Sequence record: MH051335.1
Origin: Escherichia phage vB_EcoM-Ro157lw
Length of the DNA: 64,000 bases
Reading direction: 5' to 3' (one strand)
Shown: in pieces, positions 1 through 64,000 of the stretch
Layout: every line of letters begins with the position of its first letter
Numbering within the stretch: position 1 is the stretch's first letter
Program-made: the position numbers and the translations under genes
Notes under the pieces: generated by a model
What the model saw: the letters and a program-made list of their open reading frames with translations, nothing else
What the model was told of the DNA's origin: nothing
Databases searched by the model: none

Positions 1-50
1 TCCAGATTAGCAGTTGTGATAAAGTATTGTTCATGATAACCTCTTTAATT

Positions 51-71
51 CCCTTCCCATATCGGGAAGGG
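51..71 (+). terminator. GC-rich hairpin CCCTTCCC-ATATC-GGGAAGGG followed by A/T-rich tract; possible intrinsic terminator
   Basis: Perfect 8-bp inverted repeat with 5-nt loop read directly; downstream CAAATATTATTTT. Confidence 0.35.
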
Positions 72-229
72 CAAATATTATTTTACGCGAAAGAATAGGC
101 GCGTGCCACACAGCGAGTCCCAACGGCCCTCACCATCCCATATCGACCCAACACCAGCAGCGATTGGTCCAGCAGAATTGGCGGCATTGGCCCAGGCGAG
201 TCGTTTAAGCTTCCAACTGCACCAACGAT

Positions 230-463
230 TCACAGTTCGCCTCCAGACTTCAAAATTAATCCCGCATAGATTATTGCCAGAGCTAAAGGCGCACCGTCGC
301 CAGCCTCTCTATTCTCTTTGATTTGAAGAGTATCTTTTAGGAATTGAAGCTGAACGTTGAATTCATTTTCAATTCCAAGCACTCCAGCTAATCCTTTTAC
401 AGAATCTGCATATGCCTTGTCTATCACTTCTTTTGGCACCGTTAAGGTTAATTCATTTGCCAT
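230..463 (-). CDS. hypothetical protein (77 aa)
   Basis: ORF with GGAG-containing RBS upstream of ATG at 463; no recognisable motif. Confidence 0.4.
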   Translation of the reverse strand: MANELTLTVPKEVIDKAYADSVKGLAGVLGIENEFNVQLQFLKDTLQIKENREAGDGAPLALAIIYAGLILKSGGEL

Positions 464-674
464 TTTCTTTCCACTCCACAAATGTACTGCTACTTGTTTC
501 TCTATTTAGCAGGTATCTGCCGCGCATTCCACGAAGGCTGAATTCAACCGTCGATGGATTAGATTTTGAAAGCCACATCACTTGACCGTCGAACGGTCCG
601 CCAACGCATGTGTATTTGGCCTTTGGCTCACTCCTTTTGGGCCTCTTTGCCCGCTCTTTGATTGATAGTCTCAT
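453..674 (-). CDS. hypothetical basic protein (73 aa)
   Basis: ORF in six-frame track; Lys/Arg-rich N-terminus; overlaps neighbours by a few nt as in an operon. Confidence 0.35.
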   Translation of the reverse strand: MRLSIKERAKRPKRSEPKAKYTCVGGPFDGQVMWLSKSNPSTVEFSLRGMRGRYLLNRETSSSTFVEWKENGK

Positions 675-889
675 CAGTCTTCACCTTGAGATTCAAGACA
701 AGTAAGAACAAGCCACGTCATCGGAAGAATCAAAACCAGAGAAATAAGTGACCAAATGGACCAACACAAGATGACAGACTTGAATGTGTGAACGTCGCCA
801 AACGCAGCAGTGAAACAAAATCCCATTACGAAAGCAATCGCTGTGGAGTGATTATCAATGGCTTTGATGGCGCGGTCGATGAGTTTCAT
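674..889 (-). CDS. small membrane protein with two predicted transmembrane helices and charged C-terminus; holin-like
   Basis: 71 aa; hydrophobic stretches AIAFVMGFCFTAAFG and VILCWSIWSLISLVLILPMTWLVL; acidic C-terminal tail; size and topology as in class II holins. Confidence 0.4.
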   Translation of the reverse strand: MKLIDRAIKAIDNHSTAIAFVMGFCFTAAFGDVHTFKSVILCWSIWSLISLVLILPMTWLVLTCLESQGED

Positions 890-1037
890 ATTACCTCCGG
901 TTTTGAGTTAATATGATTATAATGCAGAATTTCAGAAAGGCAAACTTTTTGTGAATTTAAATTAAAAAAATGGCCAGAAATAATCTGGCCAAAAAGATCA
1001 CCCTTTATCCACTACTAAGCTGGAATCATAATTTTAC

Positions 1038-1067
1038 TTGATATAGCTGTCTCAAGCAAACTATAAT
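1038..1067 (+). promoter_or_regulatory. sigma70-like promoter candidate (TTGATA-18 nt-TATAAT) upstream of terminase gene
   Basis: Hexamers read directly; -10 abuts ATG 1068, so the true start codon may be the in-frame ATG at 1101. Confidence 0.3.
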
Positions 1068-2528
1068 ATGAATAAAATATTAACACATAATTGGAAAGTC
1101 ATGTACCAGTTGAATCCTGCTTTAAGAGAAGTCTGGAAGACGAAAGCGCGATACAAAGTCATATACGGCGGTCGTGCATCTTCCAAATCGCACGATGCCG
1201 CTGGTTTTGCTATTTATTTGGCGGCAAACTTCAAATTAAAATTCCTTTGCGTTCGACAATTCCAGAACAAGATTTCTGAATCAGTATATACGCTATTAAA
1301 AGATAAAATAGAGATTTCTGATTTTAAAGACGAGTTCAACTTATTAAAGAACTCTATTGAACACAAAAGAACAAAATCTGAATTTTTATTTTACGGTATC
1401 GCACGCAACGTTGACGAAATCAAATCAACAGAAGGTGTTGATGTTCTTTGGCTTGAAGAAGCGCATGCACTGACTGAAGAGCAATGGGACATCATTGAGC
1501 CGACAATTCGTAAGGAAGGGTCCGAAATATGGATCATATTTAACCCTGATGAAGAGGCTGATTTTGTCTACCAGAACTTTGTCATGCGACCGCCGAAGAA
1601 TGCCATCGTTAAGAAGATTAACTGGCAGGACAACCCATTCTTGTCGCAAACAATGCTGGATGTTATAGCTGGCATGTATGAGCGCGACCCGAAAAAGGCA
1701 GAACACGTTTATGGCGGAGTACCGAAGACTGGCGGCGACAAGTCGGTCATCAACCGTGCATTTGTCAAGGCCGCGCTAAACCTCCACAAACACCCTACGC
1801 TGGGGTGGAGCTTGTCAGGGTCTAACCGTATAGGCTTCGACGTGGCGGACGACGGCGACGACTTAAACGCCACAGCGTTTGTCACAGGCAACGTATTACG
1901 TGGCATCAAGACATGGGAAGGTCTGGAAGATGAATTGCTTAAGTCCGCAAGCGGAGTTTGGAAAGACGCATTGACATTCGGCGCATCAATCACCTATGAC
2001 GCCATCGGTGTTGGTGCATTTGCTGGTTCAAAATTTGATGAGCTTAATGAGTATGCAATCCATGAAAATCCAACATTCCCAAGAATCGAATTTAATGCGT
2101 TCAACGCGCAAGGTGCTGTTGATGATCCTGATGACGTTTTCCTTGAGTTACCACACGTTGAAATACTCAATAAAGACCATTTCGCAAACATAAAAGCGCA
2201 AAAATGGACTGAGATTGCCGAACGATTCAGAAAGACATATGAGTATGCGACAGGGCAAGCCGTATATCCGACCGATGAGTTGATTTCCATCGACACAGAC
2301 GGCATCCCAGAACTTGGTATTCCCGCTTGGTCTGCCGAAGAAATTGAGACGTTTCTTTTTGAGATGTCAGCACCGCGCAAAGACACGTCTGTTCTTGGTA
2401 AGTTCAAAGTTGAATCGAAAAAAGATATGGCAAAGCGTGGAGTCAAATCGCCTAACAAAGCGGACGCAGCAATCATGGCATTGATGAAACCAATTGTTGC
2501 AGCATCCGGCTTCTTCTCTAACCTTTAA
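1068..2528 (+). CDS. terL: terminase large subunit (ATPase plus nuclease)
   Basis: Walker A-like GGRASSKS near N-terminus, Walker B-like VLWLEEAH, acidic nuclease-type C-terminal half; first gene of the structural module. Alternative start at 1101. Confidence 0.85.
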   Translation: MNKILTHNWKVMYQLNPALREVWKTKARYKVIYGGRASSKSHDAAGFAIYLAANFKLKFLCVRQFQNKISESVYTLLKDKIEISDFKDEFNLLKNSIEHKRTKSEFLFYGIARNVDEIKSTEGVDVLWLEEAHALTEEQWDIIEPTIRKEGSEIWIIFNPDEEADFVYQNFVMRPPKNAIVKKINWQDNPFLSQTMLDVIAGMYERDPKKAEHVYGGVPKTGGDKSVINRAFVKAALNLHKHPTLGWSLSGSNRIGFDVADDGDDLNATAFVTGNVLRGIKTWEGLEDELLKSASGVWKDALTFGASITYDAIGVGAFAGSKFDELNEYAIHENPTFPRIEFNAFNAQGAVDDPDDVFLELPHVEILNKDHFANIKAQKWTEIAERFRKTYEYATGQAVYPTDELISIDTDGIPELGIPAWSAEEIETFLFEMSAPRKDTSVLGKFKVESKKDMAKRGVKSPNKADAAIMALMKPIVAASGFFSNL

Positions 2529-2531
2529 CAA

Positions 2532-2771
2532 TTAAAGCATTCCGTGCTGAAGGTCGAGCTTTCTTGCGGCAAACGACCTGGCACGGAATCGCTTACCCGC
2601 CCTTACTGCCTGTCGAATTTTCTTTTGCAAACACTTACGGTCAAAATCGTTGCGGTCGACGGCTTCGAGTAAATCGCGACGCAGTGCACCCAGTGTCGAC
2701 TTATCGGAGACTTCGACGCCGAGCGCGGCTGCAACATCTTTCAAAACATCGAGTTCGGTTAAAGTTCTCAT
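2532..2771 (-). CDS. hypothetical protein (79 aa) with SAP/HeH-like N-terminus and basic C-terminus
   Basis: ORF antisense to the structural operon; N-terminal LTELDVLKDVAAALGVEVSDKSTLGALRRDL resembles a helix-extension-helix DNA-binding motif. Confidence 0.35.
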   Translation of the reverse strand: MRTLTELDVLKDVAAALGVEVSDKSTLGALRRDLLEAVDRNDFDRKCLQKKIRQAVRAGKRFRARSFAARKLDLQHGML

Positions 2772-3184
2772 TTAATAATCCCCTTGATGTCTGATTCTGC
2801 CATGAAGATTGGAGTGCCGCCGCCAGGAACAATCGAGCGCGTAACTTTGTCAAACATATCGTTTTCTTCAACTTGAATACGATAAAATTTATTTTTGGAT
2901 GAAGATGGGCACAATCCCATAAATTTGCCGATTCCGCGAACGCATTCATCTTCAAAGTATACTGTTTCACCTTGAATGGAGTCGATATTGTCTACTGGAT
3001 AGACTTTGCGACCCAACAACCACTCATCCAAAGTCGCCTGCAAGACGTTTCGCGCATCTAAAATCCACGGGTCAATAGTAGCACCTTCGTATCGCGCAGC
3101 AGTGGCCTTTGCCAGTTCTTCATATTCGCATACGTTAACGACTTCGCCGTTGTGTAGGACGACAAATACAATTGTTGTGCTCAT
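2768..3184 (-). CDS. hypothetical protein (138 aa)
   Basis: ORF with 4-nt ATGA overlap to the downstream gene; AT-rich promoter region upstream at 3185-3313. Confidence 0.45.
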   Translation of the reverse strand: MSTTIVFVVLHNGEVVNVCEYEELAKATAARYEGATIDPWILDARNVLQATLDEWLLGRKVYPVDNIDSIQGETVYFEDECVRGIGKFMGLCPSSSKNKFYRIQVEENDMFDKVTRSIVPGGGTPIFMAESDIKGIIK

Positions 3185-3279
3185 TTCAATCTCCTTTCGT
3201 TTGGTTAACTAAAATATAACTCAAAATGATACAAAAGCAAAATATTTTATGAACTATTTATGATCACCATACATATCAT

Positions 3280-3308
3280 TTGCTTACAAACACATGAATA
3301 TTTATAAT
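3280..3308 (+). promoter_or_regulatory. sigma70-like promoter candidate (TTGCTT-17 nt-TATAAT) upstream of portal gene
   Basis: Hexamers and spacing read directly in a divergent intergenic region. Confidence 0.35.
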
Positions 3309-3346
3309 ATAGATTGATTCCCTTTCACTGTCAGGTGGCGTTAACA

Positions 3347-5722
3347 ATGAAAATTCTTGGCATAAAACTCTGGGAGAAGACGCAACCAGAAGCCGAACCA
3401 GCGGAGATGCCGCCAGGCGACCCATTGGCACCGTTTGAACGCCTTGAAAGGCGCGGCAGCGGTCAACGCTGGGAAAAGACTGAAAGCAATCGACCGACCT
3501 TTAAAACGGTTGATGACTTCCCTTTATATGAGCCTGATATTAATGGCGATGGTGTTGCAATCATAAAAGGTCGTTCAGTCGATTCCGCAACAGTATCCAA
3601 AAAGGTTATGGATAATGCCTTAAAGAACATCAGTTCAGAAGGGCAAGTCAACCCATACACAGTACCTATTCAACTTCAAAACTGGTATTTGTCACAGTCA
3701 TTCATCGGCTATCAAGCTTGCGCAATTATAGCGCAGCACTGGCTGGTGAACAAGGCTTGTTCCATGGTAGGCCGCGATGCGGTCCGTAAAGGCTGGGAAG
3801 TTAAATCCAGTTCTGAGTCAGAATTGTCAGTACAAGCCAGCGAACGCCTAAAGCAAATTGATAAAGAATTTAATATCAAAGAGCACTTAGTTGAAGCCGA
3901 ACGATTCAAAAATATTTTTGGTATCCGCGTCATCATATTTGATGTGCGTAGCGATGACCCAGAATATTACAGCAAGCCTTTTAACATTGATGGTGTGACA
4001 AAGGGGTCTTATAAGGGAATCATTCAGGTTGACCCTTATTGGATGATGCCATTTTTGACGTCTGAAAACACCGCCGACCCTGCATCACAGCACTTCTATG
4101 ATCCAGAATACTGGGTGATCAGTGGACAACGTTATCATCGAAGTCACCTCATCATCTTGCGCAATGATGAGCCAGCTGATATTCTCAAGCCAACTTATAT
4201 TTACGGCGGCATTCCTCTGACTCAGCAGATTTATGAACGCATCTATGCCGCTGAACGTACCGCTAACGAAGCGCCATTGCTGGCGATGTCCAAGCGTACA
4301 ACCACGCTGCGGACCGACGTTGACAAGGCTATTGCCAATGAGCGGTCTTTTGCAGAACGTCTGATGATGTGGATCAAGTACCGCGACAACTATGCAGTCA
4401 AAGTGCTTGGCCAAAAAGAAGAGATGGACCAGTTTGACATCAACTTGTCAGACTTCGACAGCATCATCATGAACCAGTACCAGCTTGTGGCCGCAATCGC
4501 AAAAGTTCCGTCGACCAAACTGCTTGGGACTTCGCCAAAAGGCTTTAACGCCACTGGTGAATTCGAGATGGTCAGCTATCACGAAGAGTTGGAAACGTGC
4601 CAGCAGCATGACCTGACAAAAATTCTCGACCGCCATTACAAAATCCTTCTCAAATCAGAAGGGGTGGATGTCGATGTTAAGGTTGCATGGGAACCAGTTG
4701 GCTCACTTACTGCTACTCAACTTGCAGAAATCAATGATAAGCGAGCCAACACTGGCAAAACTCTTATTGATGCTGGCGTCATTTCTCCTGATGAAGAGCG
4801 CGACCGCATCAAAGACGACAAAAACAGCGGCTACAACCGTCTGCCGGAAGACGCAGCAGAAGAAACCCCAGGGATGTCTCCAGAGAATATGGCATTGCTT
4901 GGCAAGTCTGCTGGTGAAGTCCTGCAAGGTAAGGCCGATATTGAACAGGCGAAAGCTGATGTCGTTAAGATGGGCGGCCAGTTCTATAGCGAAACAGGTA
5001 TTATGCCAGAGGGTGCCGCGCGTGGTGAGTTGGCGGAAAACCCTGACAAGGCGCCTGTCGAAATCAACATGGACGATACCGATGATGAATCAAGCCATCA
5101 GGTTGATGTCCTAACGCAGTTGAAAGAAGGGCTGGAGGGTATTGCGGATTACTACCTGAAAGAAGGTCAGGATGTGGATTTTGACCCTCAAAAAGATTCA
5201 CGGTCGGTGCAACCGTCTACCCTTCCAAGCGTTAAAGGACACGTCGTCAACTTACGCCACAACGTGGGTAAAATGGACGCAGCATCATTACCTAAGATGA
5301 AGTTGCACGGAATGATTCTTGGCATTGAGAATCCGCGAAACAGCATTCGTAGAGGAAACAGCCTTGACGGTGAATGGGCCGTGAAGATGCCGCACCACTA
5401 CGGATTCATCAAGGGCACCAAGGGCGCAGACGGTGATGAAGTCGACTGCTTTGTGGGTCCAAATCTGAAGTCGCCGAAAGTCTTTATCGTGAACCAAAAC
5501 GATAACTACTCTGGCGAGTTTGATGAACACAAGTGTATGCTTGGATTCGATTCAGCAGAAGAAGCGAAAGAAGCTTATCAAGCATCATTTGGTAACGGTT
5601 GGAACGGATTCGACTCAATCCACGAATTAGATGTGAACTCATTCAAGGAGTGGTTGAAGGGTGATTGCTCTCAAGCATACGGAGCACTCAATAATCCTAC
5701 TAATTCACCGAAGCAAGGTTGA
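3347..5722 (+). CDS. portal protein with C-terminal inorganic-pyrophosphatase-like extension
   Basis: About 790 aa immediately after the terminase; RBS AGGTGG before ATG 3347; C-terminal 130 aa carry the DGDEVDC motif matching the family I pyrophosphatase signature. Confidence 0.75.
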   Translation: MKILGIKLWEKTQPEAEPAEMPPGDPLAPFERLERRGSGQRWEKTESNRPTFKTVDDFPLYEPDINGDGVAIIKGRSVDSATVSKKVMDNALKNISSEGQVNPYTVPIQLQNWYLSQSFIGYQACAIIAQHWLVNKACSMVGRDAVRKGWEVKSSSESELSVQASERLKQIDKEFNIKEHLVEAERFKNIFGIRVIIFDVRSDDPEYYSKPFNIDGVTKGSYKGIIQVDPYWMMPFLTSENTADPASQHFYDPEYWVISGQRYHRSHLIILRNDEPADILKPTYIYGGIPLTQQIYERIYAAERTANEAPLLAMSKRTTTLRTDVDKAIANERSFAERLMMWIKYRDNYAVKVLGQKEEMDQFDINLSDFDSIIMNQYQLVAAIAKVPSTKLLGTSPKGFNATGEFEMVSYHEELETCQQHDLTKILDRHYKILLKSEGVDVDVKVAWEPVGSLTATQLAEINDKRANTGKTLIDAGVISPDEERDRIKDDKNSGYNRLPEDAAEETPGMSPENMALLGKSAGEVLQGKADIEQAKADVVKMGGQFYSETGIMPEGAARGELAENPDKAPVEINMDDTDDESSHQVDVLTQLKEGLEGIADYYLKEGQDVDFDPQKDSRSVQPSTLPSVKGHVVNLRHNVGKMDAASLPKMKLHGMILGIENPRNSIRRGNSLDGEWAVKMPHHYGFIKGTKGADGDEVDCFVGPNLKSPKVFIVNQNDNYSGEFDEHKCMLGFDSAEEAKEAYQASFGNGWNGFDSIHELDVNSFKEWLKGDCSQAYGALNNPTNSPKQG

Positions 5723-5723
5723 T

Positions 5724-6575
5724 ATGGCTTTTAAAGCTTCGAAAAAACGTGAACGCCGCTCACCCGATAGAATCGGGCGCGGCAGTCCGATAATCCCATC
5801 AAACGCTATTGCGATGGCCTACCGTCGTGAGATGAAAGGTCTTTGCTATGCGATGATTGATGACTATCAGGCAGGAATTTCAGAGTGGCTTGAAAAGAAG
5901 CAGGTGCAGAAGTTCTTTGCGCAAGACTCTGCTGATTCAACATTCCAAACTCTTATGAAACGTCTGCAGCTGAAATGGGCAAAGGCGTTTGCTCGTGTTG
6001 GGTCGAAGATTGCCGCTGATTTTATCAAGTCGGTTGAAAAGGGTGCTACTTCTGCTACATTCGCCAGCCTTAAGTCCGCAGGCATAGAAGCGCCAAAGGC
6101 CACATATAACAAATTCGTTGAGAACACTCTTAGAACAAGCGAGACGTTTAACACGACTCTAGTGACTAAGGTCGGCGAGGATATTCACAACAGAGTGTAC
6201 GAAGCAGTCATGCTTTCGCTGACTTCGCCCGACCCAGCCCAGCAAGGCACGTCAGGCATTCAGGCGGCGCTGCGAAACGTAAAACACTTCTCTGCAAAGA
6301 GAGTCGACTTAATCGCTAAAGACCAGACAAGCAAATTGTATTGCGTTCTAAGCGATGAAAGGATGCGCCAGAATGGAGTTGAAGAATTTGAATGGGCGCA
6401 CTCAGGAGCAGGAAAGGAGCCGCGAATCTCTCATGAACACGTCGACGGAATGAGATTTAAACTTGATGACAAGCGCCTATGGGAAGTTGGCGGAGAATTG
6501 AAGTTCAAAAAGGGTGACATCGGTCCTCCTGGATGGGCAATACACTGCAAGTGCAGGAAAATACCAATCATTTGA
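5724..6575 (+). CDS. head morphogenesis protein (SPP1 gp7 / Mu gpF-like minor head protein)
   Basis: Position directly after portal; basic N-terminus; C-terminal ...GWAIHCKCRK typical of this family. Confidence 0.55.
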   Translation: MAFKASKKRERRSPDRIGRGSPIIPSNAIAMAYRREMKGLCYAMIDDYQAGISEWLEKKQVQKFFAQDSADSTFQTLMKRLQLKWAKAFARVGSKIAADFIKSVEKGATSATFASLKSAGIEAPKATYNKFVENTLRTSETFNTTLVTKVGEDIHNRVYEAVMLSLTSPDPAQQGTSGIQAALRNVKHFSAKRVDLIAKDQTSKLYCVLSDERMRQNGVEEFEWAHSGAGKEPRISHEHVDGMRFKLDDKRLWEVGGELKFKKGDIGPPGWAIHCKCRKIPII

Positions 6576-6582
6576 GGTCATT

Positions 6583-7503
6583 ATGACGATACCAATCAGC
6601 ACGTTTCCTATATCTGGACAAACGCCAGTATTACCTGCTGTATATGCGAACGGTTTGGCGATTGTTTCAGAATTTACATCCGATAAAAATTTGATTGTTC
6701 CATTGAGTCCGCCATTGGCATCTGGATACAATTCAGTCGGCCAATTCTTTATGATCGGTAATGATGGCGATTCTACCAGCAAGCCGAATCTGACACTTTC
6801 AGTTCCCAAAATGGACATAACAGACGTGCAGACTGGTTTAACTGCATCTACAATCACCATCGCTTTTGGAGAAGCGGTGATTATAGGCATGGAGTCTGGA
6901 GGGTCCAAGAATGCTGTCGCCGTTAAGGTAGTCAAATCCAGCGGCAACCAATACACGTTACCAGCGGCAACGGCTTCTGTTCTCGGCGGCGTCAAGATAG
7001 GAAGTGGCATAAGTGTTGCAGGTGACGGTACAATTAGTGTTACTCAATACTCGTTACCGATTGCATCAGCATCAACCTTGGGTGGCGTAAAAGTAGGAAC
7101 GACACTATCAATTGATGGTTCTGGCGTCCTTAATGCTGCTGCAAGCACTGTGCAGAACGCAAGCAACAGCGTAAGCAATCCTCCGACAACTCTGGTGAAT
7201 CTGGCAACCTTAAACCTGCCTGCAGGGAAATGGCTTGTGACAGCAAGTCAGTTGACTGTCGCGACAGAAGGAGTTCAAGCGAATACCGGAATTACAGTAA
7301 AATTGTCAACAAGTAATTCAGATATTACGGATGATGCATTCACGATGTCTGCTGGCATTCGGGCTGCAGGTCGTTTCGGCGGCAATATTCCAACAAAGAT
7401 AATTACTCTTGCCGCGCCTGGCAACGTGTATCTAAACTATCAATGCACAGACGCATTGACATCTACCGTTTACGGACAGATCACCGCAATTAAGTTGAAC
7501 TAA
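6583..7503 (+). CDS. virion structural protein with internal S-x-LGGVK-x-G repeats (fibre or decoration-like)
   Basis: Repeats ASVLGGVKIGSGISVAGDGTISV and ASTLGGVKVGTTLSIDGSGVLNA; Gly/Ser/Thr-rich composition. Confidence 0.45.
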   Translation: MTIPISTFPISGQTPVLPAVYANGLAIVSEFTSDKNLIVPLSPPLASGYNSVGQFFMIGNDGDSTSKPNLTLSVPKMDITDVQTGLTASTITIAFGEAVIIGMESGGSKNAVAVKVVKSSGNQYTLPAATASVLGGVKIGSGISVAGDGTISVTQYSLPIASASTLGGVKVGTTLSIDGSGVLNAAASTVQNASNSVSNPPTTLVNLATLNLPAGKWLVTASQLTVATEGVQANTGITVKLSTSNSDITDDAFTMSAGIRAAGRFGGNIPTKIITLAAPGNVYLNYQCTDALTSTVYGQITAIKLN

Positions 7504-7513
7504 AGAGGAAGTT

Positions 7514-7651
7514 ATGCAAAAGATTATTCAGTCACGTTACGTTAAAGTGCGAAATATTAATTGCAACTCTTTGCTTTCTTGGAAATGGGCTGTTTACGAC
7601 TCGATGCTGATTGGCGTTTTAGTTGCTGGAGTGCTTTTTAATATTCACTGA
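7514..7651 (+). CDS. small hydrophobic protein (45 aa)
   Basis: Good RBS AGAGGAAG before ATG; hydrophobic stretch MLIGVLVAGVLF; below the length cutoff of the ORF track. Confidence 0.3.
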   Translation: MQKIIQSRYVKVRNINCNSLLSWKWAVYDSMLIGVLVAGVLFNIH

Positions 7652-7689
7652 ATCGCCTGGCAATGGATTGCCGCAGGATTTTACGCGTA

Positions 7690-7965
7690 TAATGACGTAT
7701 CATCCGTATCAAGTAAGTAGTTGTTTTCAAAAGAATCTTACGGATGATACGGATGATACGCGTTGCCGCGATAATTTATAGGAATTCAAATAAATTAATT
7801 TAAAATTATATATCTAATTTAATTTTATTTTTTTATAAACTCTTATATATGAAAAGTATCCGTATCATCCGTATCATCCGTAGCACACCAGTGATAGCGC
7901 GGCTTATACACCGATACGGATAAAAATACGCCTCATTTTATCCGTATCATCCGTATCACACTAAT
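7690..7965. repeat. iteron-like direct and inverted repeats of ATCCGTATCATCCGTATCA flanking an extremely AT-rich core
   Basis: Copies at 7695-7713, 7741-7760 (inverted), 7857-7884, 7911-7921 and 7937-7960; AT-rich core 7770-7856. Confidence 0.7.
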
Positions 7966-8073
7966 TAAGGCGCGGCTATATCGGTTGTTATACATATTCA
8001 AACCATAATTATTGTTTGCCTAAGTTTTTTTCATTAGATATAATACACAATACTTATTTGAGGGTGGATGCGA

Positions 8074-9486
8074 ATGCAAACGGCACGCGAAATTGACAAA
8101 AATGGATTCTTGACGATTGTGGGTTGTCCCATTTCGTCATTTGGCATTTTTGATTATTCTGCAGGTCAGGTTGGACTTGATGGTGATCCGAATCGCATCG
8201 TAAAAGTTTATCGCCCAGAGTCAGCGGTGAAAGACCCCGAAGCGATAGATTCATTCAAAAATATCCCTTTCATCGACAATCACGAAATGCTTTCTGGATT
8301 CGAAGGTGATGAGGATAACACAGCACCCGAAGAGTATGGCGTTGATGGCGTTCTGACTGGCAATGTTTATTATGACAAGCCATGGATGCGCGGCGACCTT
8401 AAAGTTTTTAGCCGTCGTCTGAAGAAGGCCATCGATTCTGGAAAGGTTGACTTGTCTTTGGGCTATGACTGTGAATTCATCATACAGTCTGGAGAGTTTG
8501 ACGGGCAGCCGTATGAAGTGGTACAGACAACTCTTCGCGGCAACCACATTGCTCTCGTGGACGTTGGTCGAGTACCAGGTGCACGGGTGCTGGATGGTCG
8601 TTGCTTTGACCATCTTTGTTTGACGACTGTAACACCATCCAACGAGGATTTAGACATGCCAAAACCGTTAAAAGGTAAAGCGCGTGATAATGCTGTTGAA
8701 CAGCTGAAATCACTGATCCCTGCGCTCGAACAATTTCTGAATGAAGAGAGCACCGAAGCTGCTCATCAGGACGAAGTTGAAGTGAAAGCAGAAGAGAAGG
8801 ATTCAACCGAAGAACGTGAAGAAGTGATGGTTGATCCAGAAGTCAAAGCAGAAGCTGAAGAGACTCCAGAAGGTGAAGAGAAGTTTGAAGTTGAAACTGA
8901 ATCTCACGCTGGCGGCGAGCTTCCGCAACTGATCAGCCAAATCGAAGCACTTATTGCAAAACTGAAAGGTGGCGCGGTAGGTGATGAAGAAGAAGTTGAA
9001 GCCGAAGTCAAAGACGAAGAAGTTGAAGTCAAGGCTGAAGATGTATCACCTTGCGACAAAGCTGAAGATGTGGTTAGCGGCCTGCAAAACAGCAACGTAA
9101 AGGGGGCTTCGGTCGAAAAAGATGACAAACCGACAAAAGCGGCGAAAGCGTCGCCAGGTCCAGCAAAAGGGGAACACTCAATGGCATCTGATTCAGCAGT
9201 TGCTGCTTTCTACGCTGATTCTGCTCGTAAGAATAGCCTCTACCAGCGCCTGTCTAAAGTTGTTGGTGCCTTTGATCATGCAACTATGGACTCCAAGTCC
9301 GTAGCGAAATATGGCGCTAAAAAGTTAGGCTTGAAGTGCGTTGATGGTGCTGAGTTTGACGTGGTGGATAATTATCTGCGCGGCGTTGAACACGGTCAAA
9401 AACAGCGTGTAGTCGCAAAACAAAAGGCCGCTGCGGATTCTGCAGCAACTGACGAAGCATTTGAAGCTTGGTTGAAAGGGGAATAA
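8074..9486 (+). CDS. scaffolding protein with acidic coiled-coil central region; possible N-terminal prohead-protease-like domain
   Basis: Sits between portal/head morphogenesis and capsid genes; long Glu-rich low-complexity segment; ATG 8074 has better RBS spacing than 8068. Confidence 0.5.
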   Translation: MQTAREIDKNGFLTIVGCPISSFGIFDYSAGQVGLDGDPNRIVKVYRPESAVKDPEAIDSFKNIPFIDNHEMLSGFEGDEDNTAPEEYGVDGVLTGNVYYDKPWMRGDLKVFSRRLKKAIDSGKVDLSLGYDCEFIIQSGEFDGQPYEVVQTTLRGNHIALVDVGRVPGARVLDGRCFDHLCLTTVTPSNEDLDMPKPLKGKARDNAVEQLKSLIPALEQFLNEESTEAAHQDEVEVKAEEKDSTEEREEVMVDPEVKAEAEETPEGEEKFEVETESHAGGELPQLISQIEALIAKLKGGAVGDEEEVEAEVKDEEVEVKAEDVSPCDKAEDVVSGLQNSNVKGASVEKDDKPTKAAKASPGPAKGEHSMASDSAVAAFYADSARKNSLYQRLSKVVGAFDHATMDSKSVAKYGAKKLGLKCVDGAEFDVVDNYLRGVEHGQKQRVVAKQKAAADSAATDEAFEAWLKGE

Positions 9487-9488
9487 AC

Positions 9489-10106
9489 ATGACTTTCCAA
9501 ACTAGTGTAGGCCGTCAATATACAACTGGCTTTCCTGGCGACATCGTTCGCGACGGCCCACAGCGTGGGAAGCCAGGCCGAATTGCCAACGCTAACGAAG
9601 GCGCAAACGTAAACGCCATCAGCCGTGTGTTCGGTTTTAAGACTGACGTATCCTTAATGGGTACTGGTCAAACCAAAACTTTGGGCGCGCAGGACTTTGA
9701 AGTTGAGCTGGGCGGCACTAACTACTACGGCATCCTCGGCAATAGCAAGCGTTACGCGCTGTATGGCAACTCTACTGGTCCTTTGGGTGCCAGCATGGTT
9801 CTGCCTCAATATAGCGAAGGCGAGTTCTATGATATGTGCACGGGCCTCGTAGTTGAAGTATTCAACCCAAGCACCAGTCCGCAGACGCTTAACTATGGCG
9901 ACCTGCTTGCTTATGTACCTAAAGGCATTTCCAGCGGTAACAACCCGAACAACTTGCCTATTGGTGCAATTATCGCCTATACTGGCTCATTGCCAACTGG
10001 CATGGTTGCCATCCCAGGCGGTATTGTGATTGACCCGACGACTATTGCCCTTTCCGGCCCAAGCGTCCAGTCTTCCACTTATACCATTGTACAATTGACT
10101 CGTTAA
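9489..10106 (+). CDS. head structural protein (decoration or minor capsid candidate)
   Basis: Immediately upstream of the major capsid gene; Gly-rich; RBS AAAGGGG. Confidence 0.4.
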   Translation: MTFQTSVGRQYTTGFPGDIVRDGPQRGKPGRIANANEGANVNAISRVFGFKTDVSLMGTGQTKTLGAQDFEVELGGTNYYGILGNSKRYALYGNSTGPLGASMVLPQYSEGEFYDMCTGLVVEVFNPSTSPQTLNYGDLLAYVPKGISSGNNPNNLPIGAIIAYTGSLPTGMVAIPGGIVIDPTTIALSGPSVQSSTYTIVQLTR

Positions 10107-10120
10107 TAGGCAGGTGAATA

Positions 10121-11260
10121 ATGACTCGCATTAGCCAAACACACTCTCGCCTCCCAGCGAGCAAGGTGCGCCCTTTTGATATGCAATCCGTGACCGACGC
10201 GGCTGTTTCCCAGCTTGCGCGTATCGGTATTGTGTTTGATTCCGCGATTGTGCGTGATCAGATTGAGCACTTAAACCGTGCAGGCGCTTTCCGCGTAGGT
10301 GACGCCGCATTTACTGCGCCGCAGACCACGCCATCAATCCCGACCCCGCTGCAGTTCCTGCAACAGTGGCTGCCTGGCTTCGTCAAAATCATGACCGCTG
10401 CCCGTAAAATTGACGAGCTGGTTGGTATTGACACCGTTGGTCAGTGGGAAGATGCAGAAATCGTTCAGGGCATCGTTGAACCAGCTGGCACCGCAGTTGA
10501 ATATGGTGATTTCACCTCTATTCCTCTGGCAAGCTGGAACGTGAACTTTGAACGCCGTTCCATCGTTCGCGGTGAAATGGGCATGGCAGTCGGCATGCTG
10601 GAAGAAGGCCGCGCGTCTGCGATGCGTCTGAACTCTGCAGAGACCAAGCGCCAGCAGGCTGCTGTATCTCTGGAAATCATGCGTAACGCAATCGGCTTCT
10701 ATGGTTGGTATAACGGGAACAACCGCACGTTCGGCTTCCTGAATGATCCAAACCTGCCAGCGGCAATGACTTCAAACACCACTTCCGGCTGGGCTACTGC
10801 GACCTTCCAACAGGTGACTGCAGACATCCGTTTGATGGTTCGTCAAATCCGTGTCAACTCTCAGGACCAGATTGATCCAGAGAAGGTTGATATGACTCTG
10901 GCGCTGCCGACCAACTCTATTGATTGGCTGTCAAACACCACCGACTTCGGTATTTCTGTACGTGACTGGATCACCCAGACTTATCCGAAGATGAAGATCA
11001 AATCCGCACCGGAACTCAACGGCGCACTTGGCAGTGACCCGACTTTCCTGAACGTGGCATATCTGTACGCTGATCACATCGATTCCTCAATTGATGGCTC
11101 AAGCGATGATGGTTCCGTATTCAGTCAGCTGGTCCAGACTAAGTTTATGACTCTGGGCGTTGAGAAACGCGCTAAGAGCTACGTTGAAGACTACGCAAAC
11201 GCAACAGCAGGCGTTCTGCTCAAGCGTCCTTTCGCAGTCGTCCGTATGACTGGTATCTAA
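10121..11260 (+). CDS. major capsid protein
   Basis: 379 aa following scaffold; RBS AGGTGA; strong hairpin directly downstream, typical of highly expressed capsid genes. Confidence 0.7.
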
Positions 11261-11285
11261 TTGCTGTGATTACACAGTAAAACAC

Positions 11286-11315
11286 ATGGGGCGTGGTCGA
11301 AAGGCTTCGCCCCAT
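11286..11315 (+). terminator. stem-loop downstream of capsid gene (ATGGGGCG...CGCCCCAT)
   Basis: 8-bp perfect stem with 14-nt loop; U-tract weak, so may act as an attenuator or RNA stabiliser. Confidence 0.4.
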
Positions 11316-11375
11316 ATCAATAGACCTCAAGGGCTGTAGGGGCTTATCTGAGGCTTATATAAATAGGACTACAAA

Positions 11376-11840
11376 ATGCCAAAATACATCGTTTCAACTA
11401 TGTCTATGTCAGTCAACTACACTTTCTATACGGAAGTGAAAGAAAACCCGAATGCAAAAGCTGGTTCAGGCGCTCTTCCAAATATTCGCAAACAGATTCT
11501 GATCAAGGGCGGTGCTGGTCTTACTTCGGCAACTTCCGGCTTTGGTGAAATGGCAAAAGGCGCTGATGGTGCACCTTTGTGGACTCCTGAAGGAATCGTC
11601 ACCGTTGTAAGCGATGCTGATTTTGAACATTTAAAAGATCATCACGTATTCAAGCAGCACCTTGAAAAAGGTCTGGTTAAAGTGGTTAACCACGACATCG
11701 TTGGCAATCATAAAGCTGTCGCTAAAGAAGTGCGCGGCATGTCAGATGACCCGTTCGCACCTATGACGCGTGAGACGGCTGACAAGCGCATCAAGGTTAA
11801 ATTGAGCGGCGAACAAGAAGATGATTTGTTCCGCGTTTAA
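11376..11840 (+). CDS. hypothetical virion protein (154 aa)
   Basis: ORF in structural operon between capsid and sheath. Confidence 0.45.
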   Translation: MPKYIVSTMSMSVNYTFYTEVKENPNAKAGSGALPNIRKQILIKGGAGLTSATSGFGEMAKGADGAPLWTPEGIVTVVSDADFEHLKDHHVFKQHLEKGLVKVVNHDIVGNHKAVAKEVRGMSDDPFAPMTRETADKRIKVKLSGEQEDDLFRV

Positions 11841-11845
11841 ATAAG

Positions 11846-12310
11846 GTGAATGCCATGTCATTAGATTACGAAAAGTTCAGAATAAAATTTCCACAGTTTG
11901 CTGATCAGGTAAAATTCCCTGACACAATGCTTCAAGTATTCTATGACATGGCATGTGAATTTATTGAATCACAAGACAGTCCTTGTCGTGTTTTAAATGG
12001 CAGTAAATTGGAGCTGGCATTGGAATATATGACGGCTCATCTTTTATGCATAGCCACAGACCAACAGGTGTCTGTGTCTTCTGGTGACGGAGTTGAACAA
12101 GGCGGCTTCGTGACTGGTGCAACAATCGGTGACATCACCGTGAATAAGGTAGCGCCGCCTGCAAGTGATGGTTGGGAATACTGGCTTTCAAGCACTCCTT
12201 ATGGCATGGCGCTTTGGGCGCTTCTGCAAGCACTGGCTGTCGGCGGCTTGTCGTTTGGCGGTCTTCCAGAGCGCGAAGGATTTCGTAAAATTGGTGGGGT
12301 ATTCTGGTGA
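11846..12310 (+). CDS. head-tail joining protein candidate (154 aa)
   Basis: Gene order only; RBS AAGGTGA. Confidence 0.4.
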   Translation: MNAMSLDYEKFRIKFPQFADQVKFPDTMLQVFYDMACEFIESQDSPCRVLNGSKLELALEYMTAHLLCIATDQQVSVSSGDGVEQGGFVTGATIGDITVNKVAPPASDGWEYWLSSTPYGMALWALLQALAVGGLSFGGLPEREGFRKIGGVFW

Positions 12311-12693
12311 GGATTCCTGGCGTGAACTTATATCGAGTTGCGACAAAGGTCATCGGTCGCCAACCGATTCAATATTACATGTACAAGGGGCGCACTCTTG
12401 ATAAAATGCGCAACTACGTTACCACTTATGAAGAACCAATCACGCTACTTGCTTCGGTGCAGGCTGTTCTTCGAAATCAATACGTCGAGCTTGGATTGGA
12501 GCTTCAAAAGAACTATGTCAAAATCTGGGTAGACAAAGACATTGTTGACCTTGACCGCGACGCTTCCGGCGACTATTTTGTGTTTGGTGGGAAAACGTAT
12601 AAAATGGAAGATGAAACGACATGGTTTGACCAAGATGGTTGGACGACTTGCCTTGCCGTGGAAATAAAACAAAGCTTTCCAGTGTCTACTTGA
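12307..12693 (+). CDS. head-tail joining protein candidate (128 aa)
   Basis: Gene order only; overlapping stop/start with neighbours. Confidence 0.4.
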   Translation: MRIPGVNLYRVATKVIGRQPIQYYMYKGRTLDKMRNYVTTYEEPITLLASVQAVLRNQYVELGLELQKNYVKIWVDKDIVDLDRDASGDYFVFGGKTYKMEDETTWFDQDGWTTCLAVEIKQSFPVST

Positions 12694-12694
12694 G

Positions 12695-13276
12695 GTGTAT
12701 ATGACAGATGTCGACCTGATTGACATGCTGGCAACGCGAATTGAAGAAGGTCTGGCGGCGTATAGTCGTGCAGACCTTTCTGCTGTTCCGGTCCAGAAAA
12801 AGTATCAACCGACTCAACAGGGTATTCCGACTGGTGACCAAATTTGGTTTAACCTTTTATTCTCAGTTCCGTTTGGATGGTCCATGAGGAAAAGTGAATT
12901 TGTCAATGATGAGTCTCAATTTGTAAACGGAAAATTCAAAGATATTGAAGATCAAATATACGCTACACGTTTTCAAATCAGCGGCTTATTTCCAGAAGTT
13001 CCTGGCAATCCAGAAAAGCCTACTGCTAATGACGTATTGACTTATTTGGCAAGATTCATAACTCATAAAGCGAATTTGAGGGATTGGTTCAAAAAGCATC
13101 AGGCATCAGTATATCGAATCGACATGAATAATAATGAAAAGTTTTATGATGACATGTCGCAATTTGAATCATTCCCTTCTTTTGATTTGGTAATACTTCA
13201 CAGAAACGCAATTTCAATTGATACTCCTGCTGTTGCAAGAGCTGTTAATAATGATTTGGGTGATATTCCGGTGTAA
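12695..13276 (+). CDS. hypothetical virion protein (193 aa)
   Basis: Gene order only. Confidence 0.4.
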   Translation: MYMTDVDLIDMLATRIEEGLAAYSRADLSAVPVQKKYQPTQQGIPTGDQIWFNLLFSVPFGWSMRKSEFVNDESQFVNGKFKDIEDQIYATRFQISGLFPEVPGNPEKPTANDVLTYLARFITHKANLRDWFKKHQASVYRIDMNNNEKFYDDMSQFESFPSFDLVILHRNAISIDTPAVARAVNNDLGDIPV

Positions 13277-13277
13277 T

Positions 13278-13763
13278 ATGACAAAATCAAAAATGATAGA
13301 AAAACAGATTAAGGCGCTTCAGTCTATGAAGGGTCTTACTGTTGAGGCAGGATGGTTTGATTCTACCAGATACCCTTCAGAAACTGGTGGAGAAGGAATA
13401 CTGGTGTCAGAAGTCGCGCGGCTTAACGAGTTTGGTCACATAGCCGTTTTGAACTTTGGACAAGGCCCAGTCAGGGTAGAAGTGCCACCCAGACCATTCA
13501 TGAGATATGCCTATGAATTATTCGTTAGTGAGCGCAGTGAAATAGAGAATAAAATTGCTAAAAAGATTTTTTCCGGTAAAATAGACGCTAGACAGGCATT
13601 GGGTCAAATTGGGCTTGCGATGGAAGCAAAGATTGTCGAATCAATTAAAAACGGACCGTGGCAACCAAATGCCAGATATACTGTACGTGTGAAGGGATTC
13701 GACAAGCCTTTGATTCACACTAGCCTCATGTGGCAATCTGTCAGCAGCCAAGTCATTAAATAA
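13278..13763 (+). CDS. tail completion / virion morphogenesis protein candidate (161 aa)
   Basis: Gene order just before the sheath; ATG 13278 follows the upstream stop at 13276. Confidence 0.4.
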   Translation: MTKSKMIEKQIKALQSMKGLTVEAGWFDSTRYPSETGGEGILVSEVARLNEFGHIAVLNFGQGPVRVEVPPRPFMRYAYELFVSERSEIENKIAKKIFSGKIDARQALGQIGLAMEAKIVESIKNGPWQPNARYTVRVKGFDKPLIHTSLMWQSVSSQVIK

Positions 13764-13775
13764 GAGGACACCGAC

Positions 13776-15314
13776 GTGATCAGTCAATCTCGTTATATTA
13801 AAATTGTATCAGGGGTCGGAGCAGGCGCGGCTGTTGCAGTTCGCAAACTGTCGCTTCGCGTCATGACTTCTAATACAGTTCTGCCGCCGGGCATTGTAGC
13901 AGAATTTTCAACGGCTGATGCTGTTGGATCATATTTCGGTTATTCTTCCGAAGAATATAAGCGCGCAGCATTATATTTTGGATTCATCAGCAAGCAAATT
14001 AACTCGCCTGATTCAATCAGCTTCTCGCGTATTGTTTCAACTGCGATTCCAGCAATGGTAATCGGTGATACTGAGCCTAAAGTGCTTGCTACGTTTCAAG
14101 CATTCACTGGCGCTATTTTAAGCATCACTTATGATGGCACAGACTACCTGACTGACGCAATTAACCTTTCAGCGGCAACAAGTCTGGCGAATGTGGCTGA
14201 ACTTCTGGAAACGGCAATCAATACTAAATTTGCAGCAGAAGGTGGCACGTCGGTGCCTGCACTTGCTGATGCAGAAGTGTATTGGAACGCTAATACTCAG
14301 CAGTTCACGCTGGAAGCAGCGCCGTCGACCGCTGGCGCAGGCAACCTGTCTATCAACGTCACAGGCCAACCGACCGACCCGTCTCAAGCATTGGGTTGGA
14401 CCACCACTGGCACCGTAACCGTTGCAGGCCAGGGCGTTTCAAGTCCGGTAGAAGCAATCGCAGCATCTGTGGAAATCTCCAACAACTTCGGCTCATTCCT
14501 TTTTGCTGGGGCTGACCGAACTCTGGAAGAAATTACCGCTGTGGCAGCGTGGAATCATTCGCAGAATAATATGTACATGTATTTATTCTCGACTTCGTTC
14601 GCTAATATCGGGTCATACTACACCGCTCTGAAAGGGTACTCAGGCGTTGGCATGATGATTCGCGCCACTAACCTTGCAAACGATTACATCGACCAAGCGC
14701 CTGCTGAAATCCTCGCGGCGACGAACTATAATACTGTGAATGCGACTCAAAACTACATGTATTATCAGTTTGATACTCGCAACGTGACTGTTTCAACTGA
14801 CTCTCGCGCAGATACTGCTGATCAAAATCGTGCTAACTACATCGGTGCAACTCAGCAGGCCGGACAAACCTTGGCATTCTTCCAGCGCGGCGTATTGATG
14901 GGCGGGTCTACCGCAGCAGTTGACATGAATACTTATGCCAACGAGATGTGGCTTAAATCTGCTATCACTTCTCAGCTGTTCAGCATGTTCTTGAATCTTG
15001 GTCGCGTGCCTGCAAACGAAGAAGGTAAAGCGACTGTACAAGCCATGATTCAAGTTGCTGTTGACAATGCGAAGGTTAACGGCACCATCTCTGTTGGCAA
15101 GGCGCTGACTGAGATTCAGAAACAATACATCACGCAAACTTCCGGTGACAACACTGCTTGGCGGCAGGTTGAAACTATCGGTTACTGGCTGACTGTAGAT
15201 TTTGATACTGAAACCACTTCCGATGGGCGCACCGAATACTATGCAACATACACGCTAATCTACTCTAAAGATGATGCTGTGCGTCGCGTTGAAGGTCGTG
15301 ACGTCCTTATCTAA
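13776..15314 (+). CDS. tail sheath protein
   Basis: 512 aa, GTG start with RBS AAGAGGA; followed by a 155-aa tube-like gene, as in contractile-tail modules. Confidence 0.55.
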   Translation: MISQSRYIKIVSGVGAGAAVAVRKLSLRVMTSNTVLPPGIVAEFSTADAVGSYFGYSSEEYKRAALYFGFISKQINSPDSISFSRIVSTAIPAMVIGDTEPKVLATFQAFTGAILSITYDGTDYLTDAINLSAATSLANVAELLETAINTKFAAEGGTSVPALADAEVYWNANTQQFTLEAAPSTAGAGNLSINVTGQPTDPSQALGWTTTGTVTVAGQGVSSPVEAIAASVEISNNFGSFLFAGADRTLEEITAVAAWNHSQNNMYMYLFSTSFANIGSYYTALKGYSGVGMMIRATNLANDYIDQAPAEILAATNYNTVNATQNYMYYQFDTRNVTVSTDSRADTADQNRANYIGATQQAGQTLAFFQRGVLMGGSTAAVDMNTYANEMWLKSAITSQLFSMFLNLGRVPANEEGKATVQAMIQVAVDNAKVNGTISVGKALTEIQKQYITQTSGDNTAWRQVETIGYWLTVDFDTETTSDGRTEYYATYTLIYSKDDAVRRVEGRDVLI

Positions 15315-15320
15315 ATAATT

Positions 15321-15338
15321 GCCGCCGTAACTGGCGGC
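15321..15338 (+). other. short GC hairpin GCCGCC-GTAACT-GGCGGC between sheath and tube genes
   Basis: 6-bp perfect stem read directly; no U-tract. Confidence 0.3.
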
Positions 15339-15361
15339 CATCTCTCTGAGAGGAATCTGTA

Positions 15362-15829
15362 ATGATTAACGTTTCCGGTTTTGGCGCTTCGATTCGTTTA
15401 GTGGCATCAAACACTTTTCCAAATGGTGTAACTCTTTCTGATTTCGCAGATGATGCTGATCCGATTGACGCGCCTGATCTTCAAATCTCTGAAGCCGCAA
15501 TGGGGTTGAACGGTGACCTGGTAGTCTGGAACCGTGCCAACCCTCTTGAAGTAGGCGTCAACATCATCCCTACTTCTGAAAGCGATGTAAACTTAGATGT
15601 TCTGGCAGCGGCTAACCGTGTAGGCAAGCGCAAGAACTCTGCGAAAGACGTGATCACCCTTATTCTGACCTACCCTTCTGGCATGGTCATCACACTGAAC
15701 AAGGGAACTTTGACGACTGGTTCAGTGATTCCTGGCATCCAGTCTCAGGGTCGTGTAAAAACACGTCAATATCGCTTTAAGTTTGAGAACGTAGTCAAAA
15801 CTGGCGTGAGCAACCAAGAGATTTTATAA
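15362..15829 (+). CDS. tail tube protein
   Basis: 155 aa directly after the sheath; paralogous to 16780-17277. Confidence 0.5.
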   Translation: MINVSGFGASIRLVASNTFPNGVTLSDFADDADPIDAPDLQISEAAMGLNGDLVVWNRANPLEVGVNIIPTSESDVNLDVLAAANRVGKRKNSAKDVITLILTYPSGMVITLNKGTLTTGSVIPGIQSQGRVKTRQYRFKFENVVKTGVSNQEIL

Positions 15830-16158
15830 TGTATCAAATACCACTTGACAGCGTACCTAACCAGAATATCAGCTTTAACGTTGACGGTGCTTATTGGCAG
15901 CTGCACATATTCGCCGCAATTGAGCACATGTGCGCAGATGTTTACCGCAATGGCGAATTGTTGATTCAGGGGGTACGTTGTTTTGGTGGTATACCAATGG
16001 TGCCTTATAAATATCTCATGATTGGGTACGGCAACTTTATTTTTGACAGCGTACCCGATTATGAGCATTTTAACTCTGGCGGCTGTAATTTATATTACAT
16101 GTCAGAATCTGAGTTGGCTGAATTCCAGAAAACTGCTGAAGCGGAGTTTGCAATTTGA
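15829..16158 (+). CDS. hypothetical tail protein (109 aa)
   Basis: Gene order; overlapping start/stop. Confidence 0.4.
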   Translation: MYQIPLDSVPNQNISFNVDGAYWQLHIFAAIEHMCADVYRNGELLIQGVRCFGGIPMVPYKYLMIGYGNFIFDSVPDYEHFNSGGCNLYYMSESELAEFQKTAEAEFAI

Positions 16159-16511
16159 CAACTCTAACGATTGAAGTTAATGATAACAATGACCTGTTTC
16201 TGCCTGATGGAAGAAATTTGAATATTCTGTCAGGAGAAAAGGCCATGGTACAAGTTATCAAGGCGGCGCATCAAATGCGACTTGGTGAAGACTTGTACGA
16301 TGTTGAAAACGGAGTCGATTATTTAGGCACTGTTTTCAAATCGCCCGTTGATGAAGACGGTGCGAGAAAGTCGATTGCAGATGCTATTCTGAAGAAAGCA
16401 GACGTTGCCGGAATCGACTCATTGACTGTCACCATCCAAAACGGTATTCTTGGATTCACCGCTGAAGTGGTGACTATTTATGGCGAACGTATAAAGGTGA
16501 GTAATCAATAA
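16155..16511 (+). CDS. hypothetical tail protein (118 aa)
   Basis: Gene order; overlapping start/stop. Confidence 0.4.
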   Translation: MTTLTIEVNDNNDLFLPDGRNLNILSGEKAMVQVIKAAHQMRLGEDLYDVENGVDYLGTVFKSPVDEDGARKSIADAILKKADVAGIDSLTVTIQNGILGFTAEVVTIYGERIKVSNQ

Positions 16512-16777
16512 TGGCACAAGTAATTCATTTTGCTAATGGCGTCATGAAATTTGGCGAAAAATTTGAAGACGCATCGGAATTATTCAAAAAGACTTCAAAC
16601 CCTGTTGCGGAGAAGAAAGAACAGGTTGAAGAGAAGGCAGTAGAATCGAAAGTTGATTTTGATTCAATGAGCGTCTCTGAATTGAAGGCTTATGCAAAGG
16701 AACATGAGATTGACATCAAAGGTCTTTCTTATAAGGATGAAATTCTTGCAGCAGTTAAATCTGCATCTGCGGAGTAA
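16511..16777 (+). CDS. small protein with C-terminal SAP/Rho-N-like helix-extension-helix motif
   Basis: SVSELKAYAKEHEIDIKGLSYKDEILAAV resembles SAP/Rho_N motifs. Confidence 0.4.
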   Translation: MAQVIHFANGVMKFGEKFEDASELFKKTSNPVAEKKEQVEEKAVESKVDFDSMSVSELKAYAKEHEIDIKGLSYKDEILAAVKSASAE

Positions 16778-16779
16778 AC

Positions 16780-17277
16780 ATGGTCAATATTAGTGGATTT
16801 GGCACAAGCATTAGAATTGTCGCTCTCCAATCTTTTCCTGTTGGGCTGAATATCAGTTCTTTGTCTGATGACCAGGATTCGCTAATTATTGAGGAAGTTG
16901 AATCAGTAGGCTATCAACTTACTTATGACGGCGGCATTTGTATTTATGACAAGGCCGCCGTCGTTCGCGTATCCATTGCAGTGATCCCAAACACTGAAGA
17001 CGACATAAACCTAAAGCTTTTGCTTTCCGCTCGTAAAGGCGGATTCAAGTGGCTTCCTATACAGGATGTCACATCAATGCTTATTACATATCCTGATGGC
17101 GGCAGAGTAGCATTTTCGAACGGGACCATAATCAGCGGTCCGCTTGGCGACTCCATTGAGCAATCCGGTCGTCGTAAGACAAACAGATATACATTTGTGT
17201 TTGCCAGCTACGGCGGCGCACAGAGCACATCACAAATTGCAAAAGGCGTGGTGCAGAGCATATTGGGGTCAATTTAA
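16780..17277 (+). CDS. tail tube-like protein, paralog of 15362-15829
   Basis: N-terminus MVNISGFGTSIRIVALQSFPVGL aligns with MINVSGFGASIRLVASNTFPNGV of the upstream tube gene; similar length. Confidence 0.5.
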   Translation: MVNISGFGTSIRIVALQSFPVGLNISSLSDDQDSLIIEEVESVGYQLTYDGGICIYDKAAVVRVSIAVIPNTEDDINLKLLLSARKGGFKWLPIQDVTSMLITYPDGGRVAFSNGTIISGPLGDSIEQSGRRKTNRYTFVFASYGGAQSTSQIAKGVVQSILGSI

Positions 17278-17810
17278 TGGCTATCGATTTATTGTCATAT
17301 AGTCTTTCCAACAGAAGCTTCACAATAAGAAGCTTCAACCTTGGGGAAGTGTCAACGCTTGGTTGGGCGATTGTTAACGTTAAAATAAGACTCCAAGCAA
17401 AGATATTCAAGAACCAAAGGGAGGATGGAAGCTATATTGTCGATGGCAGGGTCAAAATGCCTAGAATATTGACTGTGACTGTAATAGCACAGACAAAAAG
17501 CGCGTCCGAAGCAATCGCAAAGATGCTGCAAAATAGGTCCACTATATACACAATAAATTCTCGTGGGCTAATATTTGAACGTATGGTGCTGCAAAATAAC
17601 AATTTCAGCCAAGATGCTGACAATATAACTTCACAACCCATACAACTGGTCTTCCACGAGATATTAACACAGCAGGATGTGTCTATTCAAACAGCGCAAG
17701 CAGCCGACTCCACTGTCATTGAGCGCGGCATCGCTTATATAAAAGAGACTACTGCCAGCGTCACTGGCGTTGCAACAAAGGTGATGAATGGCATCAAGGG
17801 GATGCTCTGA
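17277..17810 (+). CDS. hypothetical tail protein (177 aa)
   Basis: Gene order. Confidence 0.4.
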   Translation: MAIDLLSYSLSNRSFTIRSFNLGEVSTLGWAIVNVKIRLQAKIFKNQREDGSYIVDGRVKMPRILTVTVIAQTKSASEAIAKMLQNRSTIYTINSRGLIFERMVLQNNNFSQDADNITSQPIQLVFHEILTQQDVSIQTAQAADSTVIERGIAYIKETTASVTGVATKVMNGIKGML

Positions 17811-18370
17811 TGGACTTTGTTTCGATTCTGCTTTCTGGTCAATCTCTGACCATAACGAATGAGTCGACAGGGCTTCCTGTCTGGACAAGGCTTTCTCCAG
17901 TGTCTGCAGAAATAACATCACCAGCAGAAACTACTCAATTTCCACTTGCTGGAACGGCGATGCAGGTGGTGGAAGTATCAAGCACATCCTCAGTAAGTAA
18001 TTTACAGGCGGCAAAAGTAATAATGCCAGCGCACATGGCGCTAAACGTAATTTGCAACGACCAATCGACTATTGAAAACATAATTAATACATTCGACAAT
18101 GATGAAGTCACATTTTCAATAACTTCTCGAAGCATAATTGCAAGCAAAATGTCGATGTCTGATGTCGAAATAACTCAGTCAGAAGAAAACCTGAATGGAG
18201 TCTCAATTGTAATAACATTTGAACAGACGTCATTTAGTATTCAAGGAAGCTTTGACCCTAAACAGTCCGCAGATGAATCGTCAAATGGCGTGGCTATTAA
18301 AGAGCCAGTCAGTTTGACTACAACTGTGAGTTCGTTATATAATAAAATAAAATCAACAGTAGGAATATAA
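17810..18370 (+). CDS. hypothetical tail protein (186 aa)
   Basis: Gene order. Confidence 0.4.
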   Translation: MDFVSILLSGQSLTITNESTGLPVWTRLSPVSAEITSPAETTQFPLAGTAMQVVEVSSTSSVSNLQAAKVIMPAHMALNVICNDQSTIENIINTFDNDEVTFSITSRSIIASKMSMSDVEITQSEENLNGVSIVITFEQTSFSIQGSFDPKQSADESSNGVAIKEPVSLTTTVSSLYNKIKSTVGI

Positions 18371-18371
18371 A

Positions 18372-18788
18372 ATGAAGATCACCAATAAACAAACCGGTCG
18401 TAAAGTAGAAATTAAAATCAGCAAAATGACTGCGATGGAAGGCTGGAACATCCAGCGCCGATTTATCGAATTTGCAATGTCAAAAGACCCTGCATTCCGT
18501 TCAGAATACACAATGGAAGTATTAAGCTTTGCAAAGGTTGAACTTGATGTCGGGCAAGAAATTCCGCTGAGCACTGGCGCACTTATTGACAACCATCTTG
18601 GCGACTGGGAAAACTTGAAATTGGTTTTCGAAGCGGTGTTGATGGAAAACGGAATCAACCCAGAGACTCACGCTGAACGTGAAGGATACTGGGAACAAGC
18701 CGGCGGCGAAATGGCTGCAGCATTTATTGGCGAATCGATGCGATTAATCGCGCCATTCCTCAGCGGCGAGACTCCAAACAAGGGGTAA
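18372..18788 (+). CDS. tail assembly chaperone candidate
   Basis: 138-aa acidic protein immediately upstream of the tape measure gene; positional inference only. Confidence 0.4.
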   Translation: MKITNKQTGRKVEIKISKMTAMEGWNIQRRFIEFAMSKDPAFRSEYTMEVLSFAKVELDVGQEIPLSTGALIDNHLGDWENLKLVFEAVLMENGINPETHAEREGYWEQAGGEMAAAFIGESMRLIAPFLSGETPNKG

Positions 18789-18791
18789 ACT

Positions 18792-20972
18792 GTGTCTGAC
18801 TCATTAGAAAAATTTGTTCTTCAATATACGGTGGACTTGAAAGAGTCCATCAATCGTCTTGAGCAATTGCAAGATAAGGTTGATCAGACAAATAAAAAGG
18901 CAAAGGCCGCTGGTAAGGACTTCACCGGAGCATTCAAAGATGTGTTTGGTGAGCTGAAGCCTCTCACAGCTGAACTGGGGTCCATTGACGGAATCCTTGC
19001 GCGGCTTACTTACCGCTTTGCCGCGCTCGTTCCTGTTGTCGCAGGATTGGCCGTCGTCGTCAAATCCATTGTTGATGTTCGAAAAGAATATGAAGCGCAA
19101 AGGAAGCTGGGATTTGAAGCAGGTCTTTCACCAATTGGCGTGGAGCAATTACAGCGACAATTGAATGAAAGTTCAGGTGGCATTCTTGGTGCGCAGGGGT
19201 CAAGGGATTTGATCAGCAAAGCTTCTAATCTCGCATTCAACGCATACACCAACCCAGATGTGATGAACAAGGACAACTTGTTACTGAACAAGATGGGCAC
19301 TAGTCCTTTCAACAGTAACGGCGGCATCAAAGACACAAACCAGCTTCTTGATGAAATTGGCACAAAGCTGAGAAGTGTGAATGAGCAAACCGCTCGTGCT
19401 ATTGGTGCTCTGGCAGGTTTTACCGCCGATGAAGTCCGTGCGCTTCGTGAGCGAAATCAATCAGTCAAAGAAAGCACCCGTATAAGCGACGAAGAAACCG
19501 CGAAGCTGCAAAGACAGCAGGCCGCTCTTGAAACGATACGAAACAGCATGGGCCAAATTCAAGAAGACTGGCGACGCATTGAACTGGTAATCGGTGAGAA
19601 CGTGATGCCTGCATTCTCGACGCTTGTCAGCAAAACCGCCGATACAGTCGAAGGATTCCAGATGATGTTCCAAAGAATGTCTGATGGATGGTCCGAATTT
19701 GTCGACAATTTCATTGCTGACTTGAAGCACCCGTTTGATAAACAGGCGGCTGTCAACGAGCGCCACGAGCGTGCCGTTGACAGATGGATCACTCAGATGG
19801 CTGACGGCGATGTGAAACGCCAGAGGAATCAGGAGCAAAACGCGGCTGAACAACGTTCTGCGCAAGCACTTTTCACTCGCGATATAAACCTGTTTTCAAG
19901 CGCCGTTTCAACCTTTGCTGGTGTTATTGATGAGCGACAAGCGTGGGCTGCATGGGCTGGTGAGATAGGACGAAGCGCAGGCCAATCCGCAATGCCTGGC
20001 ACGCCAGCACTAAGCACTGGTGCGACCGTAGGCAACAACTTGGGGTCAGGAAATCCGACTGCATATGACTCAATCTATGAGGAAGCCTCCAAGCGTTATG
20101 GAATCCCTGTTGCGATGATGAAGGCCGTCACAGAAGTCGAATCTGGATTCAACCCTAATGCCGTAAGCGGAGCAGGCGCGACCGGACTGATGCAAATAAT
20201 GCCTTCCAACTTCAAGGGACTTGGTATCACAGACGGTAATGACCCAAGACAAAACATTATGGGCGGCGCTCAACTTCTCAAGGAATATTTAACTGCTGCC
20301 AATGGCGATTGGAATCTTGCACTGACTATGTATCACGGCGGATATGACCGCAGCGGATGGGGAAAGAACACCCGTGCATACCCTGGCAAGGTGATGGCCG
20401 CTCTCGAACGACAGGCGAATGGAGAATACGCCACGGGAGCGCCGCAAGGTGCACCAGTTACTCCAGTGCTTAGCGGTAGCGGAGTAGAAGCGCCAAAAGG
20501 CAGCTACGCTCCAGTACAGGGCCAATCCCGCCAAACGGTGCAATACAGACAGTTGCAAGAAGCAATTGCAGGATACCTAAACGTGCCAGTTGAGCAGCTG
20601 ATGCAAGGACAAGTCAACAAAGGTGATATTGACTTTGCTCAAACTTACCTTAAACTTGGAACGCAAAGGGATTATATTAAAAACATGCAGCTGGCTTCAA
20701 CTCCAGGTGTAAGGCCGAACATTCAGGCCGAAGCCATGAAGAATGCTCGTCTCGCGGCATTCCAGCTTGAAGCATTCCAGAAATACGGCGGCGACCTTTC
20801 CGCGAATAGTCGACCTGGTGGGCGTGATATTACTATGGGTCAGAAAAACGTTGTCATCAACGTCAACGGCGCTCAAGACCCAAGAAGCACGGCGATTGAG
20901 ACTAAGCGTGTGCTTGAACAAGATGATATCAACGACATAAACAACCTTACTGCTACACCTTTGAAGTGGTGA
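18792..20972 (+). CDS. tail tape measure protein with soluble lytic transglycosylase (SLT) domain
   Basis: 726 aa, coiled-coil-rich N-terminal half; SLT motifs TEVESGFNPNAVSGAGATGLMQIMPS and GGAQLLKEYL. Confidence 0.8.
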   Translation: MSDSLEKFVLQYTVDLKESINRLEQLQDKVDQTNKKAKAAGKDFTGAFKDVFGELKPLTAELGSIDGILARLTYRFAALVPVVAGLAVVVKSIVDVRKEYEAQRKLGFEAGLSPIGVEQLQRQLNESSGGILGAQGSRDLISKASNLAFNAYTNPDVMNKDNLLLNKMGTSPFNSNGGIKDTNQLLDEIGTKLRSVNEQTARAIGALAGFTADEVRALRERNQSVKESTRISDEETAKLQRQQAALETIRNSMGQIQEDWRRIELVIGENVMPAFSTLVSKTADTVEGFQMMFQRMSDGWSEFVDNFIADLKHPFDKQAAVNERHERAVDRWITQMADGDVKRQRNQEQNAAEQRSAQALFTRDINLFSSAVSTFAGVIDERQAWAAWAGEIGRSAGQSAMPGTPALSTGATVGNNLGSGNPTAYDSIYEEASKRYGIPVAMMKAVTEVESGFNPNAVSGAGATGLMQIMPSNFKGLGITDGNDPRQNIMGGAQLLKEYLTAANGDWNLALTMYHGGYDRSGWGKNTRAYPGKVMAALERQANGEYATGAPQGAPVTPVLSGSGVEAPKGSYAPVQGQSRQTVQYRQLQEAIAGYLNVPVEQLMQGQVNKGDIDFAQTYLKLGTQRDYIKNMQLASTPGVRPNIQAEAMKNARLAAFQLEAFQKYGGDLSANSRPGGRDITMGQKNVVINVNGAQDPRSTAIETKRVLEQDDINDINNLTATPLKW

Positions 20973-20976
20973 TAAT

Positions 20977-21849
20977 TTGAAAAAGAGAATCCTTAAGGTC
21001 ACCTTATCTATGCCGGATGGCACAAGCCAAGTTCTTGATGAAGGATTGATGCTCAGATGCCGAATCAAAAAGGCAGCACTTTCCGTTCAGAATAAGGCCA
21101 CGATTGAAGTCGCAGGATTAACAGGGTACTTGAGAGAGTACCTGCTTTCCAACTTCACGGCATTCAACAAACGTCTGCGTGATCAAGGTCAGTTGGCGGC
21201 GAACTACGTTAATGTGACTATTGAAGCTGGATACAGAGAAGGGAGCGTAATCAGCAGCAACTTGGTATACAAGGGACAGGTGACTACGGTGGAGATAACA
21301 GCGCCGCCGCCGAATATCGTCATCAGAATCACGTGTTATACAAACCAAATAAACAGAACGAAGTTCATAACTCAAGCCGCGCCATCCAACCCGACTTTCA
21401 AAGAGTTTGTGGAATGGTCTGCAAAGCAAATGGACATTGATACTGTTATTTGCGACACGTCGATTAACAATCAGCGCCTTGTAAACCCAGGAAGAACGAC
21501 ATATGTTGCTGCTGCGCTGCTGCTTGAGATCCAGAACTATCAACGCAACTCCATCGCGGCATACATTGATGACGATACGTTAATTGTTAAGGATAAAGAC
21601 AAAATTCTAAATCCAGACCAGATTACGGTCATTGAGGAATTTGTCGGAATACCGATGTGGAACGAGTGGGGTGCAGACTTCACTTGTATGTATAACGCAG
21701 ATTTGAAGCTTGCACAAGGTGTTAAATTCAAATCAGTCTTAAACCCAAGCTTGAACGACACCACATTTGTCATCATGCAACTTGAATATGATTTAGCGAG
21801 TCGTGATGACATATTTACGGTGACGGGCGGCGTTGCACCATCGGCATAA
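20977..21849 (+). CDS. baseplate / distal tail protein candidate (290 aa)
   Basis: Gene order after the tape measure; TTG start with RBS. Confidence 0.4.
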   Translation: MKKRILKVTLSMPDGTSQVLDEGLMLRCRIKKAALSVQNKATIEVAGLTGYLREYLLSNFTAFNKRLRDQGQLAANYVNVTIEAGYREGSVISSNLVYKGQVTTVEITAPPPNIVIRITCYTNQINRTKFITQAAPSNPTFKEFVEWSAKQMDIDTVICDTSINNQRLVNPGRTTYVAAALLLEIQNYQRNSIAAYIDDDTLIVKDKDKILNPDQITVIEEFVGIPMWNEWGADFTCMYNADLKLAQGVKFKSVLNPSLNDTTFVIMQLEYDLASRDDIFTVTGGVAPSA

Positions 21850-21851
21850 AT

Positions 21852-22373
21852 ATGAGAAAGAATAAAATAATCGACTTGTTTGGCGTAACTTATGAAATTC
21901 ATCAATTCAGCGCAATAGATGCATTTGAAATGGTCGATGACATAAGTATATTAACCCCACTTGAATTATTGAGTGAATGTTATGTAATAAAATACGACGG
22001 GTCCAAAGTAAGGCTTAATTCTGAAAAAGTAATTAGTGAAGAAGTGAAAAGTATTCCTAATCACTTGCCGCCTAATCTTGTGTTGAAAGTGTTAATGGAA
22101 GCCGTTAAAAAGCACAACTTTGGATTCCTTAGCGATTGGAAAAGCACCAAAATTCCAAATAGATTCTTGGCGGATGCACCGACAGTAGAGCCTAATTATC
22201 TTGAGCCAATGGTTGCAAGTCTAATAAATAACGGCCTTGCATCTTTAAAGGAGTTGGAAGAATACTATTCACTGCGTGATGCATTTGCTATGTTTGATGG
22301 TTTAATAGCAAAATCACTTAATGAAGCCTACTCAAACGAAGCTGCCATTAAAGAATCAAAGTCAAATCGCTAA
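21852..22373 (+). CDS. hypothetical baseplate-region protein (173 aa)
   Basis: Gene order. Confidence 0.4.
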   Translation: MRKNKIIDLFGVTYEIHQFSAIDAFEMVDDISILTPLELLSECYVIKYDGSKVRLNSEKVISEEVKSIPNHLPPNLVLKVLMEAVKKHNFGFLSDWKSTKIPNRFLADAPTVEPNYLEPMVASLINNGLASLKELEEYYSLRDAFAMFDGLIAKSLNEAYSNEAAIKESKSNR

Positions 22374-22383
22374 AATATTGCTT

Positions 22384-22432
22384 ATAGACTCCTTATAGAT
22401 TATAATTTGTTGATCAGATATAAGGAGTCTAT
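22384..22432 (+). promoter_or_regulatory. 14-bp perfect inverted repeat whose right arm contains the Shine-Dalgarno and start codon of the next gene
   Basis: ATAGACTCCTTATA at 22384-22397 and TATAAGGAGTCTAT at 22419-22432; loop contains TATAAT. Confidence 0.4.
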
Positions 22433-23159
22433 GATGGCAGAAAAGTTAACCCAACTTACAAGCCCCAACCAAACTGACAAATCAAGTATGTTTGCCGCGC
22501 TTCAGGGAATGCTGGACCGTGGCAAGTATACCACTGATGGCATGATTCCTGCGCAAGTAATATCTTATGACCGCAAGAAAAATTTAGCAGTCATAAAACC
22601 TGTTATTCATTTCGTAAGTCTTGATGATAAGCCAGTGGAGCGTCAACCTTTGGTGTCAATTCCGGTACTGGCAATCGGCGGCGGCGGATTCGTGATCAAC
22701 TTCCCTTTGAAGGAAGGCGACTTGGGCTGGATATTCGCTGGCGACCGCGAGTTGTCGACATTCCTTGAAGAATTGAAGCCGACCGCGCCTACCAATGGCC
22801 GTGTAAAAACTTTCGCTGATGGACTGTTCATACCGGATGTATTCCGAAAATACACCATAAGCGGAGAGGATGCAGGGTCAATGGTAATTCAATCCCTCAG
22901 CGGCGCTGTGAGAATTGCACTAAGCGATGACTCAATAAACATAACTGCGTCTTCTGGAGTAAACGTCAAGACCCCGATAACCACTATCGATCAACAACTG
23001 ATAGTAAATGGAAAGGCAACATTCAATGGTGGGATAGAAGGCAAAGAAGGAACGACGGCAACGCTTCCGACTGGCACAACGGTCGGCGGCATTGATGTAT
23101 CCACTCACGGGCATATCGGTAACGGGCCTGGAAACAGAACTGGGAATATGATAGAATGA
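22431..23159 (+). CDS. baseplate hub / spike protein candidate (gpV-like)
   Basis: Gene order; Gly-rich C-terminus with HGHIGNGPGN; RBS AAGGAG. Confidence 0.45.
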   Translation: MMAEKLTQLTSPNQTDKSSMFAALQGMLDRGKYTTDGMIPAQVISYDRKKNLAVIKPVIHFVSLDDKPVERQPLVSIPVLAIGGGGFVINFPLKEGDLGWIFAGDRELSTFLEELKPTAPTNGRVKTFADGLFIPDVFRKYTISGEDAGSMVIQSLSGAVRIALSDDSINITASSGVNVKTPITTIDQQLIVNGKATFNGGIEGKEGTTATLPTGTTVGGIDVSTHGHIGNGPGNRTGNMIE

Positions 23160-24427
23160 GTGCACAATATTCTTACATAGTAAGCACTGGTGTGATCACC
23201 ATTGACACGGCAGATTTATTGGCTGATGTTCAAGGTGAATGGATTGAGTCTTTAGGGGTCGGGCTTGATGTTGATGCTTCGACGCCGCAAGGCACGCTAA
23301 TCGCAACAGAGACGTTGGCAAGAACTTCAGTGATGAAGAATAATGCCGAATTGGGAAGTCTCATCAACCCTAACTACTCATATGGAGTATACCTTGATGC
23401 AATCGCGGCGCTTCTTGGCATCGAGCGCACAAAGAATGTAAGCACAATGTTGAAAGGTGTGACTGCAGAGGGAACGCCGCTGCTGGAAATTCCTGCTGGA
23501 AGTCTTCTTACTGATTCAAATGGTACATACTGGTATGTGCTGGAAGACGTTCAAATCACTTCGACTGGCAAGACAAGCAACATGACTCTTGCGTCAAAAG
23601 ATTATGGCTCATTTACCGTTGCGCCTGATGAAGAGTTTACAGTGGTGCAAGGTTATGACGTCATCGGATGGTCAAGAACGTATTCAACATCAGCAACGAC
23701 GACCGTGCCAGGCACCCAATACATGGGCGACGGAGCATTAAAGGCCGCTCGCGTTAAGCGTCTTTACCAGCAGGGCATCGCATCACTTGGTGCCATCCGC
23801 GCTCGCGCCATGTCTGTCGACGGTGTAGAGTCTGTGATGGTCGTGGAGAATGACACAGGAGCGCCTGGAACGGTGCGCGGCATTACCTTCTCAACGCCTA
23901 ACGGTGTTTGGGTATGCGCAAGCGGAACATTTGACAAGCAAGTGTTTGCGGAGACGATATTCAAGGCGAAGATGGGTGGTCAACCTTGGGACTTTGGCGC
24001 TACTAATCAAGGAAATCCGGTAAACTCGCCTGATGGAATCGAAGTGGTCGATGCAGAATCACAGTTGTCTTATTTCGTCAAATTTAACACTGCAGTGATA
24101 TATGATTTGTATGTTGACATAACCGTTTCAAGAGGAACGGCGACCGCTGATGCAGAGTCCATTATTGCCGCTGTACTAAATTACGGAAATGGCAATTTTA
24201 ACGGTGAGCAGGGATATACAGTAGGCCAATCTCAATCTTCTTTTGAAATTGCTTCGGCAGTATCCTGCGAATATCCAGGACTTTATATCAAAGATTGCAA
24301 AATTGCAGCAGTTAAAAGCGGACAGGCAGCGCCAACTTATCCTTCCGATTATGGCAGCGAGTGGATTGCCAATCCTTGGGACAAGGCCAATACTATGCGC
24401 GGCTTCATCAACGTTAAATTTGTGTGA
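23156..24427 (+). CDS. baseplate wedge protein candidate (gpJ-like)
   Basis: 423 aa, overlapping start with upstream gene; gene order. Confidence 0.45.
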   Translation: MSAQYSYIVSTGVITIDTADLLADVQGEWIESLGVGLDVDASTPQGTLIATETLARTSVMKNNAELGSLINPNYSYGVYLDAIAALLGIERTKNVSTMLKGVTAEGTPLLEIPAGSLLTDSNGTYWYVLEDVQITSTGKTSNMTLASKDYGSFTVAPDEEFTVVQGYDVIGWSRTYSTSATTTVPGTQYMGDGALKAARVKRLYQQGIASLGAIRARAMSVDGVESVMVVENDTGAPGTVRGITFSTPNGVWVCASGTFDKQVFAETIFKAKMGGQPWDFGATNQGNPVNSPDGIEVVDAESQLSYFVKFNTAVIYDLYVDITVSRGTATADAESIIAAVLNYGNGNFNGEQGYTVGQSQSSFEIASAVSCEYPGLYIKDCKIAAVKSGQAAPTYPSDYGSEWIANPWDKANTMRGFINVKFV

Positions 24428-24433
24428 GGAACT

Positions 24434-27172
24434 ATGCAAAAGTTTGACACAAACCTGTTGCAAAACCTTAAGTGGATGCAGAACAACGCGCCAAACATCA
24501 CATCTTTGGTTCAGAAGAAGAGTGATTGGTATGAGCGATATCAAGATCAGTTTTGGATTGACTGGTACAAAAACATATTCAACATTGATACTTGTGATGC
24601 AATGGGCATCTATATTTGGTGCGACATCCTATGCATACCAAGAGACTTTGTTGACTTAAGTAACTATGAGCACAACTGGGCATTCGGGCCAACACGCGAC
24701 AACTTTGAAGGGCCGGACAATATCGGCGGCAACTTCTTTGGTGCTGGCGGAAAGGTTGTGAAAAACATTGAAGAAGCGCGCATCCTTCTGAAGCTTCGTT
24801 ATCTGACGCTTACAAGTGATGGCCGCATCGAAAGCATCAACCGTATGCTTAAGTGGATTTTTAACCGTGGGGAAGCTTGGGATTACTCTTCATCCAGATA
24901 CGCATATGTGACAGACAATACTCAAGGCGCGGTGTCTTCTTCTGAATCAACAAACGGTTCATTCCTTCTGTATGACTGGCAGGGGTCGACTGAGATTCAG
25001 CACGATTATAAACAAATTCTTTTGAGTCACGGCAACAACGCAGGACTTACCATAAGTGGGGTGGCAGGGACTGTTTCGCGAATGGCACACCCAGACTGGT
25101 ATTCATGGGGTAATGGCTCCGGCGCTGGTATTGTCGGCGGTGATACGCGCCAATATGGCGGCCCTGACTATTACGGCCAACTGTGTGGTGATTACCCAGG
25201 AGAGGCCATAGAGAATTTCGCCAACGCAGTACGGGTCATCAAGACCGCTTCCAGCGGCGAGCCTGTGTATTCTTTGGCCAGTAATCCAAGCGCCCAATCT
25301 ATTGCGCTTCCTTCTCAGGCTGGTGTCAATGTTTGCTATAGCTTCTACATAAAAGTGCTTTCTGAAAACGTGGCTTCTGTTTCCGTAACAGAGAACAGTG
25401 ATGCATCGAGTAATGGAAAACTTTTCGACCCAGTGACTGGGCAGTTCAACCTTGACTCTTCTTTGAGTTATTTCATCACAGGCAAGTTCGACGGTGTGAG
25501 AAGGGAATCAAACCGTGGTGGCATCAAGGCAATCGGCGGCGATTGGTACAGAATCTGGATTGTAGAACAAACTGCGAACGCGACAGCTGGGGTAAACACA
25601 AGCTTTTCAATTGAGTTGAAAGCAACTGCCGCTGGATCAACTCAGACTCGCGAATTGCCTGAAGGGTCTGATGCGCTTCTTTTTGGATACTCAATTTGTG
25701 TTTGCGACCCTGTTCAGAATCCTAATGGGCCTGAGCCTTATTTCTATGGGACTCAAAATCCGCCTGCAGATGGCACAGCAATTTTGTCTGTTACGGCAGG
25801 AACGCTCAACAACATTTCTTGCGCAAACGGTCCGTTGACGACAAGAAATGGCGTGGTGGGCGAGTCATTTATGCAGCCTGGGTCATCACTTGCGTACTCT
25901 GGTTCAATCGGCGGCTACCCGTACCCAGGAAACGCCACTCTAATCGCAGAAACAGACGGAATCAGACGCTCATGGAACGTTAGCCGATTGGACGGAGTAC
26001 CGCCGCCGCCGACCGCTGACTATTACATGGAATATGTCATCGGGCCTTATTTCGCCAACAACTTGTCTGATAACTTTAAGACGCTAGTTGGCGACAGGAA
26101 TGAAGGATTCTTGCCAGCCAATGCCGGAATACGTTGGCAGCTTTACCAAGAAGTCGCAGACTTATCCGATATTGATTTGACTGTCAGCAACATAACAGAC
26201 ACGCGAGTAGGATTCGAAACGGAAGGTGTCGCATGGATTAACACTGACGGGATCATCAGAGTTGGCGGCATAAACGAGTGGCCGTTGAACAACTTTAATG
26301 GTGTTATAAGACAGCTTGAATCTCTGAAAGGTGTGAACCAAGTCATCGACGGCGCACTTGTCAACGACTATTCAATCTCAAAAGCTTCAAGAGATGACTT
26401 TGGTCGTGAAATTCCACGCGCGGCAATCACTAACTACTGGCGATACACACAGCCCAATGACGGCACATCTTTTGGCAATATCGTCAAGGACGGAGCTAAC
26501 ACGGTAACGGCGACGCCAATCAGCGGTGTGCCCAACCAGTTCCCATCATTCAAGCTTTCCGCTACAATAGGGACTGTGCCAGCGTCCGGTTATGCACGCG
26601 CTGTACTTGCTACTAAATACACTGGCACCTTGACTGGTCCTTTGTCATTTATCGCAATAGTTAAAAACAACACGGTAAACGGTCAAAAACTTTTCGTAAC
26701 CGTACCGGATGGTATGGGCGGCTATATCCCTAAATTCTACAGCATAGGCGCAGGTGATTTGCAACGTATCGAAATTGACCTTGCTGCTGAGATTGTTGCA
26801 GGAACGACTTGGGATGGTTCGACAGGTGGAATCAGCATTGGTTTGATATCAGGGAAAGACTTGCCGACCGAAGTTGGTACGACTCTTGAACTTGATATTT
26901 TAAGCTTGATGCTTGTTTCTGGTAATACGATGAATGCGCTTGCGATTTCAACAAGCGAAGACTTTACAAAGAAAACTGCAACTTCTATATACATCAAAAA
27001 CCCAGGGTCACTGGCGACTGGAGTTCAATTGATAGCTTCGAATGGGGATGTTGTAGCGACAGTAAACTTTCCAAGAAGTGCTGCTGGCGGTTATGTTTCA
27101 AGCATGAATATAACTGACTTAACTGGTGATTGGGCATCAACCCTTTTATCAAAAATTAAATACATCGTGTAG
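24434..27172 (+). CDS. large tail fibre / baseplate-associated receptor-binding protein
   Basis: 912 aa, Gly/Ser/Thr/Asn-rich; located between baseplate genes and the distal fibre. Confidence 0.5.
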   Translation: MQKFDTNLLQNLKWMQNNAPNITSLVQKKSDWYERYQDQFWIDWYKNIFNIDTCDAMGIYIWCDILCIPRDFVDLSNYEHNWAFGPTRDNFEGPDNIGGNFFGAGGKVVKNIEEARILLKLRYLTLTSDGRIESINRMLKWIFNRGEAWDYSSSRYAYVTDNTQGAVSSSESTNGSFLLYDWQGSTEIQHDYKQILLSHGNNAGLTISGVAGTVSRMAHPDWYSWGNGSGAGIVGGDTRQYGGPDYYGQLCGDYPGEAIENFANAVRVIKTASSGEPVYSLASNPSAQSIALPSQAGVNVCYSFYIKVLSENVASVSVTENSDASSNGKLFDPVTGQFNLDSSLSYFITGKFDGVRRESNRGGIKAIGGDWYRIWIVEQTANATAGVNTSFSIELKATAAGSTQTRELPEGSDALLFGYSICVCDPVQNPNGPEPYFYGTQNPPADGTAILSVTAGTLNNISCANGPLTTRNGVVGESFMQPGSSLAYSGSIGGYPYPGNATLIAETDGIRRSWNVSRLDGVPPPPTADYYMEYVIGPYFANNLSDNFKTLVGDRNEGFLPANAGIRWQLYQEVADLSDIDLTVSNITDTRVGFETEGVAWINTDGIIRVGGINEWPLNNFNGVIRQLESLKGVNQVIDGALVNDYSISKASRDDFGREIPRAAITNYWRYTQPNDGTSFGNIVKDGANTVTATPISGVPNQFPSFKLSATIGTVPASGYARAVLATKYTGTLTGPLSFIAIVKNNTVNGQKLFVTVPDGMGGYIPKFYSIGAGDLQRIEIDLAAEIVAGTTWDGSTGGISIGLISGKDLPTEVGTTLELDILSLMLVSGNTMNALAISTSEDFTKKTATSIYIKNPGSLATGVQLIASNGDVVATVNFPRSAAGGYVSSMNITDLTGDWASTLLSKIKYIV

Positions 27173-27182
27173 AGGAACGGCA

Positions 27183-28970
27183 ATGCCAACACTTATTAAC
27201 AGACCTTTCGCGCAAAGCGGTGATGTATCCGTGGTGCCGGATGCAAGCCCAAGCGGTTATGTAAACTTCCAGCGCGGCTACACCCCTGACTATGCGCTTG
27301 CTCTGGAGGCCGGAAACGTCGCCGCGAAAGCTGTTGAGCGCGAATCGATGAACTGGTTGCTGAATTTGATTACAGACAACCTTATGTTTATTCAAGATCA
27401 TGGTGCTCAACAATATTTCTCTTCTGACTTGAAGCCGGATGGATACCCGAAAAATGCCATTGTTGTCAGCAACTCTGGAACGCCTTCAGCGCCTGAGTGG
27501 CGCATCTTTCAAAGCGTGGTCGACGGCAACACAAGCGCCGTACCAGCTAACGGAGAAACGGAATCTTGGCAGGAATTAACGCTGCCCAGCGAAGCGCGAA
27601 AATACATTCCGATGCCTGCCGGAGGCGATGCGCAAAACCCGTACTTCGTTCGCGGATTGATTTCAAGCTTTGTGGACTTCGATAATATTACGACTTCCAC
27701 AACTATCGTCATTCAATCCGATGCCGTCGCCGCTCTGTGCTCTAACATCCCGAATGCGGTTGGCGCGACGAAGGTTGCAGGTCGCCTTCAGGTTTGCGCT
27801 TGGCAGGTCGATGCGCAAACCTTTGCCTTGCAGCAATATACATCAATGAATGGCTATTTGTTTACCCGCTCTTACACTTCTGGTGCTTGGAGTGCTTGGA
27901 TTCAAAATGCCACTGTTCAAGACGTGCAAATTGGAACGCCGAATCTTGCATCAGGTAAAGGAGCGCAAGACATAATCCTTACCGTCCCAGCAGGTTATTC
28001 ATGGCCTCCGTCAGCAGGTAGTCGCCTGACAATCGTCAATGATGTAACGACTACCGGACCTGTCACCGTGACCATTGGTGTAAACAAAGTTGCCGTTCTT
28101 GGATTCGACGGCGGCGAGTTGCCAGCTGGCGCTATCGTAGGCTTGCTGCCATTCACCATCATTTATGACGGCACTGTTTGGCGTCTCCTTCAGGCGTTTG
28201 GCGCGGCGCAAATCGGCGTTGATGCTACTGAGGCGCAACAGTTTGTTACAAAGCGCCAACTCGATGCTTTGGCTGCGAAATTGATCACTATGGGCGACGT
28301 ATTCGAAGTCGGTGAGACTCGATTCCTCACCAACGGAACAGACCCGAATACTAAACTGGGCGCTTACGGCCAGGTATGGACACGACTTCCTGATAACATG
28401 GTCATCAGAACATCTGGCACGGCGCGAAACGGTCTTGCCACTGGCGGCGCGGACTCTGTTACTCTCACCGCTGCAATGCTTCCTCTCCACAATCACAGCG
28501 TGAACATTACCACGCGACAAAGTGGTCCATGGTCTAATACCACTGGAGATGCTGGAAATCACAACCACACAGGTGATACAAGTCAAAACGGTGCTCACGT
28601 GCATGGAATGGATACGGCAGGCAACCATCACCATGACAGCAGCTGGGGTGAAGCCAATACTAGCGATGCGCGGTACGGCGTTTATGATGGGACACACAAC
28701 AACTTCGGAAGTCGCAAAGGCGGCGACTGGGATAACTACAAATACAACACTTCGACTAACGGCAACCACGTCCATAATATTCAATCTTCTGGATCACACA
28801 CCCATGGGTTGAATATAAATTACGCTGGCAATCACAGCCACAGTTATACCCTTCCCGCTCACACTCATGATGTGGTCGGTAACACTGGCGATGCAGGACA
28901 GTCGGTGCCAACGGCTGTTGCGACTTTGCCGCGATACGTTGTTTTGAATGGCTGGTACAGAAGCGCATAA
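27183..28970 (+). CDS. tail fibre protein with His-rich HxH repeat region near the C-terminus
   Basis: Repeated HNH, HNHT, HVHG, HHHD, HVHN, HTHG, HSHS, HTHD motifs around residues 440-560, like metal-binding HxH fibre tips. Confidence 0.55.
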   Translation: MPTLINRPFAQSGDVSVVPDASPSGYVNFQRGYTPDYALALEAGNVAAKAVERESMNWLLNLITDNLMFIQDHGAQQYFSSDLKPDGYPKNAIVVSNSGTPSAPEWRIFQSVVDGNTSAVPANGETESWQELTLPSEARKYIPMPAGGDAQNPYFVRGLISSFVDFDNITTSTTIVIQSDAVAALCSNIPNAVGATKVAGRLQVCAWQVDAQTFALQQYTSMNGYLFTRSYTSGAWSAWIQNATVQDVQIGTPNLASGKGAQDIILTVPAGYSWPPSAGSRLTIVNDVTTTGPVTVTIGVNKVAVLGFDGGELPAGAIVGLLPFTIIYDGTVWRLLQAFGAAQIGVDATEAQQFVTKRQLDALAAKLITMGDVFEVGETRFLTNGTDPNTKLGAYGQVWTRLPDNMVIRTSGTARNGLATGGADSVTLTAAMLPLHNHSVNITTRQSGPWSNTTGDAGNHNHTGDTSQNGAHVHGMDTAGNHHHDSSWGEANTSDARYGVYDGTHNNFGSRKGGDWDNYKYNTSTNGNHVHNIQSSGSHTHGLNINYAGNHSHSYTLPAHTHDVVGNTGDAGQSVPTAVATLPRYVVLNGWYRSA

Positions 28971-28978
28971 GGTGATTT

Positions 28979-29623
28979 ATGATTAACGCAAACGTAATAT
29001 CTAAAGGGACCGGATGCAGCATGGATGTTGCAGAGAAATGGGTGGACCCTTTCAAGCAGGCTTGTGAGCACTACGGAATCAAAAGCAAGAGTGCCATCGC
29101 GGCATTCCTTGCAAACGTAGGAGTAGAGACAGGCAGCTTGAAAACATTTGTGGAAAATCTCAACTACTCTGCACAGGGTCTTGCCAACACGTGGCCTAGT
29201 CGTTACAGCGTCAACGGTCGCTCTGGAAGTTCCCCGAACTCATTGGCCCTGTCGATTGCCCGTAAACCAATGGAAATCGCCAATAATACATATGCAAACC
29301 GCATGGGAAATGGTTCGGTAGCATCTGGCGACGGCTGGAAGTACCGTGGCCGTGGTGCCATTCAGCTGACTGGCAAGGCGAACTATGCGGAATATACGCG
29401 CCAATCAGGCTATGATGCGTTGAACAATCCTGATATTCTGACTGAACCAAAATACATTGCCGACAGCGCGGCATGGTTCTTTAAGAATAGCGGTTGTATC
29501 CCTCTTGCGGATGCAGGAAATTTTGATTCAACCGTTAAGCGAATTAACGGGGCCGCGCCGAACGCAGCAAACCACGGTGAGTTGCGAAGAAAGCGTTACA
29601 AAGATGCACTAGCAGTTATGTAA
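28979..29623 (+). CDS. endolysin, glycoside hydrolase family 19 (chitinase class I-like)
   Basis: GH19-type motifs including YRGRGAIQLTGKANY and AAFLANVGVETG; no signal peptide. Confidence 0.75.
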   Translation: MINANVISKGTGCSMDVAEKWVDPFKQACEHYGIKSKSAIAAFLANVGVETGSLKTFVENLNYSAQGLANTWPSRYSVNGRSGSSPNSLALSIARKPMEIANNTYANRMGNGSVASGDGWKYRGRGAIQLTGKANYAEYTRQSGYDALNNPDILTEPKYIADSAAWFFKNSGCIPLADAGNFDSTVKRINGAAPNAANHGELRRKRYKDALAVM

Positions 29624-29629
29624 GAAAAA

Positions 29630-29643
29630 GGCCCATATGGGCC
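29630..29643. terminator. bidirectional intrinsic terminator between convergent genes
   Basis: Perfect palindrome GGCCCATATGGGCC flanked by A-run upstream and T-run downstream. Confidence 0.6.
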
Positions 29644-29648
29644 TTTGT

Positions 29649-29879
29649 TTATTTTACGGCTTCAACTTGGACGGGCGGAGCGGAACTTGTATCAATGTCT
29701 GGCAAGTCGAAGTAATACCCCGCCATACCAATCACACCCACAATCGCGGCCCGTGCCACCTTGCTGCTAATTGACTCCCCAATAAGCTTTACCAACAGGG
29801 ATAAGATTTGAGACGTCAAAGCCTTTTTCAGCCTTTTGTTTTCTTCCAAATCTTTCTGCATAACTACCACCCATGTCAA
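29649..29879 (-). CDS. small protein with one C-proximal hydrophobic helix; holin or antiholin candidate
   Basis: 76 aa; AAIVGVIGMAGYYF hydrophobic segment; convergent with the endolysin. Confidence 0.35.
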   Translation of the reverse strand: MTWVVVMQKDLEENKRLKKALTSQILSLLVKLIGESISSKVARAAIVGVIGMAGYYFDLPDIDTSSAPPVQVEAVK

Positions 29880-30418
29880 CGCACTTCCTGTGTCTTAACA
29901 TTACCTGAAGCATCTCTCAAGGGCAGTGGATAGTAGGCCATTTGGTAGTCTGATACGCCTTCAATGTGATAAAACACGATTACGTCTTTGCTGTTGATGA
30001 GCATGTTAACGACATCTGATTTATCTTCTGGAGTGAGTATTAGTGCGCCGCCTGTCCTGCTGTCTACTGCAACAGGGTATGTCTTGTCGACAAGGCCGCT
30101 GTCCAATGTATTATACCTGACAACGATTTCAGGGGCATCAACTTTTGCCATTGACATTCCGAACACAAACGACACTACTTGTCGACCGCGATCATTCATT
30201 ACGCACATCTTTTCTTTGTCAAATCTTTCTTTTATTACGTCGTATTTGTTCCAGCAGAACTCAAAGGATTGCCCATTGTTGAAATATCTTGTCAAAACTT
30301 TTGCACTTCCATTCGGCGGCGTAAACATATTTTCAGCCGATGCAGTCTTGGTGAAGAATATAACTGTCAGCATAGCCATGATGATGATCAAAACAATCTT
30401 TAATTTGTTCGCTTTCAT
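29876..30418 (-). CDS. secreted or membrane-anchored protein (180 aa) with N-terminal signal sequence
   Basis: N-terminus MKANKLKIVLIIIMAMLTVIFFTKTASA (basic n-region, hydrophobic core, ASA cleavage-like site). Confidence 0.5.
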   Translation of the reverse strand: MKANKLKIVLIIIMAMLTVIFFTKTASAENMFTPPNGSAKVLTRYFNNGQSFEFCWNKYDVIKERFDKEKMCVMNDRGRQVVSFVFGMSMAKVDAPEIVVRYNTLDSGLVDKTYPVAVDSRTGGALILTPEDKSDVVNMLINSKDVIVFYHIEGVSDYQMAYYPLPLRDASGNVKTQEVR

Positions 30419-30502
30419 TATAATTCACCTTTTGATTATGAATATTAATAGTATAGGCTCAAGGTTTTGAAAGTAAATACGCCGAAAGTAAATAAAAGAA
30501 AA

Positions 30503-30518
30503 GCCGGAAATTTCCGGC
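30503..30518 (-). terminator. intrinsic terminator downstream of the ligase gene
   Basis: Perfect palindrome GCCGGAAATTTCCGGC followed on the minus strand by TTTTCTTTTATTT. Confidence 0.55.
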
Positions 30519-30593
30519 TTTATGTATACACTGTATATTAAATTCTAGAAAACAGCGCGATAGATTATACGCACCAATTATTTATCCAGTGTG

Positions 30594-31571
30594 TTAAAAA
30601 TACTCCATATCGGTGATATCACGGAAGCACTTATACAAGGCAGAGCGCGGCACGTCAACTATGCCAAAGTTAAAGAATTTATATGTCAGATACTTGTTTC
30701 GATAATTCTCGCGATTCTCCCAAAGCATTTTTCTCTCTGCCATAGGCATTGAACCAGCGGAGACGCGGAAGGGAATCATTTCACCTTTCTCATCAACATA
30801 TTTTGGATTGACAACCACAAATGATCCAAGGTATCCTTTTGCAACTAAGCCTTCAGCCTCTTTCGAACGCTTAGTGCGACCCAGCTCATCAATGAATGCT
30901 TCGTTGTTGTTCTCCATCATCTCAACGAAGTCTATGATCAGTCCTTCTTCATCGGTCCACGGCTTGTCCTTCCACACATCACGTGACTTTGGCGTCGCGC
31001 GGCCATGCTTGTATTTGCCCGTCCAAGACTTGCCATACAAGCCTTCATAGCCAAGCTGGTCTGCTTCGATTTGCATCGCCGCGTACTGTTCCATATTTTC
31101 GATGTTTCGATATTCGAGAGCGCGAAGGAATGGGCGTCGACCATGGTTGATGAGGTGCTGATTGACTTCAGCAACTCTAGCGCGATAGTTTGCATAACGT
31201 TTTTCAAAAGGCAAATCAGGGTCGCTGAAGTCATCAAACACCCACCATGTAAAGTTAGTGATTGCATCAGTGTTCATGCATGCAGTATAGGCCTGTTGCA
31301 TGACGTTCTTGTCGTTCGGATTGCCGTCAATTAGCTCTCCATCAAGGCCGTGAATCAATTCACCCAAAAAGAGGAACTCTTTCTTGATTTGAATGTTGCG
31401 CAACGCCATGCCGGACGTGCCCATTGGCAAATTGTCATATGCCATCGCGCGTATGCCATCGACCTTGAATGACAGTCCGCAAGGCAGCGGCACATCTTCG
31501 CCGCGCTCGATGATTTGTTTACGCTGGCACCCTTTCATTGGTTTTAATGCTTTGATTTCTCCTGCCATCAC
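30594..31571 (-). CDS. ATP-dependent DNA ligase
   Basis: Adenylation motif I KVDGIRA (KxDGxR) with Lys nucleophile; size about 325 aa. Confidence 0.8.
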   Translation of the reverse strand: MMAGEIKALKPMKGCQRKQIIERGEDVPLPCGLSFKVDGIRAMAYDNLPMGTSGMALRNIQIKKEFLFLGELIHGLDGELIDGNPNDKNVMQQAYTACMNTDAITNFTWWVFDDFSDPDLPFEKRYANYRARVAEVNQHLINHGRRPFLRALEYRNIENMEQYAAMQIEADQLGYEGLYGKSWTGKYKHGRATPKSRDVWKDKPWTDEEGLIIDFVEMMENNNEAFIDELGRTKRSKEAEGLVAKGYLGSFVVVNPKYVDEKGEMIPFRVSAGSMPMAERKMLWENRENYRNKYLTYKFFNFGIVDVPRSALYKCFRDITDMEYF

Positions 31572-32161
31572 TCAAACTCCTTATTCATCACTTGTTCCAT
31601 TGCATAGGCGTAAGCCTGATCAGTCGATTTGATAAACGTTCCGTTGTACATCACTCCTTTACGGTCCTTGATGTCTTCATAGGCGGCTTGAGCGCAATCA
31701 GACAGTCGAAGTCCATAATCATGCGCTACGCCGGAAAGATAATCGACTGCGGCCATGATGGTGACATCAATATCCATACTCTGATTTTTAGCAATGGCGT
31801 CACCAAGCCGTCCGAGAGTCTTTGCCAAGCGAAGGATAAACGAGTGAGGGTGGGCACCTTTGTCAGCGCAACCGCCGCCGTTGATGTCTTCGATTTTTGC
31901 ACCATTTTGCGCGGCAAGAATAGTTAACACAACAAGGCAATCGCCGATGTCATCCTTGATTGCGGCTTGTAAATCACAGATGGCCTGCTCTGTATATCCG
32001 ATTTCAGGGTCAAAGAACACAAGGTCATGTAATTGATCAATGTGGTCGGTCAACTCCCCAAACTCGCTAATAAGCTTCGGGTATTGGTCCTTAAGGTCGC
32101 AGCCTTGGATGATGTTACGGTCAGAAGCCCACTGGCGAATGTTTGCATAAATCTGGTTCAT
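31568..32161 (-). CDS. mazG: MazG-like nucleoside triphosphate pyrophosphohydrolase
   Basis: EFGEL and DDIGDCLVVL motifs typical of all-alpha NTP pyrophosphohydrolases. Confidence 0.6.
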   Translation of the reverse strand: MNQIYANIRQWASDRNIIQGCDLKDQYPKLISEFGELTDHIDQLHDLVFFDPEIGYTEQAICDLQAAIKDDIGDCLVVLTILAAQNGAKIEDINGGGCADKGAHPHSFILRLAKTLGRLGDAIAKNQSMDIDVTIMAAVDYLSGVAHDYGLRLSDCAQAAYEDIKDRKGVMYNGTFIKSTDQAYAYAMEQVMNKEFE

Positions 32162-32676
32162 TTATTTTCCTTTGATGCATTGAATTGATCGATTTTAATT
32201 TTAGCCTGATTATAAGTATCAATCAAGCTATTAACCTTCTCTTTTAATCGGTTTGTTTCTGCGGCGAACTGAACAAGAAAACTGACATCTTCTTCTGATA
32301 GTCCACAGTTTCCTTCTGGGATAGAGAGGCGTCCAGTGGTCGCAGAGTCGGGCATACTCCTGAGTAATTCACGGGAGCAGCTGAGTTGCTCGCGCAGCTT
32401 GATATTCCCAGACTTGTAACGAGCAATAGTGTCATCAGCAACCAGTTGCGCTTCCTGGCGACCCTTCTCATATGCCGATGCCGATTCAACCTGTAAAGAT
32501 GCAATTTGCTCTTCGAGTGCATTTATCTTGTCCTTACGCTCATTGAGCGATGTCAGATATTGATTATCCTTGGCCAGTGATGCGTTGGTTTGCTGAAGGT
32601 CTTCAACGTATGATCCAGCGGCGAACGCGCCAACAAGGGCCAGAATCTTCAGAAGCGGCACAATTCTTTCTATCAT
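32158..32676 (-). CDS. i-spanin (Rz-like inner-membrane spanin)
   Basis: N-terminal transmembrane helix IVPLLKILALVGAFAAGSYV, then coiled-coil periplasmic domain; a lipoprotein ORF is embedded in the +1 frame. Confidence 0.5.
   Translation of the reverse strand: MIERIVPLLKILALVGAFAAGSYVEDLQQTNASLAKDNQYLTSLNERKDKINALEEQIASLQVESASAYEKGRQEAQLVADDTIARYKSGNIKLREQLSCSRELLRSMPDSATTGRLSIPEGNCGLSEEDVSFLVQFAAETNRLKEKVNSLIDTYNQAKIKIDQFNASKENK
32244..32435 (-). CDS. o-spanin (Rz1-like outer-membrane lipoprotein) fully embedded in the i-spanin gene
   Basis: 63 aa; signal MTLLLVTSLGISS followed by lipobox Cys; Pro-containing short mature peptide; different frame inside 32158-32676. Confidence 0.4.
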   Translation of the reverse strand: MTLLLVTSLGISSCASNSAAPVNYSGVCPTLRPLDASLSQKETVDYQKKMSVFLFSSPQKQTD

Positions 32677-32733
32677 GATGCACCAGATAAATAAAAGGCC
32701 GCCAATCGGCAGCCTTGTTGATTTGATTGTCGA

Positions 32734-33594
32734 TTAAAACTCTTCTGCGTCGGTCGGAGTTTCATTAACAGGGCCAGCGGCACCGCTTGCTTCTTCCTGC
32801 TTGCTGCGGTCAATGTTAACGTTGCCGCCAACTACATCGTTGTGGAATGCTTTGGCGACTTCATACAGACCTTTGTCCTGCACCAGACCTTCCAGCTCAA
32901 ACTTCAGAACTGACCAGGTGTTGCCATCTTTAGACTGAGACGCAGTACCCATGCGAACGATGTTCATGAAGGTCGGCGGAGTTTTCAGGCCCTGCGGAGT
33001 CTGAACTTTCTTCTGCTGCAGAGCGGTCATCAGCATGCGAGACGGCTTGATCATGGAAGAAGTCAGAGACAGCATTGCGCTACCAAATTCACCAGTTTCT
33101 TCGTTCAACAGGATCACAAAGTGGTTACGTGTATCTGCGTAGTAAGGTGATTTCTTCTCGTGCACCTTGCCGTTTTCGTCTGGCACAAACACCTTACCGT
33201 TGATTTCAACAGCGCGGCCTGCTGCGACTTCTGCATCAACGTGCTCTTTGGTGAATTCACCTTTAAAGCCTTTATCGTCGGACTCGCGACCGCCCCAAAG
33301 GATGAAGGTGCGTTTGAATGCGCAAGGGATGATCTGCACACCTTTCTTGCCGTCATACAATTCACCAGTAACGGTGTTGTACAACATACCAGCTTTTGCG
33401 CCAGGAACGTGTTTTGGATCATCTTCGTCGACCATCGGAGACATCTTTTGCAGTACGACGATAAAAGGAATGGCATAAGCGTCGGCATCGGCACCTTCAA
33501 AGCCAGCGCCAAAATCGGTCATGTCGACAAAATCAGCCATAGCGGACATCTGGGTGTTTTTCACTGCAACTTCGGTAGTTTCTTTCTTAGACAT
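32734..33594 (-). CDS. single-stranded DNA-binding protein candidate (T7 gp2.5-like) with acidic C-terminal tail ending in Phe
   Basis: C-terminus ...ETPTDAEEF; location in replication module. Confidence 0.45.
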   Translation of the reverse strand: MSKKETTEVAVKNTQMSAMADFVDMTDFGAGFEGADADAYAIPFIVVLQKMSPMVDEDDPKHVPGAKAGMLYNTVTGELYDGKKGVQIIPCAFKRTFILWGGRESDDKGFKGEFTKEHVDAEVAAGRAVEINGKVFVPDENGKVHEKKSPYYADTRNHFVILLNEETGEFGSAMLSLTSSMIKPSRMLMTALQQKKVQTPQGLKTPPTFMNIVRMGTASQSKDGNTWSVLKFELEGLVQDKGLYEVAKAFHNDVVGGNVNIDRSKQEEASGAAGPVNETPTDAEEF

Positions 33595-33653
33595 TTGATG
33601 TTTTCCTATAGTATCAAGTTTCGTGGCAACCTGATTTCAAGATAAAGGTTAAA

Positions 33654-34211
33654 TTACTTTTTGCTTTTAGGCAAGGTTATTTTAGCTTCTTTATACTCAA
33701 AAACGCTAATATCTTCACTAACTGGATTACCCGCTTCCAGCTGTTCTTTTACAAATGACTTCAGTGTAGCAGAGTGAACGCCTTGTTTCAACGTGGCTTC
33801 AACACCATCTTCACGCAGCGCGGCAACAATCTCTTGCGCTTGCTCGATTTCTTCGCGACCGAACTCAGCCGTGACGCTGGACTTGATCAAGCCGCCGTAA
33901 CCGTTGTTGACAAGCCAATCGAATACCTTCAATTCATTTTCTTTCTTGATTGAAGCATTGACTTTTGACTCGACCTTGATTTTGGTCTTGTCTTCAAGCT
34001 TGATTTCGGACACGCCAAGCTCATCCATGACGCCAGGAAGCAGAACAGTTTTGATTTCACTGATGCGCTGCTTTTGCATATCAGCTTCATCTTCAAGCTC
34101 TGTCAAAGCTTCTTGGCGCTCTGCCAATTCCGATACTAAGCGCGCAAGGCGCTCTTGGATGCTCTCAGGAGCGACCTGCGGCAAATCATCTTCCCAATTA
34201 ATATTGCTCAT
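33654..34211 (-). CDS. hypothetical coiled-coil protein (185 aa), possible recombination or replication accessory
   Basis: Acidic, predicted long helices; adjacent to SSB-like gene; no diagnostic motif. Confidence 0.4.
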   Translation of the reverse strand: MSNINWEDDLPQVAPESIQERLARLVSELAERQEALTELEDEADMQKQRISEIKTVLLPGVMDELGVSEIKLEDKTKIKVESKVNASIKKENELKVFDWLVNNGYGGLIKSSVTAEFGREEIEQAQEIVAALREDGVEATLKQGVHSATLKSFVKEQLEAGNPVSEDISVFEYKEAKITLPKSKK

Positions 34212-34471
34212 ATTTTACCTTCTTGCATTAGCCCTTCAACACGGGTCATTTGATAACGTTCAGGTTTCCAAGCCGCCAAAGCCTTCTCAGCGCCTTTTAA
34301 GGTTTTATATGCCTTGATGCCAGGCATAATAACGGTATTCACCCCAGCACCGTTGCCATAATCAAACTCTTTTACAACGCGGAACATGCCGTCAATTTCT
34401 TTGACCAAAAGACGTTTGAACGCGATTGCGCCAGTAGCTTCATTTTTGTAACGTTCAAGGATGCGTACCAT
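34208..34471 (-). CDS. hypothetical protein (87 aa)
   Basis: ORF with overlapping stop/start in operon. Confidence 0.4.
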   Translation of the reverse strand: MVRILERYKNEATGAIAFKRLLVKEIDGMFRVVKEFDYGNGAGVNTVIMPGIKAYKTLKGAEKALAAWKPERYQMTRVEGLMQEGKI

Positions 34472-34545
34472 TTTGTATTCCTCTATTTCGTTTCGATGAA
34501 GTAATTATGACTCATCTTCCGTGACAAGTCAAATTATTTTTGATA

Positions 34546-36069
34546 TTAATTCATCTTTTTGCCGTCGAGGATGTGATCAGCAAGCATTGACTTCATACTG
34601 AGTGAACGCTGAATTTCTTCGTCGATGGTATCAACACCAATAAAATCAACATACAACACGCTTGATTTGGTGCCGATGCGGTGATTTCGGTCTTCGGATT
34701 GCTTGCGCAACTCGTTATCGTAGTTGCAAGAATAATAAATTGCCAAGTCGGCGGCGGTAAGCGTGATGCCGATGCCTGCCGCTGCAGCGTGGCAAACCAA
34801 GACTTGCGTTCCGCCGTTCTCGACTGTATTCTTCTGGAAGTCATCAATTAAGAACTCTCGCTGCTCTTTGGACGTTTCACCATTGTATACACCAGTGACC
34901 ACGCCTTCAGACTCAAGCCAGTCCTTAATCTGGTTCATCTCTTCCTTAAAGATGGCCCAAACGATGAATTTGCGCTCTGGGTCGTCTTCCAGCACACCTT
35001 CCACATAATCCTTAAAGGCCGTGAATCGTGGGTTGTCTTCCATGTAGACCATCTCATCATACACCTTAACAAAGCCGGATGTAACCTGCTTCATCTTAGT
35101 GCGAGACGCGATCATCTCAAACTTGACGTTTTCTTCTTCGCCCTTGTATTCCATCAAATAGTTGTACTCATTCTTGAGTTCATCGTAAACATCACGTTGT
35201 TTAGGCGACAACTCGAAGTCGATAAACTTGTACACCTTCTCTGGAAGGTCCGGCAAGTATTCCGCTTTTGTCGCACGAAAATAGTGCGGTTCCATCAGCC
35301 GGATAAGCTTGTCAAGGTTTTTGTACATCGGTCGACCAAACTGGTCTTTGCGCGGCACTTGCGGAATCCCATAACCATTGCCGCCGATTTTCTTGAGGAT
35401 GGCTTGCATCTCTGGGTCGTGCGCTTCAAGTAGCACTGTAAATTCAGAGTTAAAGGCACGGAATGATTTGGTGCCGAGCAATCCTGCTTCAAGGAAGTGG
35501 TATTGCATGTAAATATCCGCAGGCGAGCGCGGCAACGGCGTGCCAGAAAGGATTCGACGGGCCTTTGCCAGCCGTCCCAATTCCACAACCTTGATGGAGC
35601 GTTTGGCTGTGTTATTCTTGATGCGCGTTGATTCGTCGATGATCATCAGGCAGCGGTACTTCTTCAAGACCGACTCGATGTGTTGATAACCGACTGGTGT
35701 GTTGACAGTATCGATGTTGAATGAGAAGATGCGCGCAGGCACTTCGCCTTCGGGGTAGTGATCAGCAAACATCTTCTCCCAAAGCGCCTTGCCCTTTTTA
35801 GTTTTCATCTTATCGTTGCCGCACCAGTAGTGCCCAATCCACTTGATGGAAAGGTGCTCTGGCGCTTCACGACGAATCCAGTTTGAGTGGACCCCGTTTG
35901 GAGCGATGACGACCATGGCGTCGAAAGCGCCAGCGGTGAAGTGCTTTTCAAACTCTGCCAAAGCGGTCCAAGTTTTACCAAGACCCTGTTCCATGAAATA
36001 GGCAAAGTATTTTCTGCGGCCTGCTTTATCAAGCGCCAGAAGCTGGTGGCGCATCCCTTGTGTTTTCAT
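34546..36069 (-). CDS. SNF2-family (SF2) DNA helicase / translocase
   Basis: Motif I GLGKT, motif II DESTRIKN, C-terminal helicase domain; followed by VRR-NUC gene as commonly seen in phages. Confidence 0.75.
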   Translation of the reverse strand: MKTQGMRHQLLALDKAGRRKYFAYFMEQGLGKTWTALAEFEKHFTAGAFDAMVVIAPNGVHSNWIRREAPEHLSIKWIGHYWCGNDKMKTKKGKALWEKMFADHYPEGEVPARIFSFNIDTVNTPVGYQHIESVLKKYRCLMIIDESTRIKNNTAKRSIKVVELGRLAKARRILSGTPLPRSPADIYMQYHFLEAGLLGTKSFRAFNSEFTVLLEAHDPEMQAILKKIGGNGYGIPQVPRKDQFGRPMYKNLDKLIRLMEPHYFRATKAEYLPDLPEKVYKFIDFELSPKQRDVYDELKNEYNYLMEYKGEEENVKFEMIASRTKMKQVTSGFVKVYDEMVYMEDNPRFTAFKDYVEGVLEDDPERKFIVWAIFKEEMNQIKDWLESEGVVTGVYNGETSKEQREFLIDDFQKNTVENGGTQVLVCHAAAAGIGITLTAADLAIYYSCNYDNELRKQSEDRNHRIGTKSSVLYVDFIGVDTIDEEIQRSLSMKSMLADHILDGKKMN

Positions 36070-36488
36070 GACAATTCCTCTAAATACTTGATGATGTGAT
36101 GGATGGACCCGCTCGCGGCGACCATATCCAAAATCTCACCCTTAGTATATTCTTTTAATCGCAATGAAGGGTGAACTAAATAATAAGCCTTTTCAGAATC
36201 TACCTTCAGCAGCACAAATGACGAGAACTTCCAATCATTCCAAGAAGTCAAAAAGCTTTGTTGGCCTTTCTCAAATGCACTTTTAAAAGGAAGAGTGGTG
36301 GCCCTTGCAGGCCACGATTCAAAAAACTTCATTTCAAGCCAAAAGCCGCGCCCTTTCCGGTTGGTGCCGATTACATCCGGCACACCATCACCCGTCATGG
36401 ATTCGATTCTTTGAAGCTTCAGTACTGATTCTGAATGCTTCTTCAAAGGAACGAAAATGTATTTTTGTTCACGGTTATTTGTTGCCAT
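36066..36488 (-). CDS. VRR-NUC domain nuclease (PD-(D/E)xK fold)
   Basis: GVPDVIG...GFWLEMK matches the D...E-x-K catalytic pattern; adjacent to SNF2 helicase. Confidence 0.55.
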   Translation of the reverse strand: MATNNREQKYIFVPLKKHSESVLKLQRIESMTGDGVPDVIGTNRKGRGFWLEMKFFESWPARATTLPFKSAFEKGQQSFLTSWNDWKFSSFVLLKVDSEKAYYLVHPSLRLKEYTKGEILDMVAASGSIHHIIKYLEELS

Positions 36489-37131
36489 CTGGATACACCT
36501 GTTTGATCACGTCGACTATAAACATGTCAATGCCTTCAAGCTTTCGACCTTTCATCAGGAAGAATGCACCGTTCCCGACGTTCTCTGCAATGTATTTCCC
36601 GTATTTCTGGAACTTCTCTGGACGAATCCTGAAGCGCATTGGCGAGTCGGTCGAGTCGTCCTTGCACATAAGGTCGATGAACTGAGTTTCAAGCTTGTTT
36701 CCATACTGATCAAACTCTGCGTAGCGGCCATCGGCCTGAAGACCCTTTTTAAGCTTGCCGTGCTTTGTATAAATGCCGCGCTCAAGACGTTTACGGATGC
36801 GTGTTGCTTCGTTCTCGTCAGCCAGCACTTTCTTGGTCAACTTGCCGATTACTATTGCACGCTCGTCATCGCCGACTTCCTTCATCTGACGTATTGAAGC
36901 ACCGGAAGTAACGCCAATCAGATAGGGGTCATTATACGCCCAGCCAAACTTGGTGTGCATCTCTGTAAGGTCGCCGTATTTGACTTCAGCATTGGCCAAT
37001 GCATCCTTTTGTTTTTGCGTTAAGGTTCCGGCTTCACGTGCTTCGATGTACTTCATCGCTTTCACCATTCCGTACCCTTTAGCGTTCATGATGCCGCCAA
37101 TTAGCTTTCCGTTAGCGATTGGCCAATGCAT
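36475..37131 (-). CDS. dnaE: DNA polymerase III alpha-like protein, C-terminal fragment (separated from the N-terminal ORF by a frameshifting 127-bp duplication)
   Basis: First 45 residues duplicate the last 45 residues of the upstream ORF 37112-39499; removing one copy of the duplication fuses both ORFs in frame. Confidence 0.6.
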   Translation of the reverse strand: MHWPIANGKLIGGIMNAKGYGMVKAMKYIEAREAGTLTQKQKDALANAEVKYGDLTEMHTKFGWAYNDPYLIGVTSGASIRQMKEVGDDERAIVIGKLTKKVLADENEATRIRKRLERGIYTKHGKLKKGLQADGRYAEFDQYGNKLETQFIDLMCKDDSTDSPMRFRIRPEKFQKYGKYIAENVGNGAFFLMKGRKLEGIDMFIVDVIKQVYPDGNK

Positions 37132-37246
37132 CCTTTTGTTTTTGCGTTAAGGTTCCGGCTTCACGTGCTTCGATGTACTTCATCGCTTTCACCATTCCGT
37201 ACCCTTTAGCGTTCATGATGCCGCCAATTAGCTTTCCGTTAGCGAT
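36991..37246. repeat. perfect tandem duplication, unit 127 bp (two copies, 36991-37117 and 37118-37244, identity extends 2 nt further)
   Basis: seq[i] equals seq[i+127] across the whole span, read directly; lies inside the polymerase coding region. Confidence 0.9.
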
Positions 37247-39499
37247 GGTCCAGTTCATTGAAGAGTGATCAGGGTCGATTGGCACATAATCCACGCCTTC
37301 CTTTGCAAGTTCACGTAATATCGCAATCGTCTGGTCTTCGTCCTTGGCAGCGCGTAAGCAAGCAGCGGCAAATTCCAACGGATAGTGTCGTTTAAGCCAC
37401 AAGGTCCAGTAGGTCACGACCGCGTATGATACGGAGTGTGACTTGTTAAATCCCCATGACCCGAACGTCGCCATTGCTTGCCAAAGCTTTCTTGCATCAG
37501 CTTCCGGTACGCCGTTATTTATTGCGCCTGCAACGAAGTCTTCGCCAAGCTTGTTAAAGTATTCCTCACCCTTACGGCCTGACATCGCCTTACGTACAGC
37601 GGATGTCTTCGCCCAGTCAAATGAACCAATCTCTTTAACCACGGCCATGATTTGCTCTTGGTAAAGAAACACGCCGTAAGTCTCTTTTAAGTACGGCTCA
37701 AGCTGCGGCACGTCGTACTCAATCGGCGCACGTCCTGCCGCGCGTTCGATGTATTTCTGGGCCATACCGGATGACAACGGGCCAGGTCGGCCAAGTGCTG
37801 TCAGGTTATCGATTTTGTTAAAGTTATCAACGTGCACAAAGTTGGTTACTGAGCGTACAGCGTCGCCTTCGAACTGGAAGATTCCTGACATCTTATTTTC
37901 GTTAAGGATGTCAAGGACGCTTTGATCATTGAGCTTGATTCCGTACAGTGTTTCAGCATCTATCACGCCAGTATCAGAAATGATGCCGAGGGTACGAAGG
38001 CCCAATGCATCAAGCTTCAAAAGGTTAAGGTATTCGCTGTCAGGCTTATCAATTTGTGCAATCCCTTCCGCCGTTACCGTACAGTAATCAGAGATTGGAT
38101 CATTACACACGATGATTCCCGCTGCGTGAACGCCAGTGTGGGAAGGGTGAATTTCAAGGTCACCCATGCATCGCGCGGCATCAGGATATTTAGCCACAAA
38201 CTCTTGGCCCGTGGTCGTTGTTGCAAAGGTGTCCTCCAGGCCGTGGCCATAACGGGCGTCACCGGATGAGTATTCAAGCAATGCGTTTTTAATGTTGGCC
38301 GTTTCGTGATATCCAATGTTGAATTTCTTACCAACCTGAGCCATTACTGAGTTGGCCTTAAGCGTGTTGATGTTGCCAAGCTTTGCAACGTTCATTTCGC
38401 CGTATTTTTCTTTAAGGTAATCAAACACCATATAGCGTTTGGTATCCTCAAAGTCAATATCAATATCAGGAAGGTCTGCGCGGCTTACGTCAATGAATCG
38501 GGCAAACAGTAGCTTATACGGGATTGGGTCAACTTCCGTGATGCCGAGGCAATAACAAACCAGTGAACCAGCCGATGAGCCGCGAGCGGGTCCGACGAGC
38601 ATTTTTGTTTTTGCGAATCGTACAAGGTCCGCTACCACCAGAAAGTATGAGTCGAAATCTTTCAGCTGAATCTGGTGAATCTCTTCGTTGAATCGGTCCT
38701 CATATTCCTGAGTCCATTCTTTGATGTGGCCTGCCTTAAGGCGGTACTCCATCCCCTCACGAGCAAGCTTTACCATGTCACCAGCAAGGTGGATAATCGG
38801 TGCCTTGCGCAGCTTCAGGTCAAGTCCCACGATTCCGTTTGCAATGTCAACTGCATTGGCCGTTGCTTGATTCAACTCATCTTCGGTCAATATTCCTTTA
38901 AGCTGTTTGCGCAAGTCTTCCGCGTCAACGATACAGTGCGGCTTGACCGTGTCGCGCACTTCCCAAGCATAAGCAAAGTCAACGTGCTCAGGTGAAGGCA
39001 TGTGGTTGTATCCGGTTAAAACCAGCGGCCTTCCGTTGCTGCGGTGAGCCAATACCTGGCGCTTGGCCAAAAGGAACGATGATGGGTTGACGTCTATATA
39101 ATCGTAGTCCTCTGGCCGCAGCAACTCCACGGCCCCGCCACAGAATTTAACGACGCCATCGAGCGCCCCGAACTCTGCACGGGTCAGTCCGCCGCGCTGT
39201 GTTGCAAGCGTGGTCGCGTTGTAAAAGGATTTCAGGTCAAGCGCCAATATCCAAGCCTTCGGTTTGAATCCCTTTTTCGGGTCCGCATCAGGGTCGATGA
39301 TTGGAATTTCCATGCCGAACATAGGCTTAATATCATTTTTCTGGCACTCCTTTTCCCATCGAACGTGACCCCATGTATTGTTATCAACTAATGCCGCGAC
39401 TTCGCAGCCCAACTCTTTGAGCCGTGCTATAATTTCAGGATGCCGTCCATATACTTCTTTGAACGTGTAACCGCTGCGAACTCTCAATTGTGGAAACAT
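37112..39499 (-). CDS. dnaE: DNA polymerase III alpha-like replicative polymerase (PHP plus polymerase core), N-terminal 795 aa
   Basis: N-terminal PHP-like domain and large polymerase core; TAATG overlap with the upstream exonuclease gene. Confidence 0.75.
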   Translation of the reverse strand: MFPQLRVRSGYTFKEVYGRHPEIIARLKELGCEVAALVDNNTWGHVRWEKECQKNDIKPMFGMEIPIIDPDADPKKGFKPKAWILALDLKSFYNATTLATQRGGLTRAEFGALDGVVKFCGGAVELLRPEDYDYIDVNPSSFLLAKRQVLAHRSNGRPLVLTGYNHMPSPEHVDFAYAWEVRDTVKPHCIVDAEDLRKQLKGILTEDELNQATANAVDIANGIVGLDLKLRKAPIIHLAGDMVKLAREGMEYRLKAGHIKEWTQEYEDRFNEEIHQIQLKDFDSYFLVVADLVRFAKTKMLVGPARGSSAGSLVCYCLGITEVDPIPYKLLFARFIDVSRADLPDIDIDFEDTKRYMVFDYLKEKYGEMNVAKLGNINTLKANSVMAQVGKKFNIGYHETANIKNALLEYSSGDARYGHGLEDTFATTTTGQEFVAKYPDAARCMGDLEIHPSHTGVHAAGIIVCNDPISDYCTVTAEGIAQIDKPDSEYLNLLKLDALGLRTLGIISDTGVIDAETLYGIKLNDQSVLDILNENKMSGIFQFEGDAVRSVTNFVHVDNFNKIDNLTALGRPGPLSSGMAQKYIERAAGRAPIEYDVPQLEPYLKETYGVFLYQEQIMAVVKEIGSFDWAKTSAVRKAMSGRKGEEYFNKLGEDFVAGAINNGVPEADARKLWQAMATFGSWGFNKSHSVSYAVVTYWTLWLKRHYPLEFAAACLRAAKDEDQTIAILRELAKEGVDYVPIDPDHSSMNWTIANGKLIGGIMNAKGYGMVKAMKYIEAREAGTLTQKQKDALANR

Positions 39500-40041
39500 T
39501 ATTTACTCCAGATGTCATATACGCCAATTTGTTGGCAGACTTTGTGCAGTAATATTACGTCGTCTAATGCACGGTGCTTCTGTTCATATTTTCCGAAATA
39601 TAATTCATACAGCTCTTGAAGCTTAACTCTTCGGCCAAAAATAGGCAAGGTTTGCTCGACTGTACAAATGTTTATTTCTGGAAAATTAACATCACCAAGT
39701 GTAAGACCTTCGCGCTGTAATGCATAATCAAGGATGTTCTTATCGAATGCATGGTTGTGCGCGATAGTGGCATCAGTCTTCTTGAAGATGTCTTTTAGTT
39801 GCGGAACGAAATGAATAAAGGGTGGATTGCACTCAAGGTCTTCATTGGTTAATCCGGTAATCTTTGTGATGATTTCTTCAATCACAATTTCAGGATTAAT
39901 TATGAACTCGAACGTTTCAAGAATCTCTTTGCCGTCCGTCAACAGGCCTGCAAATTCAATAGGGCGCGGCTGCATCCCAAGCGGTGCTTTCGGGTGCACG
40001 GTTAATCCGGTTGTTTCGAAGTCATAAGGGAGAAATAACAC
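39499..40041 (-). CDS. dnaQ: DnaQ-like 3'-5' proofreading exonuclease (DEDDh)
   Basis: Exo I DFETTGL, Exo II HNHAFD, Exo III HRALDD. Confidence 0.75.
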   Translation of the reverse strand: MLFLPYDFETTGLTVHPKAPLGMQPRPIEFAGLLTDGKEILETFEFIINPEIVIEEIITKITGLTNEDLECNPPFIHFVPQLKDIFKKTDATIAHNHAFDKNILDYALQREGLTLGDVNFPEINICTVEQTLPIFGRRVKLQELYELYFGKYEQKHRALDDVILLHKVCQQIGVYDIWSK

Positions 40042-40094
40042 ATTGGCCTCCTACAAAAGGCCGCCCATTAGGACGGCCACAGATTCAAGATTCG

Positions 40095-40646
40095 TTATGC
40101 AGTGTACGGAGTACCATCTTGATTCAACCGCACGATGAACTTAAGGTCGACGCCGATGATTTCACGCGTATCAAAGATCACATAGTTGTAACGACGCTGA
40201 CCAGCAATATTTGGGTTGGTGTGAGAGTCAGTTACAACTTCCTGCGCAACCTGAATGCCTTCTTCTTTAAAGAACTTGCGCCATTCAGCGAGTTCAGCGG
40301 CAGTCACGTGCATACCAAGATGGCTAACCTGATTGTCGTGTGCATCAATATATTCGATGTTTTCGTTAATCCAGTTGCGACCTTTCGTGTAGTCAAGAAT
40401 TTCAAGTTCAAGAGGCTTACCAGCGCCGCCATCGGTGCCGTTGCCAGCTTGATAGTTGAAGCGCAAGTCAGCTTCGTTGGTGCAATCGCCGCGCTGACCT
40501 TTAAAGTCATCAGCTTCAAATACGCGACCAGTAGCAACAACATGATCATGGAACCATTCTGTCAGGCCGATTTTAGCCAGAAAATCCTGTGCGCGCTGAG
40601 CATCTGGAATTGACAGGGCGATTTGTTCAATTTTAAAGTGTGGCAT
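40095..40646 (-). CDS. VOC-family (glyoxalase/bleomycin-resistance/dioxygenase fold) protein
   Basis: Two beta-alpha-beta modules with IEQIALSIPD and SHLGMHV metal-site-like patterns; motif-level only. Confidence 0.4.
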   Translation of the reverse strand: MPHFKIEQIALSIPDAQRAQDFLAKIGLTEWFHDHVVATGRVFEADDFKGQRGDCTNEADLRFNYQAGNGTDGGAGKPLELEILDYTKGRNWINENIEYIDAHDNQVSHLGMHVTAAELAEWRKFFKEEGIQVAQEVVTDSHTNPNIAGQRRYNYVIFDTREIIGVDLKFIVRLNQDGTPYTA

Positions 40647-40666
40647 TTTGTTTCCTTAATTAAATA

Positions 40667-40837
40667 TTATTGATTAATTACTGTGTTGCCTTCGATGGAA
40701 TAAGTCTCAATGGAACCGACGCGCTCGTGGTTAATCTTTGCGTTTTCGATTCTTATTACTTCAAATCCAACGCCTTCTTGATCAATCTTCACTTCTGCCA
40801 CGTCGCCAATCACTTCTACAACAACTTTGATAGTCAT
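40667..40837 (-). CDS. small hypothetical protein (56 aa)
   Basis: Translated by hand: MTIKVVVEVIGDVAEVKIDQEGVGFEVIRIENAKINHERVGSIETYSIEGNTVINQ; fills the gap between VOC and SDR genes. Confidence 0.3.
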   Translation of the reverse strand: MTIKVVVEVIGDVAEVKIDQEGVGFEVIRIENAKINHERVGSIETYSIEGNTVINQ

Positions 40838-40840
40838 GAT

Positions 40841-41524
40841 TTATTTCCCAAATGGAATATCAGTACCAGACATAAAGCGCCATGCGCCCGTAATTAAGAT
40901 ATGGCGAATGAAGTCAGCAATTACTTGCGGCTCAGTCTCCAATCCGTTCATCAATGCCTTTTTCTGGTATTCAGCGGCATACTCAGGAGTCCAGCCGCGA
41001 GTCGCGCAAACAGCATCTTCAATCTGTTTGGACATGCCAGTACCACGTAGCTTGTTAGGACTAATAGAGAATACCGTGATCCCGTATTTAGGCGTAAGCT
41101 CGTGAGCCATCTGCTTGCTAATCATAAGCGCAGCAGCCTTGGATGCATTATAACACAAGCTGGACGTCATAGGAATATGCGCAGCATTAGAAACGATATT
41201 GATCACAAAACCTTTGTTGTCGATAAGACTTTTCAGCGCGGCCTGAGTCGTGTTGACGAAAGAGAAGGCGTTGGTGTGCATAACGCGATTGAACTCTTCG
41301 TAGTTAACATCTTCGAACCAGTTGTTGGAGTTGACGCCAGCGCAGTTGATCAAGCCTTCTACGTCGTATTGAGAGAGAAGCTCTTTCATCTGTTTCGCGT
41401 TACGGATGTCATAGCCGTTCTCCAAATCAATACCGACAACTTCATGACCGTAAGCGCCAAGGGTGTCAAAAATGGATTTACCAAGACCGGAATTGCAGCC
41501 AGTTACAACAATTACTTTTTTCAT
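40841..41524 (-). CDS. short-chain dehydrogenase/reductase (SDR)
   Basis: Cofactor motif VTGCNSGLGK (TGxxxGxG) and catalytic YNASK (YxxxK). Confidence 0.7.
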   Translation of the reverse strand: MKKVIVVTGCNSGLGKSIFDTLGAYGHEVVGIDLENGYDIRNAKQMKELLSQYDVEGLINCAGVNSNNWFEDVNYEEFNRVMHTNAFSFVNTTQAALKSLIDNKGFVINIVSNAAHIPMTSSLCYNASKAAALMISKQMAHELTPKYGITVFSISPNKLRGTGMSKQIEDAVCATRGWTPEYAAEYQKKALMNGLETEPQVIADFIRHILITGAWRFMSGTDIPFGK

Positions 41525-41589
41525 TTATTTATCCTTTTTGGACTTCGTTTCGATGAGATAAATATAACTCATCGAAACGCACAAGTAAA

Positions 41590-42462
41590 CTATTTATTGA
41601 AATTAATATTATGGGTGTTAACAAGACGTTCACACATGGCGCTGTAAACACCATCATCGTGTATAGAGTCTTCGTGCTTCAGGCCGCTGATTGCGAAGCG
41701 TGTAAGCTTGACAATCTTAAGCTCGAACAGATGCCACATGTGGTAGTCTTCCGGCGTTTTCAACGTCACGCCATTAGGGAAAAGCACTTGCATAACCTGA
41801 CCTACCATCACAGCGTTATCGCCATAGACAGCGTTGCGCTCACGGAAGGTTGCTGCCATTGCATCAAGAATATCGGCGGCAGTTGCCGGAGATTGTTCAA
41901 CTTCCACAGCCTTAGTCTCTTCTTGCCCTGTTGCGCTTGGATCAATTGCTAATTGTTGCACCACTTCACCTGCCTTGCAAAGATTAAATGTAAAAGCGAT
42001 TTTATTTTGAGCAACGGAATTATAATACAATGCTTCATCTTGCATCCGCGCGAGTACGTCTTGTCGGTCGTCGAATACATTGATGATTCGATAATCGCCG
42101 TGCCGCAATGCGTGCGATAGCCATGCAGATTTCATAATAGTTGATGGACGTTTGTCGCCATAGTCTCTCATCTTGATTGTAAATTCATCAAAAGGAAAAA
42201 CATTATCCAGACGTTCAAAAGTCACTTGTCTGTATTTTTCTGGCCTTGCAGTCCAATATTCAACCGCCTCACCGCGAAGAGATGCCGACTCTACTGCTGA
42301 TGCAATGTGAGGATAGAACTGATCATAACCAATACCGCTGTGATAGTCATCATAGTCTGACGACGGACCTGCCACCTTTATGCGGTCTAAGCGCCAACGG
42401 TCATCAAACAGCGTTCCGTCAAGGTCGAATACATTTAAGATTTCGCTGTTTTTAATGCTCAT
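41590..42462 (-). CDS. HAD-family phosphatase domain fused to a C-terminal domain of unknown function
   Basis: Motif I FDLDGTL (DxDGT), later NVFDDRQD; C-terminal 140 aa alpha-helical with acidic patches. Confidence 0.5.
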   Translation of the reverse strand: MSIKNSEILNVFDLDGTLFDDRWRLDRIKVAGPSSDYDDYHSGIGYDQFYPHIASAVESASLRGEAVEYWTARPEKYRQVTFERLDNVFPFDEFTIKMRDYGDKRPSTIMKSAWLSHALRHGDYRIINVFDDRQDVLARMQDEALYYNSVAQNKIAFTFNLCKAGEVVQQLAIDPSATGQEETKAVEVEQSPATAADILDAMAATFRERNAVYGDNAVMVGQVMQVLFPNGVTLKTPEDYHMWHLFELKIVKLTRFAISGLKHEDSIHDDGVYSAMCERLVNTHNINFNK

Positions 42463-43289
42463 CCTTTTGATACTCCATCTTTAGCAACTGGATTGTTGGT
42501 GATTGGCATCGCACTCCAAAACTGGATGCGCAACTCTTCTTGCTGTGCCGTGGTATCCATCCAATCACGATACCAAGGGCAATGGGCTTTGCCATGACGA
42601 GGAAACGCGCATTTACCCATACCGATGCATTGCGGCTGTAATAATGGATTTGCCCACGGGTGCACCTTGAGGACTTCCGCAACCATTGCGCGGAATACTT
42701 CTTGATACTCGCCTTGAGTGCGCGTGCACAAGCGGTTTGACGCCATCTGCTGCAGCGTGCGCAAGTTGAACTTTGCCATGATATGCGTTTGCATATTAGA
42801 AGGCAACACGGCACGTGCATCTTGAATCTCTGCGCCAGCCGCGCGAAGCTCTTGATACAAAGCATCGATAGTCGCCATCGCATCATCCCACTTCTCTGCT
42901 AAGTATTGCTTTTGAAGTAAAGATTGGTGCTCTTCATCAGTCCCAAACGCTTCACATTGATCAATCAACTCTGGATTTTGGTGTGAGAATGCCTTCGGAC
43001 GAATCGCATCAAATGCAGACGACTCCTGAGCGCGGCTGGTACGTTCTTGATATGCGCCTGTGCGTGTGCGCACCATCTGATGGGTCATGTTCTTTGAAAC
43101 ATCGGTGATGTCAAAGATATAGTCCACAAAGTCAAAAGGCGACTTGATTGTATCAAGCATGTAGCGCCAGTGCTCTTGCTTCTCTGATTCCGTCATCTCA
43201 GAGACAGGCTTGCCAGTCATGCGCGTGTTCTTTGTTTCCAGCAAAAGGTCAAGTGCATCTTGGGTGTATCGAATTAATTTAACTTTCAT
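42459..43289 (-). CDS. thyX: flavin-dependent thymidylate synthase ThyX-like, with Cys-rich C-terminal extension
   Basis: RTRTGAYQERTSR aligns with ThyX motif RHRxxxYxQxSxR; VLPSNMQTH...PW matches the conserved ThyX C-terminal block; extra CIGMGKCAFPRHGKAHCPW tail. Confidence 0.65.
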   Translation of the reverse strand: MKVKLIRYTQDALDLLLETKNTRMTGKPVSEMTESEKQEHWRYMLDTIKSPFDFVDYIFDITDVSKNMTHQMVRTRTGAYQERTSRAQESSAFDAIRPKAFSHQNPELIDQCEAFGTDEEHQSLLQKQYLAEKWDDAMATIDALYQELRAAGAEIQDARAVLPSNMQTHIMAKFNLRTLQQMASNRLCTRTQGEYQEVFRAMVAEVLKVHPWANPLLQPQCIGMGKCAFPRHGKAHCPWYRDWMDTTAQQEELRIQFWSAMPITNNPVAKDGVSKG

Positions 43290-43302
43290 TTTAATTATCC
43301 TA

Positions 43303-43749
43303 TTAACGGTAGTTCACTAGTTGCTGATCACCAGAGAAGGTGCAATGATAAACAAATTGTGCATTATAAAGCAACTGAAAACTTTTCTTTGGTTCACTAT
43401 TAGCACTCATCGATGTGAATACTTCTGCACCGGAACGGTTTTCACCGATTAAGTTGACAAAGCCGCCAGTTGTGCGAGGTTGAACGAAAGTGAAACGTTG
43501 CATCCACGGAGTCCGGTTGACACCTTTTCCGGTGAATCCTTGAATCTGAATATTCAGACCTTCTTGCTCATTCACACCGATGTAAGTGGTAATCTTCGCA
43601 CCAGTCGTTGCTGCGGTCTTACCGTCCATCGCTTCGCAATCATAAACAGCGATTGAATCGGAAGTACGGATGGCAGCTTCAGTCGCTTCCATATACATGG
43701 TGCCGAGAATAGCAGTTGCGGCAAGCGCGATTCCAGTGATTCGTTTCAT
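43303..43749 (-). CDS. secreted protein (148 aa) with N-terminal signal peptide
   Basis: MKRITGIALAATAILGTMYMEATEA signal-like N-terminus. Confidence 0.45.
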   Translation of the reverse strand: MKRITGIALAATAILGTMYMEATEAAIRTSDSIAVYDCEAMDGKTAATTGAKITTYIGVNEQEGLNIQIQGFTGKGVNRTPWMQRFTFVQPRTTGGFVNLIGENRSGAEVFTSMSANSEPKKSFQLLYNAQFVYHCTFSGDQQLVNYR

Positions 43750-43814
43750 TTTCGTTTCCTCTATGAGTTCTGCTTCAATGATTAAAGTATACGCCCATTG
43801 AAGCAGAAAGCAAA

Positions 43815-44810
43815 TTATTTATTAGCAATATAAGCAAATTTTTGATAGTTATTTGCTTTGATGAGTTTTTCAACTTCAACAAGATCATGAGCGACGTCAT
43901 CAAGCAAAATGTTTCGCCAGGTAGCAAATCGACCGACACTAAACACGTTCAAATCCATAGTCAGCTGCAGGAGTAAGGCGTGTCGCAAGTCTTTCGGAAT
44001 GTCGACAATCTTTCCATATTTCTGGTCGACCTTTTCAACTTCTTCAAGAGCGATGTCACTCCATGAGAGGCCAAATGCCGTCAGCACCTCGTCGACTTCT
44101 GCGCGCAGCTTGATGTCACGGTAACGAGTGATGCCGCCAGCGGCTTCAACTGCAGCTTCACTTACGCTGACCAAAGGAATTGTTTCAATGATAAGCGTGT
44201 CACCAGTAATTGATGCGCGGTAAGTTCTGACGGAGTAGTCAGGGAAGTAAATTGTCTGATACAAATCACACTTACGTTTAATCTTAAAGCGGTAAACACG
44301 AATGTTTGCTTTATCAAATGAGAAATCAAGCTTTTGATCAATCCCAGCCAGCTTCATCATGACTGGCAGCGGCGACGTGTTGATGATTGGCGTCTCGCTA
44401 TAGCCGCAAAGAGTATCAACCGGAGTATTAAAGAATATGCGGTCACCCAGTTTGTCGACAAGCTGATCATAAAAGTCATCAGGCGCAATATAACGCGTTG
44501 CAGTCTTAAGATTCATGATTGAACGGCTGCCAAACTGATTGGTGACCTTCATGGAATACATATTGGCAAGGTTGATTGGGCAATGGTCGTGGTAGTAGTT
44601 GCCGCGAAAATACACAGCCTTGTCAACTGTCACTGCCTTAAAAGGGATTCCGGTAATACGGCTTACTTCTTCGCCACGGAAGCGTAGCAGCGCCTTGTGC
44701 TGTTGCGCTCGCTCCCCTGCTTCGTACACAACAGAGTTCGGGAAGTGACACGCTGTGATAAGTCCTGCCAATCCGCCGCCGATAATCATTACAGGTTGTT
44801 TCATGTTCAT
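43815..44810 (-). CDS. FAD/NAD(P)-binding Rossmann-fold oxidoreductase
   Basis: N-terminal dinucleotide-binding motif VMIIGGGLAGL; family not assignable by eye. Confidence 0.5.
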   Translation of the reverse strand: MNMKQPVMIIGGGLAGLITACHFPNSVVYEAGERAQQHKALLRFRGEEVSRITGIPFKAVTVDKAVYFRGNYYHDHCPINLANMYSMKVTNQFGSRSIMNLKTATRYIAPDDFYDQLVDKLGDRIFFNTPVDTLCGYSETPIINTSPLPVMMKLAGIDQKLDFSFDKANIRVYRFKIKRKCDLYQTIYFPDYSVRTYRASITGDTLIIETIPLVSVSEAAVEAAGGITRYRDIKLRAEVDEVLTAFGLSWSDIALEEVEKVDQKYGKIVDIPKDLRHALLLQLTMDLNVFSVGRFATWRNILLDDVAHDLVEVEKLIKANNYQKFAYIANK

Positions 44811-44942
44811 TTGTCCTTTGTGGGTGATATGAGAAGTATAATAGCTAAATTATTTTACAGCAACAAGTCATTTTATTTAGTACAGATGAAAAAAGACCCA
44901 CAACAAGTGTGGGTCAATTACCGCTGCATAACCGTCCTAAGG

Positions 44943-45782
44943 TTATTCCGCTTGATCACCGTCTTCGGCATCTTCGTTGGATTCAACATCGACAAACTCG
45001 ATGTGGCCCATCTCTTCCAGCTTGCTCAGGTAGGAGCGAACGGAAGCGCCAAACAGTTGATCTTTAACTTTTTCGCCCAGCTCATCGATAGACTGCGCCA
45101 CGCCAACTTCGCCTTCTTTGATCGCCGCCAGAACGCGTCCACGGGTGGAATGCTCTTGCGGCTGGCTCAGGCCATTGCCAGTGTAGATGAAGTGGGTTGC
45201 TTTTGCGCGACGCTGACCGTTTGCCTTTTTAGCAGCCTTACGTTCTGCGATGGCTTTGCGACGTTCTTCAGCTTCTTTCTTACGCTGTTCTTTCTGCTTT
45301 TCTGCAGCTTCTTTAGCCGCAATCTTAGCAGCTTCACGCTCTGCCTTGCGTTTCGCTTTAGCTTCTTCTTTGGCCTTCTCTTTTTCGGCCTTCGCTGCAG
45401 CACGGGCTTGATCACGCTCTGCTTTCTTAGCAGCAGCTTGTTCAGCTTTCAGGCGCTTGGCTTCTTCTTTGGCCTTTGCCTTTTCGATTTCTTTTGCTGC
45501 TTTAGCGGCTTCACGCTCTGCTTTCTTAGCAGCTGCTTTTTCTGCACGCTCTTTGGCTTTCTTCGCTGCTTCTTCAGCACGTTTCTGTGCTTTCTCATCA
45601 GCGGCCTGCTTGCGTTTCAGTGCAGCTTCTTCACGCTTGGCTTGTTTTTCCTGCTCACGCTTCTGGCGTTTTTCTTCGGCTTCTTTCTTTTTAGCCAGGC
45701 GTTTTTCTTCAGCCACGCGACGACGTTCTGCTGCAGCTGCTTGTTTTTCTTCTTTAGATAATACTTTGATTGCTTCGGCCAT
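44943..45782 (-). CDS. Lys/Ala/Glu-rich low-complexity protein with small globular C-terminal domain
   Basis: About 200 residues of KxAExxAK-type repeats, then about 80 non-repetitive C-terminal residues. Confidence 0.5.
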   Translation of the reverse strand: MAEAIKVLSKEEKQAAAAERRRVAEEKRLAKKKEAEEKRQKREQEKQAKREEAALKRKQAADEKAQKRAEEAAKKAKERAEKAAAKKAEREAAKAAKEIEKAKAKEEAKRLKAEQAAAKKAERDQARAAAKAEKEKAKEEAKAKRKAEREAAKIAAKEAAEKQKEQRKKEAEERRKAIAERKAAKKANGQRRAKATHFIYTGNGLSQPQEHSTRGRVLAAIKEGEVGVAQSIDELGEKVKDQLFGASVRSYLSKLEEMGHIEFVDVESNEDAEDGDQAE

Positions 45783-45941
45783 ATTCACAGTCCTTAAATA
45801 AATTAGTTTATTTTATATTCCCCGTTTGGGATAACTTAATTATGCCTTCAGTCGCCGCCAGTAGCAACTAAAAACTCTGGCGGCAATGCCACTTTAATTA
45901 AACTGATTTTCAGTTTTATTTTTCGTAAATTTACGTCAACA

Positions 45942-47126
45942 TTAACGCGCTTTCAAATCACGGTACACAGTCAGATTCTTCTTAGCGCGGGTAATAGCTG
46001 TATACATCATCTTGGCATACGGAACGCCGCGCAAGATTTCTTCCAGCACGCACACATTGTCCCACTCGCTGCCTTGAGATTTGTGCACCGTTATGACATA
46101 GCCATAGTCCATTCCTCCAACAGCGCGTTGGGCCTCTTTGCGCACTTCCTGATCAGTAGAGAAGGAAAGAGGATTTATCTTAACCTTTATATCTTTGCCA
46201 TCGGTAAGCGAGCGCAAATTTACATACATTATTTCATTGGACTCATCTTCATCCCTTTCAAAGTCCGGTACTGGCTCATAACTAATAACAATCCCTTGCT
46301 CGCCATTACAGAATCCTGGACCGTGTTGGTTGAATGTACAAATAACTTTCTCGCCGATTCCTGGCATTGGCGTTATACGTCCGCTCACTTGTCGCAATAA
46401 TGAATTCCATTTATCTTTAGTGCTATTATATGAGCAAATAATTTGATCATCTTCGCCCATGAATTTCTTCAGTGCGGTAACGCGCGGCGATTCAGCCAAC
46501 ACCTTTACGTCATCGTATTCACGCGGAGGAAGTCGGTTGCCCTGTCGCACGAAGAAGGAAGCGCGGATTATGTTGGACTCTTTTCCCTGCCGCATGATTT
46601 CGGTTAACAGTACGTCAACGGCATCTTCAGTAAAGTAGGCGGCGGCTTTTACCGGAGGGACTTGCCCAATGTCGCCTAATGCCAGCACAGGGATGCGGTG
46701 ATCAAGAAGGCGCTCTGTGTCCCACTCGCCAACCATTGAAGCTTCATCAAGGACTACAAGATGCGGCTTTTCGTCCAGCTTTGACTTTCTCGAAAATATT
46801 GGCTCATTGTCGTCATTTACGCCGCGAACGTTATAGATGAACTGGTGAAGGGTCTTCGCGCCACGACACCCTTTCTGCTTCAATCGGCTGGCGGCCTTTC
46901 CGGTCGGCGCAATATAAATGGCACCGTACTCACCGACACAACGGCGCACAATCTCACGCGCAATAGAGGTTTTACCTGTTCCTGCATAGCCAGCGATGAA
47001 AAACACGCGCTTCGTCGTTTTACCGTCCTGCAATCGCTTGTACCATGCAACGGCCTTTTCGATGGCATCAATCTGTTGCGCGTTAAACTGAATCGCTGGC
47101 TCATTATTAAATTCTGGAATGTTCAT
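45942..47126 (-). CDS. SF1 DNA helicase (Dda/RecD-like)
   Basis: Walker A AGYAGTGKT, Walker B VLDEASM, VITVHKSQGSEWDNV and YTAITRAK motifs. Confidence 0.75.
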   Translation of the reverse strand: MNIPEFNNEPAIQFNAQQIDAIEKAVAWYKRLQDGKTTKRVFFIAGYAGTGKTSIAREIVRRCVGEYGAIYIAPTGKAASRLKQKGCRGAKTLHQFIYNVRGVNDDNEPIFSRKSKLDEKPHLVVLDEASMVGEWDTERLLDHRIPVLALGDIGQVPPVKAAAYFTEDAVDVLLTEIMRQGKESNIIRASFFVRQGNRLPPREYDDVKVLAESPRVTALKKFMGEDDQIICSYNSTKDKWNSLLRQVSGRITPMPGIGEKVICTFNQHGPGFCNGEQGIVISYEPVPDFERDEDESNEIMYVNLRSLTDGKDIKVKINPLSFSTDQEVRKEAQRAVGGMDYGYVITVHKSQGSEWDNVCVLEEILRGVPYAKMMYTAITRAKKNLTVYRDLKAR

Positions 47127-47452
47127 TATAACTCCACTACGCTTTCAAGGTCCAGATATACTGGAATAAAATGGCAATCTTCTTTTCGTTCAAACATCTC
47201 ACCGTCAACGTGACTGAAGAAAACAGTCGTGTTTGGTATCTTCCACCCTTGCTCGTCTCGCACCAGGTACGCCATGGATTCAACAGGGATGTAAAGCGAT
47301 ACCGGATTTGCGGCAAAGATGAATTTGATTCTGTCTGGTTGACCCAGGAATCGCATAATTGTAAGACTTGAATTCAGTCTTGTATTAAGGAAGGACTCAA
47401 CGATGCCGACGTGTGTTGCACGTTCGCGTTGCTTCGTATCTTTTTCGTTCAT
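47126..47452 (-). CDS. hypothetical protein (108 aa)
   Basis: First gene of the minus-strand operon; promoter region upstream. Confidence 0.4.
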   Translation of the reverse strand: MNEKDTKQRERATHVGIVESFLNTRLNSSLTIMRFLGQPDRIKFIFAANPVSLYIPVESMAYLVRDEQGWKIPNTTVFFSHVDGEMFERKEDCHFIPVYLDLESVVEL

Positions 47453-47555
47453 TTCAGGCGACCTTTGTTAGTGCGGAAATATTTTTTGATAGTATAATTG
47501 CAGATATAGTATAAAGCAAAGTAAATCGAAATTGTGAACTAAATGGTAAATATTG

Positions 47556-47583
47556 TTGACTTTGCATCACTCAATATTATACT
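47556..47583 (+). promoter_or_regulatory. sigma70-like promoter (TTGACT-16 nt-TATACT) for the plus-strand early operon
   Basis: Near-consensus hexamers read directly; RBS GGAAAGAAAG then ATG 47613. Confidence 0.45.
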
Positions 47584-47612
47584 GCAGGTATTGATCACCG
47601 AAGGAAAGAAAG

Positions 47613-48695
47613 ATGGCTAGTTTAAGAGAAGAAGCAAAAATAATCGAAGAGTTTTTGACGGAACTCCAAAGAGGCATTCCAGAAGATGAACGCGTCATGA
47701 CCGTGTTTGCGCCTGAAGCAACGGTGCAGACCGACGAGCGCGGCAAAAAGATTAACAGCAGCTTCTGGCCTAAGCCTTGGAAGCTTGGCAAGCCGCTGAT
47801 GCAACATCAGAACGGTTACGCCTGCATAAGTTCAATGCGTAAGTCTCCCAACCCAAAGACAGGCGAGATGCGATACTGGCGCACGGAATCGGCTTTCGGT
47901 CATGGCATGGCGATGATGGTCGACGACATCGGACACGGTAAAGGGTCAAAGGGCGATTTAGATTTGGAGTTCTTTTTCGAGCGCCTAAAACCAACCGTCA
48001 TCGTCGAGACTTCGCCGAACAACCATCAGCTGTGGTACTTCTTTAAAGAACCGATTGACCATCTTATTCAGTTCAAAGCATTCCTTGGGTCTTTCGTAAA
48101 CATGGTACTCAAGAAGGGCGGCGACAACACGATTAAAGACGTGACGCGCGTGGGCCGTGTTCCTGGGTGCATCAACAACAAGCGTGTGACTCACGACGGC
48201 CCCTATAAATATGTCGATGAGAACGGCGACCCGTTCCGCTGCCGACTTGTCCATGCAGACTATTCCTTGCGCTACACAATCGAAGAGATTTGCCAAGCCT
48301 TCGGTTTCCACGTCGTTATGCCGCAAAAGCGTGAAATTCAAATCGACGTTGACGAATACAAATATGACGCTGTTTGGTATAAGATAGCCCAGCAAATCCT
48401 TGCGCGCAATAAGATGGGCGAAGGGTCAGATGGCGATGTGGTTGAAAACATGTCAGGTAAATGTCGCATCATCTGTCCTTGGGGTGAAGAGCACACCAAC
48501 GGCGACCCATACGGCGCTTATTTTCGCGGCCCAATCCCTGGCGCTGAACATGAATTCGTTTTCGGTTGCGCTCACGACTGTCACCGGAAAGGGGAAGGCA
48601 AGAAAGGATGGACCGCTTTTGTTGAAGCAGTAGTCATGCCTTATATTGAGAATCAACTTGATATGATAAATCGTCGCGCAGGTGGCATAAAATAG
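47613..48695 (+). CDS. putative primase-polymerase (AEP-like) with C-terminal Cys/His zinc-binding cluster
   Basis: Acidic MMVDDIGHG segment, C-terminal CRIICPWGEEH...FGCAHDCH cluster, paired downstream with VirE/D5-like NTPase. Confidence 0.45.
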   Translation: MASLREEAKIIEEFLTELQRGIPEDERVMTVFAPEATVQTDERGKKINSSFWPKPWKLGKPLMQHQNGYACISSMRKSPNPKTGEMRYWRTESAFGHGMAMMVDDIGHGKGSKGDLDLEFFFERLKPTVIVETSPNNHQLWYFFKEPIDHLIQFKAFLGSFVNMVLKKGGDNTIKDVTRVGRVPGCINNKRVTHDGPYKYVDENGDPFRCRLVHADYSLRYTIEEICQAFGFHVVMPQKREIQIDVDEYKYDAVWYKIAQQILARNKMGEGSDGDVVENMSGKCRIICPWGEEHTNGDPYGAYFRGPIPGAEHEFVFGCAHDCHRKGEGKKGWTAFVEAVVMPYIENQLDMINRRAGGIK

Positions 48696-48753
48696 TTTGC
48701 TTTTATTTTTCTAGCAACTATAATCATTTTATGAACTGAAGCAGAGGTTATTT

Positions 48754-48900
48754 ATGCAAAGCGAAGAATTGAACATCGAGCTTGAAGGTCTGTTAAATTC
48801 GTTAGAACCTAAGCACGTAGAGCTTCCCACCCTTGAAGGTGTCATGGCTCACCACCAATCGGCTGCGGCCAAACAATACTCTGAATTTGTTAAGGAATAA
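48754..48900 (+). CDS. small hypothetical protein (48 aa)
   Basis: ATG with RBS GAGGT; below ORF-track cutoff. Confidence 0.3.
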   Translation: MQSEELNIELEGLLNSLEPKHVELPTLEGVMAHHQSAAAKQYSEFVKE

Positions 48901-48902
48901 AA

Positions 48903-49193
48903 ATGAACGAACCAAAAATGATGACCACTGAAGAAGCGCAAAAACTTCGCGTGGAGAACGAGCTGAAGCTTGTCAATGAAATTCTTCCTCTGTTTAAAGG
49001 CTATGCGGTTGAAGAAGTTGTTGGCGCAATCCTTAATGTTTCGACTCACGTGGCGATGAATCTGAATGCAGAGCGTTTCAATACTTTGCTGACGATTAAC
49101 AACTTCACTGTCAGTGCAACGTTTACCGTTGAGCCAGTGAATTTTGAAGAAGCTGCAGCCGCGATTCAACAACGGCGAGATCAAGAGGTGTAG
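48903..49193 (+). CDS. hypothetical protein (96 aa)
   Basis: ORF in early operon. Confidence 0.4.
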   Translation: MNEPKMMTTEEAQKLRVENELKLVNEILPLFKGYAVEEVVGAILNVSTHVAMNLNAERFNTLLTINNFTVSATFTVEPVNFEEAAAAIQQRRDQEV

Positions 49194-49194
49194 C

Positions 49195-49458
49195 ATGGGT
49201 GCTTTCCGCAACGAGTTTGTTTGGAACGTCACAAGCAGTCTTTCGACTTGTCCTAACTGTGCAAGCGATGTGATCAAGGTGCGGCAGCATCGCAATGCAG
49301 AGGAAGGTGCCTGGGAGGACGGCGACCTTGTAGAGTGCCAGTGTTGCTCTCACGAAGGCGTGGTGGAGCTTTACGCCGGAGAAGGTTGTCCACCAGCAGA
49401 ACGTACAGCACGCGTTGAATGGGATGCGACAGACTCCATCGGTGATCCTCAACAGTAA
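49195..49458 (+). CDS. small zinc-ribbon-like protein (two CxxC pairs)
   Basis: CPNC ... CQCC spacing; RBS AAGAGGTG. Confidence 0.4.
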   Translation: MGAFRNEFVWNVTSSLSTCPNCASDVIKVRQHRNAEEGAWEDGDLVECQCCSHEGVVELYAGEGCPPAERTARVEWDATDSIGDPQQ

Positions 49459-49470
49459 ATTTAGGTATAG

Positions 49471-49581
49471 ATGCATATGAAAGCCGTAAAGAAATACACA
49501 TTAATCATTTCCCTTGTTATCATCCTGGGGCTATTATATGTATTGGATATGGCATATTATTTGGCAGGGGTGAGTAAATGA
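49471..49581 (+). CDS. small hydrophobic peptide (36 aa)
   Basis: Single hydrophobic helix LIISLVIILGLLYVL; overlaps next start (ATGA). Confidence 0.25.
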   Translation: MHMKAVKKYTLIISLVIILGLLYVLDMAYYLAGVSK

Positions 49582-49868
49582 ATATTGTAATTCTTTATGG
49601 TGAGAATATCAGCGATGACGACATCGAAGTTGCCGTTGATGTTTACGGTATCGATGAGGTGAAACGTGTTGAAGAAATTAATGGCTCAAATCTTAATGAG
49701 ATTGCCAAAGAAGCTGGTTGCCCTTCGGAAGAGATTCTGGTGGTTACTAACGATGACCTGTCTTCTATGGATTGTTTGCGCCGCATCTTCACCGATTGCC
49801 AATACCTTCATTCTGTTCAGTCAGTAAACAAATTGAGAAAGGCATACGCTGACCAATTTCCTTGCTGA
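49578..49868 (+). CDS. hypothetical acidic protein (96 aa)
   Basis: ORF in early operon. Confidence 0.4.
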   Translation: MNIVILYGENISDDDIEVAVDVYGIDEVKRVEEINGSNLNEIAKEAGCPSEEILVVTNDDLSSMDCLRRIFTDCQYLHSVQSVNKLRKAYADQFPC

Positions 49869-49919
49869 TAGTTCACCAGTTATATTGCTTTAAACTGAGT
49901 TTTACTATATTAATATACA

Positions 49920-49944
49920 ACGCCAGATTTCTGGCGTTTATTTA
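49920..49944 (+). terminator. intrinsic terminator (ACGCCAG-ATTT-CTGGCGT then TTTATTT)
   Basis: 7-bp stem, 4-nt loop and U-tract read directly. Confidence 0.5.
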
Positions 49945-50004
49945 CCGCACCCTGAAAGGATATATCCATGCAACAATATAACAAAGCCGTATCAGGAGGA
50001 TTAA

Positions 50005-51675
50005 ATGTCAATTGAACATGACAATCTTCCAGAGGATACAGGTGATGAATTTGGTGCAATCTTTGACGAAATTCAAGACGCTGGTGTTTCAGAAGAGATG
50101 CAAGCGGCAGAGCAGCAAGGCACCAGAGCTAAAATCAGCCTCCAGCATAAGGCTGTTGAGAAAGATGCAGAGCGCATGGAGTGCTACGGTGAAGAAGACT
50201 TGGTTGAAAGAGCACGTTTGCTCGCCTCACTTCAGGTAATCAAGTTCCCTCACTACAAACCGACGAAAGATGATTTTGTTCTTCAGGCGGACCGGACGAG
50301 TGACATGAACCGTTATGCGGTTTTCGACGCGTTGTTTGATAAGGGAAGCGGCATTGTCCCATTCCCTCACAAAGATACTTTTCGTGGACGCTTAGTCGAC
50401 CATCGCGGCGAAACATTCACCGACCGGACGTTGGAAGTCACAGAGATAGTTGCCGCTGTAGACGCAGCAGGTCTGTCCAACCCAAACTCACGTCAGGTCG
50501 CTCAATCCTATAAGGAATGGGCTATGCGTTATCAGCGCGACGACCTGATGGACTTCTTCTACAAGAAGCTGCCTGAATGGGACGGTACTGCGCGCATTGA
50601 AAAATACCTTATCGAGCTATTCCGACCGTTCGATACAGAGTTAAACCGACAAATCGGTGTGTATTTTTGGCTATCGCTCTATAACCGCCTGACCAATCCT
50701 GGCTGTCAAGCGCCAATCTCCATTGCGCTCATCGGCGGCCAGAACGCAGGGAAGAGTTATTTTAGTAAGCTGCTTTGCGAAGCTATTATGAACGACCGCC
50801 ACGCAACACCGATTCCGTTGAACTTGGCCGCGCAGAACTTCAACCCGTTCTTGCGAGCTATTACGGGTCGCTCAATTATCGCGAACGTTGGTGAGATGAC
50901 AGGCTTTAAAAAGGCCGACATCGAAAACATGAAAGCATTCCTGACTAAGACGGAAGATGACCTGGACTTCAAATTTGAAGATACGCAGGTTAAACCACGC
51001 CAGTGGATTGCTATCATGGACGGCAACGAATACGCAGGCATGCAGCGTGACGATACGGGCAACCGTCGTGTGTATCCTATCTTTGTTGGCCAACTCGCCG
51101 ACAAGGACGGGCAACCGAACTGGTCGAAAGACTTCCAAGCTGACCTTTCCACTTTGAAAGAAGACGTTTGGCAACTGATGGCTGAGTGTGCTGCGTGGAT
51201 GGAGAAGCACGGCGAAGCAGGTTACAACGCGTTTGTCGGTGAAACATCTCGCATGCTTACTGAGTTCAGCAAGAACGAAATGGAACGCGCTCGCGGCGTT
51301 ATCCGTGATGAGATGGTCGACAACGACCTTGTTGAAGTCGTCATCACCGCGCCTTATGACCGACATCACAGCGGACGCTGGCACATCACCAGTGGTGCAA
51401 TCGCTATGGGATTCAGAGCTAAGTGCGGCAAGTCGCCTTTCTCACGTACCCTTGCGCCGCACATGTCGAAGCTTGGATTTGAGCCTGCAACCTATCGCAA
51501 CCAGCGTGGCTACTTTACGCCGCTGATTAAGAATGAAGCAGGGGAATACATTTCTGACTTGATGACTATCTTAGCGTATCTTATCCGCGACGAGTCTGAC
51601 CCTGAAGATATTGAATTCTTGAAGAAGGTTATTGAACGCAAACGTTCTTTAGGAAGAGATAAGGATGAATTCTGA
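50005..51675 (+). CDS. VirE/D5-like P-loop NTPase (primase-associated helicase)
   Basis: Walker A LIGGQNAGKS; 556 aa; shortly downstream of the primase-polymerase candidate. Confidence 0.6.
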   Translation: MSIEHDNLPEDTGDEFGAIFDEIQDAGVSEEMQAAEQQGTRAKISLQHKAVEKDAERMECYGEEDLVERARLLASLQVIKFPHYKPTKDDFVLQADRTSDMNRYAVFDALFDKGSGIVPFPHKDTFRGRLVDHRGETFTDRTLEVTEIVAAVDAAGLSNPNSRQVAQSYKEWAMRYQRDDLMDFFYKKLPEWDGTARIEKYLIELFRPFDTELNRQIGVYFWLSLYNRLTNPGCQAPISIALIGGQNAGKSYFSKLLCEAIMNDRHATPIPLNLAAQNFNPFLRAITGRSIIANVGEMTGFKKADIENMKAFLTKTEDDLDFKFEDTQVKPRQWIAIMDGNEYAGMQRDDTGNRRVYPIFVGQLADKDGQPNWSKDFQADLSTLKEDVWQLMAECAAWMEKHGEAGYNAFVGETSRMLTEFSKNEMERARGVIRDEMVDNDLVEVVITAPYDRHHSGRWHITSGAIAMGFRAKCGKSPFSRTLAPHMSKLGFEPATYRNQRGYFTPLIKNEAGEYISDLMTILAYLIRDESDPEDIEFLKKVIERKRSLGRDKDEF

Positions 51676-52322
51676 TGAATAAAGCAATCAACATCGCTAA
51701 ATTCTTTCAACATCTTGGTGAACTGAACAAAGAGAGTGACGTTCACGGAGAAGAAATGAACCGGATGATTTCAACCGTGTTGCGTGGTTTTGGTTACGAT
51801 AAGGACTCCATCAACTGTAAGCGCACGAAGCTTGTCGATGAGACATACCTTTACTATGTTGAATTGCGCGTAGGCAAAGATTTGATGATCATCGACCCAA
51901 AACTGGAAGGGGCGCACTGCTTTGGTGCTCACCCTCGTGCGAGTGAATTCAAGGGTCGCGGTCGCAACCGACTCCAGAAGCTTGATGATGCAGGCGACCT
52001 GAACATCTCGATGTTCCTCAAAGAGTTCCTTGCTCTGCCGAAGGTTGCATCTTCAACGGGCCGTGATGACCTGTGCAAGATTGGATTCAGAACTAAAGAT
52101 TTGCGCAATGCGCTACGCAAGAAGGGATTTGTGCCTTCTTATGATAACGTCGCCGCGCTGATGGCTTCCATGGAGGAAGCTGAAGCAATGGACAAGGTGC
52201 GCGGCTATTTCCTGAATACAGGCTACACAATGTATGAGTGGCACACCAAAGGATTGACGGTCGCCGACTTCATCTATTCATTAGAGCAGAAGTATGTACG
52301 CAATATGCAGGCCACAGGATAA
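51675..52322 (+). CDS. hypothetical protein (215 aa)
   Basis: ORF with overlapping start. Confidence 0.45.
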   Translation: MNKAINIAKFFQHLGELNKESDVHGEEMNRMISTVLRGFGYDKDSINCKRTKLVDETYLYYVELRVGKDLMIIDPKLEGAHCFGAHPRASEFKGRGRNRLQKLDDAGDLNISMFLKEFLALPKVASSTGRDDLCKIGFRTKDLRNALRKKGFVPSYDNVAALMASMEEAEAMDKVRGYFLNTGYTMYEWHTKGLTVADFIYSLEQKYVRNMQATG

Positions 52323-52361
52323 TTATCATCAAAATATTTGCTTTTCTGACGAGGTGATATT

Positions 52362-52586
52362 ATGATTAATTTAGACAGGATTGAGTTAGCACTTAGTACC
52401 TTAATCAAATATTACCAGTTTGCTTTTAAGGCTAGTTTGTTTGGCTTGTTCAATCCTCATCAAGCAGCAAAGGCGCGAAGCAATGCAAACCGTCTTCGCT
52501 GTGCTGGTATAGTCATCCACGACCGGATATTGACAGAGGGTAGATTCAGCCATGAATACACAAGGGAGAATAACAAAGCAACGTAG
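52362..52586 (+). CDS. hypothetical protein (74 aa)
   Basis: RBS GAGGTG before ATG. Confidence 0.35.
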   Translation: MINLDRIELALSTLIKYYQFAFKASLFGLFNPHQAAKARSNANRLRCAGIVIHDRILTEGRFSHEYTRENNKAT

Positions 52587-52757
52587 AGCTTTACAAGTTC
52601 TCATCCACTACCTGACACGCCTTTATCCAACGGCGCACGAGCAGAATCCATCAACGGGTCACCTGTTTAAGCGCCGTAACCTTTCGTTGAAAACATTCGC
52701 TTTAATCCAATACGACCGCTACCTGGACGGGCGCTACTGCGGCCCGAAGGACTCACT

Positions 52758-53036
52758 ATGATTACTACATACAAAGTGTTCTTTGTCAAGTGCACGTCAT
52801 CGATTGATGACCAGTTTACTGCTGGAAAGAATTATCCCGTGATTTCTGAGTCAAGAATAGATATAATCTTGAACGATCATGAAATCTATGAGCCGATGCC
52901 AGCGACTGCGTTTGATGTTATCGGTCACGTTCGGATTAAGACGAATGTTGAAACGATGCATGACCCGTTGTTCAAGAAGCAAATTAAGAATGCCATGCAG
53001 GACTTTTGCGCGGCTATGTTTAAATACTATAAGTGA
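52758..53036 (+). CDS. hypothetical protein (92 aa)
   Basis: ORF in early operon. Confidence 0.4.
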   Translation: MITTYKVFFVKCTSSIDDQFTAGKNYPVISESRIDIILNDHEIYEPMPATAFDVIGHVRIKTNVETMHDPLFKKQIKNAMQDFCAAMFKYYK

Positions 53037-53043
53037 GTTGAAG

Positions 53044-53265
53044 ATGAGAAAGAAAACTCTTAAGGCTGGGGACCGCATCCGTTGGATGTCAGGACAGAAT
53101 ATGCGCGCAGGCACCATCCTTGAGCTGGATCAATACCTTACTGATTCGCGTGGTCGCAATCACTATCGCGTTCGAATCGATACGGTAAAAGAAGATGACA
53201 AGTCAATTGTTGGTGAAGTGGTCATCGTTACTCCACATCAAATTAAGGCGGCTTGTGAAGCATGA
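53044..53265 (+). CDS. hypothetical protein (73 aa)
   Basis: ATG 53044 directly after the upstream stop. Confidence 0.4.
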   Translation: MRKKTLKAGDRIRWMSGQNMRAGTILELDQYLTDSRGRNHYRVRIDTVKEDDKSIVGEVVIVTPHQIKAACEA

Positions 53266-53525
53266 ACAGCAAATTCGGAATCAAAGATAAATGCCAATTA
53301 CTTTTTGAAATGAGAGTTGCTGAGAAAGAGCGTTTAGATTTTGAAGCAGAATTGAGAGAAGAGGAAGAGATGAATAAATTTCAGTTCAACGATAAAAAGA
53401 TCAGTAAAGCAGACGCAATCAAGCAGCTTCGCCGCGTACTTGAAGCCAGCGGCCATACGAAAGAGCGTGCACGCGTCCTGGCCAAAGAACATTATAAACG
53501 TTTTGTGTCACAAATCAGAGGTTAA
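53262..53525 (+). CDS. hypothetical protein (87 aa)
   Basis: Overlapping stop/start. Confidence 0.4.
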   Translation: MNSKFGIKDKCQLLFEMRVAEKERLDFEAELREEEEMNKFQFNDKKISKADAIKQLRRVLEASGHTKERARVLAKEHYKRFVSQIRG

Positions 53526-53527
53526 TT

Positions 53528-54019
53528 ATGATCATCCATCGCCCTTTAATGTTAAACAGAGAAGAGTGTGAAGAAATTTTACACGCATTGAGACGTGCAG
53601 AGGCAGATGTCAACATTCGTGTAAAGGTAAGAAACTTTATCATGAATGAGTTTAAAAGTGATGATGTTGGCTATGCCATCGATGAATTACTGAAGCGAAA
53701 CGTCAAGGGTGCAACAAGACCTATTCACCATCAATCACGTTGCGTAAGAGTTCCTATTCAAACTTATGTTGATAAAAAGCCGCGCCTTAAGCCAATTGAC
53801 ATATTTGACATCAAGAACGGCGACTCAATCATAAGCAAGGACGCGGAAGAGGGCGCAATTCCTATTAATGGCCGGGTGATTTACGTGTCGCACGATGCTG
53901 ACCAGACTTTAATTCAATGGGTAAGGTTTGATAAAACTGCCGGCGGCAAGTATCGCTACTATGGCGATGAGCGATTCACCACTAAATTCTATAAGGTACT
54001 CGATCATGGCTCATGTTAA
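53528..54019 (+). CDS. hypothetical protein (163 aa)
   Basis: ORF in early operon. Confidence 0.45.
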   Translation: MIIHRPLMLNREECEEILHALRRAEADVNIRVKVRNFIMNEFKSDDVGYAIDELLKRNVKGATRPIHHQSRCVRVPIQTYVDKKPRLKPIDIFDIKNGDSIISKDAEEGAIPINGRVIYVSHDADQTLIQWVRFDKTAGGKYRYYGDERFTTKFYKVLDHGSC

Positions 54020-54353
54020 AGATGAAACGCTGTATGGCGCAGAGATTAAGAAGCGCGTGCGTGAGATGGCTGAAGGCGGTACGTTGATACCGTCGCGAGT
54101 CCGTTGCGACCACGTGATTGGCGTATCCGGTACGAAGGAGATGGGTGTGTTGGTAAAAGACATTCGCGTTGGGGATGTCATGGTCATCGACCGACAAGCG
54201 CGAGTCGTTATCCAGGTGCAACCGAACGATGATGAAGGATGTGTCCTATTGAAGCTGAAGAAGCTTTCATCCAGCCCAGCAAAAGCCGTCATCAAGAAGG
54301 TCTGGCCCGAAGGATTACGCAAACTCATTCGTCGACCCGTGGAAAATGTATAA
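54006..54353 (+). CDS. hypothetical protein (115 aa)
   Basis: ATG 54006 in frame of ORF 53928-54353. Confidence 0.4.
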   Translation: MAHVKDETLYGAEIKKRVREMAEGGTLIPSRVRCDHVIGVSGTKEMGVLVKDIRVGDVMVIDRQARVVIQVQPNDDEGCVLLKLKKLSSSPAKAVIKKVWPEGLRKLIRRPVENV

Positions 54354-54589
54354 TGGAAGATTATATCAATGCGATGTACATGGCATTCTATGTCGTGCAG
54401 CTTCCCAATGGCGCGGTATTTTATGGCGAGTACACCTTTGACGTTCAATATGACGTCTCAGAGCGTACAGTGTTAACAAGGGAGTTGATTGCGGACCTTA
54501 AGGACGACATCAAGCGCGTCGCGCGGCAGCAGTTCAATTTGGATGACACCGTAATTGTTCGCATCACCGGAATAACAGAGGTGCAGTGA
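54353..54589 (+). CDS. hypothetical protein (78 aa)
   Basis: TAATG stop/start overlap. Confidence 0.4.
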   Translation: MEDYINAMYMAFYVVQLPNGAVFYGEYTFDVQYDVSERTVLTRELIADLKDDIKRVARQQFNLDDTVIVRITGITEVQ

Positions 54590-54918
54590 TGACCCGTGAT
54601 CAGATACTCGCCGCGCATGAGCGTGAAAAGGTTAAAGATATTTGTAAAAGGCACAGATTATTTGCTGACTCTTACGTCTTCTTAAAGTCCTGCATCAAGC
54701 AAAACGCAAGGATGGATAACACCGTATTGACATTCAACCTTTTGTCTAACGGAGCAAAGCTTGATGCGATATGCGGATGCAGAATTGCCAGCAATAACTT
54801 CGCCCAAAGAGAGAGGAAAGATGCATTCATCTACCGATTCTCTTACCGGATTGGAGACACAAAGATAACAAGGACAAGGCACGAGATAGAGATTGACCTA
54901 CTCCACTATGTAAAATGA
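54586..54918 (+). CDS. hypothetical protein (110 aa)
   Basis: Overlapping start. Confidence 0.4.
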   Translation: MMTRDQILAAHEREKVKDICKRHRLFADSYVFLKSCIKQNARMDNTVLTFNLLSNGAKLDAICGCRIASNNFAQRERKDAFIYRFSYRIGDTKITRTRHEIEIDLLHYVK

Positions 54919-54921
54919 ATA

Positions 54922-54951
54922 TCAAAAAGGTGAGCTAAATGCTTGCCTTTT
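54922..54951 (+). repeat. 30-bp element TCAAAAAGGTGAGCTAAATGCTTGCCTTTT, copy 1
   Basis: Identical 30-mer recurs at 56462-56491; contains AAGGTGA plus ATG. Confidence 0.7.
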
Positions 54952-55003
54952 CTTTTATCAATACTTATACTCTTTTCATCAAGACTGACAAGCGAGGTGA
55001 ATT

Positions 55004-55321
55004 ATGATTTACTTAGGCATCGACAAGGAACAAGACGAGCGGTTAGGAAGCGTGTTAAACTTAGACTTGAACACAGCTGTACACACCAAGCCTTGGCCAG
55101 AGGCGCACCCCGACGTAGTTGTACCCGTTGCACCTTGGGCGCGTTACGTTGCCATTGACGATAACGGCCTTGTCCATTGTTATTCAGAAAGGCCAACGTA
55201 TTTCGAGCTTCACCGCGAATGGCTGATGACTGGATGGGCAAAGGTGCGCTGCTGCGGCGAAGTCGGTCTGGAAGGATGGGGATTCAAGGCTAGTGAATCG
55301 TGTGTCGAGGTGCAATTATGA
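55004..55321 (+). CDS. hypothetical protein (105 aa)
   Basis: RBS GAGGTG. Confidence 0.4.
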   Translation: MIYLGIDKEQDERLGSVLNLDLNTAVHTKPWPEAHPDVVVPVAPWARYVAIDDNGLVHCYSERPTYFELHREWLMTGWAKVRCCGEVGLEGWGFKASESCVEVQL

Positions 55322-55536
55322 ATGCCGCGCTGGGTAAGTTGTCTTTTAACAAGCGCAATGAGTTGCGCATGGTGTCTCGTTTTCAGTTTTTATTAAATGC
55401 TATGTCAAGCGTTGCCATAACAATGCTTCGCGCCGATTGCCCTGCTGAAAAGCGTGAGACTTTATTTGAACGTCATAAACAATTACAAAAGGCTGCGTTT
55501 AAGCTGCAGCAATACGCTATGGAGTATGCAAAATGA
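55318..55536 (+). CDS. hypothetical protein (72 aa)
   Basis: Overlapping stop/start. Confidence 0.4.
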   Translation: MNAALGKLSFNKRNELRMVSRFQFLLNAMSSVAITMLRADCPAEKRETLFERHKQLQKAAFKLQQYAMEYAK

Positions 55537-55817
55537 AGGTGCAACGCTGCCCACATTGCTTGTTAACTATGCGACTTCCTGTTGAAGAATATTTACATCA
55601 CGTTAATGTTTGTGAAGCTAATCCTGAAAATTCGACGCGTTACTATTATCACTATCACGCAGAAGCGGAAGATGGATCAGGCGCAACAGGAATCGTTACC
55701 ACGAAAGAAATGGTTATCACCAAAAAGGCGTATGAAAGCCTGCTGGATACAATAAAGGAAGTATCTGGAAAAGAAATAATCTGCATCAAATCTTTGTCTT
55801 TCTTACACGAGGTGTAA
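55533..55817 (+). CDS. small zinc-finger-like protein (CPHC...H...C)
   Basis: N-terminus MKVQRCPHCLLTMRLPVEEYLHHVNVCEANPEN; paralog of the next gene. Confidence 0.45.
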   Translation: MKVQRCPHCLLTMRLPVEEYLHHVNVCEANPENSTRYYYHYHAEAEDGSGATGIVTTKEMVITKKAYESLLDTIKEVSGKEIICIKSLSFLHEV

Positions 55818-55818
55818 A

Positions 55819-56202
55819 ATGAGAATGAAACGTTGTCCGTATTGCCACGATGTGATGCATCTTCCGCATGAAGAGTTCGTGCAGCACATGGCTAATTGCG
55901 ATAAGAATCCTAATAGCGAGAGTCAGCTTGAAGAAAGAATGTTCTTGGTGTCATTCAAGTATTCAGCTTACGATACACAGCCTGCTTATGGTGCACAAAG
56001 TGCTGCTTACAGACCGATGACATTGAGAAGTGACATTGACTCGATGCAGCTTGCGGCCTGGATTAACGTTAAGGAAGGCATCACATGGCACTTTATCGCG
56101 CGCATCCAATCCCAGATTCTACAAATCAAGCGCGAATACAACCGTGACATCACTGAAGTGAAGGTGCTTTCCATTACGCCGATGAATAAGGAGTTGCCGT
56201 GA
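55819..56202 (+). CDS. small zinc-finger-like protein (CPYC...H...C), tandem paralog
   Basis: N-terminus MRMKRCPYCHDVMHLPHEEFVQHMANCDKNPNS aligns residue-by-residue with the previous ORF. Confidence 0.45.
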   Translation: MRMKRCPYCHDVMHLPHEEFVQHMANCDKNPNSESQLEERMFLVSFKYSAYDTQPAYGAQSAAYRPMTLRSDIDSMQLAAWINVKEGITWHFIARIQSQILQIKREYNRDITEVKVLSITPMNKELP

Positions 56203-56513
56203 ACAAGGGTCCGATGACTAAGCTGGCCGTTGCCGCGCGGAAGCTTCGACAAGCCGTTAATGGGTCGCGGCCCGTGGTGTTAACACTCGACGATGCAAAG
56301 GCACTGGTAGAGCTACTCGACGAGCACAACCGACGCAAGAATCTGGAGAACACATTACGCTGGCGCGTCACCCCCAGCAGGGCGGGAGAGCGAGAAGAAA
56401 GCTTACTTGCGACGCAAACTAAGGTCGGTCGGCCTCCACGAAGAGGCGAAGAAGATTTGATTCAAAAAGGTGAGCTAAATGCTTGCCTTTTTATTTGCCT
56501 GTATTATACTTAG
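56199..56513 (+). CDS. hypothetical protein (104 aa); 3' end runs through the 30-bp repeat
   Basis: ORF in six-frame track; true stop uncertain. Confidence 0.3.
   Translation: MNKGPMTKLAVAARKLRQAVNGSRPVVLTLDDAKALVELLDEHNRRKNLENTLRWRVTPSRAGEREESLLATQTKVGRPPRRGEEDLIQKGELNACLFICLYYT
56462..56491 (+). repeat. 30-bp element TCAAAAAGGTGAGCTAAATGCTTGCCTTTT, copy 2
   Basis: Identical to 54922-54951. Confidence 0.7.
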
Positions 56514-56538
56514 TTCATCAAGCAAAGGAGATTTGATT

Positions 56539-56844
56539 ATGAGTACCGAAGCAATGAAGAAAAAGGTTTTGAACGCTTTGCAAGAAGCCGTGAATTGTGG
56601 TGCTATTAAAGCCTTCAAGGAGACTCAAGAAGGCGGTGAGCCAGTATTCTTCTTCAAGAATAAAAAGGACGGCGTTGCAGCAATCATGCTGTTAAAGAAT
56701 AGTGCTGACACATTTATCCTTTGCGTCGGAGGGTATGACCTTATCGTTAATGATGTATTTATCAATTGTGCCGACGGCCTTGACCCTATGTTGACATTTG
56801 AGCGTCGCGCCATCCGTGTTGCGACATTTGGAGGGAAGTTATGA
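56539..56844 (+). CDS. hypothetical protein (101 aa)
   Basis: Strong RBS AAAGGAG before ATG 56539; N-terminal region related to N-terminus of 57301-57804. Confidence 0.4.
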   Translation: MSTEAMKKKVLNALQEAVNCGAIKAFKETQEGGEPVFFFKNKKDGVAAIMLLKNSADTFILCVGGYDLIVNDVFINCADGLDPMLTFERRAIRVATFGGKL

Positions 56845-57134
56845 GACTAAGCCTAGCGCAAATTCAAACATTGTACCGAATGGAAGACGGCACGCCATAC
56901 ATGCTGCGCGGCGACCGCAAGAAGGCTTATGAAAAGCGGCCATCACTGTTCCACGACATCAATGCGCCATCAATCCCTGTCTTATTCCGGTTGGGCCTTG
57001 TTGATTGGGCGGTGCCAGGAGAGAAAGACCCGACGCGCTATTCATCCGTGGTGATGACAAAAGCAGGTCGCGCGGCATTAAAAGAAATTAAAGAGAATAT
57101 GACTGGAGGTAAATATTATGACATCCAACCTTAA
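56841..57134 (+). CDS. hypothetical protein (97 aa)
   Basis: Overlapping stop/start. Confidence 0.4.
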   Translation: MRLSLAQIQTLYRMEDGTPYMLRGDRKKAYEKRPSLFHDINAPSIPVLFRLGLVDWAVPGEKDPTRYSSVVMTKAGRAALKEIKENMTGGKYYDIQP

Positions 57135-57282
57135 AGCCCGTTTATTATTCACCAAGCCGCATGTGCCGTATAAGATTAGCAAGCGCACCTGGCTTAACAT
57201 TTACAACCGCAGCGGCGACCGTTGTTTGTACAAGGCAAAGCGGCGCAAGAAGGTATATTCTTACACGACATCCATCAAATAA
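57118..57282 (+). CDS. small basic protein (54 aa)
   Basis: RBS GGAGG before ATG 57118; Lys/Arg-rich. Confidence 0.3.
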   Translation: MTSNLKARLLFTKPHVPYKISKRTWLNIYNRSGDRCLYKAKRRKKVYSYTTSIK

Positions 57283-57300
57283 GACTAGGAGAAGACAACA

Positions 57301-57804
57301 ATGAAAATCGAACAACTCGAAGCAGTATTGGAAATGGCCGTAAAGGCAGGCGCAATCAAAAGCTATCGCCGCGAGAAGTCTGAGGGTGTTGCGCACTTTT
57401 GTCGCAACTTCTATATCGTCGGCAACCTTAACGACCACTACACCATCGAGTGGTATATCAATATCATGACACTTAAGTCGCGCACCATGGAGCTTTGGTG
57501 CGATGACATCTGCTTATCTAAAACCAATCCATCCTACGACGTTGCATTGGCATTCTATTACGGAAGCCGTCAGCCTGTCGCCCACATAGGCGAGAAGCAT
57601 GAGCATCTTAAGGCACGACCAGAGGAATCAATGGAAGGCTGGATTGAATGGGCTGGAGGAAAGAATCCGGTGCCTGGTAAGAAGGTCATGCTGATGTGGA
57701 GGAATGAAGCAAAGTCGTCGTATTCGTCCAATTCAGAGGGATGGCTATGGCAGCACAACGGAAGCGTTTATGACATCATTGCATATCGCGTCGTGGAGGA
57801 ATAA
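57301..57804 (+). CDS. hypothetical protein (167 aa) sharing C-terminal domain with 59007-59432
   Basis: C-terminus ...W..WAGGKNP..G..V...DIIAYRVVEE aligns with ...WFGGDNPAAGEMV...DIIAYRVVKEG. Confidence 0.45.
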   Translation: MKIEQLEAVLEMAVKAGAIKSYRREKSEGVAHFCRNFYIVGNLNDHYTIEWYINIMTLKSRTMELWCDDICLSKTNPSYDVALAFYYGSRQPVAHIGEKHEHLKARPEESMEGWIEWAGGKNPVPGKKVMLMWRNEAKSSYSSNSEGWLWQHNGSVYDIIAYRVVEE

Positions 57805-58145
57805 TGGAAGAGCAAGAAGGCCGTGAGCTAACTTTCGACGAGCAAATGAAAGAGCTTCAGCGCACATCGCCGCTGCGCGGTAAGGTTATTGACATCGAGG
57901 CGAGCGACTCCAATCTCACCCAGTGGCGTCTCAAATGCATCAGCACAAGCAAGGATATGTTAAGCTTCAAAGTCGGTCAGACTTATTTGCTTTATGAGGC
58001 AAAAGGACTTATTATTGATGGAAGGCAAATTGTCTTCACGGTCGTCAACGGGATGCGTTGGTTCGTGAAGCGTGATGTCGAGGGTCGTGACATGTTTGTC
58101 GCAGGCTTTCCAGAAGCAAGATTCCAATTGGAGAAGGTTAAATGA
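57804..58145 (+). CDS. hypothetical protein (113 aa)
   Basis: Overlapping start. Confidence 0.4.
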   Translation: MEEQEGRELTFDEQMKELQRTSPLRGKVIDIEASDSNLTQWRLKCISTSKDMLSFKVGQTYLLYEAKGLIIDGRQIVFTVVNGMRWFVKRDVEGRDMFVAGFPEARFQLEKVK

Positions 58146-58460
58146 AAACTCTTCACTTGCATGCGCAATCGCTTGCATCTAAGTTTGGATTCATGGACGG
58201 TGACATCGTGTCACTTTTCTGTGAAGAAATAATATTGAATCAGAATTAAAAGATAAGGACTCGCACGACGTTTTAATCAAATTAGTAAGGAAGCACCTTT
58301 TGCCTTTGGTGAGTCATGTTAAGGTATTTGAAATATTAACGATGCACAACCCGATACGCTGTGAAGATGACTTCATTGATGAGATGCGTCACAGCGATGT
58401 TCAAGTTGAAGTGGGCCTTGAAGAAGTGTTACAGTGCATTAAAGAAACGGAGAAATTCGA

Positions 58461-58793
58461 ATGAAATTGAAATGGTACGTGGACCCTGAGCCAACAGGCC
58501 AATACAGGTCATTCCAACGTCGCGGCTGGCCGACTTGTTACAGCGGCAATCCCGATAAAGAAGATTGCGAGCTTCTCGCGCAAATCGTAAGCCTCGACCA
58601 TCACGGCTATGAAGGCCACTACGCGAGAGCAACCAACCTTCGGCTCAAGGTGCGCATCCATTTCAAGGTCGCAGGCGAGGACCGCACCGGACTCTCCAAG
58701 GAAGAGTTCAGCAGCATCGCCGAAGCAAAGGCATGGCTCAAGGCATTCTATAAGAACAACCCTAAATTCTATCCAACTAAGGATGCATCATGA
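58461..58793 (+). CDS. hypothetical protein (110 aa)
   Basis: ORF in early operon. Confidence 0.4.
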   Translation: MKLKWYVDPEPTGQYRSFQRRGWPTCYSGNPDKEDCELLAQIVSLDHHGYEGHYARATNLRLKVRIHFKVAGEDRTGLSKEEFSSIAEAKAWLKAFYKNNPKFYPTKDAS

Positions 58794-59023
58794 CCGATAA
58801 ACAATACGCAGTCGGGCAGCGTGACATCGAGCAACTCGACGAGGGCGGCTATTATACGCGCCACATCTTTGCCATGACGCATGAAGGACTTTACAGCAAG
58901 TCGGACATCGCCGCTGAACTGGCCCACCGTGACTTGCAAATTGACATGTTGCGTATCGCTCTTGAAAAGCAAACGCAAATCGCTATTGAAATTTTGGAGA
59001 AGTTAAATGATACAACGTTATGA
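58790..59023 (+). CDS. hypothetical protein (77 aa)
   Basis: Overlapping start. Confidence 0.4.
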   Translation: MTDKQYAVGQRDIEQLDEGGYYTRHIFAMTHEGLYSKSDIAAELAHRDLQIDMLRIALEKQTQIAIEILEKLNDTTL

Positions 59024-59432
59024 CCTGACATACGATGTGGCGACAGAAGATTTCGACATCACTCCTGTTCCAGAAAGTCACGAAGGACGTTTTGTTGCAT
59101 ATGAGGACTATGCCGCGCTGGAAGCGAAATGCAGTGAAGCGCAACGCGAGTTGGTTGCATTACGCTCACAGGTCCGTGATGCGTCGGCGCTCGTTAAGCA
59201 GTTGCATGACGTTGTTGCTACTATAGGCGTGGATGTTGATGCGCCGAAGGAGGAAGCGTGGACCGTGTGGTTTGGTGGCGATAATCCGGCGGCTGGGGAA
59301 ATGGTTGAATACAAGCTGCGCAATGGAGGAGATAAAGTGCTGTCAAGAATCTCCGACCATCTTCACTGGGGTCATATAGGCGCGTTAAAGGGCAGCGACA
59401 TCATTGCTTATCGGGTCGTTAAGGAGGGGTGA
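59007..59432 (+). CDS. hypothetical protein (141 aa), C-terminal domain paralogous to 57301-57804
   Basis: Shared C-terminal block ending DIIAYRVV. Confidence 0.45.
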   Translation: MIQRYDLTYDVATEDFDITPVPESHEGRFVAYEDYAALEAKCSEAQRELVALRSQVRDASALVKQLHDVVATIGVDVDAPKEEAWTVWFGGDNPAAGEMVEYKLRNGGDKVLSRISDHLHWGHIGALKGSDIIAYRVVKEG

Positions 59433-59968
59433 TGGGTGGCTTTTGGCGTAAATCAAAATACTCTAAAGAGTTGCATTACTTTCTTAAGGGTGAAGGCATA
59501 AGCATTTGCGGAAGATATAAAATGGATGGCAATTCAAATTTGCAAAGTGACAAGAAGACTCACTGGCTGCTCAAGGAAGAGTGCCATGTTTGCCGCGAAA
59601 GGCTAGACAAGAAAACGAAAATGGTCGACTACATAAAGGAGCTTCAAAGCAGGTGCAAAAGTCCGCAGGAGTTCGCCATTGCTCTTTGGGATGATCACCC
59701 TGAATTAAGAAAGGAATGGTTAAAGACTGACGCAATCAACTCTATATTTAAAATGAAATACAGGACCACTGCAAGATATAAAATGGATAGCAAAATAATT
59801 CAGAAGGTATTTTCTTATTGGAGGGATACAGTTGATATCGTGAAAATAAAGAAATACCAAAAGGAAGTGCTGCTGGAATTGGAAAGGATTGGCTATAAAG
59901 TCACCAATAAAATGATAGAGGGAGAGATAAAAAGACGGGCTGACAAAGGATTTATGCCTAAATTATAG
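59429..59968 (+). CDS. hypothetical protein (179 aa) with Cys/His pairs near the N-terminus
   Basis: CGRYK...CHVCRERL; Lys-rich. Confidence 0.4.
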   Translation: MMGGFWRKSKYSKELHYFLKGEGISICGRYKMDGNSNLQSDKKTHWLLKEECHVCRERLDKKTKMVDYIKELQSRCKSPQEFAIALWDDHPELRKEWLKTDAINSIFKMKYRTTARYKMDSKIIQKVFSYWRDTVDIVKIKKYQKEVLLELERIGYKVTNKMIEGEIKRRADKGFMPKL

Positions 59969-60240
59969 TGGATAAAAGAACAATTGTTTACGTGTTTTGA
60001 ATAATGGGATGTGTACAATGGGTCGCTTTACGCGGCCTTTTGTTGTTTTGGTCGTGTTTCTTGATGGAATAATTATGAGGCGATGTTTTATTTATTAATT
60101 GTGCGGAAATATTTAGAAATATATATAAACAGGATTGTTAATATTTTAATAGCGTATGACTATTGGTCCGTGGTGTTTGTTAGGAATTATCTATGGATTG
60201 AAATTTTAGTGTCGTGAAACGTGGTGTTTGAACACATTTG

Positions 60241-60600
60241 ATACGCGTAAAATACGGCTAAAAATTAAGCGTATCATGGCTGCAGGCCGCGCCGTTCCTG
60301 GATTCATCCTTTCCAAATTGGTACACCCTTACGTCATGATACGTCATGGTTTTTTATCCGTATCAGTGTACAGCCCTTGCCGCGCCTGGCTTGTACATTA
60401 ATCTTACGGATGATACGGATAAAACTGGGCATCGTTATATATATAATTTGAAAAATTAATTAACTCCATTTTGAATTAATTTAAATTAATTTTTTCTACA
60501 TCCTCATACTTATGTTAATTTATATATTTAACGTATTATCCGTAAGATATAAGTAAAAACAAAGACTTGCGGCAATACGGATGATACGTCATGATACGCT
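60241..60600. repeat. second iteron-like region: ATCCGTATCA-family repeats flanking an AT-rich core
   Basis: TTATCCGTATCAG, CTTACGGATGATACGGATAAAA, TTATCCGTAAG, ATACGGATGATACGTCATGATACG read directly; AT-rich core 60431-60520. Confidence 0.7.
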
Positions 60601-60826
60601 TCAACCAGCCAGCAGCGGCTAAGTCATTGATTTGCATAACACGCGGCGAAAGGGATGGATTTCTTTTATACGTATCAAACAGTACACCAAGCACCACGGT
60701 CCGCTATTCATTAAGCATTGTGATTTATGTACGTTTACAGCCAATTTGAACATCAATCTGCACTTGAATATAATGTTCAATCATTGTATAATTCACACTA
60801 TTAATTTGCACTATGGGATTTGCACT

Positions 60827-61300
60827 ATGAGTCAAGATTATGTAGCAATGCCTGAAGACTTTGAAGACCCGCGATTTGCAGAGCATAATCAGGCATTATT
60901 CGATGAGTTCATTGACCTTGTTATTCAGGGCCATGACATGCGCGCAGCTTTTGCACTAGTATTTGGCATGGAGGTTGCGACCGATAACTACACTGGCCAG
61001 CGAATCCTCTGCACGCAACGCAATCCGTACTACAAGATGCGCTACAAAAAGCGTATGGAAGAGATGCCATTGAAGGAATTGTGGAGCGTAAAGAGTTCCA
61101 TCCACAATTTAGTGAAGCTTGTGCGTGATCCAGAAGTCGCGGCATCAGCCAAGCTTAATGCCATTCGTGAACTGAATATCATCTACGGCATTACGATGAT
61201 TGATGAAAACGGCAATAGTAAAATGGGCCGTTCCATGGATGATTTCTACAAGGATTTTGGAGAGGCGGCCAAAGAGGGTGAGCAATTCTCCCGCCACTAG
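60827..61300 (+). CDS. hypothetical protein (157 aa); start codon lies inside an ATTTGCACTATG motif
   Basis: ATG 60827 in frame of ORF 60632-61300; no conventional RBS spacing. Confidence 0.4.
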   Translation: MSQDYVAMPEDFEDPRFAEHNQALFDEFIDLVIQGHDMRAAFALVFGMEVATDNYTGQRILCTQRNPYYKMRYKKRMEEMPLKELWSVKSSIHNLVKLVRDPEVAASAKLNAIRELNIIYGITMIDENGNSKMGRSMDDFYKDFGEAAKEGEQFSRH

Positions 61301-61319
61301 CCAATTTGCACTATAAAAC

Positions 61320-61353
61320 GGCCCTAGAACACATTTTCTCCACTTCTAGGGCC
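61320..61353 (+). other. stem-loop GGCCCTAGA...TCTAGGGCC (9-bp stem, 16-nt loop)
   Basis: Perfect inverted repeat directly after the stop at 61300; no U-tract. Confidence 0.3.
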
Positions 61354-61728
61354 ATCGGTAATACGACGGGGAAGGCTGCAACCATAAACGCGTTAGAAAG
61401 TGTATTATTATAAGTCATCTTTTAGTCACTTTACGTAACAATTTACGACCTTCAGCCGTCCAGTCGAACGACTCCACCAGCAGATTTGCACTATAACCTA
61501 AGACGATGCGCCCTTTCTCGTTATCAACCCGCCAACAAGTCTCGAATAGCATTCGATTTGCACTATTAACTATCGCCGCAGCGCGCGTTGGGTAAGCGCA
61601 ATTTGCACTATGGTCGTAAAGGGATAAGGTGCGACCACTTCCGATGGACAACGTAGCGATGAGAATAAGCGTATTCATAAGCCACCAATTTGCACTATGA
61701 AAAGCGACCCCGAAGGGCCGCCATTCGA

Positions 61729-62355
61729 TTAGATGATCTGGAAGGTGTAGGACTTGTTGCCGAACTCAAAGTTTAAGCGCCCAGCTTCCTTGAGCTTCAT
61801 ACGGAAGCGAATGTGCTTGCTATCCGGTAAGCCCAGCGCGGCGAACGCTACGCGGACTGATTTGAACTCGCCTACACCCTCGACCATAACGGCGTTACGC
61901 GTGAGACGCTTTTGCGCCACTTCCTTGTTATCCCAACTTTTTGCAATACCTTCGCTATTCGAACGGCGATGGGAAGGACTGGCAATTTTATCCGCGCCAA
62001 CCGGAGTATCATTCAGGCCGCTCTTGACGAATGCTTCATACTCTTCGTCGGTCATCGCGTCGAGTTCTTCCTGAGTCGGCTCGGCCTTTTTAACGACCGC
62101 ACGCGCCTTATGCGTTTTTACATCGCTGGACACTTCCTCGCACGGCTTCGCGTCTGGAATGGGCGATTCGTTGGACGGCTCATCGAGCGCGTTTAAGGAC
62201 TCGATTAACGCGATGACGCGAGTCTCAGCGGTGCGACGGTCCGCAAACTTCTTAATCGGTTTTGAGCCGGAGTTAGCGTTATAGAACGCAACGAGGTCGG
62301 CGGTCTTAGTTGCGATAACGTCGCCGCTAGTAGAGAAACGATTCAAGCTAACCAT
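61729..62355 (-). CDS. hypothetical protein (208 aa)
   Basis: RBS AGGAG upstream on the minus strand; divergent from the downstream plus-strand genes. Confidence 0.45.
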   Translation of the reverse strand: MVSLNRFSTSGDVIATKTADLVAFYNANSGSKPIKKFADRRTAETRVIALIESLNALDEPSNESPIPDAKPCEEVSSDVKTHKARAVVKKAEPTQEELDAMTDEEYEAFVKSGLNDTPVGADKIASPSHRRSNSEGIAKSWDNKEVAQKRLTRNAVMVEGVGEFKSVRVAFAALGLPDSKHIRFRMKLKEAGRLNFEFGNKSYTFQII

Positions 62356-62496
62356 AATAAACTCCTAGTTTGGGAGCGGCGTTAACGACCTATTCGCTAA
62401 CTCATCCCGTCCCGATATGAGTACATTATAATATAGTGTAGAAAAAAGTAAAGCACTTTTTCGATAAAAATGCGATAAATTATTTTATCTTTTTTC

Positions 62497-62524
62497 TTTA
62501 CTTCTTCGTACACTCGCGTATACT
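62497..62524 (+). promoter_or_regulatory. sigma70-like promoter (TTTACT-16 nt-TATACT), copy 1 of a duplicated promoter-leader module
   Basis: Shares TTCGTACACT spacer core and downstream TTTATATCGAGA with the copy at 62894-62922. Confidence 0.4.
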
Positions 62525-62579
62525 TGTTTATATCGAGACGGGCGATGGCCTTCCTTCTACTAGCATCGGGAGCTTTATT

Positions 62580-62882
62580 ATGACTACTTTAATCTCTTCC
62601 ATCCTTACTTACGACGAAGACCGTTTAACCGTTCGCTCTCTTATCGCCGCCGTTAACGCGGAACTAGAATCCAGCGCCATTAAGGTCCGCGCGGTCGCCT
62701 TCGTCGGCCTCTCCTTCGACGAAATTAAATACGCCGAACGTAGCGCCATCCGCTTCGCGAAGACCGACGACGAAGCCGTCACCCTTATCGAGACGGTTAC
62801 GCCGCGCGACGAAGCGTTAATTATCGTCGAGTATATCGACGTAGAAGGCGATAATGCTTATAAATATTTTATCGCAAAATAA
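62580..62882 (+). CDS. hypothetical protein (100 aa)
   Basis: RBS GGGAG; CG-dinucleotide-rich codon usage distinct from the upstream genome. Confidence 0.45.
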   Translation: MTTLISSILTYDEDRLTVRSLIAAVNAELESSAIKVRAVAFVGLSFDEIKYAERSAIRFAKTDDEAVTLIETVTPRDEALIIVEYIDVEGDNAYKYFIAK

Positions 62883-62893
62883 CGAAAAAGTGC

Positions 62894-62922
62894 TTTACTT
62901 ATTCGTACACTAAGACTATAAT
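62894..62922 (+). promoter_or_regulatory. sigma70-like promoter (TTTACT-17 nt-TATAAT), copy 2
   Basis: Hexamers read directly; same flanking sequence as copy 1. Confidence 0.4.
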
Positions 62923-62989
62923 GTTTTATATCGAGAGGGGATGAGGTAGCGAATAGGTCGCTACCCTCCCGACTAACTAGGAGAATATT

Positions 62990-63280
62990 ATGATTACTTT
63001 ATCCGCTATCCGTTCCGCTCGCGTCGAAACTTCCGAAAACTCTAACGTATTTGGCGAAACCTTAGAGAGCGTTTATCTCTCTAACGTAGACGCGATTATC
63101 GAGTCTATTTATGAGCCGATCAACTTTCTCGACCTTTACAAGTATCGCGACGAGGACATCGTATCCTACCGCGTAACGATTAACGGCTTCGTCTATACGA
63201 TTACCGAAATCGGCGGCGAATATATCGCTGTACCGCAACTCGGCGGCGAAGTAACTTACTTTAAAATCGTAAGCCTTTAA
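62990..63280 (+). CDS. hypothetical protein (96 aa)
   Basis: RBS AGGAG; same leader architecture as 62580-62882. Confidence 0.45.
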   Translation: MITLSAIRSARVETSENSNVFGETLESVYLSNVDAIIESIYEPINFLDLYKYRDEDIVSYRVTINGFVYTITEIGGEYIAVPQLGGEVTYFKIVSL

Positions 63281-63291
63281 GGAGAAGAAAG

Positions 63292-63501
63292 ATGACTAAT
63301 ATGAATAACTCTCTTAACGCGCGCGCCCATCGCACCGCCGTAATCGATATGTTTCGCGAGCTTAAGGAATTATGCGATAATATGAACGCGATGTTATCCA
63401 TCGGCGGCTGGGGATACGAAGAAGAAGTTAAATACGCGGTTATGCGTCGCCGTCGCGATAACGTCCTTGGGCAAATTAAACGCGCCGGATTATTCCTTTA
63501 A
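63292..63501 (+). CDS. hypothetical protein (69 aa)
   Basis: RBS AAGGAG; terminator follows. Confidence 0.4.
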   Translation: MTNMNNSLNARAHRTAVIDMFRELKELCDNMNAMLSIGGWGYEEEVKYAVMRRRRDNVLGQIKRAGLFL

Positions 63502-63527
63502 TTATAATCACCCACCGTTACTAATAG

Positions 63528-63550
63528 GCCGCGCTTAGTCGCGGCTTTTC
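63528..63550 (+). terminator. intrinsic terminator (GCCGCG-CTTAGT-CGCGGC then TTTTCTTCG)
   Basis: 6-bp GC stem plus U-rich tract read directly. Confidence 0.5.
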
Positions 63551-63671
63551 TTCGTCCCTATCTCGATGCGCTTCTCCTCGAAAACTCCTTTATCCTTCCC
63601 TTCTTCGTCGCATAATCTTCGTCGAGATGCGCCTTAGTTCGCATAACAGGTATTACGTTAAATGGAGAACA

Positions 63672-63745
63672 TCGCGTAAGTCGTTGTTTTATATAGACAC
63701 CTATATCGGAACGTTAAGGCGGGTCGCGTAAGTCGTTGTTTTATA
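63672..63745 (+). repeat. two direct copies of TCGCGTAAGTCGTTGTTTTATA spaced 52 bp apart in a non-coding stretch
   Basis: Copies at 63672-63693 and 63724-63745; a further direct repeat AATCATTCGCTTTC occurs at 63871 and 63916. Confidence 0.6.
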
Positions 63746-64000
63746 AAGGCGCAAAACTTTCCCTTCGTTCCGAACTAAAACGAGAAATATGCCGACCCTT
63801 CGCCCGAAAATAGTACGCATGCGAAATTACCGACATCTAGAATAATCCCCACCGATATTATTCTGCGCGCAATCATTCGCTTTCGAACTATTATGCTTCA
63901 TATTATTATGCGTCGAATCATTCGCTTTCTAATTGTAACGCTGGAAACTGTAACGGCGATTGATTATTGCGTTCGTGTGGTTTTTAGGGCATGGGTCTTT

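What the first reader, a model, noticed from the sequence alone, without database searches (positions are those of the whole stretch)
60804..61698. Seven same-orientation copies of ATTTGCACTAT in a gene-poor 0.9-kb stretch
The 11-mer occurs at 60804, 60818, 61304, 61484, 61556, 61601 and 61688, always on the plus strand and mostly outside convincing ORFs. Three copies continue as ATTTGCACTATG, so an ATG sits at the motif's 3' edge, and the ORF at 60827 starts exactly there. This could be a phage-specific promoter element, a leaderless start, or a set of binding sites for a regulator, possibly the divergently encoded 208-aa protein at 61729-62355.
Basis: seen in the sequence. Interest (0 to 1): 0.6.

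Follow-up and report, generated by a model that had tools for sequence, protein, structure and literature searches.

The report
Strand-specific site array around small terminase gene
The repeated 11-mer is real and belongs to a conserved, one-strand array of protein-binding-type sites around the small terminase gene, just inside the end of an E. coli phage genome; it is probably where the DNA-packaging machinery recognises the genome, a site still unknown for this terminase family.

Summary
In detail: there are 7 exact plus-strand copies, none elsewhere in 64 kb, against 0.09 expected by chance. The window is a Wifcevirus, an E. coli myovirus. The stretch is 82% coding and lies 336-1230 bp inside the left edge of the 3.5-kb direct terminal repeat (60469-64000). 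The ORF that starts in copy 2 is the small terminase (TerS; PDB 7uxe, E=9e-33). The 11-mer is the sharp form of a roughly 14-bp asymmetric site, cRATTyGCACTAyra. Arrays of 8-14 same-strand copies, with none on the other strand, occupy the same place in three other lineages: Pantoea phages Kyle and PA1, and one metagenomic contig. Their TerS is only 42-52% identical and the array DNA between the genes does not align. Copies sit in coding and non-coding DNA and in two reading frames, so selection acts on the DNA. The sites are not promoters: most face convergent genes, and sigma-70-like promoters lie upstream of terS. My best reading (0.4) is a TerS recognition array comparable to cosB or pacB. 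The rivals are binding by the neighbouring 208-aa putative winged-helix protein, a polar end signal co-distributed with Chi sites, and an origin of replication. I found no published description.

The parts
60804..60814 (+). Copy 1 of ATTTGCACTAT. It lies in the terS 5' leader, about +6 to +16 from the promoter whose -10 hexamer ends at 60792.
60818..60828 (+). Copy 2. Its last two bases are the first two bases of the terS ATG (60827).
61304..61314 (+). Copy 3. It starts 3 nt after the terS stop codon, is preceded by CCACTAGC (one mismatch from reverse-complement Chi), and is followed by the hairpin at 61320-61353.
61484..61494 (+). Copy 4. It lies inside the 87-aa minus-strand ORF, where it is read as Y-S-A-N. 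An exact reverse-complement Chi (61474-61481) ends 2 nt upstream.
61556..61566 (+). Copy 5. It lies inside the 87-aa minus-strand ORF, where it is read as N-S-A-N.
61601..61611 (+). Copy 6. It lies inside the 87-aa minus-strand ORF, where it is read as H-S-A-N.
61688..61698 (+). Copy 7. It lies between the start of the 87-aa ORF and the stop of the 208-aa ORF, and overlaps the T-tract of the minus-strand terminator hairpin at 61704-61721.
60791..60801 (+). Degenerate copy ATTCACACTAT (2 mismatches), 13 nt upstream of copy 1. It overlaps the last two bases of the -10 hexamer of the terS promoter.
60949..60959 (+). Degenerate copy TTTTGCACTAG inside terS. It is the same variant form seen in PA1.
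60827..61300 (+). terS, the small terminase (157 aa).
   Evidence: PDB 7uxe_A 'Small terminase' matches at E=9e-33 over residues 3-147. Phage Mansfield annotates the identical protein as small terminase. It belongs to phrog_4783.
61415..61678 (-). Conserved 87-aa ORF with a signal-peptide-like N-terminus and two conserved Cys residues. It carries three copies of the motif.
   Evidence: It is 33% identical (E=7e-13) to a 94-aa ORF at the same position in PA1 and is also found in Kyle and L280. No protein family matches it.
61729..62355 (-). 208-aa protein (phrog_4730), convergent with terS. It is a putative DNA-binding protein with an N-terminal three-helix domain and a C-terminal winged-helix-like domain. 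Close relatives carry 1-2 further motif copies in the part of this gene that encodes the low-confidence linker.
   Evidence: The orthologue vB_Eco4M-7_19 was detected by mass spectrometry.
60746..60792 (+). Two overlapping sigma-70-like promoters reading into terS: TTGAAC-17-TATAAT and TTGAAT-17-TATAAT.
61320..61353 (.). Hairpin with a 10-bp stem between the convergent terS and 87-aa ORF. The WFC and WFH records annotate it as a terminator.
61704..61721 (-). Terminator-like hairpin after the 208-aa gene, annotated as a terminator in WFH.
60469..64000 (.). Direct terminal repeat (3532 bp here). Its left boundary is placed by homology to the PhageTerm-defined start of Mansfield. Window base 64000 is the right physical end of the genome.
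61474..61481 (-). The single exact Chi site (GCTGGTGG on the minus strand), oriented for RecBCD entering at the left end of the genome.

Best explanation
The seven 11-mers are the sharpest copies of a strand-specific array of a roughly 14-bp asymmetric DNA site, consensus c-R-A-T-T-Y-G-C-A-C-T-A-Y-r-a. The array occupies the first 0.3-1.5 kb of the direct terminal repeat and surrounds the small terminase gene.

I propose it is the cis-acting packaging-recognition region of the genome. Ring-shaped TerS oligomers would bind the same-orientation sites, several rings or several helix-turn-helix domains at once. That would mark this end of a concatemer junction, position the large terminase (window 1068-2528) to cut about 340 bp to the left at the repeat boundary, and fix the direction of packaging. 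Functionally this would match lambda cosB, T3/T7 pacB, SPP1 pacL/pacR or the P1 pac hexamers. In Wifcevirus only, copies 1-2 lie at about +6 to +30 of the terS promoter, so the same binding would also repress terS.

**Shown:**
- the array, its strand bias and its position in the terminal repeat;
- the identity of TerS;
- conservation across four lineages, with selection acting on the DNA.

**Inferred:**
- that a protein binds the sites;
- that the protein is TerS;
- that binding directs cutting and packaging.
For: 1. **Non-random, polar and unique.** There are 7 exact copies against 0.09 expected. In the left 1.9 kb of the repeat, GCACTA occurs 8 times on + and 0 times on -. The other 62 kb hold 6 and 8.
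2. **Position.** The array spans bases 336-1230 of the terminal repeat. The terS ATG is base 359, compared with 361 in Mansfield and WFC, 357 in Kyle and 377 in MTx.
3. **The adjacent gene is a true small terminase**. TerL lies elsewhere in the genome.
4. **Conserved as an array, not as aligned sequence.**
   - Kyle has GCACTA 14/0, PA1 13/0 and metagenomic L280 9/0, always from within terS to the 3' end of the 208-aa homologue.
   - TerS in these lineages is 42-52% identical to the window's.
   - blastn aligns only short coding pieces.
   - The 35 sites share flanks R-A-T-T-Y and Y-R-A.
5. **Selection acts on the DNA.** Copies occur in non-coding DNA, in terS, in the 87-aa ORF and in the 208-aa gene of relatives. 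They fall in two reading frames (xSAN and xVQN). At one orthologous position PA1 encodes NLVQN and Kyle NLSAK, with the core shifted by 1 nt.
6. **Phyletic pattern.**
   - The four array-bearing lineages form one clade in a TerS tree.
   - None of the 14 other TerS lineages examined has the array, and neither does the whole E217 genome.
   - In TerS, a Glu that is invariant in all 14 array-less lineages is Q, K, K or R in the four array-bearers, followed in all four by Arg, which only 2 of the 14 others have.
7. **Symmetry.** Head-to-tail sites suit a cyclically symmetric ring; the E217 TerS is a decamer. Dimeric regulators usually use inverted repeats.
8. **Other lineages carry other local repeats next to terS.** MTx has 3 copies of a 21-mer just 3' of terS. 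L145 has at least 6 copies of GAACTTGCGGC (0-1 mismatch, both strands) in about 200 bp upstream.
9. **Nothing published.** No paper in the library holds the motif in this context, and the recognition site of this TerS family is unknown.
Against: - No binding data exist. The only characterised homologue, E217 TerS, showed no appreciable DNA binding in vitro.
- Known pac and cos recognition regions are compact, 200 bp or less. This array is spread over about 1 kb with irregular spacing (14-486 bp here, mostly 45-105 bp in Kyle and PA1) and no robust helical phasing.
- TerS proteins that are only 42% identical would have to keep one specificity. Lambda and phage 21 differ in specificity at much higher identity (my own knowledge).
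- Serratia phage MTx has the same terminal-repeat and terS architecture but no GCACTA array.
- A second conserved putative DNA-binding protein, the 208-aa protein, is encoded at the array's edge.
- The array is co-distributed with, and has the same polarity as, Chi sites in Kyle, PA1 and L280. That could point to DNA-end processing instead.
- Because the repeat is present at both genome ends, the array also lies 2.3-3.2 kb from the right end.
Confidence: 0.4

Rival explanations
1. The array is bound by another phage DNA-binding protein, most obviously the 208-aa protein encoded at its right edge. That protein has an N-terminal SAP/Rho-N-like three-helix domain and a C-terminal winged-helix-like domain. 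Together they would form a nucleoprotein complex near the genome end that represses the convergent terS and 87-aa/208-aa transcription units, blocks exonucleases, or anchors or condenses the end.
For: - The 208-aa gene is syntenic with the array in all four lineages, at 46-56% identity.
- Its C-terminal segment EFKSVRxAFxALGLPDSKHIRFRMKLK is nearly invariant. It is modelled at pLDDT 86-94 as a helix-helix-beta-hairpin.
- A highly conserved reader would explain an unchanged motif across genera.
- The protein is expressed and was found by mass spectrometry in phage preparations.
- Close relatives have motif copies inside its own gene.
Against: - No Pfam family matches it.
- Pbunavirus E217 has an orthologue with essentially the same putative recognition helix (SSKHIRFRMQLK). 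Yet its whole 66-kb genome has only 1 (+) and 5 (-) copies of GCACTA and no array.
- Head-to-tail sites with no inverted partners are unusual for winged-helix dimers.
Confidence: 0.2
2. The motif is a polar signal read on one strand by a DNA-end-processing or translocating enzyme that enters at the left end of the genome. It would be a second, Chi-like element acting on the host RecBCD or another nuclease-helicase. Its role would be to protect the end and channel it into recombination between terminal repeats, forming concatemers.
For: - The strand bias is strict and the copies cluster within 1.5 kb of a physical DNA end, as for Chi.
- In Kyle, PA1 and L280 the array is interleaved with 7-9 Chi sites of the same polarity (CCACCAGC on +; 1 copy in L280 and 0 in the others in the opposite orientation). 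MTx has 4.
- Motif and Chi are often directly adjacent. The window has CCACCAGC-AG-ATTTGCACTAT. PA1 and Kyle have ATTyGCACTAc-CCACCAGC.
- The motif is unchanged across phages whose hosts are both Enterobacterales.
Against: - No known enzyme recognises this sequence.
- The order of motif and Chi is reversed between Wifcevirus and Kylevirus.
- Related phages of Serratia and Salmonella lack the motif.
- The conserved flanks give a site of about 14 bp, which fits a duplex-DNA binder better than an 8-nt single-strand signal.
Confidence: 0.1
3. The array belongs to a replication origin or a priming region. The copies would be iteron-like sites for an initiator, or recognition sites for the phage's RepB-type primase and VapE/D5-type helicase (47613-48695 and 50005-51675), allowing synthesis to start near the genome end.
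For: - Direct repeats in a single orientation are typical of iterons.
- The phage encodes its own primase, helicase and a Pol III alpha-like polymerase.
- A very AT-rich stretch and further repeats (ATCCGTATC) lie 100-500 bp to the left.
Against: - The spacing is irregular and wide, unlike tandem iterons of about 20-bp period.
- Most copies lie inside genes.
- No initiator gene is adjacent.
- The replication genes lie 10-13 kb away, and array-less relatives have them too (primase genes in tabernarius and BcepF1).
Confidence: 0.08
4. The 11-mer would be a phage-specific promoter, or would mark leaderless translation starts, because an ATG sits at its 3' edge.
For: - CACTAT followed by G or A loosely resembles the 3' end of T7/SP6-type promoters (my own knowledge).
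- Copy 2 ends in the terS ATG.
Against: - The motif occurs only in this 0.9-kb stretch and before no other gene in 64 kb.
- Five of the seven copies would drive antisense RNA into convergent genes.
- In Kyle and PA1 no copy lies upstream of terS.
- Consensus sigma-70-like promoters and a Shine-Dalgarno sequence already serve terS.
- The other three motif ATGs open ORFs of only 5-11 codons.
- None of the 19 proteins I scanned against Pfam matched an RNA polymerase or sigma-factor family. I did not scan the proteome exhaustively.
Confidence: 0.03
5. The motif is a by-product of a repeated peptide (x-Ser-Ala-Asn) in the small minus-strand ORFs, or a chance or recent duplication.
For: Three copies in the window and four in PA1 are read as SAN in one frame of homologous small ORFs.
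Against: - The same codons (AGT GCA/GCG AAT) are used every time, despite 48 possible codon combinations.
- Other copies fall in a second frame (IVQN, VVQK), in terS on the opposite coding strand, in the 208-aa gene's linker, and in non-coding DNA.
- One orthologous copy has shifted frame between PA1 and Kyle.
- Chance is excluded.
Confidence: 0.02

Closest known systems
Lambda cosB (R3, R2, R1 sites bound by gpNu1, between cosN and the Nu1 gene)
   Same: Both have several copies of a short asymmetric element, placed just inside the end at which packaging starts and next to the small terminase gene. Both would serve as the assembly platform for the terminase.
   Different: cosB is about 120 bp with 3 sites plus an IHF site. 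The ends are 12-nt cohesive ends, not a 3.5-kb direct repeat. Here there are 8-14 sites spread over about 1 kb, running through genes and starting about 340 bp from the end. Binding has not been tested.
P1 pac (seven TGATCA/G hexamers flanking the cut site, bound by PacA) and SPP1 pacL/pacR boxes around gene 1
   Same: Both are multi-copy short boxes in and around the small terminase gene. [quoted passage not shown]
   Different: Those phages package by headful and give permuted genomes. Their sites lie within about 160-270 bp and flank the cut. P1's hexamers are Dam-methylation sites. The details on P1 come from my own knowledge.
T3/T7 concatemer-junction signals (pacB, pacC) and the SRL/SRR arrays of short direct repeats beside the T7 terminal repeat
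   Same: These phages also have exact direct terminal repeats. The recognition signal (pacB) is separate from the cut sites. Arrays of about 12 same-orientation heptamers lie next to the repeat, and their role is still unclear. All of this is from my own knowledge.
   Different: The T7 repeat is 160 bp, and the arrays lie outside it within about 170 bp. The T7 terminase genes are far from the ends and unrelated in sequence.
Chi (GCTGGTGG), the polar RecBCD regulatory sequence
   Same: Both are strictly one-stranded and active only from one side. Here both cluster in the same 2 kb next to the left end, with the same polarity.
   Different: The sequence is different. The conserved flanks give about 14 bp. 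No enzyme is known to read it. It is absent from bacterial genomes as an array.
Iterons of plasmid and phage origins (for example lambda ori, P1 oriR)
   Same: Both are direct repeats in a single orientation bound by one protein species.
   Different: Iterons are 17-22 bp, tandem at a regular pitch, and adjacent to an AT-rich unwinding element and to the initiator gene. None of these features was found here.

Membership tests
Terminase recognition site (cosB / pacB / pac boxes) | Lies close to the genome end or cut site at which packaging starts. | tested here: met
   The array occupies bases 336-1230 of the direct terminal repeat. The left edge of the repeat was defined by PhageTerm in Mansfield and agrees with the WFC, WFH and Kyle records. 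The direction of packaging is not known.
Terminase recognition site (cosB / pacB / pac boxes) | Linked to the small terminase gene. | tested here: met
   Copies flank and enter terS (60827-61300). TerS identity was shown by the PDB 7uxe match at E=9e-33. The same linkage holds in Kyle, PA1 and L280.
Terminase recognition site (cosB / pacB / pac boxes) | Unique in the genome. | tested here: met
   The 64-kb window has no copy outside the array, and the remaining 4.6 kb has none in Mansfield. The array is duplicated only because the terminal repeat is.
Terminase recognition site (cosB / pacB / pac boxes) | Sequence-specific binding by TerS. | not testable with these tools
   The only biochemical data are on the E217 homologue, which showed no appreciable DNA binding. 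E217 also lacks the array.
Terminase recognition site (cosB / pacB / pac boxes) | Required in cis for packaging. | not testable with these tools
   This needs mutant phages or plasmid-packaging assays. A synthetic reboot system exists for vB_Eco4M-7 (PMC11074155).
Terminase recognition site (cosB / pacB / pac boxes) | Specificity co-varies with TerS between lineages. | tested here: inconclusive
   The array is confined to one TerS clade, and that clade has a specific Glu-to-basic change. Within the clade, though, the motif is unchanged at 42% TerS identity. Outside it, only weak and unrelated local repeats were seen.
Phage or sigma-70 promoter | Located upstream of genes, in their orientation, and spread across the genome. 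| tested here: not met
   Five of the seven copies face convergent genes. No copy lies elsewhere in the genome. Kyle and PA1 have none upstream of terS. Separate sigma-70-like promoters lie at 60746-60792.
Chi (RecBCD hotspot) | The sequence is GCTGGTGG or an active variant. | tested here: not met
   The motif is unrelated to Chi. True Chi sites are separate elements: 1 in the window's array region and 7-9 in Kyle, PA1 and L280.
Chi (RecBCD hotspot) | Polar, with its orientation set relative to a DNA end. | tested here: met
   The counts are 8/0, 14/0, 13/0 and 9/0 on the two strands, the same polarity as the neighbouring Chi sites.
Iteron-type origin | Tandem repeats of about 17-22 bp at a regular pitch, beside an AT-rich region and an initiator gene. 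| tested here: not met
   Spacings are 14-486 bp and irregular. The conserved unit is about 14 bp. Most copies are in coding DNA. No initiator gene is adjacent.
Operator array of a winged-helix regulator (the 208-aa protein) | The regulator has a confidently assigned DNA-binding fold. | tested here: inconclusive
Operator array of a winged-helix regulator (the 208-aa protein) | The sites co-occur with the regulator across relatives. | tested here: not met
   E217 has the orthologue, with a conserved putative recognition helix, but no array anywhere in its genome.

The most novel reading that the evidence does not exclude
The motif is a new polar 'end signal'. In this reading it is read on one strand from the left end of the genome, works together with the interleaved Chi sites, and attenuates or redirects a host or phage nuclease-helicase. 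The effect would be to convert the terminal repeat into a recombination substrate for concatemer formation. That would make it a second Chi-like element, carried by a phage.
Probability: 0.1. Interest if true: 0.85.

Novelty: new variant of a known kind. Interest (0 to 1): 0.55.

Why it matters
How small terminases find viral DNA is an acknowledged open question. The 2022 review read here calls the mechanism 'elusive and controversial'. For this TerS family, whose solved structure is a decamer from Pseudomonas phage E217, no recognition site is known and no DNA binding was seen.

This finding supplies a concrete and unusually rich candidate substrate. It is a sharply defined site of about 14 bp, present in 8-14 head-to-tail copies next to terS and conserved in four lineages. 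It could be tested directly by EMSA, by cryo-EM of TerS bound to DNA, and in rebooted phage genomes.

It would bear on the 'nucleosome', multi-ring and interdigitation models of TerS recognition. It would also bear on how exact 3.5-kb terminal repeats are generated in Wifcevirus and Kylevirus. Wifcevirus phages are studied against E. coli O157/STEC and are relatives of the Pbunavirus phages used in personalised therapy.

If the binder turns out to be the 208-aa protein or a nuclease instead, the array still marks an unrecognised functional module at the genome end.

Tried and rejected
- **Known protein families for the neighbours.** Pfam found nothing for TerS, the 208-aa protein or the 87-aa protein. 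PHROGs gave only 'unknown function'.
- **Literature.** The 11-mer appears in 8 unrelated papers, such as primer lists, and none concerns phages. The Wifcevirus, BASEL and vB_Eco4M-7 papers do not mention it.
- **IMG/VR scan for motif pairs.** Of 108 stretches, only Wifcevirus contigs had dispersed arrays. The rest were chance pairs or tandem repeats of period 9-84 nt.
- **Bacterial genome scan.** All were chance pairs or tandem repeats, apart from one 811-bp contig with Wifcevirus spacing in a Xanthomonas assembly. No host locus carries an array.
- **Equivalent arrays in 14 other TerS lineages and the whole E217 genome.** None has GCACTA. Only weak or different local repeats turned up.
- **Helical phasing or regular spacing.** Nothing was robust. 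The best result was Kyle, with R=0.46 at 10.5 bp from 20 distances, after scanning 13 periods.
- **A shared sequence at the left and right repeat boundaries.** I looked for a common cut-site signal and found no shared 8-mer.
- **Host transcription-factor consensus sequences.** From memory I compared the motif with the DnaA box, marbox, NtrC half-site, the sigma-54 -12 element and IHF. None fits, and I ran no formal test.
- **Within-genus conservation.** Wifcevirus genomes are 91-96% identical here, so intact copies are uninformative. The variants that do occur (ATTCGCACTAT, TTTTGCACTAT) match the degenerate consensus.
- **afdb50 fold library.** It was unavailable.
- **Metagenome scan with the 8-sequence TerS alignment.** Repeating it with 3 sequences found lineage L280.
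Full report
**1. The observation**

The 11-mer ATTTGCACTAT is present exactly seven times, always on the + strand, at the coordinates given. It occurs nowhere else in the 64-kb window. One hundred dinucleotide-preserving shuffles gave a mean of 0.09 copies and never more than 2. Allowing two mismatches adds only two local degenerate copies, 60791 ATTCACACTAT and 60949 TTTTGCACTAG. The rest of the window then shows no excess: 20 matches against 27 expected. An unbiased scan of all 7-mers for local clustering ranks this motif first in the window.

Three details in the finding need correcting:
- Four copies are followed by G, not three. Only the ATG of copy 2 opens a gene.
- The stretch is 82% coding, not gene-poor.
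- The 208-aa gene is convergent with the ORF that starts at 60827, not divergent.

**2. Where we are**

The window is a Wifcevirus, a roughly 68-kb virulent E. coli and Shigella myovirus. This region is 91-96% identical to EC150, F13, vB_Eco4M-7, WFC, WFH, ECML-117 and Mansfield.

These phages have a direct terminal repeat of about 3.7 kb (Korf et al. 2019). In Mansfield the repeat was defined with PhageTerm as 1-3673. Mansfield base 1 corresponds to window 60469. The last 20 bases of the window equal the end of the Mansfield repeat and the end of the WFH record. So 60469-64000 is the terminal repeat, and base 64000 is the physical right end of the genome. The array therefore occupies bases 336-1230 of the repeat.

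The ORF starting in copy 2 (60827-61300, 157 aa) is the small terminase:
- It matches PDB 7uxe, 'Small terminase', at E=9e-33 over residues 3-147.
- An identical protein is annotated as TerS in Mansfield.

The large terminase is at 1068-2528 (Pfam Terminase_3). That is about 8 kb away on the circular map.

The start of terS lies 357-377 bp from the left genome end in Mansfield, WFC, Pantoea phage Kyle and Serratia phage MTx. The architecture 'terS just inside the left end of a long terminal repeat' is therefore old.

**3. Anatomy**

- Two overlapping sigma-70-like promoters (10 of 12 matches) lie at 60746-60792 and read into terS.
- Copies 1-2, plus the degenerate copy at 60791, then fall at about -8 to +30 of the second promoter. 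A GGGA Shine-Dalgarno sequence sits between copies 1 and 2 and is annotated as the RBS in Mansfield.
- Copy 3 starts 3 nt after the terS stop codon. It is followed by a 10-bp-stem hairpin (61320-61353) that WFC and WFH annotate as a terminator.
- Copies 4-6 lie inside a minus-strand 87-aa ORF.
- Copy 7 lies between that ORF and the 208-aa gene, against the terminator hairpin at 61704-61721.
- Close relatives carry further copies: one about 93 bp upstream of copy 1 in vB_Eco4M-7, and one or two inside the 208-aa gene. All are on the + strand.

**4. The decisive comparison**

TerS homologues occur in 358 phage records. In Pantoea phage PA1 (Kylevirus; TerS 42% identical by MAFFT, or 40% by tblastn) the same core recurs. 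At least 12 + strand copies of (A/T)T(T/C)(T/C)GCACTA(Y) run from the 3' half of terS to the stop codon of the 208-aa homologue. There are none on the other strand.

Counts of GCACTA on the + and - strands in this region:

| Lineage | + strand | - strand | Source |
|---|---|---|---|
| Window (left 1.9 kb of the repeat) | 8 | 0 | |
| Pantoea phage Kyle | 14 | 0 | |
| Pantoea phage PA1 | 13 | 0 | |
| Metagenomic contig L280 (TerS 52% identical) | 9 | 0 | |
| Window, remaining 62 kb | 6 | 8 | |

Aligning the 35 sites on GCACTA shows informative flanks, giving the consensus c-R-A-T-T-Y-GCACTA-Y-r-a, about 14 bp and asymmetric.

blastn between these genomes aligns only short coding pieces of terS and of the 208-aa gene. 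The array region between those two genes does not align.

The copies lie in non-coding DNA, in terS, in the small minus-strand ORFs and in the 208-aa gene. Within the small ORFs they occupy two different reading frames, x-S-A-N and x-V-Q-N/K. At one orthologous position PA1 encodes NLVQN and Kyle NLSAK because the core is shifted by one nucleotide. The unit of selection is therefore the DNA site, not a peptide or an RNA of one polarity.

The four array-bearing lineages form a single clade in a TerS tree. None of the following has the array:
- fourteen other TerS lineages: Pbunavirus E217, MTx, Salmonella PCSE1, tabernarius, BcepF1, FoX7 and eight IMG/VR lineages;
- the complete E217 genome;
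- the bacterial genomes sampled.

**5. What it is not**

It is not a promoter or a leaderless start. The orientation is wrong for most copies. The motif precedes no other gene. The Pantoea phages have no copy upstream of terS. terS also has its own promoters and Shine-Dalgarno sequence.

It is not an iteron array. The spacing is irregular at 14-486 bp, and no initiator gene is adjacent.

It is not a coding artefact.

**6. Most likely mechanism**

The array has the properties of a cis-acting protein-binding platform:
- a sharp asymmetric site;
- many head-to-tail copies;
- strict strand bias;
- a single occurrence in the genome, apart from the copy in the second terminal repeat;
- DNA-level conservation.

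Its fixed association with terS and with the left edge of the terminal repeat makes the small terminase the most economical binder. Head-to-tail sites also fit a ring with cyclic symmetry; the E217 TerS is a decamer. In this model TerS oligomers load on the array, TerL cuts about 340 bp to the left, and packaging proceeds in a direction fixed by the polarity of the sites. In Wifcevirus the promoter-proximal copies would add autoregulation of terS.

One weak supporting detail comes from TerS itself. A Glu that is invariant in all 14 array-less TerS lineages is replaced by Q, K, K or R in the four array-bearers, followed in all four by Arg, which only 2 of the 14 others have. This change sits at the start of a basic helix.

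Every step beyond 'conserved DNA-level array next to terS at the repeat edge' is inference. I give this explanation 0.4.

**7. Rivals**

(a) *The 208-aa protein.* It is syntenic with the array. Its nearly invariant C-terminal segment is modelled with high confidence as a helix-helix-hairpin. The nearest structural matches are winged-helix DNA binders, but all are below significance. It was detected by mass spectrometry in phage preparations. Against it, E217 has the orthologue, with the same putative recognition helix, and no array.

(b) *A polar end signal.* In Kyle, PA1 and L280, 7-9 Chi sites lie interleaved with the array, and MTx has 4. All but one of them (in L280) are oriented for RecBCD entering at the left end. 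They are often immediately adjacent to a motif copy. The window's single exact Chi, and a one-mismatch variant of Chi, sit 2 nt upstream of copies 4 and 3. This co-distribution is unexplained by the terminase model and keeps a Chi-like reading alive at about 0.1.

(c) *An origin or priming region*, about 0.08.

**8. Comparison with what is known**

The closest functional analogues are:
- lambda cosB;
- the P1 pac hexamers;
- SPP1 pacL/pacR;
- T3/T7 pacB, together with the unexplained SRL/SRR heptamer arrays beside the T7 terminal repeat.

This array differs from all of them. It is spread over about 1 kb, runs through genes, has more copies, sits inside a long terminal repeat, and is interleaved with Chi. 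The 2022 TerS review states that E217 TerS showed no appreciable DNA binding and that TerS recognition remains unresolved. No paper in the searchable library describes this motif.

I classify it as a new variant of a known kind, unproven, and of moderate to good interest because it makes an open question directly testable.

Noticed in passing
L124 (Kyle) 255-1972; L009 (PA1) 2861-4433; L280 1625-3322; L011 (MTx) 179-1393; window 61474-61481 and 61294-61301: Chi sites (GCTGGTGG) cluster on the minus strand in the first 2 kb or so of the terminal repeat. Counts with and against this orientation are 9/0 in Kyle, 7/0 in PA1, 7/1 in L280 and 4/0 in MTx. They are oriented for RecBCD entering at the left end of the genome. 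The window has one exact site and one single-mismatch site (CCACTAGC), each 2 nt upstream of an 11-mer copy. They may promote RecBCD-dependent recombination between terminal repeats.
   Followed up: partly
window 7680-7970 and 60239-60677: The 9-mer ATCCGTATC / GATACGGAT, in both orientations and partly tandem (CCGTATCATCCGTATCA), is concentrated in two intergenic places. One flanks the left boundary of the terminal repeat at 60469, with 8 GATACG cores in 430 bp. Kyle and PA1 have different heptamers around their boundaries (GGTTATT 7 times, AACCGTT 5 times). These are lineage-specific boundary or regulatory elements of unknown function.
   Followed up: partly
window 60391-60558: A 27-nt inverted repeat (81% complementary) has arms at 60391-60417 and 60532-60558. 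It straddles the left boundary of the terminal repeat and an extremely AT-rich stretch of about 100 bp.
   Followed up: no
window 62383-62466 and 62880-62963: Inverted repeats of 36 and 33 nt duplicate a promoter-like region: TTTACT-16/17-TATAAT at 62452-62425 (-) and 62894-62922 (+), with a third TTTACT-16-TATACT at 62497-62524. The core AAGTAAAGCACTTT is also present in Kyle. These are probably early promoters or operators of the genes in the terminal repeat.
   Followed up: no
window 63672-63748 and 63855-63942: There are two pairs of direct repeats (a 25-mer TCGCGTAAGTCGTTGTTTTATA and a roughly 43-mer ATATTATT..ATCATTCGCTTTC) within 330 bp of the right physical end of the genome. They might belong to the right-hand cut signal.
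   Followed up: no
window 61415-61678 (-): A small conserved ORF (87 aa) has a signal-peptide-like N-terminus and two conserved Cys residues. It is found only in the array-bearing lineages and hosts three to four motif copies as Ser-Ala-Asn codons. Its function is unknown.
   Followed up: partly
window 61729-62355 (-): The 208-aa protein has an orthologue, vB_Eco4M-7_19, that was detected by mass spectrometry in phage preparations (4 peptides). The gene tolerated a C-terminal HiBiT tag in a rebooted phage (PMC7048862, PMC11074155). It may be associated with the virion or with the DNA.
   Followed up: partly
L011 (MTx) 965-1090; L145 3080-3292: Other TerS lineages carry their own repeats next to terS. 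MTx has three copies of AAAAAATAAGCATGCTTTGTA just 3' of terS. L145 has at least six copies of GAACTTGCGGC (0-1 mismatch), on both strands, within about 200 bp upstream of terS.
   Followed up: partly
L167 (NZ_JPLE01000260.1, Xanthomonas pisi DSM 18956, 811-bp contig): This contig carries the motif with exactly the Wifcevirus spacing (15, 131 and 355 bp). It is most likely phage contamination of that assembly.
   Followed up: no
window 3314-5722: The portal protein (Phage_portal_3) carries a C-terminal inorganic pyrophosphatase-like domain (Pfam InPase, E=3e-46). This is an unusual fusion.
   Followed up: no

What the first reader, a model, noticed from the sequence alone, without database searches (positions are those of the whole stretch)
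62400..64000. Compositionally distinct distal region with duplicated promoter-leader modules and direct repeats
From about 62.4 kb the codon usage becomes conspicuously CG-dinucleotide-rich, unlike the rest of the window. Two small genes are each preceded by a near-identical unit: TTTACT, a spacer containing TTCGTACACT, TATA(A/C)T, then TTTATATCGAGA(C/G)GGG and a GGAG ribosome-binding site. The last 500 bp are non-coding with direct repeats. This may be a horizontally acquired early module or the region near a genome terminus.
Basis: partly seen in the sequence, partly recalled or inferred. Interest (0 to 1): 0.5.

Follow-up and report, generated by a model that had tools for sequence, protein, structure and literature searches.

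The report
CA/TG-free early module in terminal repeat
The last 2.2 kb of this E. coli phage (Wifcevirus) window form the outer half of the genome's 3.5-kb terminal repeat: a small early-gene cassette with three near-identical host-type promoters, whose DNA is almost free of the dinucleotides CA and TG, a conserved bias I found no description of and cannot explain.

Summary
G+C content does not change. What changes is dinucleotide use. From about 61.8 kb, most strongly 62.3-63.98 kb, CA and TG fall to observed/expected 0.2-0.5, against 1.19 elsewhere. CG (about 2.1) and TA (about 1.2-1.4) replace them.

The window is a Wifcevirus myophage, 97% identical to ECML-117. Position 64000 is the right physical end of the genome, and the direct terminal repeat (DTR) is 60468-64000.

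There are three promoter-leader units, not two; the third, on the minus strand, drives a 208-aa gene. Two leaders carry a hairpin with an invariant AAUAGGU loop. The terminal 450 bp are non-coding and hold two pairs of direct repeats.

The bias is tied to position, not inherited from a donor:
- It reaches synonymous sites (z -4 to -7) and amino-acid content.
- A gene shared with Klebsiella phages has been recoded here.
- Serratia phages (Myosmarvirus), only 30-45% identical in protein, have the same island, promoters and hairpin at the same place in their DTR.
- Pbunavirus, a Salmonella relative and the SPO1 repeat lack it.

My best reading is a T5-like pre-early module. Restriction-site content fits published phenotypes. 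Why CA/TG is purged remains unknown.

The parts
60468..64000 (.). Direct terminal repeat (DTR), 3533 bp. Position 64000 is the right physical end of the virion DNA.
   Evidence: Position 1 of the Mansfield DTR aligns to 60468. The Mansfield DTR 1..3673 (PhageTerm annotation) and the WFH DTR 1..3701 = 67583..71283 both end at the base aligned to 64000. Korf 2019 (PMC6563267) reports a terminal repeat of about 3.7 kb.
61800..63975 (.). Island depleted in CA/TG and enriched in CG/TA. The core is 62300-63550, with a shoulder through the 208-aa gene. The last 25 bp of the genome are normal again.
61729..62355 (-). g208, a 208-aa protein of unknown function (PHROG 4730). It is a core gene shared with Pbunavirus, Myosmarvirus and Xanthomonas phage Carpasina.
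   Evidence: CA+TG 54 against 77.2 expected from synonymous resampling, z -4.1.
62425..62452 (-). Promoter of unit 3: TTTACT-N16-TATAAT, reading leftward into g208.
62382..62400 (-). Leader hairpin of unit 3: UUAGCG-AAUAGGU-CGUUAA.
62497..62524 (+). Promoter of unit 1: TTTACT-N16-TATACT. The leader runs 62525-62579, with GGGAG at 62568-62572, and has no conserved hairpin.
62580..62882 (+). P1, 100 aa. Found only in Wifcevirus. It has no Cys, Trp, His or Gln and no internal Met.
   Evidence: 8 CA+TG against 35.9 +/- 4.2 expected, z -6.7
62894..62922 (+). Promoter of unit 2: TTTACT-N17-TATAAT.
62945..62965 (+). Leader hairpin of unit 2: GGUAGCG-AAUAGGU-CGCUACC. The whole leader folds at -21.3 kcal/mol, z -2.9.
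62990..63280 (+). P2, 96 aa, acidic. It belongs to a small family with a paralogue in other Wifcevirus genomes (Mansfield gp005) and a member in the Serratia phage island.
   Evidence: 8 CA+TG against 32.7 +/- 4.1 expected, z -6.0
63292..63501 (+). P3, 69 aa (PHROG 10377, annotated 'transcriptional regulator'). It is an accessory gene, present in 8 Wifcevirus-type records (7 Escherichia, 1 Shigella), with homologues in about 310 Webervirus records.
   Evidence: z -5.4; Webervirus homologue z +1.0
63526..63547 (+). Intrinsic terminator closing the P1-P2-P3 unit.
   Evidence: A terminator is annotated at the same place in Mansfield and WFH.
63672..63748 (+). Direct repeat pair TCGCGTAAGTCGTTGTTTTATA(T/A)AG: 63672-63696 and 63724-63748.
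63855..63942 (+). Direct repeat pair of 43 nt, 79% identical: 63855-63897 and 63900-63942.
60827..61300 (+). Small terminase subunit gene, in the inner half of the DTR with normal composition.
   Evidence: Mansfield annotation. 35% identical to MTx gp001. Synonymous-resampling z +2.1.
60804..61698 (+). Seven exact direct copies of ATTTGCACTAT flanking terS. The motif occurs only in the DTR.

Best explanation
What is shown. The region is the terS-distal half of the 3.53-kb direct terminal repeat of a Wifcevirus, and it runs to within 25 bp of the right physical end of the genome. It is a compact expression cassette. Three near-identical sigma-70-type promoter-leader units sit back to back. One reads leftward into the 208-aa gene. 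Two read rightward into P1 and into P2-P3, ending at an intrinsic terminator. About 450 bp of repeat-bearing non-coding DNA then lead to the terminus. Two of the leaders begin with a stable hairpin whose loop, AAUAGGU, is invariant while the stem changes by compensatory substitutions. The whole cassette has lost the CA:TG base-pair step at synonymous sites, between codons, in leaders and in non-coding DNA. It has lost it even at the cost of amino acids: P1 and P2 lack Cys, Trp and His and have at most one Gln and no internal Met.

What I infer.
(1) This is an immediate-early ('pre-early') module. Unmodified host RNA polymerase transcribes it as soon as the DNA enters the cell.
(2) It works like the first-step-transfer region of T5. 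The DTR end carrying the island acts first and supplies functions that make the rest of the genome insensitive to restriction. Only systems with sites inside this stretch can then restrict the phage.
(3) The CA/TG purge is maintained by selection on the double-stranded DNA of this segment. The selecting agent is unknown. The candidate I favour is a nuclease or DNA-binding factor, from the host or made early by the phage, that needs a CA:TG step, so that the module is invisible to it.

Rough probabilities: DTR end and host-promoter cassette 0.9; early expression 0.75; T5-like 'acts first and confers protection' logic 0.45; purge maintained by selection rather than by origin or mutation 0.8; nuclease or binding-factor avoidance as the agent 0.3.
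For: Terminus and DTR.

Promoters: the TTTACT-N16/17-TATA(A/C)T pattern is found 4 times against 0.04 expected, three of them here, with 9-10 of 12 consensus matches. The Pbunavirus orthologue of g208 is annotated as a unit with its own predicted sigma-70 promoter between terminators.

Conservation across genera. Serratia phages WR01, MyoSmar and MTx carry TTTACT-N17-TATAAT. WR01 (and MTx) continue with TTATATCGAAACGGG; in MyoSmar the leader has diverged. They also have the same hairpin loop on a different stem, a g208 paralogue (37% identical, E 7e-29) and a P2-family gene. All of these lie in a CA/TG-poor island (o/e 0.03-0.5) in the terS-distal part of their DTR.

Selection that depends on position. 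Synonymous-resampling z values are P1 -6.7, P2 -6.0, P3 -5.4, g208 -4.1 and terS +2.1. The Webervirus homologue of P3 gives +1.0. C/W/H/Q/M make up 1-2% of P1 and P2 against 10.5% in the background. All eight trinucleotide classes containing CA/TG are depleted to 0.10-0.39 in three lineages; the one exception is ATG/CAT in Wifcevirus, at 0.67. No specific k-mer explains the bias.

The T5-like logic. [quoted passage not shown] The DTRs of the window, Mansfield, WFH and ECML-117 have 0 EcoRI, 0 EcoRV, 0 EcoAI-type and 0-1 EcoKI sites, but 4-7 EcoP1I sites in both orientations. Bas101, one of the phages BASEL phenotyped, shows the same pattern: a single EcoKI site and five EcoP1I sites. In T5-like phages, sensitivity likewise depends on sites lying in the FST repeat (PMC10644984).
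Against: No transcript, injection or terminus-polarity data exist for these phages. Early timing and 'first in' are inferred by analogy.

The expected numbers of EcoRI, EcoRV, EcoKI and EcoAI sites in 3.5 kb are small, about 1.4, 0.7, 0.2 and 0.2. The joint probability of seeing no EcoRI and no EcoRV site is about 0.12, so the match to phenotype is suggestive and no more. I could not find the EcoCFT_II recognition site, so that comparison could not be made.

No island protein has a recognisable function. Pfam, NCBIfam and PDB sequence searches gave nothing, and the AlphaFold models had pLDDT 43-49. There are no homologues of T5 A1, A2 or dmp.

In Wifcevirus two of the three promoters point towards the terminus, which does not fit a T7-like transcription-driven entry.

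Depletion is weaker in the terminal non-coding DNA (o/e about 0.5) than in P1 and P2 (0.13-0.27). This leaves room for a contribution at the RNA or expression level.

No known factor has CA:TG-step specificity.
Confidence: 0.6

Rival explanations
1. The cassette was acquired horizontally and still shows its donor's composition.
For: The composition is sharply atypical. P1 and P2 are genus-restricted ORFans. P3 is patchily distributed and shared with Webervirus.
Against: g208 is a core gene of the Wifcevirus/Pbunavirus/Myosmarvirus group, yet it is depleted here (z -4.1) and fully depleted when it lies inside the Serratia island. Its long paralogue outside that island is normal. The Webervirus homologue of P3 has normal CA/TG, so P3 was recoded after arrival. 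The bias persists across 30-45% protein identity, where synonymous sites are saturated, so it must be actively maintained. No donor with this composition turned up in about 200 kb of controls.
Confidence: 0.06
2. The bias comes from local mutation or repair, for example biased correction of heteroduplexes formed when terminal repeats recombine or are duplicated during packaging. Selection plays no part.
For: The island lies inside the DTR, which is the substrate for concatemer formation. The T5 DTR is also compositionally distinct from its flank (CpG 1.31 against 0.79).
Against: Only the terS-distal half of the DTR is affected in both genera. The terS half is normal or even CA/TG-rich. Turning CA/TG into both CG and TA requires transitions in opposite directions at both positions, so no single bias does it. 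Amino-acid content is reshaped. The SPO1 13-kb repeat shows no shift, and the T5 shift does not involve CA/TG.
Confidence: 0.1
3. Selection acts on the early mRNAs. They would avoid UG and CA to escape a host or phage endoribonuclease, or to suppress internal starts (AUG, GUG and UUG all contain UG), or to tune translation.
For: Depletion is strongest in the P1 and P2 reading frames and weaker beyond the terminator. All bacterial start codons and UGA contain UG.
Against: CA and TG are depleted about equally on the sense strand of genes on both strands. Depletion also occurs at codon boundaries, in leaders and in untranscribed-looking DNA downstream of the terminator, where o/e is about 0.5. 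An RNA factor would have to recognise two unrelated dinucleotides, whereas a factor acting on duplex DNA would need only the single CA:TG step. UA, the classic labile RNA step, is enriched rather than avoided.
Confidence: 0.15
4. The purge is ordinary restriction-site avoidance in the DNA that enters first.
For: The DTR lacks EcoRI, EcoRV, EcoAI, Dcm and EcoP15I-type sites in the island. The T5 precedent applies.
Against: By simple enumeration, only 16 of 64 six-base palindromes and 2 of 16 four-base palindromes contain CA or TG, so the purge is an inefficient way to avoid sites. TCGA, CGCG, TTAA and CTAG-type sequences are enriched. GAATTC occurs 4-5 times in each Serratia phage island against about 0.9 expected.
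Confidence: 0.08

Closest known systems
[quoted passage not shown]
   Same: Both lie in a kilobase-scale direct terminal repeat. Both have small pre-early genes in two oppositely oriented units with strong host-type promoters, followed by non-coding DNA rich in repeats at the edge (PMC10644984; T5 record). The T5 repeat is also compositionally distinct from its flank (CpG o/e 1.31 against 0.79, switching at the repeat boundary). The restriction phenotype tracks sites inside the repeat, and the Wifcevirus data fit the same rule.
   Different: The island is 2.2 kb within a 3.5-kb repeat, against about 10 kb in T5. No gene is homologous to A1, A2 or dmp. T5 shows no CA/TG depletion (0.94 against 0.99). 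Two-step transfer has not been shown for Wifcevirus. The Wifcevirus repeat also carries terS.
SPO1 host-takeover module in the 13-kb terminal redundancy
   Same: Many small genes, each with its own strong early promoter and ribosome-binding site, lie inside a terminal repeat. This is from my own knowledge of Stewart et al.; the gene layout is.
   Different: It infects a different host and has no homology. Its dinucleotide content is the same as in the adjacent unique DNA (CG 0.49 against 0.44, CA 1.08 against 1.05).
T7 class I early region (A1-A3 promoters at the end that enters first)
   Same: Host-polymerase promoters lie within about 1-2 kb of a genome end and drive anti-restriction and takeover genes (from my own knowledge).
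   Different: The T7 repeat is 160 bp. All its early promoters point inward and pull the DNA into the cell. Here two of the three point outward.
Restriction-site (short palindrome) avoidance in phage genomes
   Same: Selection acts at the DNA level and overrides codon choice.
   Different: Here the avoided unit is a single dinucleotide step rather than a 4-8 bp site. It is confined to 2 kb and is accompanied by enrichment of many palindromes.
Leading regions of conjugative plasmids (anti-defence genes in the first DNA to enter)
   Same: The concept is the same: the first DNA to enter carries early-expressed counter-defence genes (from my own knowledge).
   Different: Those enter as single-stranded DNA and use special promoters. 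No dinucleotide purge has been described for them.

Membership tests
Wifcevirus direct terminal repeat | The same sequence is present at both ends of a full-length genome record. | tested here: met
   WFH 1..3701 = 67583..71283. The window aligns to it at 94-97% identity, and its last bases are identical to the end of the WFH record.
Wifcevirus direct terminal repeat | The boundaries are supported by read-based terminus calling. | not testable with these tools
   No reads are available. I relied on the PhageTerm annotation in the Mansfield record (1..3673) and on Korf 2019.
Sigma-70 (host RNA polymerase) promoter | -35 and -10 hexamers close to TTGACA/TATAAT with a 16-18 nt spacer. | tested here: met
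   TTTACT-N16/17-TATAAT or TATACT, matching 9-10 of 12 positions. The pattern is found 4 times against 0.04 expected.
Sigma-70 (host RNA polymerase) promoter | A mapped transcription start that depends on host polymerase. | not testable with these tools
   I found no transcript data for Wifcevirus or Myosmarvirus.
T5-type first-step-transfer / pre-early region | It lies in the long terminal repeat and has divergent host-promoter units. | tested here: met
   for T5
T5-type first-step-transfer / pre-early region | Homologues of A1, A2 or dmp are present. | tested here: not met
   No island protein matches any functional family.
T5-type first-step-transfer / pre-early region | Restriction works only when sites lie inside the region. 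| tested here: inconclusive
   The pattern fits: 0 EcoRI, EcoRV and EcoAI sites, at most 1 EcoKI site, and 4-7 EcoP1I sites in the DTR, while only EcoP1_I restricts. Expected counts are small and the EcoCFT_II site is unknown to me.
T5-type first-step-transfer / pre-early region | DNA entry pauses after this segment (two-step transfer, injection stop signal). | not testable with these tools
   This needs an infection experiment.
Horizontally acquired genomic island | The composition matches the donor or homologues elsewhere. | tested here: not met
   The Webervirus homologue of P3 and the g208 homologues in Pbunavirus and Salmonella phage have normal CA/TG.
Known RNA family (for the leader hairpin) | A match to an Rfam covariance model. 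| tested here: not met
   The only match is a chance-level NsiR4 hit at the terminator (E 0.86).

The most novel reading that the evidence does not exclude
The CA:TG step is purged because the first DNA to act in the cell must be invisible to an agent with dinucleotide-level specificity. One candidate is an unrecognised host defence. A more intriguing one is the phage's own early host-DNA-destroying or DNA-silencing activity. In that case the cassette would be self-immune 'stealth DNA' that lets the phage attack every other piece of DNA in the cell before the rest of its genome arrives. That would be a new way for a virus to tell self from non-self without modifying its DNA. It might also bear on the old question of how T5 first-step-transfer DNA survives T5-induced host DNA degradation.
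Probability: 0.2. Interest if true: 0.85.

Novelty: new variant of a known kind. Interest (0 to 1): 0.62.

Why it matters
Terminal-repeat early modules are known from T5 and SPO1, and the Wifcevirus repeat itself has been published. I found no description of three things: the near-total removal of one base-pair step from 2 kb of DNA, its conservation at the same repeat position in two genera, and the shared promoter and hairpin architecture.

Such strong, localised, sequence-independent selection implies that some factor reads CA:TG steps, or CG/TA steps, on the earliest-acting phage DNA. Identifying that factor could reveal a new defence or counter-defence principle. It could also explain why Wifcevirus phages resist almost all tested restriction systems with no known protection mechanism.

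The idea is directly testable, because an in vitro assembly platform for a Wifcevirus genome already exists (PMC11074155).

Tried and rejected
Protein function. PHROG, Pfam, NCBIfam and PDB sequence searches on P1, P2, P3, g208, orf87 and terS gave only unnamed PHROGs and a 'transcriptional regulator' label for P3. A five-member g208 profile searched against PDB and Pfam gave nothing. AlphaFold models of P2 (8-sequence alignment, pLDDT 48.8) and g208 (single sequence, pLDDT 42.8) were too poor for fold search. The big-database searches returned only near-identical Wifcevirus proteins.

RNA. No Rfam family matched. A public-collection scan for TATAAT-N14-30-GCGAATAGGTCGC found only Wifcevirus and Myosmarvirus contigs. 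Of three other metagenome contigs, I read one (L019) and it was a chance match in high-GC DNA. I did not read L022 and L023.

Repeated motif as the cause of the bias. This is rejected: no 4-6-mer that occurs more than a few times exceeds a Markov-1 expectation by z > 5.5.

Generality. There is no island in Pbunavirus LMA2 20-66.5 kb (minimum 0.61-0.64). There is none within 7 kb of the g208-like gene of Salmonella phage PCSE1 or in the SPO1 terminal redundancy. The T5 FST region is CpG- and GpC-enriched but not CA/TG-poor.

A second CpG-rich spot at 7.5-8.0 kb turned out to be a cluster of ACGGATGATACG repeats with normal CA/TG, so it is a different phenomenon.

Literature. Searches on Wifcevirus, vB_Eco4M-7, dinucleotide bias in phage early genes, Pbunavirus transcriptomes and T5 FST composition found no description of the island.

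The EcoCFT_II recognition site could not be recovered from the BASEL papers or supplements. Six one-base variants of AGACC fit the published site counts.

Technical note. When one call or turn fetched several loci, only the first was copied to the scripting area, and some loci fetched singly (L012) never appeared. E217, Bas101, SP13 and KLPN1 were therefore read through other tools or by pasting sequence.
Full report
Identity and context. The window is a Wifcevirus, a myophage of about 68 kb that infects E. coli and Shigella. Bases 61300-64000 match 28 phage records, 26 of them over at least 80% of the query. The best match is ECML-117 at 97.2%. Two annotated relatives place the region. The Mansfield record carries a PhageTerm-predicted direct terminal repeat (DTR) at 1..3673. 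The WFH record contains both copies, 1..3701 and 67583..71283. Korf et al. reported 'a terminal repeat of about 3.7 kb' for WFC and WFH (PMC6563267). The match of the window to both records stops exactly at their DTR ends, and the last bases of the WFH record (...GCGTTCGTGTGGTTTTTAGGGCATGGGTCTTT) are the last bases of the window. The first base of the Mansfield DTR aligns to window 60468. The DTR is therefore 60468-64000, and position 64000 is the right physical end of the genome. The finding lies wholly inside the DTR.

Checking the composition. G+C does not change (0.45-0.47). CpG o/e rises to 2.0-2.4, against 1.10 +/- 0.13 elsewhere. CA and TG collapse to 0.43 and 0.50, from 1.17. CG (1.99 against 1.10) and TA (1.18 against 0.65) take their place, while the other twelve dinucleotides hardly move. 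CA+TG number 1-6 per 100 nt through most of 62301-63800 (8 in two bins), against 14.6 +/- 2.6 (minimum 7) in the first 60 kb. The bias has a shoulder across the 208-aa gene (61729-62355, o/e about 0.7). Its core covers the intergenic promoters, P1 and P2 (0.13-0.45). It is weaker in the terminal non-coding DNA (about 0.5) and ends 25 bp from the terminus. In relatives whose records continue past the DTR, composition returns to normal within about 100 bp of the DTR boundary (Mansfield and ECML-117). No comparable window occurs in the remaining 60.4 kb (minimum 0.84) or in about 200 kb of control phage DNA (minimum 0.61).

Nature of the bias. Every trinucleotide class containing CA or TG is depleted (0.13-0.39 of the genome frequency). 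ATG/CAT is less so (0.67), partly because start codons are retained. CAG/CTG is lowest. No 4-6-mer occurring more than a few times stands out above a first-order expectation, so this is a dinucleotide-step bias rather than a repeated site. I resampled synonymous codons using the phage's own codon usage. P1 should then carry 35.9 +/- 4.2 CA+TG but has 8 (z -6.7). P2 has 8 against 32.7 (z -6.0), P3 has 13 against 29.7 (z -5.4), and g208 has 54 against 77.2 (z -4.1). terS, in the inner half of the DTR, is at +2.1. The depletion is also seen at codon boundaries and reaches the protein level. Cys, Trp, His, Gln and Met together make up 1-2% of P1 and P2, against 10.5% in the phage's long ORFs. Both CA and TG are lost on the sense strand of genes on both strands, and non-coding DNA is affected too. 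The simplest target of the selection is therefore the CA:TG step of duplex DNA.

Position, not origin. g208 is a core gene with orthologues in about 300 Pbunavirus records and in Serratia and Xanthomonas phages. P1 and P2 occur only in the 28 Wifcevirus records. P3 occurs in 8 of them and in about 310 Webervirus (Klebsiella) phages. The Webervirus copy of P3 has ordinary CA/TG content (35 observed, 31.6 expected, z +1.0), so the Wifcevirus copy has been recoded in place.

The decisive comparison is with the Serratia phages of genus Myosmarvirus. WR01, MyoSmar and MTx have a 1.8-2.0 kb island with CA o/e 0.03-0.4, TG 0.1-0.5, CG 1.5-2.8 and TA 1.1-1.7. It holds a g208 paralogue (37% identical, E 7e-29) and a P2-family gene (about 31% identical to the Wifcevirus paralogue gp005). 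A second, longer g208 paralogue outside the island has normal composition. At this divergence synonymous sites are saturated, so the bias must be continually maintained.

The architecture is collinear in the two genera: DTR boundary A, then terS (35% identical, E 3e-30), then small genes, then the island, then boundary B. In both genera the island abuts the boundary far from terS, within 25 bp in Wifcevirus and 150-250 bp in Myosmarvirus. The inner half of the DTR is normal, or even CA/TG-rich.

The island is absent from several relatives and analogues. Pbunavirus LMA2 (20-66.5 kb, minimum 0.61-0.64) lacks it. So does the neighbourhood of the g208-like gene of Salmonella phage PCSE1, and so does the SPO1 terminal redundancy. 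The T5 first-step-transfer repeat is compositionally distinct from its flank (CpG 1.31 against 0.79, GpC 1.52 against 1.07, switching at the repeat boundary), but it is not CA/TG-poor.

Promoter-leader units. A third copy lies on the minus strand (62452-62425, followed by ATATCGGGACGGG) and drives g208. It is 88-89% identical to unit 2 over about 85 nt (inverted repeats I1 and I2). The pattern occurs 4 times in 64 kb against 0.04 expected, and three of the four are here. The -35 element is TTTACT rather than TTGACA, so even the promoters avoid TG and CA.

Units 2 and 3 encode a leader hairpin near the 5' end with the loop AAUAGGU. Three different stems carry the same loop:
- GGUAGCG/CGCUACC in unit 2;
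- UUA(A/G)CG/CGUUAA in unit 3;
- CGGGCG/CGCCCG in Myosmarvirus.

These are compensatory changes. The leaders fold at -17.6 to -21.3 kcal/mol (z -1.3 to -2.9), while unit 1 has no such structure. Myosmarvirus has the same TTTACT-N17-TATAAT. WR01 and MTx continue with TTATATCGAAACGGG, whereas the MyoSmar leader has diverged. There is no Rfam match. A scan of viral contigs for the -10 element plus the hairpin core found only these two genera. Of three other metagenome contigs it returned, I read one, which was a chance hit, and left two unread. The hairpin could stabilise the mRNA or bind a regulator; I could not tell which.

The terminal non-coding DNA. After the terminator at 63526-63547 no ORF reaches 60 aa. 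Two direct-repeat pairs are present, 25 nt at 96% and 43 nt at 79%, and both are conserved in ECML-117 and WFH. Arrays of short repeats next to terminal repeats are familiar from T7 and T5 (from my own knowledge). Their role here, whether in packaging, end protection or replication, is open.

How it probably works. The layout most resembles the pre-early region of T5 and BF23: strong host-type promoters in divergent units, very small genes, a position in a terminal repeat next to a physical end, and repeat-rich non-coding DNA at the edge. [quoted passage not shown] Yet their genomes carry 18-19 EcoRI, 3-4 EcoRV, 5 EcoKI and 3-4 EcoCFT_I sites (S2 table). Tequintaviruses behave the same way unless sites lie in the first-step-transfer repeat (PMC10644984).

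I counted sites in the DTR. There are none for EcoRI, EcoRV or EcoAI/EcoCFT_I, and at most one for EcoKI. Type I enzymes need two sites on linear DNA. There are four to seven EcoP1I sites, in both orientations, in the window, Mansfield, WFH and ECML-117, and five in Bas101, one of the phages BASEL phenotyped. This fits a model in which the DTR acts first and makes the rest of the genome refractory. The expected counts are small, however (EcoRI 1.4, EcoRV 0.7), and I could not recover the EcoCFT_II site. I treat this as suggestive support and no more.

Why CA/TG is purged I cannot say. General restriction avoidance fails. Only a quarter of six-base palindromes contain CA or TG, many palindromes are enriched in the island, and the Serratia islands are rich in EcoRI sites. 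A donor signature and a simple mutation bias are both unlikely, for the reasons set out under the rival explanations. I favour selection against a factor, from the host or made early by the phage, that needs a CA:TG step on duplex DNA. That step of the argument is inference.

Verdict. The terminus reading is right, and the horizontal-acquisition reading is not supported. The DTR was already known. The early cassette is a new variant of the T5/SPO1 kind. Its CA/TG-free state, conserved across two genera and strong enough to reshape proteins, appears to be undescribed in the literature I could search and remains unexplained.

Noticed in passing
window 60804-61698 (+): There are seven exact direct copies of ATTTGCACTAT, all on one strand, flanking terS. 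Two tandem copies overlap the terS start codon. Every Wifcevirus DTR I checked has 7-8 copies, and Mansfield 9.4-59 kb has none. They are candidates for terminase or regulator binding sites.
   Followed up: partly
window 7696-7954 and 60406-60588: ACGGATGATACG occurs 9 times (0-1 mismatch), and only in these two clusters. The copies form inverted pairs around very AT-rich cores. The left DTR boundary (60468) falls inside the second core. The arrangement looks like an origin or a packaging or cleavage site, and it accounts for a local CpG peak at 7.5-8.0 kb.
   Followed up: partly
window 62382-62400 (-) and 62945-62965 (+); L007 10209-10231; L010 895-917: A 5'-leader hairpin has an invariant AAUAGGU loop and three different, compensating stems across two phage genera. 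It matches no Rfam family.
   Followed up: partly
L014 (T5, NC_005859) 1-10219 versus 10220-30000: The T5 first-step-transfer terminal repeat is enriched in CpG (1.31 against 0.79) and GpC (1.52 against 1.07). The switch comes at the repeat boundary. CA/TG is unchanged. I found no mention of this in the papers I searched.
   Followed up: partly
L001 3699 and 3796; L003 8590 and 8687 (just outside the DTR, beyond the window end): Two copies of AAATTTGCAGTACACT lie in the unique DNA immediately after the right DTR boundary. They share GTACACT with the spacers of the early promoters.
   Followed up: no
Mansfield record 48.3-53.1 kb (L011 38956-43684); window about 36-41 kb by synteny: Annotated genes form a cluster: ThyX, a HAD phosphatase, a short-chain dehydrogenase, a glyoxalase-family protein and a UDP-galactopyranose-mutase-like protein. 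They could act in nucleotide or DNA modification, which may bear on the unexplained restriction resistance of these phages.
   Followed up: no
window 45001-46000: GpC o/e is 2.01 and AT skew is -0.41, both outliers for the window. I did not examine this stretch.
   Followed up: no
window 62460-62490: TTCGATAAAAATGCGATAAATTATTTT lies between the divergent promoters. It resembles the high-affinity H-NS site tCGATAAATT, which I recall from memory and did not test.
   Followed up: no
L007 9450-11200; L010 200-2000: The Serratia phage islands hold 4-5 EcoRI sites each, against about 0.9 expected. The Wifcevirus DTR has none.
   Followed up: partly
L010 1-150 (MyoSmar left end): The first 150 nt of the Myosmarvirus DTR, ahead of the island, are a C- and CA-rich tract (CCACCACAATCCACCTCCAACACCC...). 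This is the opposite of the island's bias.
   Followed up: no
one search hit list: Many public assemblies yield g208 on contigs of 2-4 kb alongside contigs of about 68 kb. This is consistent with the DTR assembling separately because of its double coverage. Wifcevirus genomes are common in E. coli sequencing runs.
   Followed up: no
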